In this document: piece after piece, positions 1 through 64,000 of the stretch
Layout of the letters: the number at the start of each line of letters is the position of its first letter
Position numbering within the stretch: position 1 is the stretch's first letter
Source: Monocercomonoides exilis PA203
Taxonomy: Eukaryota; Protista; Preaxostyla
Reading direction: 5' to 3'
DNA: 64,000 nt
NCBI GenBank assembly: GCA_001643675.2
Contig: LSRY02000030.1
Coordinates: forward strand, 868,001 to 932,000
Notes under the pieces: generated by a model
The model's database searches: none
Seen by the model: the letters and a program-made list of their open reading frames with translations, nothing else
What the model was told of the DNA's origin: nothing
Program-made: the position numbers and the translations under genes

Positions 1-2214
1 TCATTCTCTTCAATTGCAGAGCTGAGCATTACTCCTTCATTGTTTTATGTTGCTGATGGAGATTTTAAGCTGGCTTATTGTACAATTTCTTCAGTGAATT
101 GCATTTCGTCAATGTTTAATTTTTCTTCCACAGCTGATGGTGTTGAAATCTCGTTTCTCAAATGTTATAATTCTTGTCTTTCTTCTTCAATTATTGAGAT
201 TGATAACGGCCAATCAAGCATACAAAACATTTCATTGGAGAAAATGGAATTGAAAAACATTTCTTTAAGCTCAAAGGAAGCAATTGGCATTTCTTGCTAT
301 TCTTCCTCAAACAAAGCCAGCATCAAACTCTCTTCTGTTGTTTTTGACTCGATTTCTCGTACGAATGGAGGGCCATCAGCAAGCAAGGCCTTTTTGCTTG
401 GCTTCTATTCGACAATTGTCTTTGAGAACTGCACATTTTCGAGTTGAACCTCACCCTCTCCTCAAGGCAGTGTTGAGTTATTGGACAATGTTCAGAGCCT
501 GAAAATGAGAGACTGCCATCTCTTTGGCATGAACAATGCACAGAGTGTTGCTGCTGCTGCTATGAACAACTCTGTATTCTCAAAGGAGATCTGTTGATGG
601 AATGGATCTCTGTTTCATCTGGCTTCATCGGACATGTTGATGCAGCTTTCGACTGTTGCAGACTCTCCAAAGGGAGGATTGTCGCCGCATATATCAAATA
701 CCTCACTGGAGAAGTGTGAGTTCAGAGACAACAACCCACAAATTACGAACTACGATTCAGCAAGACGCAACATCTTCTGTGAGAATAATGGAAAAGTGAA
801 CATCACTGACTTGAAGGGAAGCGACGGGCAGCTGCCAAACTCGTCTCTTTGGATCTCCTCTGAAGAGTGCACATTGGCAGAAAATATTCAAGACAGGGCA
901 TCATCACTGTTTATTCCGACGCTCAGCTCAGTGGATAGCGCAAACGAAGGAGAAAACTTGCGACTGACGTTCAAAGGAAACCTGCTAATTCCTTGCAATT
1001 TGTCTTTTTAGACCACACAGTCACAAGATATTAAACAAGATGAAATTGTAACAGAACAGACGAATCAGGTAGATCGGACTGAGCAGTCCGCTGAATACAA
1101 CTTCAGTGAATTCATTAGTGAAAACGAGGCTGTTTGGATTATTCCGTCATCAAGTGTTACAACTGCCCAGACAGATTGCATTATTACAGCAACAGTTCTG
1201 TTTGCGGGAAGTTCTGGCAAGAAAAGAGAAACAGCATCTGTTGTTCTGATGAATTCATCAGAAGGAATGAAACAAGTTGAGGGAAAAGCACAATTGGCAG
1301 GATTTGATTGGAAAGTTGTTGTTGTCATAATAATTTCAGTGCTTCTGATTGCTTTGGCATTTGCTTTAATTGTTGTTCTTGTGAAAAGAAGAAAGAATGA
1401 GCAAGAGAATCGATGGACAGTTGAGTGTGGAGAGGTGGAAGGAAGAGAGAAAGTTACAGAGAAAGAATACAAAACACTCGAAATGTCAGAAAGTGAGATG
1501 GATTTGGATAGACAACGCAATGACAGCTCAAGCAAGGTGCTTGATAAAGGAAAGGAAAGCGAGCAAAACAAAAGATGGAGAGAAGAGGAAGTGATTGGAG
1601 AGAGCACAGGCGGGATAATACTCACCTGTTTAGAGGAAGAGGACGAATGGGCAAGCAACTCTTGTACCAACTTACTGAGCAGCAACATTCCGCAATCTAT
1701 CAATCAACCTTCTTTTGATGCTGATGTGAATGTAGTTGTAGATGGAGATACCTTTTTGATTGATAAATCTTCTTTCACAGAATCAGCTCATGCGGCTTCA
1801 AATGTTTGTTTTTCTTCAGATATTATCCCTGATGCAGTTATGCAACCCGAAGGTTTCGAGTCCAGAAGATACAATGTTGAAGAAAGAAAACTGAACAAAG
1901 AAGTTGATATAGAAGAAAGAAAAGAAGGAGGAGAAAGTGATTTCAATTCGAGTAAAAGAAAGAAGAAGAGAAGCAAAAAGAAGAAAATAAAGAGCGCGCT
2001 GATCCTTGAAACTGTTCAAAGTGTTGATTGTCTGAAAGAACAGGGAAACAATAAAAAAAGCGAAGAAGCAAATACATCCGCAAATATTTGTACTGTGAAC
2101 GATTTTGTGACTGATGTGTTGTGCGTTGAAGAAGAAGAAGAAGAAGAGGTGGGCAAGAATGAGATATTCGATGATAAAAAGAAGAGGAAAAGAAAGAAGA
2201 GAAAGAAGAATTGA
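1..2214 (+). pseudogene. 3' part of a large Cys/Gly-rich single-pass surface protein (paralog of the 30101..38230 gene), with three in-frame stops and no kinase-like tail
   Basis: ORFs 40..447, 634..1011 and 1249..2214 share one frame, interrupted by TGA (445), TGA (595) and TAG (1009). CEFRDNNPQITNYDSARRNIFCENNG...KGSDGQLPNSSLWI matches GEFENNNPSIEGYPSARRNVICEGDG...KGGDGLKDNSSLWI of the 2709-aa protein. A TM segment (WKVVVVIIISVLLIALAFALIVVLVKRRK) is followed by a charged low-complexity tail. The 5' end lies outside the window. Confidence 0.75.
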
Positions 2215-3756
2215 AAAGAGATGCTTGAGAAGCTGATTCGATAAAATGGATATTGCAAATAGAATAGCAATGCAATACAACTTGTTCCAAAGTTTTTGAT
2301 TTATAAGCATTATTTCTTTCTTTCTTACAAATTTATATATGATTTTCATTTCTTGAATATTTTTGGATTATTTTGGAAATTTTTATTTTTAAATATTTTT
2401 ATTTAGTCAACCTATATTTATTACAATGAGTATTAAACCTGGTACAAGGTTAAAAGCCAGGAGTTTTTAATTTATTGATTTAATTTTATATTTTAGATAA
2501 TTTAATTTAAATTATAAATAACTTTTTTCAGGTTGAATTTTTAAATTTTTGATTATTTTTCAAAAAAAAAATGTTTACGTTTTTCAATTGAAGATGCATT
2601 TTTTGATTGATTAATAATATTGTTAAGATTTTATCGATTCATTTTTGAAAAATTGAAAAAACAAAGCCACAATTTTTTTATTGAATGAGCATCATTGTAT
2701 GATGAAAAATGTGATGTCACATTAAATACCGTGTGATTCTTTTCCTTGTGAAATCTTTTTTCAAAAAATATAGACAAAAAAAAAATAAATTAATAAATAA
2801 AAATTATCTGAAAAAACAAAACAAAAAACGGGGAAAGCAAAGTTTGGATGCAGAAAAATGTTCCTGGCTTTAATATTTCTAACATGGAACAAACAATAAC
2901 ACTGCAGGCGTTTTCGTTATATAATTTTGCACTTTTGATAAACTTCTTGTTATCAGAAAATTCAAAAAAATAAAATCGTTTTTTTGAAATACGTATAAGT
3001 TCACAAAACATTATGCAATGATATCATTGACACCTGTTCAAAAAAAAATGGGATTTCAAATGATTTTGAAATCTGAGAAAGAAAAATAAAGATTAGAAAG
3101 GTTCTGTAATTTAAAAATTAGAGCAAAAAATGCTTGAAAGTCTGTATTTTCCCATATATTCGATGTGATTATTTTCAGTTTCAACCTTTAAAAATGTGTT
3201 TTCCATTTCACATGTTTCATAATTTTTGACTTCTTGTGTATTTTTATTAAAAGAACCCAATTATTAATTTTTTGTGAATTATCACTTTGTGTTATTCAAT
3301 TGGATTGACAAAATATTTCGAAGTCAACAATCAAACTTCGATCTTTTGATCTGCAAATCAAGCAATTAGTTTTCAAAAATCACAAGCATCACAACAGAAA
3401 AAAAAAACTATTAACATGCTCAAAAATTTTGATACTCATAATTATCCCCTCCTTTTTTTTAAATAAAAAAAAAAAAATTTTTATCGTTGATAATAATTTT
3501 TTAAAAATCCAACAGTTATTGTTTTTATTACTGTGATTATTTGCTTATGAAAGCAGATATAGCAATTTGAACACATCAATATACACATTTGAGAGTTTGT
3601 GAAAACAAAAATATAGCACTCAATCAATATTTTTCCTCGAAAAATAAAAAAAAAGGAGTTTTATTTGTATCAGTTTTTTCTTTTCTTTTCTTTTTTGTCA
3701 ATGTAATAAAGCACTTTTTTGTTAAAAATTTCAACTATTCCATTTATATTATCTTT

Positions 3757-3758
<2 letters not shown>

Positions 3759-3795
<37 letters not shown>
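3759..3795. repeat. poly-T tract (37 nt)
   Basis: Direct reading of the sequence. Confidence 0.9.
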
Positions 3796-3799
3796 CTGC

Positions 3800-4420
3800 G
3801 AAATTCACCAAAAATAATTCTAATTCGAAAAAAAATAATTCAATTTCGAAATTCATTAAAAACTGAAATTTTTAATTTTTCTCGAGAATGGATTTCAGAA
3901 AAGTTCAAGTTATTTTTTAACCAATCAAATTTTATCACGCATAGATAACTGTTTTTTTTATTGCAACAATCAATAAATCATTTTTTTTGGAAAAAAACTT
4001 TTTTCGAAAATCATCACTCAAAAGATAAAAAAATATTTTAAAAAAAATTCATTCTATTGAATAACCAAATAAAAATTTAATAGATTTAATCACGATCATT
4101 GAATTATTTCTTCACAATAATGTGATTGTTTCATTGGCAAAATTTTGAATAATATCGGTTTTTAACATGAAAATGAATTTATTTCATTTTCAAATTAACT
4201 TCAATCAATAAATTTTCATTCAAAATGAAAGAAAATTTTTTTTATGAAAATGCAACATTTTTCAAATATTGATAAACAAAATTTGCTGATGAGATAAAAA
4301 TAAAAAATATTTAAAACCCCAAACACAAGTTATTCATTCCACAAATCAAAAAAATTTACGTTTCGAAATTGAATTATTCTTTTTCGAAATCGAATTATTT
4401 TTTTTCGATTTCGAATTATT
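3800..4420. promoter_or_regulatory. ~600-bp noncoding module with outward-facing TTCGAAATYGAATTATT arrays at both ends (copy 1)
   Basis: Arrays at 3801-3853 (minus) and 4361-4420 (plus). The interior is homologous, in inverted orientation, to 29217..29825, e.g. TTTTCGAAAATCATCACTCAAA and TTATTCATTCCACAAAT. The regulatory role is inferred. Confidence 0.5.
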
Positions 4421-5299
4421 TATTAGATAAATTGTGAAATAAATTGATCATTTCAAATTGTTTGTGTTATTTCAAGTTTCAGCCACGAATTTTAAATTAA
4501 CCGAGTTATTTTGAAATAACCGAGAAAAACTTAAATCTAATGGACGTTTTTGAAAATCATTGTATAGAAATATTTTTGATAGAAAAATGGTTGCAACCAT
4601 GTTCTGAATTGCATTTTATCATTTTCAATGGAAAGATTTTAAAAAAATTTTTTTTTTGAGTCTTGACGAAATTGAGTTTTAAACTGTAATTTAGAAATTA
4701 AAAAATCAAATTGTTCATAGGCATTTATTCAAATAACGATTGTTTGATAATAATATCATTTGTTCGTAAAAAATGAATCAGCAACTTCAATAAAAAATAC
4801 AGTTTTTTGTGAATTCTCTAGATTTTCCAATAATTTTCTCTCAAAAATTGTTTTCTTTTTTTCTTTTTTTTAGAAAAAAATGTATATTGAGAAAAAACAG
4901 TAATAAGACAATTACTTATTGAAATTAAAAAAAATGTTGTTGTTTTTATCTTTGATTAGATAGTTATTGTATCTTATCAAAAAAATATTATTCAATTCTG
5001 AACAAAATGAGGACAGATTAGAAGTTCTAACATTAAATTCAGAAATTTCATATCATGTCGTTTTCGAAAATTTGAATAGATGATTATGACATGCAAAATT
5101 TGAAGAATTTAATTTGTCGAAAGAAGAAGTGATTGTGAAGCGAGAAAAGGAAAAAAAAACAGAATATTATTCGAAGATAAGATGCACCTGATTGTATTAA
5201 AGGCAATATTCAAAGCATTTTATCAAAAAATGGATACATTTTCGAGAAAGTTCAGATTAAAACATCGAGATTCAACAAACAGATTATTGATGAATATAA

Positions 5300-6010
5300 T
5301 GAGCATGCGCGTTTGAATGCTCAGTCAGTTATTTCTTGCTTGCAGATTCTGTGGAAGAGACATATGTTGAATGCGTTCCCACAAAATTCAAAATGAAGAA
5401 TTTTCAATTTATTTTTTGCTCAACATTGATAGAAGGATAAAGTCTTTTATTTTATCAAGTTCAAGCAAAAGCTCCAAACAACGGATTATAATGTTATTTT
5501 AAGTCCTTTTACGAATACAAATGCAGAACAACAATAAATCCAGATGTTTACTAAGTGCTGCATAATGATAGCTATGAACTTTTTGAGTCTTCAAACAATT
5601 TGTTCAGTGAATATTTCAATACAAATGAAAATGAAAGGAGAATGTTCTAATCCTTCAGTTATGCAAATGCAGTGCTTTGATGTTTGATCAAACATCGAAA
5701 AAGGATTGGTTTAAAGACAAGACGATTTATGTTTCAGGAAGTGGAAATGATACATTTCAGCTTTGTGGTGCAAATGAATCAAATCCATGTCTGACAGTGA
5801 AGAAAGCCTTTGAGATGAGCGAGGTACAGATTAGCTTTACAACCACATTGATGGATGGAAATCATGTATGTGAGACAACAACTATTGCGACTGGGACAAA
5901 AAAAATTCTGTTATTGTTACAAACAAAGAGAGAAGTTTGATTGGAACAGTCGCATTTTCTTCATCATCTTCTTCTTCGGCAGGAGTGCTGTTCAGTGTGA
6001 AGTCAGCTCA
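5300..6010 (+). pseudogene. Heavily decayed fragment of the large surface protein / receptor pseudokinase family
   Basis: IYVSGSGNDTFQLCGANESNPCLTV...TLMDGNHVCETTTIATGTKKI matches FVSVRGGNSEEFCGANESYTCQTT...TLMEGNHTSETTTIEIGEKKI of the 30101 gene. Upstream, KFKMKNFQFI matches QFKMRNIQFI. Many stops and frameshifts. Confidence 0.75.
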
Positions 6011-7475
6011 TCAAAGAATGACACATACGAAGTTAAATTGAAGCTAATTAGCAAGTTCTTTCCCGACGGCAATATTACCACTAACAGAAGAAGAGTGCTT
6101 TAACCGCGAAGGACATGATAAAAATTGATAGCAAGTTGAACAATGGAAGCTGCAATAACAATTAAACAGAATTAAAAATTGCAAACAACCTGCAAGCGAG
6201 TAGTTGATTTTTGAATTTCATGAAAATTAAGTTAGATAAACGCGAGTTCAAATGTTTCATAGGAATTCAGCAATTTAAATCTGGATAAGAATACTAGCCC
6301 TGGGTGACGTGGTGACTTCTGACGTAACTTATTCGATTTTTGACGGACGTGACAGATTCTTCCACGTCACAAAAAAAAAGAAAAAAGAAAAAAGAAAGAA
6401 AAAAAAATGAAAAGAAAAATATTTATCTAACTTTCCATAACATATTTTTCACTGACGCGTGAGCGGTAATTGGAATTTTATCAAGTCACTGACGTCACTG
6501 AAGTCAGTGAAGTCGCTTCTCATCAATAATTCGAAAAAGCAAAAAATGAAGGAGAAGTGCAAAATGTGCAAGCCAAATTTCTAAAATTCTAACATCTCAT
6601 TTTTCAAAGAATAGCAACTATAACATTTCATTTTAATTTTTAATTTTCTCTTTTTTTATGAAAAAAGCTATATCAAAATCTTCAAAAAATTTGAAGAAAG
6701 CTCATTGAAAGTGAAGTACGTTTGAATTAGTTTGGAGAAGTTTGTTCGAAGTTTTTTTTAAGAATTAATAATTGTTTTGTTTTCTCATTTTGCTTATTGC
6801 TTGATGTGAAATGACTGTCATAATTGGAAAAAAGCAAATCACAATTACCACAAAAACCATCATTTTTTGTTATATGAATCATTCTTGGTTTTCAGCAACA
6901 CTTAAAAAAATTCTTTTTGAAAAATGTTTAATCACAAGAAACACTTTTGAATAAAGGAAAGGAAATTGGGATTTTTGATGATGAACAAAGCAGATCCAAT
7001 TTCTTTATTTGAATGAATAGAAATAACAGTTTGGAAAAGAATAAGACCTATTGAGATATTAAATAAGTGATGCTTGAATATGACAAAAATCTTTTCAATG
7101 AAGATTGAAGCAACAATTCATTTGAAAAAAATGTCTGAATGATTCAAGAATAAAATGAGAAAGTCATTTCAGCAAATTATTCATTTTCACTTTGTTTTGC
7201 TATTTCAATTTCATTTCGTTAAATGATATCATTAAAAACAAATATAATTAAAAAGTGCATAATGAATGCTTTCAATTTTGTAAAATGATTAAAAATTGTT
7301 AGAGTTTCAAAATGAAAAATTATTCCATTTCTGAACAGGCTCAAAAATTATGAAAAAATATTAAACGATCAATCGTCATCTTCCATTTTTTTTCTGAAAA
7401 TAATTAAGAACTTTATTGAGAATAAAAAATTGCACCTTCACATTCTTCTTTCATCTTTTCAGGCAATTCTTTTCT

Positions 7476-7910
7476 TCATTGCCTATTTCTTCGCGTCTTC
7501 CATTTGATCTTTCTCTTTTCTTCTCGGTCTTTCTCTCTCATCCAATTCACACTTTTTGCTAGCTCTTCAAGCTCTTCTGCAACCTCTTTCTCAAAATACA
7601 TCTCGATCACAAAAATTTCTTCAAAATTTTCATCGCTGAATGATAGATTTATCAAAAACTCCAAAGCCGATTGTTTTTCTTTACAGGTCAGGTTGTGATG
7701 TTTGCAATGATGTTTGATTTTCTCTTCGAAATCATTCAGATTCAGAATTTTTTCAAGTTCCTAATTTAAAAATAAGAAAAAGATCAATTATATCAAAAAA
7801 GAAACATCAACGCTCAAACATGAAATGCATTCACGTTGCTCAATGCCAATAAAGCTATTTCCACCTCTTTTTGTGTTTCTTTGCTCTTCCACATTGCAAA
7901 TTTCAAGCTA
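7476..7910 (-). pseudogene. Fragment of an expanded helical-repeat-like host gene family, inside the hAT-like element
   Basis: Minus-strand translation gives KETQKEVEIALLALSN, a short intron-like gap, then KHHNLTCKEKQSALEFLIN...EKEVAEELEELAKSVNW. This aligns with HFNLTHLAYQLAWVFL...EREAKRELEYLMKC in the 8860..9990 remnant. Confidence 0.65.
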
Positions 7911-8322
7911 TTAAAAAAAACTCAAAATAAAAACAAAGTTTTAATCGCAACAATCAAAAATTCAATTGCAACAACAATTGCACACTTTCATATTTTTCGG
8001 TAATGCTATTTTTCATTATTTTTGAGACACATTGCGTCCATAAAGCAAACTATTTTTCATATAACGTGAAAACAAAGCAAAATCTTTCAAAGAAGAAATC
8101 GATGATTAATAATATGATAAACAGTTCAGAAGAATATAAGCACTCATTTCATTCTCCTATGCATCTGTTCAAGTATCACAAAACACAATAACGCAGTTGG
8201 TTTTATAATCTATTTATGCAATAATGTTATTTGTGATTTCAAAATTTTCTCCAAAAAAAAATGTTAATATTTTAATGTTTCACATTCATTTTGATATTAT
8301 TATATTTTATTTAAACCAAAAG

Positions 8323-8325
<3 letters not shown>

Positions 8326-8364
<39 letters not shown>
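8326..8364. repeat. poly-T tract (39 nt) inside the hAT-like element
   Basis: Direct reading of the sequence. Confidence 0.9.
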
Positions 8365-8366
<2 letters not shown>

Positions 8367-8859
8367 TTTTCGAAGTGGAAAATTGGTGACGGACGTGACG
8401 AATTTTTTTCTTCACGTCACCCAGGGTTAAAGAATACTGAAACAATGTGGAAAAAATGCCACTATTCTTTTCAAAAATTATAATTCTTTGTGATGATTCG
8501 ATGGAGAAAGAAATTTGCTTCCATGAGCAATATTTTTTTCAATTTGATATATGGTTGAATTTTTTCTTATTTTCAAAAGTTCAAAATGAACGAATTTTTC
8601 TTTTCATTAATCAACATTGAAGAAAAAAGTGTATTATTTGATTAAAGAGCAATTGCAAACTTGAATTTTTTCAAATTTGATTCTTCCTTTTTTTTACGTT
8701 GATTATAAAAGAAAAATTGATCGCTTCACAATTTAGATAAACAAATGCTCTGTTCAAGGATGAGAAAAGCAAAAATACAAAAGCATGAAATATCAATAAA
8801 ATCTGAAAAGCAAAAAACAAATAAATATTCTCGATGATTTTTGAAAAAATATTAATTTC

Positions 8860-9990
8860 ATCTTCCTCTTATCTAAACATAACACAATCCATATATGAAA
8901 TCTTCGGAAAGTTCTCCTTCTATCTCTTCATATAGATTTCATCGTATCTCTTTCAGCTTCACTTCCTCCTATTCATTTTCCGTCTTTTCTTTCAATCTTT
9001 CTCATATTTCTTTGAAAGGAAGTTACCATCAATCATGATGTCTCTCTCACTGGATTCAAAAACTTACTCCAAATTAACATCAATTGCTTCACTTTTCAGC
9101 GAATCCTCAATCTGCGCATCTGAGCGATGAAATGTCATACCTAATGTTTCAATGCATCCATCACATGTTTCTCAACAATTATCTTTCCTTGCTCGATTCA
9201 AACGAGAAATATCTCCAATAAGCCCAGTAAATGCTTCATTTCACAATCAACAACATCGAAATAAATCAAAAATTGATTAAGCAATCTTCCAACACTAGCA
9301 ATACTTTTGCTTTTCTCTCTTTTTTATTTCTCTCTTCCGATGCATACATTTCATCAGATATTCCAGTTCTCTTTTTGCTTCTCTTTCTAAACTCTACTCA
9401 TTCACGTTGACATCTTCCAAACTCCTTTTTTCAAAAAATCAACTAAATAAAAACACCCAAGCCAATTGATAGGCAAGATGAGTGAGGTTGAAATGTATCT
9501 GATTATTCTTGAAAATCTCTTTGTTGTTATCTGGGTTTGATCTTTTTCAAATCCCTTATCAAAAAATGAGAATGATATTTGAAAATGTCAAAAATGAAGG
9601 AAAAATTGTCACACTATATTTCTAATATTTTTCAATTCCATCAAGATAATTTCAATTTTCTTTCTTCTTTGCTTTCCATTTTGTTCAAAACATTAAACAG
9701 ATGGTATCGAACACGTAATTCAAGTGAATCCAGCGCAGAGTTGTGACTAAGAGAAACATTGCATTGAAATGGATCACTCACTGGCTCTCCCTTCTTTTTC
9801 TTATTTCTTTTCATTTCATGAACATTGAACATTTCATCCTATAATAGATTTCTATTCTTCTTTATTCATTTCATCGTTCATTGAATTCTTTTCAAATATC
9901 ATCTACTTCTTTTCTCTTCATTTCTTTCTTCCAAACAGGAAAATAAATCTATTCAAAATAATAAAAAATATCCGACCATCAAGAAATCAT
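8860..9990 (-). pseudogene. Decayed near-full-length member of the same helical-repeat-like multigene family
   Basis: Minus-strand pieces: DEMNKEE*KSI; HFNLTHLAYQLAWVFL..RSLEDVNVNE*SLEREAKRELEYLMKC; NEAFTGLIGDISRLNRARKDN; IEDSLKSEAIDVNLE. Many stops. Resembles, from recall, an expanded Monocercomonoides family with HNLTRLAYQSAWEFL. Confidence 0.65.
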
Positions 9991-10765
9991 ACACAACAGC
10001 AACTGCATACTCGTGATCTAATTTGTGTCGTTTCTTTCCTGCATTTTAGCAATGGATGTCAATCAGAAAGTGCTGATAAAAAGTTATTCAAACTTTATGT
10101 AAGAAAGCTTTTTAAAAAGAAAATAAAATAGGTAGAAAATAATTAAAATGGACAAAAATAAATGCTCTCAAACCGGTTTTAATTGCATTTTTGTTTTCAA
10201 TCCATATGTGTCGAGAAACCTTGATAATGATTTGATCATTTACATAAATGAATATTTATCAATGCAAAAATTTCAAAAATAGAAAAATATTTCTATTATA
10301 TTGTTAGATATTGTTTGATGATAAAGTGTGAACCAATTGTTTTTGATTATTACATAGTTTCACTAAAATACAGAATGTTCAAAATACCAAAAAGGCGAAA
10401 CTCAACGGATATAAGTGAAACCTATCTTATAGATGGACGCAAATGCTCAATGAGCAGTTGTGTTTATTATAAAATTCATTATTTTATCAAAATAATTCGT
10501 TTTCACATTTGAAGGAAAATGATCAAAATTTTGTTAAAATTGTCAAAAAAAAGCTTTATTTATGAAAATCATAACACAATATTTAATGTTGATGCGTTTT
10601 TGGCTTCGACATGTAAAAAATGTTTTTTTGATAAATGCAAGACTGTCAGGTCACAATTGAAAAAAACTAGTTTTTCTTAAAAACACTGCCTTTATTTTAA
10701 AATTACTGGGGGAACTTGAAATAAACAGTTTATTTCGAAATATTTTTTTATTTCACAATTTATCT

Positions 10766-10817
10766 ATTCCGAATTTGAATTATTTTTTTTCGAATTAGAA
10801 TTATTTTTGGTGAATTT
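10766..10817 (+). promoter_or_regulatory. Single TTCGAA-array motif ~450 bp upstream of the 11271 gene
   Basis: TTCCGAATTTGAATTATTTTTTTTCGAATTAGAATTATTTTTGGTGAATTT is nearly identical to the reverse complement of 3801-3853. Confidence 0.5.
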
Positions 10818-11270
10818 ATTTTAACAAAAAATTCGAATTCATTAAAATTATTATAATATATTGTTCGTTTATTAAGATGAAAAAAATAAGTTTTTTATCA
10901 AATGTTCAACTCATGGAGTTCTAAAGAACGTTATTTTGATTGAAACGGTTTTTTGAAATAAAATGATGTTAAAATATGATCTCTGAACTTTTTCAAAATG
11001 ATGAGCAACCTTCGGTCAATAATGTAATTCTGAACAGAAAATTATTTTACTGATTTATTCAGCAATTGACTGAAGAGCAATTAAATAGTGTTGTAATCAT
11101 TTCCCCCATCAAAGACTTTTATGCGTTGCACCAACCTTTGAAAGAATTGGTATTGAAATATTTCTTAACTAAAGTATGATCAATTATACCATTAGTATAT
11201 TTTGATTTAGTCATTTGCTCTTTTTAATATCAGAGAAGCTTTTGCCATCAAAGTTAGCGCTATATAGAAC

Positions 11271-14200
11271 ATGTCTATTTCATCGTCTGTTCTGATGCAA
11301 AATGTTAGCAATCATCACAATATTTCTGGTCAGAACGAAAAAGAAAGTCATAACGATTCAAAAGAGACAGAAACGAATCAATCAGCTTCAAATATAATTT
11401 CAGGTATTTGCAAAAAGTCATTTATAATTAATTTTTATTCTTAATTTGAAAATGAACTTCTATTTTTCAAAAAATTTTAAGATTCAAAGATGAAAGAAGC
11501 ATCTTCTTCTTATTTGACAAACAAAACTGATTTATCGAATGTCACATCAAGCAATAATCAAAAAGAGTCTTTTCAAAATTCTGAAAAAGATAACCAGAAA
11601 GAAATGCAATTTATAACTCCACATTTTTCAAAAGCATACTACTCTTCGTATTATCAAAATGAAAATAGTTGTTCATGGGAACGGAACAAAGAAGATTCAT
11701 CCAATAAAGCGTTGTTATCCAACTCATTTTATTCTCAAGAATCAGAGGCTATCAAAGCAAATTCAACTTCTGGATATTTTGATTTTTCGAGGGACATCTT
11801 CAATGTTTTATCACCTTCGCCATCTCCAAAGCCTTTTTTCCCTTCATCTCCAACTCCAAGTGACAGTTTTATAATTTCCCCACCACCTCCTCTTTCTCCC
11901 TCATCATTTGTTCCGTGTCCCGAACCATCTCCTTTACATTTTTCTTCAATCATTGGGAATGGTTTGCCTTATAAGCAAGCAATGGATGATTCATGGAGAA
12001 AAAAAATAACTTTAGTCCAAGAGACTACCGAAAACGTTGAAGAGCATCAAACAGCAGGGTTGCTTAAGCAAGCTGCAGCATATCCTCAAAGGAGTGATAT
12101 TGGAGCAGGCAAAGAAATCAATATAAGCGCCTATCAAAAAGCATTTCAGCGACTCGACAGAATTGACACATATCGTCCAAGCGATGATTTGTCCAAAGGA
12201 GATGCAGAATTCGTGCTGTGCGAACACAACGAAGATGCATCGCAAATGAAACAAAAGGAAGAAAAAGCTGCAGAGGAAGAAAGAAGAGACAAAGAAGAGA
12301 AAGAAAACAAGAATGAAGATTATTCATTAACAAATGAATTGCGTACAAATAGAAACGAGGCAAAAGACAACCAACATTTGCATAATGATGAAGCATCCAT
12401 CACAACATTTTACTCGCCAATAACTCTTCATTCACAGCAAATTGATTCTCTTTCTTTGCCTTCTTCTTCTTCTTCTTCTTCTTCTTCTTCTTCCTCCTCC
12501 TCCTCCTCCTCCTCCTCCTCCTCCTCCTCCTCCTCCTCTTCCTCTTCCTCTTCCTCCTCCTCCTCTTCTTCTTCAAACAAAACAACATATTTCTCAGACT
12601 CCTTAACAACCTCATCCTCCATGTTTTCTGCTCTTCCATTCTCTTCTCCTTCAGATTCTTCTCATTTGTGCATATCTCTCCACCCATTCATGGACTACCA
12701 ACACACTTTGTCTTCTTCTCATTCTAAGGAAGACATAAAAATGCCTCAAAAACAATCATTTTCTGCGAGAGGTGAGGAGGAGGAGAAAATTGTTATCGCT
12801 TCTGCTTCCTCTGCTTCCTTTGCTTCCTCCTCCTCTTCTCCTCTCTGCTTTATTCCAACTTCTTCATCCTCTTCCTCTTCCTCTTCCTCTTCTTTATCCT
12901 CGTTCCCTTTGTCTTGTCTTCAAAGTGTATCAGACAATTCCCATTCATTTCTTTCAACCGACATTTCAATCAACCAGAATGAAGAAGAAGAAGAAGAAAA
13001 GGAAAACGAAAAAGAAATAGAAGATACAAAGAACATTGAAAATTCCACTTCCAAATCATCATCTCAAACATCTCAAGATAAATCGATTTCTTCTTCTTCC
13101 ACCTCTTCGCATGCCATTTCTTCTTCTTCCAATCAACCAACAGATGAAATCGAAAAAATGCAGCTTTTCTCTATTAAACCAACAAATTATGCGAAAAATT
13201 CTGATTTTTCTGTGTCTTCTTCTTTTTCTTCATCGCCTGTTAAAAATTATTCTCTTCGTTCATTGACGAATTCTCAACCACTTCAACATATTCCATTTCA
13301 TCAGCAATCTATCATTTCAGATGAACCTGCTAATACTTTATCATCTTCCTCAAAACAATTATTAGATTCTTCTTCCTCTCCTTCTCCTTCTTCTTCATCT
13401 TCCTCATTTTCCTCCTCTTTCTCTTCTTCTCCTCCCTCCCCCTCTTCTCCTTCAAATTCGTTTATTCCAAAACTTCCTTCACAAAATACATCCATCAACA
13501 TTTCGTCATTTCATTCGTCTTCCATTTCTGAAGATGAAATCACTTCACATTCATTCCTGTCATCATCATCATCATCATCATCATCATCTTCTTCTTCTTC
13601 TTCTCAACAACATAATCGTCACATTATTAATTCTCCTTCTCCTTCTCCTTCATCTTCATCTTCTCTTTCATTATCATCATCTTCTTCTTCCTCCTTCCAC
13701 ACAAAAACGATCATCTTGCCCAGTTTCCATCGAGCATCCGAAGATGAAGAAGAAGAAGGAGAGGAAGGAGGAGGAGAAGAAGAAGGAAAATTAAATGAAA
13801 AGCAATATTTTGAAGTAAAAACAGAAGAAAAGAATGAGAATGAAAATTCTTTCAATGAAACATTGAATTCATCTTCTTCAAATGCTCCTGTGCAATCATC
13901 ACTTGATTCAACATACTCTTCCATTTCTTCTGTTTCTTCTTCTTCTACAATCTCTTCTTCTCTTTCCACTTCTTCTTCTTCTTCTTCAAAAACTTCTTCT
14001 TCTTCATCTTCCTCTTCCTCCTCCTCCTCCTCTTCCTTCCTCTCCTCCTCTCCCAACTTCCAATTCCCTTCTCCTTCTCTCTTCTCTCCATTCTACCCAG
14101 AGTCACCCATCTTATCGCCTGCTCTTTCTTTCTCTCCTTATTCGCCTTATTCTTCTTGTGGTGTTCCTTCAATTTCTTCTTCTTCTTCTTCTTCTTCTTC

Positions 14201-15326
14201 TTCTTCTCATTCTCCGCCTCAGATCTCCTTCTCTTCTTCCTCTTCCTCTTCTTCTTCCCTCTCTCTTCCATCTTCTTCTCCTTCATCATCATCATCTTCT
14301 TCTTCTTCCTCTTCCTCTTCCTCTTCTTCTTCCTCTCTCCAACCACCCTCTCAAAATAATCTTAATTCTGATCCAATTTCGTGCAGTCTTTTCAATCTGT
14401 CTGAAATATCTTCTCCAATCAGCTCATCTTCTCCTCAAATAATAATTCCGATTTCTCTTCCACCTTCTTCTCCCCCTTCTCCTTCTCCTTCTCCTTCTCC
14501 TTCTCCTTCTGATTCTTGTTCTCCTTCTCCTTCGATTTCTTTATCTGAGACAGACAACAATCTTTCTCTTTCTTCTTCTCTCTCTTCTTCTCCTTCTCTT
14601 TCTTCTTCTTCCTTCTCCTCCCTTTCTTCTGATATTCTTAGCGCAGAACATTCGTCTTTCTCTCAAATGAAGAATGTGATTGAGACAATCTCTTTGATTC
14701 CGTTCAGCCCTCTTGCTCAGACAGGTCACATGGCTCAGAAAGAGAAGGAAATGAAGAATATGAAAGATGTGAAGGAAGAGAAGGAGAAGGAGAAAGAGGA
14801 GAAGAAGGAGAAACAAATGCAGATGATGAATAATGAATTACCTCTCTCAACAACATCATCGTTATCATCGTCACTTTCATCTTCTCCTTCTCCTTCTTTA
14901 TCTTCCTTTTCTTCTCCTCAACCATCAACCTCTGCTTCCATGTCAACATCAGTCTCAACTTCAACATTTCAATCTTCCTCCTCCTCTTCTCCTTCTTCTT
15001 CTCCTCTTCCGTTCTCCTCTTCTCTCTCTGACACAACCATTTCTCTATCTTCGCCTTCTCCTTCTCCCTCTCTCTCCCCCTTTTCTTCCTCTTCCTTCTC
15101 CTCTCCTTCTCCCTTTTCTTCTCCCTTTTCTTCTTCTTCTTCTTCTTCTTCTTCTTCTTCCTCCTCCTCTTCTTCTTCCTCATCTCTTTCCTCTTCTCTT
15201 CTTCCCATCAGACCAAAACGTCCTTCTGCTCTTTTCTCCACCACACTCTCTCCAAGTGCCACTGCCTTCCATCCCTCAAAGCTGAAATCTTCTATCATCA
15301 AAAAATCACCTTATACAAAACATTCT

Positions 15327-15358
<32 letters not shown>

Positions 15359-17615
15359 CTCCTCCTCTTCTTCTTCTCATCATCATCATCATCATCACAC
15401 ATCAAATAGCAATTCTCATTCAAATTCAAATTCTCGCCATCATTCCAGTTCTCATTCACATTCACATTCACGTTCTCATTCACACAAACACACTCACTCT
15501 CCTTCTCCTATCAACCCTTCAAACAACATTCATTCTTCTTCTTCTTCTTCTTCCTCCTCTTCTTCCTCTTCTTCTTCAAAGTCTTTAAAAAAATCTTCTA
15601 TTTTGTCCATTCTCTCTTCTTTTTCCTTTTTGGGATCTTCTTCTCGCAAACCTTTCAACCCTTCTTCTTCTTCTTCTTCTTCCTCTTCTCTTTCATCATC
15701 ATCATCATCTTCCTCTTCCTCCTCCTCCTCCTCTTCTCTATTGAATTCTTTCGACACCTCACTCACAGCAGAAGAAGAACTGGAACTTGTCCACAATCCA
15801 TTTTTGAGGGAAAGAGTAAGACAAACACAACTTTCTCATCTCTCAAAGACTTCTAATGCTCTGAAATCTTTGCATTCTTCTTCCTCTTCCTCTTCCTATT
15901 CTTCTCTTTCTCTTTCTTCTTCTGCTCTTCTAAAGGGAAAGAAGAGGAAAACCACAAAATTAGAAGGGAAAGACAAGCAAATGAGAGAAACAAGTGCAAG
16001 TTGTGTGAGAAAAGCTTTGACGACGATGAAGAAGAAGAAGAAGAAGAAGCGGAAGATTATCAGCAGAACGAAGAAAATCATAGAGAATTTAGTGCCAGTG
16101 AAGAAAATGGCTGGAAAGGAAGGGAAAAAATGGGTGGAGGAGGAGAAAATGAATGTGGAAGGGGTGAAAAAAGAAGTGAAATGGAATTTCCCTTCGTTTC
16201 GATTGGGCAAAGAAGAAGAAGAAGAAGAAGAGGGAAATTCAAAAAAAGTGTTTGAAAACAAGGAGAAAGGTGAGAAAGAGGTTTGCTTTGAGGAAGTGGA
16301 TGAAGAGCTGTGGAGGTGCTATGAGGAAGTGAAGCAGAATGTGAATGAAGCGAAGGAAGACAGAAATTTTGACACGATTTTTGAGAAAACGATGACGACA
16401 CAAGAAATCCAATGTATTCAGGACGAGTTTAACTTCTGCAATCATTTGTTTTTCCTGGAGAATGAGGTGCTGGCGAAGAAAGAGGAGAGAAAAAGAGAAG
16501 AAAACGAAGAAATGTGCTTGTCTTCGTTGGATAACGAGCAGGATATGAAGATTGAGTTTGAGATGGCAGAAGAAGAAGAAGAAGAAGAAGGAAGGGAGAA
16601 AATGTTTGAGGGAAAAGAGAAATTTGATGTGGAATTAAAATTTGATGAAAAGAAATCGATTGAGAAGGAGGAGGGAAAGGGGAGTGAATTGAAGGAAGAG
16701 AAAAAGGAAAAACAAGAAGAAGGAGGAGGAGGAGGAGAAGAAATGGAAATGGAAGTGGAAGAGGAGGAAGAAGGATGGGAAGAAGAAGAAGAGGAAGAGG
16801 AGGAAGAGGAGGAAATGGAAGAAGAAGAAGATGATGATGAATTATTAAATGAAAAAGAGAAGAAAGAAGGAGAAGGAGAAGGAGAAGGAGGAGAAGAAGA
16901 AGAAATCGACGATGAAGCTAATGCACCAATAGATCCATCTTCTCTGAATGAATATGAAATTCCTGAACTTCCCTTGTTTTTTGATGTGATGTCTTTTCTG
17001 CCAAATTCGATGGTGCAACAGCAAATGCAATACAAACAAGGAGAATTCAACTTCATCCCAGAAGATGCGAAGATGGCGCTTTTTGCAGGGAAAGAAGGAG
17101 GAGAAGGAGAAGGAGAAGGAGGAAGAGAAGGAGAAAGAGAAGGAGAAATAATCGACAAAATGAGTTTTGTTCAGCATGAGCAGATGATGGGGTATCCGTT
17201 CTATTCAGATTATGACTCGATTTATATGCCTCCTCATCCTTCGCCTCTGGTTGAGCCTTTTGTTTCTTCTTCTTCTTCTTCTTCTTCCTCTTCCTCTTCT
17301 TCTGCTTCAGAAGACAACAATGGAGAATTCAATCAAGTTGCACTGCCGAAGACATCACTGTGTTATTTCTATGCGAAGGGCAAGTGCAAATACGGAGATG
17401 CTTGTTGGGATATGTATGAATTTTTAGAATTTTTTATTGTTGTGATTTTTTCATTGAAATACTTATGTTTTTTTTAATCTTTTCCTCCATCTTATTGAAA
17501 TCTATTTTATTCTTGAACAACATATTTATTGACTTATTTATTTATTTATTTCTCTCCATTCATTCTTTATCAAATTTATGCTTTATTTCCTTCCTTCCTT
17601 CCTTCCTTCCTTCCT

Positions 17616-17655
<40 letters not shown>

Positions 17656-18783
17656 AGTCACGGCTCCCCCTGTCCTCACTGTGGCGCCAAAGTGATGCAT
17701 CCCTCCATTCCTCTCATTGAAACTCTCCCTCTCCACCACCAAACATGCACTTTTCTGAAAGACAGAACAGCCATCAGCTTTTCTGACGACGCCATCAAAA
17801 GCACAGCAGCACTGGAGCATTCGTTCCGCTCACACCAGAACTCAGCGAACGGATCGAAGCATTCAGCGAACTTTCAGTATTTGCATTCACATTCTAATTC
17901 TTCTTCTTCTTCTTCTTCGACGTCATCATCTTCTTCTAATTCTTCTTCATCATCTTCTTCTCATTCAATGCACAACTGGCAAAAGGGAAGCAACTCACAG
18001 AATAAAAATGCAAATTCTTCCTCTTCCTCTTCTTCTTCTTCGCAAAATGATTCTCATCAGCCAGAACAATCAAATTCATTAACCTCATCATCATCATCTT
18101 CTTCTTCTTCTTCTTCATCTACAACATCATCTTCATCTCCAACAACCTCATTAACCTCTTCCTCCTCTTCATCTTCATCTTCTTTATCCTTATCTTCTTT
18201 TTCTTCCTCCCCTTCTTCTCTTTCCTCAGGTTTCAAGCACACGATGGCCTCTCTTCGCACTCCGCCCACAAGAGCCTATGCCAAAAGAGGCAGACACAAA
18301 CCATGGGGAACAATCAGAAGTGGCACATTGAGTGGGAGAATGAGGCAGGAGAACAATGCTCGTTCACATCAGGAGAGGGAGAGGGAGAAGGAGAAGGTGA
18401 AGATAAAAGAAAGAGAAAGAGAGAAGGAGAAGGAGAAAGAAAGAGAAAAGAATTCGAGTAAGGTAGCAGGAATTGGAGGGGCGAGTCATTATGAAAGCTC
18501 AACTGTGCAATCTAACAGCACTTTGGATGAGCAAAAGAATTCATCTTTTCAGACAAAAGAAGGAGCGAAAAAGGAAAACGAGCGAAGTTCAAAAGCAGAA
18601 AGGGAATTTGCTGCGAAAGAAGATCAAAATTTCGTTACGAAAGCTGAACAATCTGAAGTGCATCACAATTGCGAGAGAAGAAATCGGATAAAGAAAAGCC
18701 GGTTTCGCCAGCTGAAAGAGCGAAAGGCTTTGCATCAGTCTTATTCTTCATCAGAGGAAGTTGATCGATCTGCGAAGCAGTGA
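11271..18783 (+). CDS. ~2400-aa Ser/Glu low-complexity protein with one C3H zinc finger plus makorin-type Cys-His motif (3 exons)
   Basis: Exons 11271-11403, 11482-17413 and 17658-18783 join in frame across GT-AG introns 11404-11481 and 17414-17657. Splicing creates CYFYAKGKCKYGDACWDIHGSPCPHCGAKVMHP...HHQTC. Further upstream exons cannot be excluded. Confidence 0.75.
17587..17651 (+). repeat. (TTCC)n and (CT)n microsatellites forming the polypyrimidine tract of intron 17414-17657
   Basis: Direct reading; the tract immediately precedes the CAG acceptor at 17655-17657. Confidence 0.85.
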
Positions 18784-19016
18784 AATTCAAATAAGAATAT
18801 AAAAACTCGAAACTAATGTTATTTCTTAGAACTTATTTTTTTATTTTTATTTTATTTTTTTTTATTTTTAGATATCTTTACGTTAAAAAATGTTTATTTC
18901 AATAATTGTCCATCTTTAATTTCACACCACTCAATAAAAATTGTATTTTTTGTTCCCAAAGCACGAGATGCAGCAAATGAACTTAGAATAAAAGTACCAT
19001 TTTCACAAAGAATGTA

Positions 19017-21055
19017 GGGTGATTTATTAACCCGAATATTTTTTTTAACCCGAACATTTTTTTTATTAATAAGTTTAATCAACCCACTTTTCATATTTTA
19101 TTAATTGTTTTGAGTATATAAGGAAAAGTCAGAAGTCAGAAATTAAGATCAAATTACTATACCTAATCTCTGATGGGGGGGGAGATGGGGGGGTTAGCTC
19201 CTCCATCTCTGATTGGTGCCTCCCCTGAGGAGATTAGGTAATAGCAACGGGGCTGACTAAGTTAGAATTTGATTGAAAAATTTTTTTTGATTTTTTTTTC
19301 ATTTCAAAAAAAAAATTTTTTAAAATAAAAAAAATGATCATAACCAAAAAATATTTTTAAATGAGTGTTGTGGAAATCAAAAGACAACAAGGATTAAAGA
19401 AAATTAGAAGTTTAATGAGATCCTTCCAATATCGACATATTGAAAGTAGATTAGAGCGTGTTGCAACAATTATTTCTAATGGAGAAGCTCGGGTTGCTGA
19501 TGCTGCGAACATGAAGGAATTTACTCGTTCGGCAATTGATAGGGCAGTTACTGCTGTGGAAAAAGGAAGGAAGGCAGGGAAAAATGGAAGACCAGAATTA
19601 TTCAATCAGGAAGAAAAGGAAACTATATTTGGAGTGCTAAAAATCGAATGTGAAAGTGGGACAAGTTACAATGCTGCGCAAATGAGGAAATTAGTTTGTT
19701 ACAATTTTTAATTTATTGTATTTATCTATTTTTTATATATTCAGATGAACACTGTTATCAATGATAGGAAAAAAGACGACTTCGACGAAGAAGATGAAGA
19801 AGTGAACATTTCGAAAGCATATCCTTATCAGTACACAAAAAGGAACCCCGATCTCAAAGCTTCTCATCCTCGAAATGTCGACATCCAAAGGCTCTCCGCA
19901 TCAAACCAACAAACTCTTCTTCCATTTTTCACTCTTCTACAAAACCTTCATGATCAACATCATTATTCTAACTCTCTCATCTTTAATATTGATGAATCTT
20001 CTCTCCGACTCTCTGATTCTTTCTCTTCTCTTGTTTTCCATCCTTCCGACATGCCTGCCGGTTTCTCCAAAACACCAATGAACATGCCGAATTCAACTCT
20101 CGTCGTTGCAGCTGCAGCTGATGGCTACTCCCTAAAAAGCGTCGTTCTGTGGCCTTGTCGGAAACTGCCAGATGAACTGCGCCTTGTTCTGAGTTCGCAG
20201 TTAGATGTTTGGGGTGAAAATGAAGGCTGGATGACTGAAGCGCTATTCCTCAAATATGCTGAAGAAGTGTTGCTTCCAGGGATCACACAAAGAAGAGAAA
20301 CTTTGAAGAAGAAAGATGAACGTTGCCTTCTCCTTCTTGATTCTCATTCTTCGAGAGCGCAGCCTGACTTGTGGAAGAAGTTCGCCGATTCTTCAATAGA
20401 TGTGGTCACCTTCGTACCCCACACCACTCACATCGCACAGCCGTTGGATCGTGGGGTGTTTGCTGTTTTTAAAAAGACAATAAATGCTAATTATGAAGCG
20501 CCTTCTTCTTCTTCTGTTGTTTTGCGACGAGAAGCGCTCGCTGATGTGCTTCCACAAGCTTTACAAACTTCTTTGTTGCCTTCTACAATCAAATCATCAT
20601 TTGCGAAGAGCGGAGTACTGTCACATCAGTGGCACGAAGTGTTAGCGAAGCTGCCAAAAGAACCTTCTGTCACTCTGAAGAAAAGAACAAAAAGGTTTGA
20701 TTATTTTGGAAAATTAATTACCGATGAAGAATTTTTAATAGAATGGAAAAAAGAAAAGGATGAAAGAAAAGAGTCAAAAAATGAAGAAAAAGATAATGAA
20801 GAAATTGAAAAGGCTTTGTTTGAAGATGAAAAACCGAAAAAAAGAAAATTCGACCCATTGAAAATTTTAAATGATGATTTTTCTGATGATGAAAAAAAAG
20901 AAAGAAATACTCGAAAAATTGTCAAACGAGAGCTTGTTGATTATATTTATTATTAATATTTTTTAAAAAACGAAATCAATACACAATACACAAAAATAAA
21001 TTTGTTTATTTTTTATTCGGGTTTTCAAAAAAATATTCGGGTTAATAAATCACCC
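19017..21055 (+). mobile_element. pogo-type (Tc1/mariner superfamily) DNA transposon, apparently intact, copy 1
   Basis: 29-bp TIRs GGGTGATTTATTAACCCGAATATTTTTTT / AAAAAAATATTCGGGTTAATAAATCACCC, with an inner ACCCGAA repeat. TA target duplication at 19015-16 and 21056-57. Confidence 0.95.
19361..20956 (+). CDS. DD35D transposase (DDE_1 family), 514 aa, 2 exons
   Basis: Exon 19361-19693, phase-0 intron 19694-19744 (GTTTGT..TTCAG), exon 19745-20956. Motifs IFNIDES, LLLLDSHSSR and THIAQPLDRGVF; 35 residues lie between the second and third Asp. Confidence 0.92.
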
Positions 21056-21314
21056 TATCTTAGATTTCGCAGTAAATTGAGAAGGTTTCTGAAGGCAAAA
21101 GTTCATTAATAATTCAAAGAAGTTGTTCTTTGATCAAATGTTTCATAAATGGTATGATTGTCAAAAATAAAAACAAATAGAGTTTGCTTTTGAAGATGAA
21201 AAACTCATACATATCAAAATGGCAAATACAAAAGTCGATGTGCCGTGAAATGCTCACCAAAAAATAAATTATCCTAATGTTCCCTAATCACAAGATAGTG
21301 GAAGAATTTCTTTA

Positions 21315-22011
21315 TTAACGTGCACTTCGCTCAAATTTATCAAAAAACGAATCTGAAATGATTGGCTCTTTGTTGAGGTCTTTCTTTTCAATTGCTTTCT
21401 TTTCAATATTTTCTTGATAAAGCTGCAAATTAATATTATGAAAATTATTTATTTTGAAAGAGATGTAAATAATTCGATTAAAAAGTTATCGTGAACGTTT
21501 AAACCTTTTTGTTTTCCTTTGACAAAGCAAGGCTGTATTGTCTTTCTCTCTCTTGCTTTTCTTCATACTTTCTTGTTTGTTCTGCATCAGCACGAAAGAC
21601 TCTCTCAACCTATTAAATGAATAAAAGTCAGGTTTATAAATATAAAATATTCAGGTGTATAAAAAATTTCAAACAATTTTTTGCTCTTCTTGTTTTTCTC
21701 TTTGGAGAGCTTCACGGTGTTTCATCTCTGTTTCTTTCATCCCAGCCAAGACTTCAGAACTGTAAAGAAGAATTAAAAAAGAGAAATATTGATACAAATA
21801 ACTCATTATTCACGTACTGAAGTCTTGCTTTCTCCTTTGGTGAACCGTGTATTGAGGTATATCTTCTCTCAGCAATTTCTTGCTGTTGTTTTCTTAACCT
21901 TTCGATTCTCAATTGTTCCTGCTCATACTTTGTGTCCGTTGAAGTTGCATTTGGTTGACGAAGCAATTTTTTGTGAGAAGGCGAAGTTGAGCTTGAGAAA
22001 GGCCTAGACAT
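21315..22011 (-). CDS. 163-aa coiled-coil protein, 4 exons, ending FFDKFERSAR
   Basis: Exons 22011-21818, 21759-21675, 21609-21505 and 21422-21315 join in frame through canonical GT-AG introns (492 nt total). The product is E/Q/K/R-rich and helical. Confidence 0.75.
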
Positions 22012-22664
22012 TTAAATATTCAAAAAAGGCATAAAGTATATTAAAGATCAGCATTTTTTTCAAAAACAGTTTTATAGTGGAAATAGTGACAAATTGGATA
22101 AAGTTATTAGTTCTTCAAAAATAAAAAGATTGAATGAGTAAATAATTTGTTGTATGAGAATATCTTTTAACAATTTGTTTATTTATTTTAATTTTTTTTT
22201 TATATTTCACTATTAATTTTTGTTATTTTTTCTCAATTCAAAACCTATTTAAATTTTTGAAATATTTTTTCGTAAAGATATTTATGAAAAAAATCAATCA
22301 ATAATTTTCAAAAATAATAAATTTGACAGTGCCAAGCATTGACTGACGTGGGCTCATATTCCAAGATGACAGATGTGAAAATTCATGAAATTCATTTATT
22401 TACCAATTTTGAAATTTTATTGGATTTCTTATCGATATGAAAGATATTTTGTTTCAAAAAAAATTTACAACTTTTCACAAAAAATTATTTCTTGATGATA
22501 TTTTCATGAAAATTTTTTATAATATCATTCATATTTCATTTTGTTTGTTGTTTTATTAGGAGAAGCTTTTTTAATAAAGTGTGTGTCGTTTTCTCATATA
22601 TATAATGGACTTTCGATCTTAAATTATTTATTTTTGTTGCTTTGGATTTAGAAATTGTGTATGC

Positions 22665-23081
22665 ATGAAAACCGATGATAGTGTTACCTTAAGTAATTTG
22701 CATTGTTTTTTATGCATAAGTACACTTCTTCTACTGTTTTTTGTTTGCTCGATTTTTCTCATTTTGCTTTGCGGGAAATCACGCGCTTCAAAACCAAAAT
22801 CACCTCAACCTCCCAAGCCCCCAAGCAGCAAACTTTCGATTCAACATGGTGCAGAGGAAGAAGGACGTTCACAATCAATTCAAGCGTATGAACGAAATCC
22901 AACACAACAAAATGTTGTCAGTTCGCAAGAACCTCAACGACCGAGAATTGCACCCACCGTTAATCAGGACATGCTCGATCCCGAGCCTGAATCCCCTGAA
23001 ACTTCTTCGTTATTTACAATGTCGCTTCACAAACAGGGTCGTTCATTGAAAAATGATCCAGATTCTCTTGAACAGCTTTAA
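22665..23081 (+). CDS. Possible small single-pass membrane protein with a Pro/Gln-rich tail
   Basis: 138-aa ORF with hydrophobic CISTLLLLFFVCSIFLILLC and higher GC than its flanks. The start and any upstream exon are uncertain. Confidence 0.4.
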   Translation: MKTDDSVTLSNLHCFLCISTLLLLFFVCSIFLILLCGKSRASKPKSPQPPKPPSSKLSIQHGAEEEGRSQSIQAYERNPTQQNVVSSQEPQRPRIAPTVNQDMLDPEPESPETSSLFTMSLHKQGRSLKNDPDSLEQL

Positions 23082-23741
23082 AGAGAATCTTCAAAATAAT
23101 TTAATCAATCACAAACATTACTGTCATTTCAATCCTGTTCCATTTCATAATCATATCATTTCTTTTTCAGTTGTTTATTGAATTTTGCATGTATAATTAT
23201 TTAAGGATGTTAAATTATGATATTGCTTAATTTAATGTTGTGTTCATGCTTTCAAAATATTTTTTTTTTTTTTTTAAAAAAAAGGAAGTTGTATTTTGTA
23301 TTTTTTACGAAGTTTTTATTGTCATATTCCTTGCTTTAAAAATAAGTTAAACTTCTTATTATAATCCTTTTTTTGAATGGGCAACTTCAAAAACAAAAAA
23401 GCATCAAATAAATTGCTTTTCAAAATCAATAGAAAACATTATCAAAGGCCTGTTTTCAAAATTAAAAGAATACTTCATGGATAATATGAAAAAAAAAGAA
23501 AATTACATCATCTTTCCATTTAAAATCTTAAAAAACAACTTAAATAAATTGAAATGCAAATTGTATGAAGGAAAAAAGAATCTAATTTCATCTTAAACAC
23601 TAATATGAAGAAAAACAATCCAACGTTATATCAAAAAGACGAAAAGAATGAGTCTGTGATTGCTAAAAACCAGAAAAAAATATTTAATTTCTATTTTATT
23701 AAAGACGATTCATTCAGTGAATGCCCAGCCGTAACAATGGA

Positions 23742-26700
23742 TTATTTTCTGTTGTCCTTCCGCGCAGGCTGAGAAGCACGAGACAATTTAGACGGGGGAG
23801 CCATAACCAGTCCAGCAGGTATTTTCATTCCAGAGGGAGTTCTCAACACCGGCTGAGGATGTGGTGGAAGCTTTGCCTTCTGAGAAGAATTCAAAGAGCG
23901 ATGAAATGACGCGTGTGATGAATGATTCAACGAAGAAGACGAAGACGAAGACGATGCTGAAAATGTGGCAGAACAAGCCAAACTGGAAGAATCAGCAGAT
24001 GAGGTGGATGATTGCGAGGGGAGATTGGAAGCAGAAGAAGAGAAAGATTGTCCAGTTGAATTTGTACTTGGATTTGATTGCCCCTCTGTTGCATTGTTGT
24101 TCGAAGCAGAAGGCTTTGAAATTGAAGAAGTCGAAGAAATCGATGGAGCTGTTGAAGAAGAAGAAGAAGAGGAGGAGGAGGAGGAGGAGGAAAAAGTAGA
24201 GGAAGAGCTTGAAACAGAAGCAGAGGATGATTGAGAGGCATCTGCAGAATTATGAACAGAAGCAGCAAAGTTCGAAGAATCTGATGGCTTTGTGCTTGCC
24301 AATGAATTTGGATAATTCCCTCTGTCGTCTCTTCTTTTGCTCCCTCTCCGTTCTTCAAGCTGATTGCCAGGTTGTTTGGATAAGTTGCTAATATCTCCAG
24401 GTGAAGTGGCTGAAGATAAAGGAGGATGAGGACAAGGAAAAAGAGTCGGACAAGCAGCAGCAGAAGAAGAAGGCTGTGCACCAGATGAAGATAAAGAAGT
24501 TGGATTTGAACTGTTTGAAGGAGGAGGAGGAGGAGAGGAAGAAGAAGAAGATGAAGAAGATGCATTTGGAAATGTTGGATGTGGAGAAGAAGAAAGCATT
24601 TGAGATGATCGTCCATAAGCATCGTGCACTTGTGCTGTCATTTTCGAATTAGAAGAAGAAGAATAAGTCGAAGAATTAGATGCCTGTGGATAAGGCGGGG
24701 GATAAGCCGGAGAGAAACTTGCAGAATTGTTCTGAGCGTAGTTCTGAAGAGCAGCAGACTGCTGAGTCGAATGTGACTTTTGGTAAATGTGAGCTGACTG
24801 AGGTGATTTGGGGGGAGTGGTGCTGAGATTGGGAGACACAAGAGGAGAGGACGAAGGCATTGTGGAAGTGATAGCAGAGGAAGGAGCAGATGAAACAGCA
24901 GAAGGAGAAGGAGATGATGAAGGAGATGATGAAGGAGATGAAGAAGGAGAAGGAGAAGGTGAAGGAGAAGACCCTGCAACAGCTCCAGCGGAGTGAGAAG
25001 AAGCGAATGAAGGCAGAGAAGAGAGCGAAAACGAGGTGATTGTGGATGAAGCGATTGGCGGGGTGCCCAGCGAAGAGGGAGGCAGTGAAGATGAATGGAG
25101 CGGCACCGAATGCGATGCGATCTGGTTGCTGCCCGCAGACTCTGACTGCTTCGCCCCGTCGCTCCTTCTGCTGCTGCCATCCAATTCCCGCTCTTCCTCG
25201 TCTCTCTCCTCTTTCTCTTCTCTCTCTGAAGACGAGTGCGTCGGCGGTGTCAGCACAGCGGTGGTGTCTGTCGTGTGTGTCTGGTGTGATGCCAAAGACA
25301 ACTCAGTCCTGTTTGTCGACGGCGTCGGCTCGCCCCGGTCGCTTCTCTCGCTCCGCTCGCTGATATCGCTCACCTCGCTTTTCGTCGATGTGTTTCGCGC
25401 TTTTTCTGTCCTCTGCTTGTCCTTCGAGCCTTCTCTTTCTCTTTCTCTTTCATTCTCGTTTTCTGAGTACAGCTGGTTCTTCGTCTTCCACCTCTCCTCT
25501 GAATGCGGCCGCTCCTTCTCCTTCTTCTCTCTCTCGCTTGCCTCGCCCTCTCCGCAGCCCATCTTCATCTCGCGCTTCATCTCCTTCTCCTGCTGCCGCT
25601 CGAAGATGTCGAACGGGTCTGTCTGCGTCGAGCGGCTGGAGGAGTCGCTTCTGGACGACGACAGCGTCGACCTGTCTGTTCTTTCCTCGCGGTCTGACTG
25701 AGGAGGAGTGGTGATGGAGGAGTAAGTGGTGGGCCCAGTTGCAGAGCCTGCAGGGTTCAGAGCAGCGGAGAATGCAGAGGAAGAAGGGGCCGACGATGGA
25801 AGTGACGAGGAAGGATAGGCGCCAGACAGAGAAGAGGACGATGAGATGGGAAGCACACAAGAATCAGCAGCTGAAGCAGGCGAATGAGATGGAGCTGCAG
25901 AAGTGGGAGGCAATCCTGATGCGTAGCACTGGGACGAATTATGAGAAGAAGCAGACAATGATACAGAAGGTGACGAAGATGTAGATGCTTGAAATGCTGC
26001 AGCTTGAATGGTTGTTGACGCTCCATTTGAATGTTGAGGGAAAGATGTATGAAATGAAGATGAAGCTCCTGTTGAAGAAGACTGAATTGTTGTGCAAGGA
26101 AAGGATTGGGAAGATGAAGTCGAAGTAGCCTGAGGAAGTGTTGAAGGTGCAAATGGAGGGAGTGTCGAACGAAGGTGATGACGTGAATGACGCTGACGAA
26201 GAGCTTCTGGAAGTGATTGAATTATTCTGTTCACAAAAAGCATCGTCTTATCGACACTTTCTTTAACAATTCCTTCAAACGAGGAATAAGCCGGAAAAGA
26301 AATGATTCGAATACACAAAGCCACATATGAGGAAAGAGGGTGAGCACGTGGGACTAGATCTGTTCGCGAAGATCGGCTTTTTCGGCTTGATTCATCTGCT
26401 GTCAATAACACTTCAAGAAGATTTGTCAAAGAAGTAAGCAAATCAAATGTTGGACCAAAAAACGAGGTCAAAGGTTGTTGAAGTTCTGTTTGAATATACG
26501 TGCATGTATTTTCAAATGCAGGAGTGAAAATTGTAAGCAAAGGAGCTCTTGTATGATGATGACCTATCCAATTGATTTCAGAAATCGGCGAAGGACAATT
26601 AATTATTTGAGAAACAATTATTGTGAATGTCGACATTGATCTAACAATTAATTTCTCAAGAAATAATAGACGCTCGGTTGTAAGGTCTCTTCTAAAAAGC

Positions 26701-26985
26701 ACTGATATCAGAGAGTACAACGGAGGCAAAATTTCTGGTGCATGTCTAATTAATAAAAAATAACATTTTTATTAAGATATTTACAAAAATTGCAGGAATT
26801 CAAGTGTTTTAAGAAATAATAAAAAATTTTTTAAACTTGACGCTGCATTTTGTAAATTTAGATAAATGATGTTTCAATCTTTTTAGAATAGGTGGGGATG
26901 TTTGTTTTTCATCGTTTGGAGCAGAAGATATTCCAACAGATATTTTAGTAAAGTCAGTAAGCGTGTTAAAAATTGAATCTTCCAT
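23742..26985 (-). CDS. ~1050-aa unknown protein: helical N-terminal domain plus a long Ser/Pro-rich disordered region (2 exons)
   Basis: The 995-aa ORF 23742..26729 extends in frame to an exon starting ATG at 26985 (MEDSIFNTLTDF...) through an ~90-nt GT-AG intron near 26746-26836. Confidence 0.7.
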
Positions 26986-27172
26986 ATATTTTATCTTATG
27001 GGAAAACGAAATAATACAATTATTAATTAAAAAACTTTCGTTTTCAGTTATTCAACCACTTAAAAGATTAAAGATAAACAAACAGCATCATTATGATATC
27101 AAAATATTTTCTTGCATTCATTATAAATTACATTTTTAAGCAAAAAAAATATCTCTGATAAAAAAAATTATA

Positions 27173-29215
27173 GGGTGATTTATAAACCCGAATATTTTTT
27201 TGTAAGCCCGAACAAAAAATAAATGAATTTATTTTTGTATGTTGTGTATTGATTTCGTTTTTTAAAAAAACATAAATAATAAATATAATCAACTAGCTCT
27301 CGTCTCACAATTTTTCGAGTATTTCTTTCTTTTTTTTCATCATCAGAAAAATCATCATTGAAAATTTTCAATAGGTTGAATTTTCTTTTTTTCGGTTTTT
27401 CATCTTCAAACAATGCCTTTTCAATTTCTTCATTATCTTTTTCTTCATTTTTTGACTCTTTTCTTTCATCCTTTTCTTTTTTCCATTCAATTAATAATTC
27501 TTCATAGGAAATTAATTTTCCAAAATAATCAAACCTTTTTGTTTTTTTCTTCAGAGTGACGGAAGGTTCTTTTGGCAGCTTGGCTAACACTTCATGCCAC
27601 TGATGTGACAGAACTCCGCTCTTCGCAAATGATGATTTTATTGTAGAAGGCAACAAAGAAGTTTGCAAAGCTTGTGGAAGCACATCGGCTAGCGCTTCTC
27701 GTCGCAAAACAACAGAAGAAGAAGAAGGTGCTTCATAATTAGCATTTATTGTCTTTTTAAAAACAACAAACACTCCACGATCCAAAGGCTGTGCGATGTG
27801 AGTGGTGTGGGGCACAAAGGTGACCACATCTATTGAAGAATACGCAAACTTCTTCCTAAAGTCAGGCTGCGCTCTCGATGAATGCGAATCAAGAAGGAGA
27901 AGGCAACGTTTTTCACTCTTCTTCAAAGTTTCTCTTCTTTGTGTGATCCCTGGTTGCAACACTTCTTCAGCATATTTGAGAAATAGAGCTTCTGTCATCC
28001 AGCCTTCATTTTCGCTGCAAACATCCAACTGCGAACTCAAAACTAGTCGAAGTTCTTCAGGCAGTTTCCTGCTAAACCACAGAACGATGCTTTTTAGGGA
28101 GTAGCCATCATCTGCAGCTGCAACGACGAGAGTCGCATAAGGCATATTCATTGATGTTTTCGAGAAACAAACAGGCATATCGGAAGGATGAAAAACAAAA
28201 GAAGAGAAAGAATCAGAAAGTCGAAGAGAAGATTCATCAATATTGAAGATGAGGTAGTTCAAATAATGATGGTGATAATGAAAGTTTTGATGAAGAGTGA
28301 AAAATGGTAGAAGAGTTTGCTGATTTGATGCAGAGAGCCTTTGGATGTCGACATTTCGAGGATGAGAAGCTTTAAGTTCGGGTTTCCTTTTGGTGTATTG
28401 ATAGGGATATCCTTTAGAAATGTTCACTTCTTCATCTACTTCGTTGAAGTCGTCTTTTTTCCTATCGTTGATAACAGTGTTCATCTGAACATAAAAAATT
28501 GGTAAACAAAACAAATAAAAAATTGTGACAAACAAATTTTCTCATTTGCGCAGCTTTGTGACTTGTCCCACTTTCACATTCTATTTTCAGTACTCCAAAC
28601 ATCGTTTCCTTTTCTTCCGACTTGAATAATTCTGGTCTTCCATTTTCCCATTTCTTCCTTCCATTTTCCACAGCTGAAACTGCCCGATCAATTGCAGAGC
28701 GAATGAATTCCTTCATGTTTGCAGCAGCAACAACCCGAACTTCTCCATTAGAAATAATTGTTGCAACTCGTTCTAATCGATTTTCAATTCTTCGATATTC
28801 AAATGACATCATTTTTTCTCGAAGAATTAACTGTCCACGTTCTTTTTTGTTTTAACAACACTCATATCAAAAAAAATTTTTGGTAATGATCATTTTTTCA
28901 TTTTTTTTTAAAAAAATGTTATTTGAAATGAAAAAAAATCAAAAAAATTTTTTTTTCGACCAAATTCTAACTTATTAATACCCCTTGCTATTACCTAATC
29001 TCCTCAGGGGAGGCACTAATCAGAGATGGAGGAGCGAACACCCCCATCTACCCCCCCCATCAGAGATTATGTGTAGTAATTTGATCTTAATTTCTGAATA
29101 CTGACTTTTTATTATATACTCAAAACAATTAATAAAATATAAAAAGTGGGTTGATTGAACATATAAATAAAAAAATGTTCGGGTTAAAAAAAATATTCGG
29201 GTTAATAAATCACCC
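27173..29215 (-). mobile_element. pogo-type transposon, copy 2, inverted and diverged
   Basis: Same TIRs (one mismatch in the left TIR). TA at 27171-72 and 29216-17. Colinear with copy 1, including the intron. Confidence 0.95.
27180..28865 (-). pseudogene. Damaged DD35D transposase
   Basis: The homologous ATG at 28865 reaches TAA after 12 codons (frameshift). The native stop is lost, so the frame reads into the TIR. The three catalytic Asp motifs are retained, and a rescue ATG exists at 28812. Confidence 0.75.
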
Positions 29216-29216
29216 T

Positions 29217-29825
29217 AAATCAATTTCGAAACGAAATTTTTTTTATTTGTGGAATGAATAAAATGTGTGTGGGTTTTTAAATTCTCTTTATTGATGTTTC
29301 ATCAGTTACCTTTTTTTACTAATATTTGAAAAATGATGATTTTTCACAAAAAAAAAAATATTCATTCCTTTTCGTTGAAAAAAATATGATTGGAGTTAAT
29401 TCAAAAAGAAAAGAAATTCATATTCATATAAAAAATTGATGTTTTTCTATTTTTTCACCAAAGAAACTTAAAAAAAATATTGGTGAAAAAATTCTTGTTT
29501 TTTGTTATTCAATAAAATGTGATTGATGATTTGCTATTTTTAATTGGTTATTAAAAAAAATGAATTTAATAAAATATTTTTTTCATTTGAGTGATGATTT
29601 TCGAAAATGAAAAAATATTCAAAAATTGATTAATTGATTGTTTCAATTTAAAAAATAGGTTTTTTTGAGATTTTATATTTATGTGGTTAAAAAATTGCTA
29701 AAAATTTACTGAAATCCATTCACAAAATATATTTTAAAATTTTGTGATAAATCAATTTCGAAATTGAAATATTCTTTTTCGAAATCGAATTATTCTTTTC
29801 CGATTTAGAATTGTTTTTGGTATAT
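29217..29825. promoter_or_regulatory. TTCGAA-array noncoding module, copy 2, with its left arm interrupted by pogo copy 2
   Basis: Inverted homology to 3800..4370. A triple array at 29753-29822 lies ~280 bp upstream of ATG 30101. Confidence 0.5.
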
Positions 29826-30100
29826 ATGGGAAAATATTTTTTTAAAAAAAATATAACGATTTGTTCCAAACCTTTTCAGCTTTCAAATCAAAACAATTCA
29901 AACATTCTGATGCATAAATATTCAGAAAAATTTAAAAACTGAGAAATTTATTCATAAATTCAGAATTAAAAAAAAAATTTAAAAAGCAAAAATGTTATCT
30001 CTTATCAAAAGAGATACCATCATAGTTTTTCTTTTCCCATTATAAAAAAGATTAATAACAAAAAGAATAATCTTATTTTTTTCGTCGATCCAGAACAAAA

Positions 30101-33100
30101 ATGTTGTCAGGAGTGGGGATGCCTGTTTACAGTGTATTTTTTCTTTGTGTGAATCTTGTTGCCACCACCGGAGACTCGAGCTGGATTGGAGAAAAAATAG
30201 AAAAAGAAGAAATGATTAAAGTGGATAGAAATATGCTTCAGATAAACAAAAATCCTTCAAATGATGGTTTGAATAATTATGAAGAAGATGGTGGAAAACT
30301 GATCGATGAAATGAAAAGAAGTGAAAATGAAGGAAGAGATTTTCATCATGATGAAGAAAAAAGCAAAGAAGAATATGGAAGAGAAATTGGAATTTCGAAG
30401 AAAGCTGACATTTGCCAATTTAGTGAAATTGAGGGTTGCTTGGAATGCTTCAATTCATCGGTCATGGAAATGGGCTTGATTTTGAGAGAAAAAGGAACAA
30501 AAAGGATTCTCATTGCGAAAAAAGGAAGCATTGTTTCGATGAAAGAGTGCATTCTTATTGTTGGGAAACATTCTCCTCCGATAGAACTGGAAGGGAGTTT
30601 TGGGTCATTTTTGAACATTTCAATTCAGCAAAATGTTGAAGGTTTGAATGAATTTCCTCCTCTTTTCACTTCTGGACAATTTGACAATGATATTTCAAAG
30701 TCATCCATTATTTCGTTGGGTGAATCTCATTTCTCTTCTTTTTGTGTGTCATCAACCCCATTCCTCTCTTCTCACTTTATTCCTCTTGTTTCCCTCTCCC
30801 AACTAACATTTTTCAATATTTCATCAGCACCTGATTCATGCTCATCTCCAACCACAACATCAACCCAAACCACTTGTATGATGAACAGTTGTTCATTCTT
30901 ATCAGTCTGTGATGCGTATGATGGAGGGATTGTTCCTTCACTCAACAACCCCTCGGCCTCTTTAACTGTTTCAAACACCTCCTTCGTTGGGTGCAGTCGG
31001 ACAAGAAACGTTGAATGCATTGGAAGCGAAAGCGATAAGAGACATCCGGAGAGGCAGAACGAAACAACTGATGGAGCGAATTCATTTATTTGGTGCGAGT
31101 GGAACGGATCGAAGACAACTGGAAAAATTGATTCGTGGGAGGATGGAGTGTCAAGTGGCGGAGCAATAAATGTGTTCAGTTCGGAAAATGGAGAACTTTT
31201 TGTTTCTCATTGTGTATTCAATGGATGTGTGGCATACAGTCGGGGTGGAGGAATCATGTGCTATTCGATTCGATCTTTTCTTATTGAAAATTCTTTGTTT
31301 AATGAATGCCATGCAGAAAGACATCATGGAGGAGGGTTATATGCAAGTTACATTTCTTTAAACACTCGAATCAGTGGATGCAAATTTCAGAATTGCAACG
31401 CATTCGACTATGGAGGAGGATTGCTATTACAGTTATTTCAGGTTTCTGGAACAGAATGCATTGGAGCAGAAAATTGGGGAGGTGAAAGCACATGTCTGTT
31501 TGACTGCAGTTTTTCTTCATGTTCAGTGACACATATATATGGTGGAGGCATTTATTGCAGGCATGCGCCTGAACAATTCAAAATGAGGAATATTCAGTTT
31601 ATTTCATGTTCAGCAGAGCGAGAGGGAGGAGGATTGAGGATATTTCCAAATCAAGCTGCAAGACCAAGTGATGGATATTATTGTTGTTTTTTGTTCTTCC
31701 ACGAATGCAAATGCTTTATTAATCCTTCAGACGGTCATGATGTTATGTATTATGATCGCCACAACCTTTTCTTATCTTCAGGCAATCCGTTCTATGAATG
31801 CTATACAACAAACACGAATGAACAGAGAGTATGCTACGGATATTGGACTAGTGACTGGGAATATCAGAACATTGAAAAGAAGGAGTGGCTGAAGAAAGGG
31901 ATTCTTAATCGATTTGTGTCCGTGAGAGGAGGAAATTCAGAAGAATTTTGTGGGGCGAATGAATCATACACATGCCAAACTACTGGTGTTGCAGTCATTC
32001 GGAGCACAACACAGACGATTCTAATGGTCACCCTGATGGAAGGGAATCACACAAGCGAGACAACAACAATTGAAATTGGAGAAAAGAAGATTTCGGTCAA
32101 TGGGAAAGGAAGGACGGAAAGTTCGATCGGAACAGGAGCACTTTCACCAACTTTAGCGCTGTTCAGTGTGACAACAGGTCACCTTGGTTTATTGCACATG
32201 AAAGTTGATTGCAACTCAAATGCAAGTCCTTCGCCGAGTGTGGTTTTTGTGTCTGATGGGAGTGGGTCACTTTCGTTGGAGGATGTTGTGATTACCACGA
32301 GCAATATTGGAGAATATATGATATCATCGTCAGTGTTTGTGGTTCCACTGTCGCAGCTATCGATGGTTGGTGTGGAGATCAAAGATATGAATGCGTCAGA
32401 ACCATTGTTCACTGAACCTGTTTTATCTTCTTCTTCATTATCTTCATCTGCCCTGTTTTTGACAGCCACAGCATCAGGAGAGAGTATTCTGGCGAACTTG
32501 TCTGTGAAGAATGTGAGGTTGATTGAAGGAGATGGGGTGGTAGCGGCAAAGAGTGTGGCAGAAGGGGAGACATTTGTTGTTCAGAATGTGACAATCGAGG
32601 ATTGTGAGAGCAAGAATGGCAGTGGAGGAGGGATCAAGGTTGATCTATTGTCACCCACAAGCAAGCTTCAAATTGATTCGGCAACAATCAAGAGATGCAC
32701 AAGTTGGAAATATGGAGGAGGGATGATGCTATATCTGGCTGACAACTCGATTGACTTCTCGATTGTGTCAGTTGACTTTTCAGGGTGTTCTGCTTCATTG
32801 GGGGGGAATTATGTGTTTGTGAATGGGAGCAATTCAGCGAGCTGGGGAATAAGCTCCTCAACGCTGAATGTCCAGCATGATGAATCAAAATACAATGAGC
32901 TGGTGGGATATGATCGGAGTGACACAACAATGAGGCTGTTCCCACTGAATGTGTATTTGGACAGATATTCAGATGCAGCACATGTGGGGAAGGGGAAGGA
33001 TGGGCTGGGTGGATACGACTCGTGGTTCTGTGGGTTTGACTATTATCCGTGTGCCACCATCACGCATGCAGCGCAGGTGAGATATCCCGACACAAACAAG

Positions 33101-36100
33101 AAGATCGAATTGGATTCAGGATATGAGCTTGCTGAGGCAGTTGGAATGACAGACTCCTTTGAATGGGAGATTTCATGTGCAACAAAAGGGATGGAAGTTG
33201 GGGTGAAAGCACCAGAGAATTTTGAGTCATCTTGTCTGATTGAGGTGTTGAGCAAATGCTCAATGAGAAACATCACGTTTTGCATTCCATCTGCTCTATC
33301 TGGTGCATCATCATCATCTCTGATTTCATCCAACTCCACACTCCTCACACTCACTGACTGTTCTGTTGTTTGCTCATCAGAGAATTCCATTGGATATTGT
33401 TTTGTGAATGCGATTGGGGGAAAAGTGAAAGTGGAGGGATTGGTGATCACAGAGACCTTGAGATTTGGAGAACATTCAGTGATTGAGTTTGGTGAAGGGG
33501 TGGAATCAGTTGTGTTTTGTGGATGTGAGGTGAACAACATTGAGAAGAGCAGTGGAGATGGAGGATGGGTGAGTGGAGTAGTTGGAGCAGAGGGGGATGA
33601 GGAGAAGAATGGGATGATTGTAATTGAATCGTGTGTTGTGAAGGGGTGCAGGTGTGTTGGTGGAAGAGGAGGAGGGATGAGTGTTTTGGTGAAGAGAGAA
33701 GGGAGTGTTGTTGTGAATGGGAGTTGTGTGATTGATGGGTGTGAGGCGAAGGGTTCAGAGGGAAGTGAAGGGAGAGGAGGAGGGATGATGATATCAGTGA
33801 GGAAGGGAGGGAGTTTGGAAATGAAGAATGTGAAATATTCAGGGTGTGAAGTGCCAAGAGAGGGTGTTGAGGAAGGAGGAAGAGGAATGGGAGGAGGGAT
33901 GTTTGTGAAGCTGGCAGATGAGATGGGGTCCTTTGTGATGGAAGGGATGGAATTTGAGGGATGTGATGCCTGGAAAGGGAAGAATGTGTTTGTTTCGGGA
34001 TGGGATCTGAGTGAGATTGCGAATGAGGAGCATCTGAAATGGGAGATTAAGGAAGAGGAGTTGGGATCATTGGATGAGTTGTGTGGGTGGGAGAGGAAGT
34101 CAACAGGAGAGGAGGGATATGTGATTCCACTGGTTGTGTATTTGTGGAGGAACTGGAGTGGGGATGGGTTTGTTTCGAAGGAGAAAGGAGGAGACTTCAG
34201 TGGGTGTGGGTATTCCGAGGCACCATGTTCATCGATTGATCACTTGATATCACTTCGATATCCAACACTTGGAGAAGGAGAAACACATATTTCCATTGTG
34301 GGATCAGGGTTGCTGAGCCATTCCATTTCATTTTCATCATCAATTTCAGAGTCACCAAAAGTGGTGATTGAAGGGACAAAGAAAGGGACAGGGGTGACGA
34401 TCAGTGATGAAGATGAGAATGATTTGTCTGATGATGGTTCAATGATATCATCGAATGTGAGTCTGTCATTTGTGAATGTGTCATTCACCAAGCCAGCCAT
34501 CACAACCCATCATTCAGTGTTGATTGAATCCTCTGGAGCAAACACATTATTGTCAGTGTCAGATTGTTCATTTGGCCCAGGGAGAGGGGTGGCAGAAAGT
34601 TTTGGATATTGTGTGATGAGAGTGAATGGGGGGAGTGTTGTGATTGAGAGGTGTTCGTTGAGCTTGATTTCAGAGTTGAAAGGGTTGATTGCGTTCAGTC
34701 CAAGTGCACACGAGGTGACACTTCAGAATGTGAACATCTCATTTGTCGATGTGACAGAGAGAAGTCTGATTTCGATGATGGAAGAGGAAAACCAGATGAA
34801 TGGGGAAAAGAAGGTGTTTTCAAATGGAAACAGACCAGTTCTGAGGGTTGTTGGGTGTTCATTTTCCAATATCACAAACGAAGGGATTGGAGCAAGTGTT
34901 ATTGATGTGGGATCATTTGAGGATGGAGTGGAGTGTGTGGTGGATGAGTGTTCGATGTCGAGTTGCAAGAGTGGTTTGAGCATTGAAGGAGGTGGGATGA
35001 GAGTGGTGCTGAAGAGTGGGGAGTCGGTGTTAAAAGTGAATGGGAGCTCGTTTTCGATGTGCAAGTGCTCGAGTGAGACAGGGTGTGGAGGAGGGCTGTT
35101 TATTGATGGATCTGACCCACATGCGAATTATGGAAATGAGAGTCAGATTCCGCCTCTGAATTTCAAGATTGTGAACATCCTGTTTGTGATGAATGAGGCA
35201 CATGTGGGGAAAGACATATTTGTCAGATGCCACTCGATTGCTCACCAGATCAACGAAACACTGTTTGCGCTGAACTACAACCAGGAGTCACTGAACTCGA
35301 ACAACTCGATCTATGGGAGGGATGTTTTGAGCGAGGGAGATGTTGATCTGATTCCGCTGATCACATTCTATTATTCGGCACAGGTGTTTGTGAATGGGAG
35401 AGGGAGTGATGGGAGGGGATGTGGGGCACAGAACAGTCCGTGTGTGAGCATTGACTGTGGGGTTGGGCACATCGAGGAAGGGGTGATGAATGCGATTCTG
35501 ATTGATGGAGAAGGGTTTGTGAGGAAGGAGTGTGTGATTGGAGATTTGGTTGTGAATTCATTGAAAAAGACACAGGGGATTGTTCGGCTGAACTCCAAGA
35601 TTGAGAAATCAGCAGAGAAGGATTGTGTGATGGAGTTTGTGAATGAATGTTCAGTGGAGAGATGCTCATTCCAGCTTGAAGATGGATTTGAGTCAGCTCA
35701 CAATTATCTCATGAAAGTGAAGAATGGAATGACAAAAATACAGGAATGTGAATTCTTCTCTTCCTCAACAACAGTTGAGCTCATGAAGTTGAACTGTTCA
35801 ATTGTGAGTGTGGAAAGTGGAGAGTTGAAGATATTTGATTCAACATTCAGAGATATTTATTCAACAAAAACAATTCTTTCATTCCATGAAGAATCGAATG
35901 TGACAATTGTTGAAACAAGAATATCGAATATCAATTGCGAGGGAGATGTTGTGAGTGTTGGAGGGAAAGCGAAAGTGGAGATGAAGGAAATGAAAGTTGA
36001 GAATGTGACTCTATTGTTGAAAGGGTGTGTAATTGGGATGGAAGAAGCTGAGCAAGAGGTGAGTGTGCTGAACAGCTCATTTGGGAGATGTGTGAATTCG

Positions 36101-38230
36101 GTTGATAAGGGAAGCATGATGCAGATCAGGAATTCCAAGGATGTGAGAATTGAGGCATGTGTGTTTGATGGAGAAAAAGAAATCGAGGTTATCAATGAAG
36201 AAAACAATAGAAAAGAGGGATTGTGCAAATGGAATTGGTCATTGGTTGGTGTTGAGAAGAGCAAAGTGGAGATGAGGGAAACAACGATTATGAAGAGCAA
36301 GGGAGGAGGGTTGTGGGTGAGTGGAGGGAATGTGAAGATTGAGAAAGGAGAATTTGAGAACAACAACCCATCAATTGAGGGATATCCATCAGCTCGAAGG
36401 AATGTGATTTGCGAAGGGGATGGAGAATTGGATGTTGTGAGTGTGAAAGGGGGAGATGGACTGAAAGATAACTCATCATTGTGGATATTGGATGAGGGAT
36501 GCGAATTGGGAGGGATAGCAACTGAAAGAGGATCATCATTTTTCATCCCCATTTTGGAAGAGGTAAAGAATGTTTCTCAACCAAATGGAGATGCTGAGTT
36601 GATGATTGCGGGAAAGTTGTTTCTGCCATGTGATTTGTCAGTGAAGATGAGCATGAAAAATGGAGATGAAGAGGAGATAGTGAGAAAGGGGATTGAAGAA
36701 GAAGGGTTTGTGTCAGAAAATGAGATTCACTCGGTTATTTCATGTTCAGAATGGGAGAAAGTGAGAGAAGAGACAGAAGTGAGTGTGTGGATTGTGTTTG
36801 GGAAAGCAGATTCCCCTTCATCAACAGAGCGACTTATTGTGAAGAACAGGAGTGAAAGTGTTGGAAAAGGAGATGAAAGAATTGTTGAAGGAGGGAAAGA
36901 AGTGAAATCATCATGGGCTGTTTTTTGTCTGATATTTGTTGTTTTGTTTTTGATCGTTCTGATTGGATTTATTTTGTTTGTTGTTCGGTGGAGAAAGCAA
37001 AAGAGAAGAACAAAGGAATTGGAGGAGATTGTGAATGACACAGTGAGGAAGGATCCAAAGGAATTTGAGATGGTGACAATGGAGATGTCACCAGAGGAGC
37101 AGTGGAGGAGAGCCGAGAAGGAGGCAGAGAAGAAGAATGAAGAGAGAATGAAGAAGAGGGTGTATGAGACGAACATGCAACATTCAGAGTCATCAGAGCA
37201 TTTGTTAAGTGAGTGTGGATCAACTGAATATATCCTTGGAAGAGATTCAGACAAGATTCCTCAATGGATGTTGGAGAAAGTGGATGAGGAAGAAGAAGAA
37301 GAGGAAACAAGAAAGAGAACACCATCACCATCAATTTCATCAAGTTCAACAACTGATTCAGATTCAACATTTGTTCGATCGGAGAGTCTGTGTCCAACCA
37401 CCTCATCGATGTCGAATCTGGTGGATGCAATGGCCTGCTCATCCCCTCATGAGAAGCTGATTGTAGATCTGAGAGATTCACTGTTCATGCTGCTTCATGG
37501 GAGGAATGAGAAGAAAGAGATGGCAATTGGCACTCTTCAGGAGAGGGAACAGACAGCTGCACAGATCCTGTTCTGGGTGGCCAATCTGGCACTCCATTCA
37601 TTTGACGAGATGGAAAATCCTCTTCAGTCATTATCCAGTTTGAGTCCTCACATTGTGCTGTTCTCTGAACACATGGTGATCTGCATTGTGATGCACTCTG
37701 ATCTCCTTTCTTCTGATGATTCAGACTCATCATCCATCTCTTCATCAACTGTTGTGACATCTGCTAGTGATGATGATAGTGATTCACTTCCCTCGTCTGC
37801 ATTTGAGGATGATGAATACAACAGAAAAGAGTGCCTGAGGTGGAAGGCACCAGAGCTGCTGATGAACAAGAAGATGGGAGCAACGAAGGAGTCGGTGGTA
37901 TTCTCGATTGGGATGATGTTGTGGGAGTGTTTGACATTGGAGATCCCATTTGGAGAGTATGAAGGGGAGGTGGCAGGGCAGAAGATTGTGAATGGGGAGA
38001 GGCCTGACATTGCAGCAATAAGTGGAAGCAGCTTTTCAGAAGTGTGGAAGCAAAGTGTTGGGATGGAAGCGTCAAACAGGCCTTCGCTTGTCTGGTTGAA
38101 AAGGGAGTTTTTCAAACATTTTCCGAAAGATGCAGTCATCATGACCGTGTCAGATGCCATTGACGATGAAGGAGATGATGAGCCTGGGAGTGCTGTTGAA
38201 GACACCAGTGTGACGTGGATTTCATATTGA
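30101..38230 (+). CDS. 2709-aa intronless receptor-like protein: signal-like N-terminus, Cys/Gly-rich beta-helix-like ectodomain, one TM, degenerate protein kinase C-lobe
   Basis: Repeated F..C.....GGG motifs and CG....PC motifs. TM WAVFCLIFVVLFLIVLIGFILFVVRW. C-terminal LRWKAPEL, VVFSIGMMLWE, IPF and RP match kinase subdomains VIII-XI; GxGxxG, VAxK, HRD and DFG are absent. Confidence 0.88.
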   Translation: MLSGVGMPVYSVFFLCVNLVATTGDSSWIGEKIEKEEMIKVDRNMLQINKNPSNDGLNNYEEDGGKLIDEMKRSENEGRDFHHDEEKSKEEYGREIGISKKADICQFSEIEGCLECFNSSVMEMGLILREKGTKRILIAKKGSIVSMKECILIVGKHSPPIELEGSFGSFLNISIQQNVEGLNEFPPLFTSGQFDNDISKSSIISLGESHFSSFCVSSTPFLSSHFIPLVSLSQLTFFNISSAPDSCSSPTTTSTQTTCMMNSCSFLSVCDAYDGGIVPSLNNPSASLTVSNTSFVGCSRTRNVECIGSESDKRHPERQNETTDGANSFIWCEWNGSKTTGKIDSWEDGVSSGGAINVFSSENGELFVSHCVFNGCVAYSRGGGIMCYSIRSFLIENSLFNECHAERHHGGGLYASYISLNTRISGCKFQNCNAFDYGGGLLLQLFQVSGTECIGAENWGGESTCLFDCSFSSCSVTHIYGGGIYCRHAPEQFKMRNIQFISCSAEREGGGLRIFPNQAARPSDGYYCCFLFFHECKCFINPSDGHDVMYYDRHNLFLSSGNPFYECYTTNTNEQRVCYGYWTSDWEYQNIEKKEWLKKGILNRFVSVRGGNSEEFCGANESYTCQTTGVAVIRSTTQTILMVTLMEGNHTSETTTIEIGEKKISVNGKGRTESSIGTGALSPTLALFSVTTGHLGLLHMKVDCNSNASPSPSVVFVSDGSGSLSLEDVVITTSNIGEYMISSSVFVVPLSQLSMVGVEIKDMNASEPLFTEPVLSSSSLSSSALFLTATASGESILANLSVKNVRLIEGDGVVAAKSVAEGETFVVQNVTIEDCESKNGSGGGIKVDLLSPTSKLQIDSATIKRCTSWKYGGGMMLYLADNSIDFSIVSVDFSGCSASLGGNYVFVNGSNSASWGISSSTLNVQHDESKYNELVGYDRSDTTMRLFPLNVYLDRYSDAAHVGKGKDGLGGYDSWFCGFDYYPCATITHAAQVRYPDTNKKIELDSGYELAEAVGMTDSFEWEISCATKGMEVGVKAPENFESSCLIEVLSKCSMRNITFCIPSALSGASSSSLISSNSTLLTLTDCSVVCSSENSIGYCFVNAIGGKVKVEGLVITETLRFGEHSVIEFGEGVESVVFCGCEVNNIEKSSGDGGWVSGVVGAEGDEEKNGMIVIESCVVKGCRCVGGRGGGMSVLVKREGSVVVNGSCVIDGCEAKGSEGSEGRGGGMMISVRKGGSLEMKNVKYSGCEVPREGVEEGGRGMGGGMFVKLADEMGSFVMEGMEFEGCDAWKGKNVFVSGWDLSEIANEEHLKWEIKEEELGSLDELCGWERKSTGEEGYVIPLVVYLWRNWSGDGFVSKEKGGDFSGCGYSEAPCSSIDHLISLRYPTLGEGETHISIVGSGLLSHSISFSSSISESPKVVIEGTKKGTGVTISDEDENDLSDDGSMISSNVSLSFVNVSFTKPAITTHHSVLIESSGANTLLSVSDCSFGPGRGVAESFGYCVMRVNGGSVVIERCSLSLISELKGLIAFSPSAHEVTLQNVNISFVDVTERSLISMMEEENQMNGEKKVFSNGNRPVLRVVGCSFSNITNEGIGASVIDVGSFEDGVECVVDECSMSSCKSGLSIEGGGMRVVLKSGESVLKVNGSSFSMCKCSSETGCGGGLFIDGSDPHANYGNESQIPPLNFKIVNILFVMNEAHVGKDIFVRCHSIAHQINETLFALNYNQESLNSNNSIYGRDVLSEGDVDLIPLITFYYSAQVFVNGRGSDGRGCGAQNSPCVSIDCGVGHIEEGVMNAILIDGEGFVRKECVIGDLVVNSLKKTQGIVRLNSKIEKSAEKDCVMEFVNECSVERCSFQLEDGFESAHNYLMKVKNGMTKIQECEFFSSSTTVELMKLNCSIVSVESGELKIFDSTFRDIYSTKTILSFHEESNVTIVETRISNINCEGDVVSVGGKAKVEMKEMKVENVTLLLKGCVIGMEEAEQEVSVLNSSFGRCVNSVDKGSMMQIRNSKDVRIEACVFDGEKEIEVINEENNRKEGLCKWNWSLVGVEKSKVEMRETTIMKSKGGGLWVSGGNVKIEKGEFENNNPSIEGYPSARRNVICEGDGELDVVSVKGGDGLKDNSSLWILDEGCELGGIATERGSSFFIPILEEVKNVSQPNGDAELMIAGKLFLPCDLSVKMSMKNGDEEEIVRKGIEEEGFVSENEIHSVISCSEWEKVREETEVSVWIVFGKADSPSSTERLIVKNRSESVGKGDERIVEGGKEVKSSWAVFCLIFVVLFLIVLIGFILFVVRWRKQKRRTKELEEIVNDTVRKDPKEFEMVTMEMSPEEQWRRAEKEAEKKNEERMKKRVYETNMQHSESSEHLLSECGSTEYILGRDSDKIPQWMLEKVDEEEEEEETRKRTPSPSISSSSTTDSDSTFVRSESLCPTTSSMSNLVDAMACSSPHEKLIVDLRDSLFMLLHGRNEKKEMAIGTLQEREQTAAQILFWVANLALHSFDEMENPLQSLSSLSPHIVLFSEHMVICIVMHSDLLSSDDSDSSSISSSTVVTSASDDDSDSLPSSAFEDDEYNRKECLRWKAPELLMNKKMGATKESVVFSIGMMLWECLTLEIPFGEYEGEVAGQKIVNGERPDIAAISGSSFSEVWKQSVGMEASNRPSLVWLKREFFKHFPKDAVIMTVSDAIDDEGDDEPGSAVEDTSVTWISY

Positions 38231-41200
38231 TGTTAAGATGGGTCAACTTTTTTCAAATTCAAAAGCACAGGGTTAAAAAAAGAGATGAATTGAGCAAACA
38301 CAAATCCAATAATTCAAATCGAAAATCCAAAAACATCTGAAATCAAAACAACAGGATTTTGAAAGGGAGAGGATTTGACAGTTTCGTTCAGAGGTTATGA
38401 ATTTGTTTATAATATTATTCACAAACAGTATTTTGGATTTATTATTGTTGGGGTTGAATAGCCTCAACAAGAAGAGTTTGTTTTCGTTCGTATTTAAAGT
38501 TTTCTTGTGAAGAACTCTGAAGCCATTCTTGCTGGTTGTGAATTTTTTGTTTGTGATGTTTTTGAGGTAAGTTGTTTATTGGGGATGTGATATGAGAGAT
38601 GTGAAAAGCAATCTGAATTGTGGAAATAGAAAAGCCTTTTTCTTTTTGGGTAAAGTCAGTCAATAGAAAATTTTTCATTTTCTCCTTTTTTGTTTTGAAT
38701 TTCTTTCATTTTTTTGTAACTGATCAGAGTTCGAGAAAGGCTCCTCTTTTGAACTGATTTCATGATGAAATTTTGAGTTTTTAAAGTGATTGAATTCGAA
38801 GGAGGTGAAAACTGTTGCTTTGCTGTGAAAAAGAGTATTTTGTAATTTTTTGTGTTTGTGATACGTTGAATCACTATCACGTTTTGCACAAATCTTTTTA
38901 TTGTTTATTCCCTTTTTTGTAGAAATTTTATGTTTATGAAAATGTTTGTGATTTTGAAAAAGAGTTTTCAGTTTGTTGAGATTTGTTTTTTATTCGAAAT
39001 ATATTTTTTCAGTTCATGTCAATTTGTAATTCAATTGTTAGATTTTGAGTTTTTATCAAATCAACACCTTTTGAATTTCCTTATATTTTCTCCTTTTTTG
39101 AATCATTTGTTGTTATTCATTTCTTTTTTCCCATTTATTTCAGAAATATGTATTCTTATTTTATTGGTTTGGGGCTGTGAAATGTGTTCTTATTTTGAAA
39201 GAGAATTAGATTTTTAATTGATATTAGCTGTTATCTTCTCATTTGGAGAATCATTCTTCTTTTTTGAATTTTTTTGTTTTGGAAATGAAACCAATTTTTA
39301 TTCAAAATAGCAGAAATCAGACGAACAAAATCATCATCATGCTATTCAATGAAAATAATGTTCAGTCGAGACAAGATTCAATCACGCTGTAAACAGACAC
39401 ATTTATAATAGAAACAAAAAGCTATCCAAAGAAAATGTGATTATTTCGGGTTTTGACTGAATTTCTTATTTTCACAGCAGATATGCATTTGTATTTGTTC
39501 AAATCGTTGTCTTTTATTATTTCTGAAAATGGTGAGTGTATGACAGTTTCTCATTATTTTTTCGAATCTTCCGTGAATTTTGGAAATATTTCTGAAAAAC
39601 TTGCAATATGAATATTGAATCAGACATTTTTAACTCATTAACAAAACATATATTGGAAAATGGATTTTTTTGTGTTCAAATCTCTATTGAATGATCCTAT
39701 CTTCCACTTATTCGAACTATTTTTTTTTTTTGAAGATTTCACAAGAGTCTTCTTTTTTATTCTCTTTTGTGTTTTTATCACAAATTCCTCATCACGATAA
39801 TGATCTGAAGAAATGTCCTTATAAAACAAGATTTCAAATGGAAACAAATAACGTCATCATAATGAAATTTCATTCAAAGAAAGTCCTGATACTTGTAGAG
39901 GATTGACGAATACACTTTGATGCTGAAAAAATATCATCATCCAATCAGAATAAATTTTAGAATCATATGCGCTCAGCAAAATGAAAAACACATTCTTTTT
40001 CTGTGCCACAATTGCATTCCAACTCGACTGAAACAAGACTATCATTATTCTTTCATTAAACAAGTTTACTTTCAACATTTTGATTGAAAATAACCAACTG
40101 CAGACTCTTTGTCAATTTCTTTTTCAGCTGGAATTTCACAATTTGCAGCCAAATCAGCATTCAAGAACACATTTGACTAACGTGCCTCAGCAATTCCAAT
40201 GAACCTTAGTGCCTTGGAATCTCTTTCTTTTTTAAAAAACATCTCTTCCAAAAATTTGTGTTCGAATAATAATCGATAATGAGTATTAGTTATGTTTTAT
40301 CAAATTGTTTGGTAATTTTTTTTGTCATAACTTTTTTTCGATGTGTTAATTTTTCAAAGATTGTTTGTCTTTGGAAAGAGATTATTCTTGATCTTGCTTT
40401 TTCCATCTCAACTTCAACAAAAGACTGTGTTTGAAATGTTTGTGTAACAAAACATAAAAGAAAATCATCTTTTATCTTTTTATTATTCACATTAATATAT
40501 TTTAAGTTCAATTTTTTTTCCTATTAATTTTTAAAGAATATAAATGACAATTATAACCACCACGATTAGCAGAGATTGTAAATAAAAAATCTTGAAAAGA
40601 TTTCAACAGTTAATGAACAAATTGAAAGGAAAAAAAAGAATCAATTTTAAAGAAGAAAAATAAGATGGAAATAAGGAAATAAATGGATATCGTAAACATA
40701 TTTGAAGTTTTTGAAGTGAGAGTCATTTTATTAAAAAAAATAACAAAAGAAAGGAGAATAGTTGAGAATGAATCATATTCAAAAATTAGCAATGAATCAA
40801 TAATAATAAACAATGTTTAAACGTATGAAAATGTTTGACATTCAAACTCACACTTTTTTTTCTAATTATTTCTTTGTTTTCACATTATTATTGTGAGATC
40901 AACTATAATAAACCAACAAATTTTTATGATTGAATCAATATACAATCATGATAGTTCGTCAACATCCAATTATCGAACTTATGATTTGAAAAGCATAAAA
41001 AAATAGCAACAAGTCAATGTTGAAAAAACATTGAAATTTTACTCAAATAACAACTCTATATCACAAAAACCACATTTTTCCACACCAAAAATCGAATCAA
41101 AAATCACTTGTGTATTCAATTATTGAATAACTTTTCTTTCATTTAAAATAACATATGCAAGTCGTTTCCATTTTTATTCATTGAAATTCTTTTTGTTTGA

Positions 41201-41513
41201 AATACAAAAATAACAAATTAAATCATTAATTTGATATTAATTATAGATAAAAGAGAATTAAATACTTCTCTTAATTTTTATCTGTGAATACCATACACAA
41301 AAAAGCTAAAAAAGAAAATGTTAATTACAAAATGAAAAATATAGATTTAATGTTTATGATTGTTTCATCTTTCGATTAACAATGGAGCGAACAAACAAAC
41401 GCAAGGAGCAGGTTTGCTCCTCGATAATGAGTAAAAATTTAATTTATGGGTGGTTTTGGATCTAACTTCTCCAACAATTTTATTTCTATTTCATTCCATT
41501 GTCCGCAGGCAGA

Positions 41514-42755
41514 ATGACTCAAGATACTGTTGGAATGCTAAATGGCGACAAAGAGGACAGAGGATTTGATCTTATGCACAGACTTAGGAGAGTAGAAAAT
41601 GTGATGGAAGAATTCTCTAGGAGCCAAACATAGCCAATGCAGTCCGAAGCTACTGGAATGTGGCCAATGAAGAAAGTTAAGAGGGAACTACTGGGGAGAA
41701 GAAGCAGATCGAGATCGAGCGAGTTTGAGTCGGATGTGGATTTCGGTGATCTGTTTGCGATGCGGAAACAAGGAAAACGTGAGAGATTGCATCGTTCAAT
41801 TAGCCGTACGAGAAAATGGGAAGATGAAGAGGTTAACGACTGGGATTCGGAAGAGCAAGAAGTTTAGAAAGAGAAAGGAGGAATTGAAGACTTTACCAGA
41901 ATCTTTCCCAGGGAGTGGTTGACACCTCGGAGACAGGCGAGCGAGTTGAGGAAGTTCATTGAGTTTTGAAAGGCTGGATCGTTAAGAATGAATGATGACA
42001 TACTGAACACATTTATTCCAGAGAGTGAGAAGGAATTTTTCACGGGACACACGGACTCAAGCTGGAACGCGCAAGCTAGGACAGATATTACAACAAAAGG
42101 GAGAAGAGATTCATCAAAAGCGAGCCGAGCAATCGAGCATTTCCAGCCTACCTTTGAATCGGGATTTGAATCAACGAAAGCGATCGCAGCCCTAACAACA
42201 AAAGAGCTGAAGAGAACTCACCAGTCTGTGGAGGAAAAAGAGCAATTGTGAGGACTGTTCCGTGCCTATGTTTTGACAGTTGATTGTATCAACAGAATAA
42301 ATCCATTAAATGTAATACCCCAGTCGAGCTGGGAGAGCGCGAAAGGGTTTCTTGTGGGAGAAATGATCAAGAAGGTGCCGGAGAACCTGAAGAAGCTGGA
42401 AGAGAGCACCAGCTTATTTCAAACAGAGAGAGATGCAACAGGAAACGGTGAATCTCCTGACTCCACAACAGGTTTCGGACCCACAACAGCCAGATGGGGA
42501 CTTACGAGAAGATACAGTTCGGGAAGGAGCACCCAAGGATTTGTGTACAGACAGCTCCAGAGAAGGGGATACGGAAGGAGCTTCACAGATTTCAGGGGAA
42601 AGAAGAGAACGTTACAGTTTCAGGCACAGTTCGTTCCAACCATCACAGGAAGTCCAGTCTCATTTACGGGACCATCGCCCCCAGCTCCCTCAAGGACCCA
42701 AGGAGGGACAGCAATGGAACCATCAATCGGATCCAACAAGTGGTCTCAGGAGTAG
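41514..42755 (+). pseudogene. DIRS ORF1 (gag-like)
   Basis: One frame from ATG 41514 links ORFs 41637, 41988 and 42273, with four internal stops (TAG, TAG, TGA, TGA). The gag assignment is positional. Confidence 0.6.
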
Positions 42756-45153
42756 AGTGGCAGAGGAGAGAGAGAGCAGAGAGAGAAGAGAGAGCCGCGC
42801 TTTGCCGCGAGACCGAGAGAGGAGAGAGAGCAGAGAGAGAAGAGAGAGAAGCACATTACGGAAAAATGAATATACAACGAGAAACCGTAGCTCAGGGCGA
42901 GAAGCGATCAGAGACGGAAATGCAGAAACAACAGGTGAACGTCAGAGAGACTCTGAGCTCGTTAGACCAAAAGAAGTGGAGAGAACGAGAAATCACAGGG
43001 GACTCGGCGAGAGAGATATCGATGGAAGATGTGCGACACGAGACAACGAGAACAGAAGGAGACTCCGTATATCCCCGAGTGACGAGACAGATGAGCGAGA
43101 GGGGGAACGGGAAGATAGTTTGGAAAGCTTCTGGGACTATTATCGAGCCCCCAATTGGGAGCGCCCGGGAGGGGAGCTCGAGAACAGCTATATTAGATAC
43201 TCTCGAAGGAGAAGAGAATTCACAGATGCAGGTTGACCACAAGAAATCAGAAGTGAAGGTGAGCGGAGCGATTGGATCACCGAAAGAGCCACTTCCTGGG
43301 AGACTAGTGAACAGACTGAGCGAGTGGAAGAAGATTGGGGGAGACAAACTAGTGAGCCGTGGTATAAAAGCTCGATGGAAAAGTCCCCAATCCCCAATCA
43401 AACTCGAGGAGAGAAAACACAGACAGGAGTTTTGGGGAACGATAGAAATGACGAGCAACAACTTATCCCTCTTGGAGGAGGAATGGAAGGACGGAGTGGT
43501 GAAGTCCATACAGGAGTCGGAGGTGAAGTGGTTCAACCCGACATTCATTGTGAAAAAGAAGAACGGAAAGTGGAGAAAGATCCTGGATAGCAAGGCGCAA
43601 AACGAGGAAGTGCAGGGAATGCATTTCAAGATGGATTCCCAGGAAACAGTGGTGGATCTCCTGGAGGAGAACGATTGGATGACCACTCTCGATATATCAT
43701 GCGCATACCATCATGTGAAAGTGGACGAACAGTTCAGCCCCAACCTGTGCTACAGCTTTTAGTATCAATGCTATTCCTTCGTAGGGATTCCCTTTGAAGC
43801 GAAGGATTCGCCCAGGGTATTCACAAAGATAATTAGAAGGGCAGCGTCATATACCAGAGAGAAGTGGAAAGTAAAGCTAGTAGTATATCTGGACGATATA
43901 CTCCTCATGCATCCAGACAGGGATGCATTGAGATTGATCTCACAGGAGATATCCCAGTTCCTGAGGAATCTGGGCTGGATTCTGTCGGAAGAGAAACTGA
44001 AGTTGGAACCCTCAAGGAGTGTGGAGTTTCTGGGATGGTTGTGGAACTCAGAGAAGATGTAAGTGACGCTCCAAGAAAGGAAGAGAGTGCTGCTCCTGGA
44101 GGACGTGCGAAAATGGATAGCACATGCAAAGAAAAGGAGGAGACAAAGGACGAGGGATTTAGAAGCACTCCTCGGGAGGTTGAATTTTGTGAGGTTGCAA
44201 CACCCACCAGCAAACTTGTGGATGAAGCGCATGCAATACGCGTTGAGGCAGGCGATAGCCCGCGGGGGCTGGAATGGAACGGTTATAGCCAACCCAACGT
44301 TGTTGGGAGAATTTACACATTGGAAGAAGATCCTGCAGGATAACAGACCAAGGAGCCTGAAAAGAAGGAACAGACCAGCAGAATTAACAATCAATGCGTC
44401 AGAGCTGTAATGGGGTGCAGTGCTATCAATACCGACAGAGAACAAAGAGGAGAAGATTAATGCCCACGGAAGTTGGACTCTTTAGGAAAGCAAAATGGTA
44501 ATCAACGAGAAGGAGTCCAGAGCAGTGTTGAGGACGCTAGAGAGAAAGGGAGCATGGCTGCAACAGCAGAAGATAGATCATATTCGTCTGAGGAAAGCCA
44601 ATATGTCCACGAGATGGACAATACAGAAGAAGAGGGGAGCGCCATTGCTCATTCCAACACTGAGAGTATTGGAGAAGAAACTGAACAGCCTGGCAATTAC
44701 AATACAGACGGAACACCTCCCGGGAGAACAGAACACGGAAGCAGATGCACTCAGCCGGATGGAGAGAAAGCCTGACAACGCACTGAAGGGGGAGAAAGTC
44801 GCAGAGATATTACAAACAATCGCAGCGAGAACACTAGATATTATTGCAGACCCGATTGCTACGGTGATCTGCGGAACTATTTGGAAACGATCCTCTCTGA
44901 AAAGGAAGAGAGAGAGAGAGAAATACAAGGAAACGAGATAGCACTAGTCCACACGTTCCTGAGAAACATTGGGCTGGTGTTGAAAGAGAAGATGAAGGAA
45001 GCCCAGAGGGAACAAACGATCCTGATTCTGCCAGCCTGGTGGGGGCAGACCTTAACCCCGCTACTGCAGCCTGGGCTTTTAATAACGAATCTGGGGACCT
45101 TTCAGGAGTGCATGATACCGGGAGCGAAGATGAGAAGTGAAGGCTGGAAATAA
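42494..45153 (+). pseudogene. DIRS pol: reverse transcriptase, RNase H and methyltransferase-like remnant
   Basis: RT motifs FIVKKKNGKWRKILD, TLDISCAYHHV, GIPF..KDSPRVFTK, VVYLDDIL and EFLGW. RNase H motifs INASEL*WGA, INEKE and HLPGEQNTEADALSR. MT-like tail ILILPAWWGQ. Four in-frame stops and one frameshift near 44850-44900. Confidence 0.9.
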
Positions 45154-45170
45154 CCCAGAGGAAAGGTGAT

Positions 45171-46319
45171 ATGAGTCACACTGGAGAGGAAAATATCCAA
45201 GGAAGGGACCTCTTCTTTCCATGGGGAGAATATGTGAGAGCTAAGGAAATAGCAGCAGCAATACTAAAGAATCAAAAGAGTGAAAGAGACAGGTGGAGAT
45301 CGCTGCGAAGATTCAAGCAATTCCTTGATAGAGAGAACATGGATGACGCCGACCCCCTCACAACCAAGGATGCCAAATGGATTATGGCAGAGTTTACCGA
45401 AACACTCTCGAATACCAACCTATCTAGTGGAGTGATCCATCAGACAGTTCGGAAAGAACTGGATTCTATTAACCTATTCAAAGAGACGAATATTGATGGG
45501 AAAGACGTCGAAATATTTCTAAAGACTTATGTAGTGGATAAGCCGAGAAGGGGCAAACGATACAAATCAATGCGGGACTTGACAATTATCACCAAATGAG
45601 CCGAAACCACTCACGATATGAAAGACCCACAGACCCTCCAAAGGAGGGCTCTCATTTTAACTATGATATTTGGTGCGTTAAGGCCAGTAGAGCTGGAGAG
45701 AATGAGAAGTGAGACATCGAAATTTAAAGAGGATCTAGTCCAGACACAAGTACAAACAAAGACATCAGGGGGAGAGACTGTTAAGGTTATTATAAATAAG
45801 CATCCAAACCCACGTATCGATGCGGTTGTAGCGCTCCAACGCTGGATGAATTACACAAAGACAACCTTTAGAGACGAACATGTGTGGTTCGATATAGAAG
45901 GGAGTAGAGCCGCTAACCTACAGAAGATCAAAGAAGAACTAACGGCTATTTTGAGAGAGAACGAAATTCCCGAAACTTTCACCGCGTACTCTATAAGACA
46001 CGCAGCGATTACGCACTTAGCAAGACAAGAAGGAGCGGACTGGAAGGCGATCAATGCGTATGCGAGATGGGCGCCGGGTTCGAGAGTGGACCAGGAATGC
46101 TACACCGTGTTACCGGTGGAAGACATAAATTGGATCCTGGAGACAATCGGTGGATTAGTACCCCAGAGGGGAGAAGATAACAAGCCAGATAAGAGTGGAG
46201 ATTCGAAGGAGGGGACGCTAAAGATAGCAGATGCAGATATGAAAGATCGCACAGAGGAATTACCCAAAGCGGAATTTGAAGAAGCGAAGAAACTTACGAG
46301 AAAGCGATCAAGAGGATGA
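45171..46319 (+). pseudogene. DIRS tyrosine recombinase
   Basis: ORFs 45171 and 45618 are in frame across one TGA. Motifs ALRPVEL (Arg), YSIRHAAIT (HxxR box, read as YSIR), ARWAPGS (Trp) and ECY (Tyr). Confidence 0.88.
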
Positions 46320-46701
46320 AAGAAGCTGCCGAGTGGAAAAGAAAGAAGAGGTGAAATGGCTCAGTCACGAAGCTCAACACCCCGACAACCGAGTCGCCAG
46401 AAGACACCCTCCATAATCCCCAACAGCATCAGTGAGCCTACGGGAGAGAAGGATCCAACTCCGCTGAAGAAGATAGGAAAAGATCGGAAGAGGCGTAGCG
46501 GAAGAAGTATTAGACAGATAGGAAATGACACTGAAGAGGCAATGGCCAAATCTATGTCGCCTCAAAGATATCCCAAGAGGGAGCGGGTCTTGAGCAGGAG
46601 TTCCGCATTATCACCCGCACGTTCTCAACTCATTCGCCGCACTAGATGGTGCTCGGAAGGGGTTTTTTGATCACGTGCACTGAGATATTAGGTATTTCGA
46701 G

Positions 46702-46800
46702 ACTCATTATCGAGGAGCAAACCTGCTCCTTGCGTTTGTTGATTCGCTCCATTGCGAATTGATAGAACGCAGAGAGGCAGGTTTGCTCCGAGATATTAGT
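46702..46800. repeat. DIRS internal complementary region (ICR)
   Basis: 46702-46754 is the near-perfect reverse complement of 41380-41432. 46757-46800 is the imperfect reverse complement of 47410-47456. Confidence 0.9.
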
Positions 46801-47010
46801 AATGCGGATGGAGAGACGATATGCGGAGTGGTGCGAGGGTGAGCCAGAAGGGTGTGGGGAGATGACTAGAAAAAAGGGCGAGATATAGAAAGAGAGAAAG
46901 AAAGAGTAAACGCCCGAAGTGATTAGCGTACGCCTAGAGCCTGGAAAGATACAAATAAAATGAGTAAACAAGTGTAATCAGAAGCTATCTTTCCAACACG
47001 ACAACAATTG

Positions 47011-47280
47011 TTCTTCACACAGAAGAATCAGATTGGTCTATGCAGTGCGCGATGATAGGGTTTGCTCTGCCGATGCAACAGAGGAGCGGGAGGCAGAGTC
47101 CTGCATAGACAGTTTTCTTTTCCACGCCTCGCGAAAGCGAGAGTGGTTTTTCTTTCTGCTCCAAGATTACTCGCCTCACCGGATCCCTGCACAGCCTGCA
47201 GGAGAGAGCTCCGAGGGGCAATGTCCCCTGCCCTCTGGTCTTCGTGACCAAGGCGAAAAGGCGAAGTAGGTGGTGAAGAA
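47011..47280 (+). ncRNA. Putative structured RNA domain in the DIRS 3' region (class unknown)
   Basis: Nested stems found by eye, including a GAAA-tetraloop hairpin and an 8-bp closing stem (see findings). Function and strand are not established. Confidence 0.5.
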
Positions 47281-47646
47281 AAGCGGACAATGCATTATTT
47301 TATCACTTTATTTTAATGTTATTGTTTTGTATTTTTTCTCGCCCTTTTTTCCACTTCATTTGGGATTGGGCGAAGCTTTCCACTCAAACCACCCATAATT
47401 TATAATAACACTCATTATCTCGGAGCAAATCCTGTCTCACTGCGTTTTTATTAATTTTTCAATTTTTTTCTAAATAAATTTTGAAAAAACTTTAAATAAC
47501 AAAAAAGGATAAACTTTTCTTAAAAAATTATGTTCAATGCTAATGATAAAAATAATCTTCCCATTTATTTGAAAATGCAAAGTCCAAACAAAAATGCTTT
47601 TAAAATTTCGATCTTTTGTTGCTCCAATTCATCTTTAAGGAATTTT

Positions 47647-50600
47647 TTAAAAACTCCGCCCGCTCAAATGGTCAGCTTCAAGACCTGATGCTCTTTCGTC
47701 AAATACTAATTCGTCTTCATCAGATACAATTTCTCCAGTTTCTTCGGAATCATCATCCAGAATGATTGTACCTTTTGGTTTTGCTGATACAATTGGGCTT
47801 TTTGCATCAAATTTATCAATAGAATCTGTTTTGGAAGACTCATAAAATGAAGGAAGGTTCGTACGTTGGTTGAAGCATTCAGAAATATCGAGTGGGTGAT
47901 GCAACTTTCCCAATATCTTTTTCGAGTTTATTGGGGAACTTGAACACTGATATGAAGAAATCGGAGATGTGGTTGTTTCAGAAAGCGATGCTAACGCAAA
48001 GCTGTACGGGAACCTTTGCTGATACGTTCGCGTAATACGGCGGCTTGGCGATTGAGACACATATAGTGAAGGAATGTTGGGTGTGTGACTTGAATTTGAA
48101 GCCAGCATATCAACCGAAAATGATCTCATCTTTCGTTCTGATTTGCTGGATGCCCCTCGCTGAAGCTGCCTGTCTGTTTTATGGAACAGCTTTCGATATC
48201 TTGATGCTGCTGCCTCTTCTGCATCGTAATGCGCTTCTTTCTCTGTTCGACTTTTTGCTTTGAGTTCATTTACACTTTTCTCCTCCTTGCAATCTCCAAA
48301 AGTACTATCTGTATTTCTTTCATTGCCTTCTTTGCTTTCATCCCCTTCAAATTCTTTCTGCCTCTCTTTCTCCTTTCTCATTCTTTCTCTCATGAGAAGC
48401 TTTTGTTCAATAACATCCATCTTCTTCCAGTCATCTTCACTTAGAAGCGATGTACTTGTTGGCAAATGAACAAGAAAAGAAAGCGGAAGTGGTTCTGTTG
48501 GTGATTCTGGTCTGAGTATTTGATTAAATGCTCCTAAATTTGATTTTTGAGAAGCTTCTTCCTCAACTGATGAAGGATTAGATATTAACGAAGTCGATTG
48601 CATTCCGTAACTCTTCTGCTTTTTTGAACGGTTCTTCCTTTCATTTGATCCTTCACAAGCACCTTCTTCTTTTTGTTCCCAGTTGCCTCTGATCTGTCTG
48701 GGTGCTTGCCTTTGCCTTGGATTCTCCTCAGACAACGAACTGCGAAGATGAGAAACTGAACTCTTTGTTGCGTCATATTGCAAACGGATAGGAGACAACG
48801 ATGACTTTGAGCCTGAGCCATTCGAAGACATCTGCGAAGCATAAAATGCCTGCTTTTTTCTTTTCTGGTAGGCCAAAGCACCATCAATCAACTTTTCAAG
48901 ATTTGTTGTATTTCGGAAGGAGCGCAGAACTCTTTGCTGGAGTAACATATTCGAAGATGCTGGTAAGTCGGACTGATCGGGAATCTGTGATGCCATTCCA
49001 TCAGCAAATGAACTTTTATTTGATGACAAATCAAGAGAGGAATGAAGAGATATCGCTGGTGCTCTTTTTGAAGACAAAGATCCCAACTGAGTTGGACTTC
49101 TGACCGGAGGAAGAGCTTGCGAATTAGCAGCATTTTCGATTTTATTAACAGTTTTCTTATTCTTCACGCTCTTTTCTATACTCTCGATCACTTTTTCTGT
49201 ACTTCCCTTAGGCACCTTGAACTGAAACAACCCTTCGCTCCCTTTTCTAATCTCTCCGATTGTAATTCGCAGATCAGCTTCCATTTCCCTGAACATCGCA
49301 TCAGCTTCTGAACCAGCTCCTTCCATCCCTTCGATGTCCAAGCTCTTCCACTTCTGTTCGTCGATTCTCCGCTTCTCCGACTTTTGCGCCGCTTGCGAAG
49401 CAGACTTCTCAATAAACGAGATGATGGCGTGTGTTGTCTTATCCGACAACTCCAGCTGCTTCTCTTCAATCCGCTCGTCTTCCTCCACAAGCTGCTGGAA
49501 CTTGTGCTTCCACTCCGTCTCAGCCTGCGCTGCTTCTGCCTCCCGCCTCTTGTGCAGCCTCTTTTCTCTCTGCTTGATTCTCTGCTGGATCGTCTTCAAA
49601 TCATCATACTCTTTCGGCTGCTTCGACTGTTCTTGAGAGAATTCAGAAGGCTTTTCGCCCCGTTTCTTGGTGTTACCAATTCTTGGCTTTTCTTCTTTTT
49701 TGCTCTCATCATAATCTCCTTCGTCTTGCCATTGCCCTTCTGATCTTTCTGTTGCACTTTCATCTTCTGTCTCCTTCATTTCTATCTCATTTGAATCCCT
49801 TTTTCTGTTCCTCTGGTTAAAACCATCTTCGATAGCACTCTCGTCACAGTTCCAGAACTTATCTGATCTCGGCGTCTTTTCTGTTCCCAAAGGAGAGGAC
49901 AAAGCCGTATTCTCAGTGGATTTTTGTCTGAAAGAATTGCCTGTCTCTCTCAAATCACAAATATCTGTTTCATTTTGTCCATCAATAATCTTTTGTGCAT
50001 CAGTTTCATCAACAATAACATCCAATTCTTCTTCTCTTTCTTCCTCTTCAATCTCTTCTTTGTCCTCTTCTTCTTTTTCTTCATCGGCATCTTCAACAGA
50101 GTTCAATGTCTGCTCCTTTGAATCAAGTTCTGATATCTTCTGCTCATGTTTGGCATTTCGTGTGTTTGGACGTGTTCTTTCTTTGACTCGCTGACTTCTC
50201 AATTGAGACAGACGGCGCATTTCCAGCTGTCGAATAATCTGTTTTTTTATTTTCCCATACATAAAAACACAATTCAAATCAATTCAATCAAAGGCGAATC
50301 ATATCAATCAATTGCACGATGACGATATAATAATTTTGAGAATTGAGTTTCATTAAAAATGATTTCAGAAATAGAAATTATAATCAATGAATATTTCAGG
50401 ATAAAAAAAGACACAAATTAAGATGCAAACCTGCTCCGCATTGTCCCTCACTTTTTCATTGAAATGTTCTGTTTTTGTGTCGACGTTCCATTCGTCCGTT
50501 GCGAACTTCCCCAAGCACTGCCCCCAGATTGACCACAGCGATATCTCCTGTGTTTGTGTCCAGACAAGAATAGACTGCGGAACTGAGACTGGAAGATACG

Positions 50601-53600
50601 AATAGAGCACGCTTCTGTTTGCAGGCACGGGGCAGAAGCGAGAGAGCTCAACAACAGCAGGCTCATCAATCGCATCGTAGTTGAGATAAGACGAAGGAGA
50701 AGTCAAAGAACCAGAAGAAGAAGAAGAAGAAGAAGATTGAATGGATTGATTAGCCTTCGGAGACAGCTGAGATGCCGACTGTGAATTATTCATTGAGCGC
50801 CTCTTTTCTGAGTACTGAATGAAGAGTGTTGCATCATAAACAACAAGATCATTGTTCTCATTCAAACAGACAAGCAAATAGCATCCACCCACTGATGAAA
50901 TAAGAGAGGGATGCAGCATAGAGGAAGTAGGGCTAGTGGAAATGAAGGCATTTGCAGTGTTGGCAGTGCTGACTGATCGAGGAGAACGGGGCGACCGGGG
51001 AGAACGAGGGGAGCGAGAACGTGAGTGAGAGCGAGGGCGTGAACGAGAGCGGAGGGTTGAGCCGAGTGAAGGTGGATACAGCGCAGTCTGCTGGGAAGAC
51101 GATCTTTCTGTGGGCTGAGAAGGGGAAATAGTTCTTTTTGTTGCAATTGAAGTCGATTGAAAAGAAGAAGAGAATGTTGATCTGGGTGTTTGTGAAGCTT
51201 GTGCTTGAAAGGAGGCCTGCTGGTTGGTTGGGAGAAGGAAAGAAGGCTGTCCAGCAGAAGAGAAGAAATTAGAAAAAGGCGATGAAGATCTTCTTTGTGA
51301 CTTGTTTTGCCCACTTTGCGAGGAAAGAGAAGAGGAAAGAACAGACATTGTTTCTGTGAAATCTTCCACTCCTTCAAAAGAGAAGTGAGGAATGTTCTGA
51401 TCACCCAATGAAGCAGGCGACGAACTCAAAGAAGAAGCCATTGAAGCTTTCCATGCTTCCAAATAAGGATGAGGAGTAACACAGCTTGGCGGTGTGGTCA
51501 GCGCTGATATGCTCATAATTGCTGCTTCTGTCGTCTCTTCAGCTGCATTCTGCGATGATCGTGTTGGAAGCTTACTTGTGCTTGTTTTGGATGTGCTTTC
51601 CTGTTGTTGTTGTTGCTGTTGCTGCTGTTTGATTGAGTTTTTGAGGAGAAACGAGTGTTGTGGAAGAGTCTTGTGTGAATGCTGCTGTTGCTGTTGAAGT
51701 TGCTGCTGAAGCTGTTGTGATGTTGAGTTCTGTTCATCTGCCTCAAATTCCTCTTCTTCTGCGCGTGATCTGTCTCTTCTCATCCTCCTGCTCTTCCTCT
51801 TCACCACTTTCGTGCGTGTCTTGATGACCTTCAGCACTTGCATCGATTTCAGATGGATCAACGCAATGTCTCCGCCAGTCAGCAGCACTGCCACAAACAT
51901 CGTCTTGTCAATTGCTGCCACGCTCATCGCCTTCTCTTCCATCTGCTTCCCTTCTGACAGGCCAAAGGTGTCTGCATTCCACACACACAGTGTCTCTAAT
52001 TCACTTGGTGCCACCAGCCGAGTCATCTCAGCAGAATAGGCGACGCTGGCTGTGATGGAAGAGGCAGTGTTTAAGACGCGGATGAGTGACAGGCCTGTTT
52101 TGCGGTCGACACTCCAGACAGACAGCTGAGGGTGAGAAGAGAGAGAAGAAGAGGTGGCAAGAGAGGAAGAAGAAGGGGAAGTAAAAGAAGACAAAGTATT
52201 TGAAAGTGAAGAAGAAGCAGAAGAAGAGCCGTTTGATGGGATAAACACGACAACAGCGTGTGAGCGGGGGATGTAGCAGAGCTGCTCCACGTCTTTGTCT
52301 CCTGCACTCACCACAGATGTTGTCTTCCCTGTTGTGTAATCAGCCAGCCCGACTCTTCCGTCTGCTGTGCCGTATATCACCCCCATCCCCGTGTCAGTCA
52401 CTGCAAGCTTTGTTATCTCCCTCTCGCTGAATGAAGAGTAATACTTGTCTAATTTCCCATCAGCCAGCTTGTATGTCGCCAGGTCGCAGCTCGATGCCAC
52501 AAGGAACGTGCAGAAATGGTCGTTAAAGACGACATCTGCAATGGCTGTGTTTCCCACTCGTCCAACCTCTGCACTCTGCTCTGGATTCACTTGCACAATC
52601 TGTGAGGAGGCCATTGACAGCTGGAGAGTGTCGCTGTTGAAGCAGAAGGAGGTGAACGTCATCGGAGGAGCACCACAGCTCAGCATCGCAGCTTCGCTGC
52701 GCATTCTGAGAGAAATACAACAAAGAAATATATGCATAATTGTAAAAAAAATAAAGAAAGAAAAATTCCGCTTTAAGATGATATTCTAAAATTTGTTCTC
52801 TCATTCCTTCAACATTTCTCCTTTATCTTAGAAAATATTATTAATATTTCTTTCATCACTCTTTTTGTATCCAATCCATTCGCACACAAACGCAAACGCA
52901 ATCACACCTTGAATCCGAATTCGCACTTTCATTCTTTTCCTTTGAGCTAACACTTGCAAATGCTGTTGAAGCAGAAATCGTCTGCAAACAACTGAAAATG
53001 CGCAAGTCCCATACTTTTATAATCCCTCCTGCATCCACAGAAATGAGCAAAGGAGCCGTCTGCAACGCCACCAGATCCAAAATTGAGTATGTGTGTCCAG
53101 TCAGTCGTGTGATAGGCTGCTTGATCAGAGGATTCCACATCATCACATCCCTCTCAAACCCCCCCGAAAACAGCAGATGTGTGTCAACTGAGTACGAAAG
53201 TGCCCTCACCCCCTTTTTGTGCGCGGTGAGTGTGTTCTTCTGTGCCAGCTGTTCCACATCCCAAATCTTCACTGTTGTGTCGAGGGAGGCAGAGGCGAGC
53301 ATAGAAGTGCCTGAGAGAAAACAAAGGGAAGTTACCCAGTCCGAATGGAGGGGAGGCGTGCGGGAGGTGAAATGGGAGGAGAAGGGGGATGAGGAATGAA
53401 AAGCTGATTGGGAAGAGAGGGAACGGGAGTGAATGGTGGAGAGACGAGTGGGAGAAGAAGAGAAAGAGGAGAATGACATGGGAGATGCGGAAGAAGATGA
53501 GAGAGAAGAGGAAGAAGCAGAAGCAGAAGCAGAGGAAGGATAATGTGACTGAAATGAGGAGTGGTCAGTTGAAAGAGCATTGAGGCTGTTTGTCGAAGAT

Positions 53601-55849
53601 GATTGAGTTGTGCTTATTTGGATGAGTGGAGTTGAAGCAATGAATTGAGCGTCCAATGAAATGGAAGTGGGGTGTGTGACATGAGGATGAGATGGAGAAT
53701 ACAACGGAATCTGTTTGAGTGTCTGTGACTGTGTCTGAGAATGATGGAGTGAATTGGTAGAAGCAGAAGATGAGGAGGAAGATAGAGAAGAGGATAATGA
53801 AGAAGAAGAGGAGTAATTCTGTGATGTGGAAAGAAGGCTCTTCTGAAGTGGAGAGAAAGGGAGAGGTGAGGATGAAGTGTTGACTGGAGTGATGGAAGAG
53901 AAATCGGATGAGTTGGAAGCAGATTGAAGTGAATTGGAGACATATGGAGAGAGCGGAAGAGGAGATGACAATGAAATGGAAGAGGAAGAAAAAGAAGAAG
54001 AAGAAGAAGAAGAAGCAATCTTTGAAGAAGGGCTGAAACGAGAATAGTCAGAATTAGTGGAAGAAGGCGAGGTGATGTTTGAGAGAGCATTGGGCGAGGC
54101 AGGAGAGCAGTAAAGAGATGAATGTTGATTGGCAGCAGAAGGAGAAGACAGAATGTGTGGATGTGTGTGAGATGATAAGGAAGGTGATTGCGTTGAAGAG
54201 AAAGGAGAAGGAGAAGGCAATGAAATGAGCGGAGAAGAAGACTGAAGTGAAGCTGGTGAACGAGTTGGCGAAGGGAAATAGGCAGATTCTGAGAGAGGCA
54301 TGGGCGAACGGGCGAGGGAATCTGAAGAAGAGTCGAAATGAGAAACAGAAGGAGAAGGAGAAGAAGATTGAGAAATGATGGGAAGAGGGGTGGTGTGCCC
54401 AGAACGAGGAGAAAGAGATTTGTAGGAGGTTGTTTGTTGGAATGTTGCATCAATCTTTTTGAGCTGGGGGAAATAAAAATAAAATAAAAGAGAAAAGAAG
54501 AGAAGAGAAGAAGAAAAAGAAAGAGGATTGTTGAAATGAATGAAGAAGAAGTAATGAAATTTTCACAATTAGCAATTGAATTAAAAATACAGTTAATTAA
54601 TGACAATATGAAAATGAGGATGAAGATACAAGTTCACACAGCATCAGCGTCAAAGAGATGGATGTTTCCGCACTGCCCTCCCGAAAAGAGGACCGTCTTC
54701 ATCTTCGGCTTCTCCAAAGACGAGCGATAAATTCTGCTGTCTGCTTCAATTCCACTCCTCACCGATGGATCAATCCCTTCCATCATCCCCAATTCCTTTC
54801 CCGTTGCACTCCCATTGCTTGATGCATCTCTCCTCTTTCTCTCTCCGTCTTCGTTCAGCCCAGTTTTCCTGCTTAAATCAGAAGACGAGCGAACAGAGGC
54901 GATTGACGAGGCTAATTTGGAGACGGCACTTGCTTCGTCAAAGTTGGATGAGGAAAAACACATCTGAGCATAAGGAAGCGGAAGCGTCTTCAGCTTTGTG
55001 TGCGCGTTAAGAGACCAAAAGGAAATCGTGCGGTCAACAGAAGCTGTGACTATCGTTTTGCTATTTGAAAGGTACTCTTGAGTTTTTGTATTATAAAAAA
55101 AATATTTAATTTTCATTGGAGAAGTTGGCATTAAAAAAATAAGTCACAAACTCAGGGCAGTTATAGAAGCATCATGCGCTAAGAAAGAATCAGAAAGCGC
55201 CCAGGAAGTGGAATCCCAGTAGTTGACATTTCCATCTCTGTGTCCTGTGATAAAACGTTTTGATTCAGGAACATATATCATGCAATCTGCGTCGCTTCGA
55301 ATGTGTCTGTCAAAAACTCGTGGCATCGTTAAATACTATTAATGCGTTCAAATTATTCATAAATTTTAATTTTTATTTCATTTGATTCATATTTAAAGAA
55401 TGATACATTTGGCAAAGACTGTCCGTTATCTCTGACAACATTCGTTCCACGTGCAACAAGGAATGCAGAAACATCTTTCCAAAAAATCTTTTTTGTGCAA
55501 TCAAGGTCTATTTGATTGAATAGTTCTGCAATCTGAGCAATTGTTGTTGAGTTCAATTCTTCGCTTCCGTCCAGAAGCAATTGATGAATAATTATAATAA
55601 ACTATGCAAAAAAGAAACATTAGAAAATTAAATGAGGTTTTTAACTCTTTGTTTACTAAATGTTTATTAAAGAAAACCTGTGGAAGGTCTACTCCTTTTG
55701 TCCCATGTCTGTCAAATTCCTTTTTAATAATTTCATATTTAATTGGTTCGAGCTTATAAAATCGTGATATAATAGGCTCTATATCATAATAAAGGTATAT
55801 CAATCAGGATAAATTTTAAAATGTAAAAAACACTACCGCTCCAATCCAT
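47647..55849 (-). CDS. Multi-exon EF-hand plus WD40 protein (WDR49/WDR64/EFCAB8-like) with Ser-rich inserts and a long charged C-terminus
   Basis: N-terminal ELFNQIDLDCTKKIFWKDV is EF-hand-like. WD blades include TGHRDGNVNYWD, TASVDRTISFWS, HSDWVTSL..SASLDTTVKIWD, HKKGV..SGGFERDVMMWNP and LTGH..IKVWDLR..CLQTI. About 8 exons are separated by AT-rich GT-AG introns. The first exon and the joining of the last exon are less certain. Confidence 0.75.
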
Positions 55850-56040
55850 GAAATTTTAAAAAGGGTCAATAAAATATTTAGTTGATTTTTTATTGAATTA
55901 ATAATATCAAATTTTAACAAAAGTCACATTTCAAACAAAATTTTTTATTCAACCATTATTCTCAAACTCGAACATACTGAAAGCTTTTCTTTTTCGATCT
56001 CCAGATTTCTGTTTTCTCGCTATTCGTGAGAATTTGAAAC
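55850..56040. promoter_or_regulatory. Short head-to-head intergenic region, probable bidirectional promoter
   Basis: About 190 bp lie between the putative ATG of the minus-strand WD40 gene and ATG 56041. Confidence 0.45.
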
Positions 56041-59000
56041 ATGACTGATGACAATAGATCAATGAGCTCCATGGCGAGCGGAGTTACTGTAGATTTGCGT
56101 CAGGGCGATGCATTTTCGAAATTTGATACAGTTGTGTATTCTTTGCTCTATCCTTTGTACAATCAAACAAAACACCCGCCTACAGAATGGGCTGTATTTT
56201 TATGGATTGTGCAATTACTTCAAATGATCACTTTAAGTTTTTTTCGAATTGATTCTGATGGCAAAACAGTTAACAAGATCTCATACGTTTGTAATTGCTT
56301 TAAAAATTTTTAGAAGCATTCTTCCAATTTTTATTTCTTATTCATTTTTATATAGTATATTTGCTGGCTTGATGGAACATCATTAAGCTTTCTTGCAGAT
56401 AAATATATTGCATTTGTTGTTATTGGAATTTTTGGATATCTTGTACTTCTTATCTCATATGTTCTTATTTGCGCAGTATTTTTTCGATTGATAATTTCAT
56501 CCCAACCGTGGGTAATTTCTGTATTACGGTGGCTTGTTGAATTTACTCTTTCAGTATTATACATACCAATGATATCAATTGCTATAACTTCTTTTGATTG
56601 TTATGAATCGTCACAAAATGTGTTCTTGCATCGAATTTTCGATGGGGCGTGCTTTGGAAGTACTCTTACATTGATTGGAGTTGTATTTGGAATTATATTT
56701 TTGATAGTCGTGTTTTTTTTTCAGTTTTTGGTAAATAATGCGATATTCTCGCATAGTCCAAAACATGGAAACCTTTGGGCATCTCCAAGTGGATTTTCTC
56801 AGGGGATTATGTGGACTTTGATCGATGGTATTGTGTTTGCGATGAGAACATTGCATGGATGGCCTTTCTGGAGAGGAGTTGTGACTGTTGGCACTTCGTT
56901 GGTGATGGTGGTGTATTATGTGTGGAAGCAACCGATGTACAAACTAAGAAGCAATGCGATGAGAGCAAGCGAGTGGATGATATTCGGATGTCTGCGCCTT
57001 TGCGATGAGATCGGTTATGCTGTTGAAAAAGCTACAAATTCGTTCATTCCAACAATTGCATTTCAAGTTGCTGGTTTGATTCTCGGCATCGTTGGTTGCA
57101 TTGTCTGCTACAAAATAGCGCAACGGCTGCAAAAGCGCCGCTTCCTTCTCACTGATTCTGGAAGCCCGATCATTGACATCACCTCCGAAGATCGAACCAG
57201 ACAGCTTCCTCCTCTTAAAAACGCAGCCAAAGTGGAACCTGCCCTTCGTTTCTTGCAGATGCACCGCTATCGCTCGCTGGAGTATTTCATGTATGCAGAT
57301 CTTGTCTTTGGGCAGGCGCTGAAGAAGCACCCGCACGACAGTCAGCTGAGCTTTGTGTATGCAGCCTATCTGAACGACTTCATGAAGAACTGGATGAAGT
57401 CGCAGAGTGTGCTGCGGTCAGCGCGGCTGAGCAATCCAGACTTCTTTCTGCGGTTTGTGCTGTTCTGCAAGACGAAGGAGAGCAACGTGGGCGAAGGCGG
57501 AGGGAGCGGAATAGGGAACGGTGGGCCAGGAGGAATGAGCGAGCTGAATTCACTCACTTTCACTTCTCTCTTTGCAAAGGCAGAGGAGCACCACGAAATG
57601 GCAGTGAGCTCAACGAAGGAGCTGTTTGAGAATTTGACCTCACCACACCCGCAATTCTCGCAAATTCCTGTTATTCTGCAGTCGATTGTGATGAATGAGA
57701 AGCAGTCCCGCACTTGTTACGAGGAGTTAATTGCATCGCATTCACAGAACACGAGTGTGCTGCGAAACTACGCGCGTCTGCTTTTGGACATCTACCACGA
57801 CGAAGATACAGCAGACATGATTCTGAACAGAGCAGATCAGATTGAAGAGGACTCATCAACATCGTCTGGCCCAGCCATCTCAGCTGGAGTGGGTGACCCT
57901 TCAGCATCATTACAAATGGATATGAACGGAGAGGCGGAACAGGGCGCAATGGGGGGATTGGGGATGAGCGGGGCACGTGGAGGGACAGGAGAGGAGACGG
58001 ACGAGAGAACAGGGAAGGAAACAGGAGGAGGAACTGGAGAAAAAGAATTATTTATAAATGATGGGCAGATGCAAAGCACATCTAAATTGGAGAATGTGAA
58101 CTATGAGAATAAGAGGAGGAGGAGAGACGGGACGATCAGTGGAGGGTCCATCGTCACAAATGGGTCAGTTGGCAAAGCAGCAAAGAGGAAGCGGAAGAAA
58201 AAGAAGAAGAAGTCAGACACGATTCTGACAGAGTTGACGGGCGGCGGGCAGAGCAGCTCGTCGACGATGAATGCGATCACAGCGACGCTTGTTTTCTGCC
58301 ATTTTCTAGCGATTATCATCTTCATTGTGGTTGTGGTGACATACGAGTCGATGGCGAGCGAGTACTCGTCTGGTCTGAACATCCTGCGGAAAGTGTGTGA
58401 TCTGACGATGACGATTGGGCAGGTGTCTTCTTCAGCGCTGCAGTACTTTGTGCACGACGTGATCAGACACTGGGTGCCTCCCCCCGCGGACGGGTGGGCG
58501 ACGTCGCTGATGAATGCAGAGATGCTGAAGACGAAGCTGACGACACTCAGCAGCTGGATGGCAGACATGGCGAATCAAGTGTACTCCCTCACCAGCTACG
58601 TGGAGCACTGGGAGACGCGAGACATTGACGTGTATGTGTTCACACTCACGCTGAAGAACGAGACGCAGCCGGACGGTACAGTTGTGGAAGTGGAAGACAG
58701 GAAGACGCAGATCTCGTCGCCGATGACTCTTATGCAGACGCTGACAACGATGAGCAACATGGCGCGCCTTCTGTCTGAAACGACGTTCAATTCGAGACCA
58801 ACATACTACAGCTACTTCAGCGATCTGCTGTTTTTGTTCTTCAACCCCATCATCCCCATCATGGACGGGTGCAGACGAGCAATCACGGCAGACTGGGACA
58901 ATCTGAATGAGAACTGCAACAAGATCATCATTGTGTGTGTGACGATTGTGGTGTTCTTTACGCTGCTGATTGGTGGAGTGCTGCTGTTTATCTACGCAGC

Positions 59001-62000
59001 GATGACGACATATGCGAAGAAGGAGAGGCAGAGATCGTACAGAACAATGCTGAATGTGCCAAAGGCGAAGATGCAAGGCGTGATCAGGAGGCTGATGAAC
59101 AACGACGACAACGAAGAGACAGCAGAGATGACAGATTACTTGTCGCAGAACACACACAAGATGAATGACGAGGCGATGAGTGACATGCATCTGAAGCAGG
59201 AGGAAGACTACGACGATGTGGTGGATCTGTCAGAGGACGATGAAGCACTCAAGAAAGTGGAAAGAAGAAGATCGCCAGCTATTTCAAATACGCCTCATTC
59301 ATTTAAGAGGAGTGGATCGACAGAGGAGAGTAATAATAATAACAATAACAGCAATAACAGCAATAATAGTGGAAGTATTTACAATAACAGACTGACAGGT
59401 GAGCTGACAGAAGAGTCTGATCAGAGTGAAGATGAGAACAGGAATGGAACAGAAGACGAGAACAACACGAAAGACACAAGAGGAAGAGGAGGAAAGAAGA
59501 AAAAGAGAGAAAGAGAGAGTGGAAGCGACGAAAAGAGCGAGAAGGAAAAAATCAGAGAAAACGGGCGTTTCAGTCCAAAATCGAACAAAGACGCTTCAAA
59601 TTATGCGCAACAGGCATCTGAATCATCTATTGTTTCTTCTTCCTCGCCTGCCATCCAGCCATACGATGTGTCACAGACAGGCAGCCCCAACCAGCGCCAC
59701 GATTCGTCTTCAAACTCGATTTCTCCGCGGAACATTTCTCCGACTTCATCTTCAATCACATCTGCGCAATCAGCTGTATCTCCATCGTGTTCGTCTCCTT
59801 CTTCACCAAAAGTTGCGCCTCTTTCATCTTCTTCGTCATCATCTGCTTCTTCTTCCACCACCAGTCTAACTTCGCCCAAGCGCCAGAAACAAGCAAACAA
59901 TCTTATGTCATCACTTGGGCAGTCTCAGAATTGCAGCTCTTCCACAACCACACTCACCACAACTGTCATCGACCCATCTTCAGATCTCATTGGAATCAGC
60001 AATAACACTAACAATAATAATAATAATAATAATAACACTTCCTTATCTCCCACAGTCACTCCTCAGATGTCCTCTGCTTCACTCTATCAGTACCCCAGCG
60101 CCCGCTCTCCAAAGACGACGCTGTCTGCCTCCTCAACAATAGCCTCTCTTCAGACAGTCCTCACACAGCAGCCGTATTCCCTCAGTTATTCTTCTGCTGT
60201 TATGCCCACTGCACAGCTCCCCTCTGCATCTGCGTTGTCGTTCACACCATTAATGAATGAGAGTGCGAAAATGTCACCTTATCTCAACACAATCTCTGAC
60301 GATCATTCGTCTCCTCTGATGGGCTCTGCACGCATGCTCCCTCATTGCACAGGCAGTAATAACAATAACAATAGCAATAATAATAATAATAGCAATAATA
60401 ATAATAGCAATAACTCAAATGGCATATCGAATGAAAGCACACGCACAGACATGCTGCACTTCGGAAACGTTGGCGATGGTTCGAATGGAGATGAGAATGG
60501 CATTTCACACACAATCCCTTCTTCCATTCTCGGCCACTCTGCATCTACTACCTCATCGATCACGCCAACTTCACAGGCACAGCAGCTATTGCAGCAGCAG
60601 TACCAGATGAAGAACTCAAACTCCATCGTGTTCCAGCAGCACCCCATCCGCTCCACCACATCTCCTTCACTCGGGATGATGGTGAGACAGTCTGCTTCAC
60701 CCAGAAACCAATCAATGCGTTCTGCCTCTCCTCTCTCCACTGCTGTCTCTGAGCTCTCACAATCAAAGTCTCAACTGCATTTGAGCGCCTTTGCGGGAAC
60801 AGCAGCAAATTCGGCTTTTGCTTCGCCGTATGCTTCTGCTCAGCATCTTCCTTATATTCATCCACCGACTGTGCAGCCAGTCACACCCACACCTTCAACG
60901 CAACAGGGAAGCTCAAACGGAACATCGAATGGAGGGAATTACAGTGGAAGCACGCAGAACTCATCATCAGACTATGCATCAAGTGGGAACAAAGGAAAGC
61001 AGATAACTTCTTCGAAAGTGTTGACAAGTGTTCTGTTTGACGACGATGAAGAAGAGAACGAGAAAGCGCTGGGTTTTGTGCGGAATGCGGTGGAAGACAA
61101 AGAGTGGGAGGAGAAGATGGAGAGCGACATTTCAAAACTACAGGAGTCGTTTGCAGCTTTGCCATCTCCTGTGTCGAAGATGCTCATCTTCCACGTGGTG
61201 TGCAACATGCTCCTGTTTATTGTCGCCATCTGCATTGAGATCGTTCTCATTGTCTCCTTCGTCATCTCATACAAGGAGATCTCTATGAACATCGTGCTGT
61301 CGGGGATGAGGCCCTCCATCCTCTTCCAAATTCAGTATCTTCTCCTCCGCGCGCTGTTTCCCAGCCCGATTCTGCAGACAGACCAGTCCGTCGTGTTCAA
61401 AGAGTCCACAAACCCGATCCTGTACAATTCTACTTTCACATCCACCAACCAGACGTATATAATTGACTTGCTCCATTCAGAAATGGACTATTTCCAGGCG
61501 CTGCATTCGAAGTGTCAGTACGGGCAGAGCGAGACAAGCCACACGAACGACACGATTTTCGACTCGATTGAAGCTTCAAGGCTGTCAAAGGAGCAGAACA
61601 TTGCGATTCTGTTGGAGGAAAGAGAGTGTTTCAATGCAACCAGCGAGGACTGCTCGGGAGCAGTGAGGTATCGGATCTATGGAGTGGATGGGATGATTTA
61701 TGGATTGTCGATGCTGATATCGCGGATGAGGCTGAATGTGGAGAGGCTGAAGGGGATGGATGCGACGAAGCTGACGATGATGACGAAGGAGGTGAGGTAC
61801 ATTTTGTCTGCGATTCGGTATGACCTGCAGGAAGGGATAAGCAAGCTGACGAATGACATTCTCTCAGAAGGAGTGAAGAAAGTGCAGCAGTCGATAACGT
61901 ATGTGGTGATCTTCACGATCGTTGACATTATCATCATCATCTTCAGCTTGTTCTTCAACTCACTCTCGTGGAGGAGGATTGTGTGCGACATGCGCGAAAT

Positions 62001-62538
62001 ATCTGAAAAATTGCTGCTTTTGCTGCCAATCAACGAGAATGCAAGGGAGATTGTGATGATGCCATCGATGTTGACTGGGGTGAAGGAGTTGGACGATGGG
62101 AGAGAGAAGATATTAGAAGCAGCACAGCAGCTGCTGGATGCGATTAAGAACAGAGAAGGAAGTGAGGCAGTGAATGCGCTGATTAAGCAGCTGATGCAGG
62201 TGACGAAGCGGCAGTTTGACGAGGAAGAAGGGACGATGGCGAAAGTGGAAGGGCAGATGGGAGAAGAAGCGATCAAAGAGCACAAAAAGGAGCATCTGCT
62301 GTTGAGGCAGCGAATGACGTTGATTGGCGACCAGATCAAATCGAGTGACGAGGCAGCGTCGTCGACAGGGATGCACATTTTGACGTCGCTTTTTGATGCG
62401 CATTTCACAGACGATGATGTTGTGTTTGGGGAAGTGCTGCTGGCGAACGGGACAAGCTCTGTGTTGGGCGTGTCTGTCAACATGGATCCATCATCATCAT
62501 CTTCTTCTTCTTCCTCTTCTTCTTCTTCTTCGTTGTAA
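56041..62538 (+). CDS. 2142-aa TmcB/TmcC-like multipass membrane protein with TPR-like region and C-terminal hemerythrin-like domain (2 exons)
   Basis: Exon 56041-56286, phase-0 intron 56287-56355, exon 56356-62538. About 9 N-terminal TMs (incl. YIPMISIAITSFDC). TPR-like segments ADLVFGQALKKHP and CYEELIASHSQNTSVLRNYARLL. Two TM-ectodomain-TM modules, then TGVKELD..QFDEEE..EHKKEH..AHFTDDD. Confidence 0.85.
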
Positions 62539-64000
62539 TCTTTCGATTACAATAAATAAGGAATGGATTCATTCAACACAAACTTATTAATACAAAATAA
62601 TATCTCCATTTTTGCATATTATTTTAAAAAATAAATAAAAGTTTTGATATTTTTCAGTCAGATTTTCCATTCCCTTTCAAATTCCTCATTCATTTAACAT
62701 TTCAAATATGCAGTTGTGTATGTTTTATTCTGCATGTAGCTTACTCAAATCCCTTTTTTTAATAAAATAAGATTTTTTTCAGTTTTATTTTGTTTTGTTT
62801 TGTGTTGTGTTGTGTTGTTTTGTTTTGTTTTGTTTTTATTTATTTGATGGAAGTATGCAATCACTCTGTTCTCCTATGCATTTCTTCATTCCTCTCGTTT
62901 TGTATTGCTTGTCTGCTTGTGTTAGTCTTAGAGAAAGCCAAATAAAAATATTGTTTTCATAACATTGTCGGTGTTATGCTTTAATAATTGTTGAAAAGTC
63001 ATCAAAAAATATTTTTTTTTCTTTCTTTTTTTCTTTTTTTTTTATGAATATTTATTAAAAGTATGTTTTGTTTCGTTTTTCTTCAAGTGTTTCAGCACTT
63101 CTATTACTTTTGACATATGTTTTGTTTTGTATGTTTTATTCACCATTATTAAACATATTTAACTTTTTTTCATCAAATTCTGAGCCGAAGAAATGCAATT
63201 GCTTTGCATTATGCAATTCATTAACAAGAAATTGTTCTTATCTTTTTTGCCATTATTGCCATAGATATTGTTGTTCCTATATAATTCTTTGGGTGTATTT
63301 TGTGTTGTTTTCACTGAATTCCCAACGAAATTTCCAACCACCTCCTTTTCTCTCTCTCGTTATTCTTCTCTGTCTGCCCATGTATGAATGATTCAGTTGG
63401 CAAATGAATGCATAAAGTTTGCATTCCTTTTTGAGTTTTGTTGTCTATTTTCTTTCATTTCCTATTCTTTTTTTTTTTTAATTTTTAATTTCATTCTCAA
63501 ATCTGCCACTTGTCCCTTTTGTTTGAAGTTTGTGTGAAAACTTGATAAAGTTTCAGTTTTCAAAGAATTAATTAGAAAAACAAAAATTGAATCCTTTCGC
63601 ATGTTTATTATTGTTTCACATTGAAATATCAAATAAAAAAAAAAAATAAATAAATAATTTTATTTCTTTTTTTTTTCCTTTTGTGAAAAGAATTTCTGTT
63701 ATTCATTAAAGAAAGATTATGAAACTTCAACGTTCATTCCTCTTACCACTTATAAAAAAAACTTGTATTTTTTTCATCTCAATTCATTTATAAAACAAAT
63801 ATTTTTTCTATGAAATTCAGATTTTTTAAATGTTAATATCCAAAATTTTATTTATCAATATTTGTTTTATTGGCTATCATATTTATATTTTCTTATGAGT
63901 TGAAAAGAAGATGAAAATAAAAAAAAACAAGGATGAAAAATATATGTATTTATGGGACATTTGATTAACTTTCCCTTAATTGCAAAAAGAATGATAGTTT

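Follow-up and report, generated by a model that had tools for sequence, protein, structure and literature searches.

A gene of the oxymonad Monocercomonoides exilis, a mitochondrion-less gut protist, encodes a TmcB-like multipass membrane protein of ~2140 aa whose C-terminal tail is homologous to hemerythrin and adopts a true hemerythrin fold. Judged from the aligned residues, this tail lacks both Fe2 histidines and keeps the other five ligand residues, namely the histidines of Fe1 and the two carboxylates that bridge the irons. The tail probably holds one metal, without classical O2 binding. The gene lies at positions 56041–62538 of the window (the whole 64,000-nucleotide stretch of DNA that was analysed), and all features of the gene described below are on the plus strand.

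Gene structure and membrane scaffold

The gene is expressed and spliced. It runs from an ATG at 56041 to a stop codon at 62536–62538. Exon 1 (56041–56286; 82 aa), defined by the ATG open reading frame and hydropathy, contains the N-terminus and a first hydrophobic segment (aa 50–70), and exon 2 (56356–62538; 2060 aa plus stop) is defined by its open frame and by RNA contigs. Between them lies a 69-nt GT..AG intron (56287–56355), a multiple of three and in frame, with an in-frame TAG at 56311–56313. The joint 56286>56356, which skips these 69 nt, is found in one contig in each of four RNA runs. RNA contigs cover exon 1 over 56200–56286, joined to 56356, and match exon 2 with no differences across 56356–60351 and 60420–62199. 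These spliced contigs rule out a pseudogene or a non-gene at this locus. The gene limits proposed in the earlier note are thus correct, with the one intron added. In searches, the two exons were used as separate, unjoined queries.

Transmembrane (TM) segments were predicted by Kyte–Doolittle hydropathy alone. Downstream of the intron, an N-terminal membrane bundle (56389–57123) contains at least four further strongly hydrophobic segments (exon-2 aa 12–51, 59–78, 96–133, and 228–256), with weaker ones interspersed. The following TmcB-type TPR repeats (PF25474; 57553–57858) score 55.3 bits in Pfam against a cut-off of 27, and 58.2 bits in the scan of the organism's own genome. The protein thus combines, by Pfam and hydropathy, TPR_TmcB repeats with preceding hydrophobic segments, the feature of TmcB/TmcC membership, which bears out the earlier proposal of a TmcB-like multipass scaffold. 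Dictyostelium TmcB and TmcC, the source of PF25474, have in common with it a TPR_TmcB region after an N-terminal membrane region, a comparison that rests on the Pfam match; the family model does not imply a hemerythrin tail such as that of the window protein. Our literature search found no relevant work on TmcB.

Two TM–loop–TM modules follow. The first (58261–59016; exon-2 aa 636–887), delimited by hydropathy, encloses a loop of ~180 aa that, from TM parity, would be extracellular. It is separated from the second by a low-complexity linker of ~715 aa (59017–61164), identified by composition and tandem repeats, which is rich in Ser (21%) and Asn (11%) and built on short codon repeats. In the second module (61165–61974; exon-2 aa 1604–1873; hydropathy and AF2), the TM segments flank a helical loop domain of ~200 aa, in which Cys and N-x-S/T sites occur; in its AF2 model (m449e9000d71e; pLDDT 87.9), long helices leave both TMs and enter a helical bundle. 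Foldseek returned only high-rmsd flagellar-junction matches for this module, and an Atlas search gave weak similarities (TM 0.35–0.54), to be read as leads only, to PilJ/HAMP/4HB sensor modules of bacteria and a PAS-bearing cluster from parabasalids. The last hydrophobic segment lies at ~61882–61974, and the hemerythrin-fold domain begins ~20 residues later; the predicted topology would place this domain in the cytosol. A poly-Ser tail encoded by a TCT repeat, recognized by the open reading frame and a repeat scan, ends with the stop codon (62500–62538).

A Pfam scan of the protein found no PAS domain and no recognized output domain (kinase, cyclase, or MCP), with no match to MCP signalling (PF00015) or HAMP at E ≤ 1. 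This agrees with the earlier note, which held PAS and/or nucleotide-cyclase domains to be usual on TmcB-type scaffolds but recognized neither here, and the four Guanylate_cyc loci of the genome do not adjoin any TmcB locus. Since no output domain is recognized, the label "receptor" derives from the architecture alone. The protein might instead be a transporter, a channel, or a scaffold whose hemerythrin tail regulates only stability or trafficking, comparable to the iron-dependent degron of FBXL5. This would fit the missing enzymatic output domain, an N-terminal multi-TM bundle of no assigned fold, and a long disordered linker of the kind typical of scaffolds; yet nothing points to transport, and the two TM–helical loop–TM modules do resemble bacterial sensor modules, if only at the level of the leads given above. 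We regard such a role as quite unlikely.

A hemerythrin fold with an altered ligand pattern

The C-terminal domain (62032–62466; 145 aa modelled) was delimited by Pfam, AF2, VIA-align, and hhalign. Analyzed alone, the tail matches Pfam Hemerythrin (PF01814; match at 62104–62418) with 28.9 bits (E 1.7e-6; cut-off 25.3); the score is 29.3 bits in a six-frame genome scan and 22.4 bits, under the cut-off, within the full open reading frame. Aligned by hhalign to 12 single-domain canonical (HHEHHHD) hemerythrins, which were taken from the Arg-class profile search described below and are presumed to be bacterial, it yields a probability of 99.7% over 129 columns (E 1.6e-25). The AF2 model of the tail (pLDDT 95.1) is an up-down four-helix bundle that superposes on solved hemerythrins. 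Its best structural match is DcrH-Hr, to which VIA-align fits 134 of 134 residues, N-terminal extension included, with an rmsd of 1.8 Å and a Z of 17.6; ranks 1–14 are all hemerythrins, and unrelated bundles reach at most 13.2. Foldseek E-values to hemerythrins are weak (3e-3) at TM-scores of 0.79 and 0.86, and our fold assignment relies on the TM-scores and the VIA-align Z rather than on the Foldseek E-values. A phmmer search of the tail against the PDB found no hemerythrin. Its matches to designed helical-repeat proteins (E ~1e-7) were dismissed as compositional similarity between Glu/Lys-rich helices. Both profile and structure thus uphold the earlier suggestion of a hemerythrin domain after the last TM, and the tail reads there as it was quoted.

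In hemerythrin structures, the first two histidines (H1 and H2) hold Fe2, the O2 site, the other three (H3–H5) hold Fe1, and a glutamate and an aspartate bridge the two irons. We mapped these ligand columns in three ways, against the paralogs, against the Arg class, and by hhalign against the 12 canonical hemerythrins, and all three mappings agree on R24, Q61, E65, H84, H88, H124, and D129 (numbering on window:62032-62466). Arg24 (62101–62103) stands where the first Fe2 histidine would be, and Gln61 (62212–62214) where the second would be. Kept are Glu65 (62224–62226), the putative bridging carboxylate; His84-x3-His88 (62281–62295), corresponding to two Fe1 ligands; and His124-x4-Asp129 (62401–62418), which correspond to the last Fe1 histidine and the other bridging carboxylate. 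The resulting pattern, R-Q-E-H-H-H-D, differs from the seven-ligand H-H-E-H-H-H-D of an O2-binding di-iron site, and it is the one the earlier note had read, with Arg and Gln for the first two histidines and Glu, HxxxH, and HxxxxD preserved.

DcrH of Desulfovibrio vulgaris (PDB 2AVK, 2AWC, and 3WAQ), a methyl-accepting chemotaxis protein with a C-terminal hemerythrin, is likewise a membrane receptor of an anaerobe with a cytoplasmic hemerythrin of bacterial type. However, DcrH has two TMs, the full seven-ligand di-iron set, and a domain for MCP signalling, whereas the window protein has a eukaryotic TmcB scaffold with ~12 predicted TMs, neither Fe2 histidine, and no MCP or HAMP domain.

The Arg class and its distribution

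The gene is one of ~60 paralogs. In the M. exilis genome, we counted 69 TPR_TmcB loci and 62 hemerythrin matches of the family, and a hemerythrin tail is present at 59 of the 69 loci, on the same strand and 2.7–8.3 kb from TPR_TmcB. A region-restricted word search with the tail had given no match owing to a limit of the word index; later searches yielded many relatives. Among the 62 copies, eight carry HHEHHHD and ~30 carry R-x-EHHHD. At least 59 of the 62 retain the glutamate, and the same holds for H3 and for H4; H5 and the aspartate each persist in ~55. Paralogs with the canonical site (for example, G000:C35:289551-289958 and C25:57506-57910) share the TmcB scaffold, the tail position, and the homologous domain; they differ in having all seven ligands and neither the arginine nor an RQR motif, and they are 15–23% identical to the window tail.

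Tails with arginine at the first position, which we term the Arg class, make up roughly half of all tails and form the largest subclass, one side of a branch with support 92/98. Our alignment of 33 Arg-class domains, from M. exilis, Blattamonas, and one JGI metagenome fragment, contains 14 invariant columns (D21, R24, F62, E65, E66, M69, H84, H88, R92-Q93-R94, H124, F125, and D129). The remaining His, Glu, and Asp are thus conserved in homologs, at an overall identity of 35–48%. The column of Gln61 is variable (V/Q/T/I/A/Y/S/E), with Val, Ile, Ala, or Thr in most members. Arg92-Gln93-Arg94 (62305–62313), one helical turn past His88, is specific to the class: RQR is absent in the canonical paralogs and, among canonical non-oxymonad domains, occurs only in the second domain of P0085 and in P0151. 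The window copy falls inside the class branch and bears all 14 invariants; it is somewhat aberrant, with a four-residue insertion in the B–C loop and with Glu at position 78, which is Tyr in at least 90% of the class. The site is evolutionarily labile, as shown by three copies that nest inside the class yet have histidine back at position 24.

We searched 1.84 billion representative proteins with the Arg-class profile and examined the best 150 matches. Among these, every named protein with R-x-EHHHD and RQR is from an oxymonad, and the seven long non-oxymonad matches that were checked all come from bacteria and are signalling proteins carrying hemerythrins in tandem, with canonical sites. The best non-oxymonad matches, with SBP_bac_3-PAS-GAF-SpoIIE-Hr-Hr and HAMP-MCPsignal-Hr-Hr architectures, end in hemerythrin like the window protein, here as part of a sensor; unlike it, they carry HHEHHHD in two copies, have recognized output domains, and lack TPR_TmcB. 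Arg-class tails occur in three oxymonad genera, Monocercomonoides, Blattamonas, and Streblomastix, the Streblomastix copies P0038 and P0044 showing the same ligand and RQR pattern. As far as these sequence searches reach, the gene family has so far been found only in oxymonads. Its members share one layout: a membrane bundle at the N-terminus, then TmcB TPR repeats predicted to be cytosolic, a pair of TM–helical loop–TM modules, and the hemerythrin fold ~20 residues past the last TM. The earlier note had supposed that its host was an anaerobic gut protist, as M. exilis is, and knew of no description of the architecture. Our literature search indeed found no paper describing a TmcB–hemerythrin family, but the architecture is not a one-off, given ~60 paralogs and the three genera. 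In bacteria, DcrH is a known case of a membrane receptor with a terminal hemerythrin, and the existing annotation of one Blattamonas homolog reads "putative hemerythrin".

A possible one-metal regulatory tail

The invariance of the five ligands across the Arg class suggests that the tail binds metal. We infer that a single metal ion, one of the options raised in the earlier note, would sit at the former Fe1 site and that the guanidinium of a buried Arg24 would take the place of Fe2, pairing with those oxygens of Glu65 and Asp129 that are left free. Such a tail would not bind O2 reversibly; as a regulatory module in the cytosol, it may signal the occupancy of the site or the oxidation state of its metal, or it may relay a conformational change from the adjacent TM–loop–TM sensor. 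On balance, we lean slightly toward this reading, an oxymonad TmcB-like protein with a one-metal Arg-class tail as its cytosolic regulatory module. The proposed role resembles that of FBXL5 and plant BRUTUS, in which a eukaryotic hemerythrin-like bundle serves as a cytosolic iron or redox sensor and not as an O2 carrier; these are, however, soluble E3 ligases with di-iron sites, are only distant in sequence, and are absent from the structural matches of the window tail.

A metal-free pseudo-hemerythrin, in which the conserved His, Glu, Asp, and Arg form a buried network of hydrogen bonds and salt bridges within a structural or docking bundle that pairs, for example, with canonical-site paralogs, strikes us as rather unlikely. 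The loss of both Fe2 ligands and a cationic Arg fixed in the core would suit it, the invariant, class-specific RQR could serve as its docking surface, and degenerate, iron-free hemerythrin-like subdomains are reported for plant BTSL2, which has one subdomain lacking a di-iron centre (PMC12022348). Yet Fe1 histidines and carboxylates that stay invariant in 33 domains of such low identity, and recur in Streblomastix, are hard to explain without a metal, and one arginine cannot both compensate two carboxylates and satisfy three histidines. That invariant arginine, at the position of an Fe2 histidine, would also repel a second cation, which makes it very unlikely that the tail is still a di-iron centre reactive to O2 or NO, in which Gln61, the neighbouring Asp63/Glu64, or water would stand in as Fe2 ligands in the manner of non-canonical hemerythrin-like proteins. 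In its favour, residue 61 of the window copy is Gln and residues 63 and 64 are acidic, and di-iron sites are reported to tolerate altered ligand sets in mycobacterial HLPs and RIC proteins (PMC6993866 and PMC9268430); position 61, being mostly aliphatic or Thr, offers no class-wide substitute ligand.

A further extension of the one-metal reading, which we put forward only tentatively and consider doubtful, is that the Arg class represents a new hemerythrin-derived signalling domain, with a mononuclear 3-His/2-carboxylate site in which Arg permanently stands in for the O2-binding iron, and that dozens of oxymonad membrane receptors employ it to link the state of cytosolic iron, redox, or small anions to events at the cell surface. 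If true, such coupling would operate in eukaryotes that have lost mitochondria. Little is known of how anaerobic protists without mitochondria perceive O2, iron, or redox stress, and the family singles out a large set of receptor-like proteins as candidate environmental sensors. The genome paper of M. exilis names hemerythrin only as an oxygen-stress gene (PMC6759080); every hemerythrin domain detected in this genome lies at the end of a TmcB-like membrane protein, and the reading as a simple oxygen-stress enzyme is thereby corrected. With roughly half of the tails having lost exactly the O2-binding half-site and kept the other half intact, the family poses a sharp question: whether these tails bind one metal or two, and what part the arginine plays.

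Gene structure and membrane topology

The feature is a single protein-coding gene on the forward strand (56041-62538), in which exon 1 (56041-56286, beginning with the ATG; 82 codons by ORF reading) is followed by a 69-nt GT..AG intron (56287-56355), excised together with an in-frame TAG, and by an uninterrupted open frame in exon 2 (56356-62538, stop codon at 62536-62538). One study supplied four RNA-seq runs, all with contigs containing the joint that skips these 69 nucleotides, and the contigs span 56200-62199 with zero differences except for one skipped Asn-codon repeat. The joint and the matching contigs together indicate that the gene is transcribed and spliced. AAT/AAC/AGC units (Asn/Ser codon repeats) lie at 59335-60413, within the presumably cytosolic linker, where RNA assemblies break or are skipped. 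With exon 1 and exon 2 each used as a separate query, the closest proteins were M. exilis entries annotated "uncharacterized protein MONOS_..." (up to 45-53% identity), followed by proteins of Blattamonas nauphoetae and Streblomastix strix; the earlier note was right to suspect an anaerobic gut protist.

By a simple hydropathy scan, exon 1 encodes one strongly hydrophobic segment, and residues 1-260 of exon 2 contain no fewer than four others. TmcB-type TPR repeats (PF25474; 57553-57858, +; 55 bits) follow, matching the TmcB-like scaffold proposed previously, and lead into a TM - 180-aa loop - TM module, a Ser/Asn-rich low-complexity stretch of ~715 aa and a second TM - 200-aa loop - TM module. 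The C-terminal domain (the tail, 62032-62466) starts ~20 residues past the last TM. Because of TM parity, linker and tail would be cytosolic and both loops extracellular, provided that the TPR repeats are cytosolic. In an AF2 model of the last TM-loop-TM module (pLDDT 87.9), each TM runs on in a long helix that enters a helical loop domain. The modelled fold weakly resembles PilJ/HAMP/4HB sensor modules of bacteria (TM 0.35-0.54), and the structure search returned no convincing PDB match. The Pfam scan detected no PAS, cyclase, kinase or MCP domain in the protein, as the earlier note had read for PAS and nucleotide cyclase.

Elsewhere in the window, a WD40 beta-propeller gene, probably split into exons (52856-54301 and 54634-55131, both -), lies immediately upstream of the TmcB-hemerythrin gene on the opposite strand. 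In a 2709-aa ORF (30101-38230, +), Pfam recognises nothing but part of a protein kinase domain, near the C-terminus (29 bits). Further large ORFs of 1995, 995, 876 and 790 aa (11490-17477, +; 23742-26729, -; 47647-52737, -) match no Pfam family at E<=1e-5; a candidate DIRS element had been noted near 46-50 kb.

Hemerythrin fold and ligand positions of the tail

The Pfam Hemerythrin model scores 28.9 bits on the isolated tail (cut-off 25.3) and 22.4 bits when the whole protein is scanned. A profile of 33 close relatives aligns across 129 columns with 12 single-domain canonical hemerythrins, presumed bacterial (99.7% probability, E 1.6e-25), gap-free except for a 4-residue loop insertion unique to the window copy. 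Compared with the hemerythrin domain of DcrH, a chemoreceptor of Desulfovibrio, the AF2 model of the tail (pLDDT 95.1) can be superposed over all 134 residues (Z 17.6, rmsd 1.8 Å); structural matches at ranks 1-14 are all hemerythrins, with unrelated helical bundles beginning at Z 13.2. The tail is a genuine hemerythrin fold, as had been suspected from its sequence.

Hemerythrins bind O2 at Fe2, whose ligands are the first two histidines, on helices A and B; Fe1 is coordinated by the helix-C HxxxH together with the helix-D histidine, and a Glu and an Asp bridge both irons. The seven corresponding residues of the tail, numbered on 62032-62466, are R24, Q61, E65, H84, H88, H124 and D129, exactly the pattern described earlier, with Arg and Gln for the first two histidines. 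At the level of sequence, the Fe2 half-site is lost and the Fe1 half-site is complete.

Paralogs and distribution of the Arg class

The 82.3-Mb M. exilis assembly (101 contigs, the window lying on contig 26) contains 69 TPR_TmcB loci and, with the family profile, 62 hemerythrin-type matches, 59 of which have a same-strand TPR_TmcB partner at a distance of 2.7-8.3 kb. All 16 genome matches of the Pfam Hemerythrin model itself fall inside this TmcB-hemerythrin family; no stand-alone hemerythrin was found in the genome, and its four cyclase loci bear no relation to the TmcB loci. The canonical HHEHHHD set occurs in eight of the 62 tails (one a pseudogene) and R-x-E-H-H-H-D in ~30, the remainder mostly retaining the first His and lacking the second. 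The survey of ligand conservation that the earlier note had proposed finds E, H3 and H4 each in at least 59 copies, and H5 and D in ~55 each. Three near-identical canonical tails on one contig (G000:C47:119103-119510, C47:218996-219397 and C47:471013-471420), one with an in-frame TAG and one inside an ORF of only 522 aa, look like a recent segmental duplication with decay.

Tails combining R-x-E-H-H-H-D with an RQR motif form the Arg class. Among 33 such tails from M. exilis, Blattamonas and one metagenome fragment, 14 columns are invariant (D21, R24, F62, E65, E66, M69, H84, H88, R92, Q93, R94, H124, F125 and D129), and column 61 is free to vary (V, Q, T, I, A, Y, S, E). In a maximum-likelihood tree a branch supported at 92/98 sets the class apart, and Blattamonas sequences are nested among M. 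exilis paralogs, so that the class is older than the split of the genera. The window copy, which lacks a near-invariant loop Tyr of the class, branches off early and alone. In three copies nested within the class, position 24 is His again (HVEHHHD or HIEHHHD; L045, L067 and L068 at G000:C2:90960-91325, C58:1644262-1644657 and C58:1199973-1200347); here the first Fe2 ligand has apparently reverted.

When the Arg-class profile was run with HMMER against the full set of 1.84 billion representatives, 28 proteins reached E<=1e-30. Among the best 150, all named R-x-EHHHD+RQR proteins came from Monocercomonoides, Blattamonas or Streblomastix, the others being short contigs; TmcB-hemerythrin fusions with canonical sites may still occur in other protists (e.g. 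the Naegleria "long" hemerythrin proteins). One Blattamonas nauphoetae gene model, annotated "putative hemerythrin" (P0016, 3353 aa), contains two complete TmcB-hemerythrin units with tails at 1496-1629 (HQEHHHD) and 3190-3331 (RVEHHHD), a new N-terminal membrane region beginning past the first; it probably merges two neighbouring genes.

Known receptors and a proposed metal site

The nearest non-oxymonad relatives of the profile are bacterial. All seven long matches checked (P0066, P0080, P0090, P0102, P0115, P0078 and P0070) are sensors with tandem canonical hemerythrins (Hr) at the C-terminus, two copies each but three in one, in architectures such as SBP-PAS-GAF-SpoIIE-Hr-Hr and HAMP-MCP-Hr-Hr. 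Upstream of the hemerythrins stand a SpoIIE phosphatase in five, an MCP signalling domain in one and HAMP-GAF-PAS only in one; TPR_TmcB is absent from all seven, which possibly represent donor-type architectures. In a published survey, MCP-Hr is the commonest hemerythrin fusion (PMC4919030). Hemerythrin appears in the M. exilis genome paper solely as an oxygen-stress gene acquired by LGT (PMC6759080), and a Preaxostyla genomics paper makes no mention of it. We found no paper on the TmcB-hemerythrin family or the Arg substitution. Membrane receptors ending in a hemerythrin are already known in bacteria, as in DcrH. The encoded protein lies outside the DcrH family and, if it is a receptor, would be a functional analogue of DcrH; a rival reading makes it a non-receptor scaffold whose stability is regulated by the tail.

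The tail could also be a metal-free docking module, yet the complete Fe1 ligand set is strictly kept across sequences only 35-48% identical, which argues that metal is still held at the Fe1 site of the Arg class. An altered di-iron site is a further alternative. Arg at a core-facing ligand position would require buried counter-charges, for which the formerly bridging Glu and Asp are the sole conserved candidates. This points, as the likeliest reading, to a mononuclear site with the Arg guanidinium in place of Fe2. Position 61, mostly hydrophobic, would fill the former O2 pocket, and a domain with these residues would be unable to bind O2 in the hemerythrin manner. With such a mononuclear site, the Arg-class domain could instead signal whether metal is bound or in which oxidation state it is, or could form the cytosolic terminus of a relay across the membrane that starts in the neighbouring loop module.
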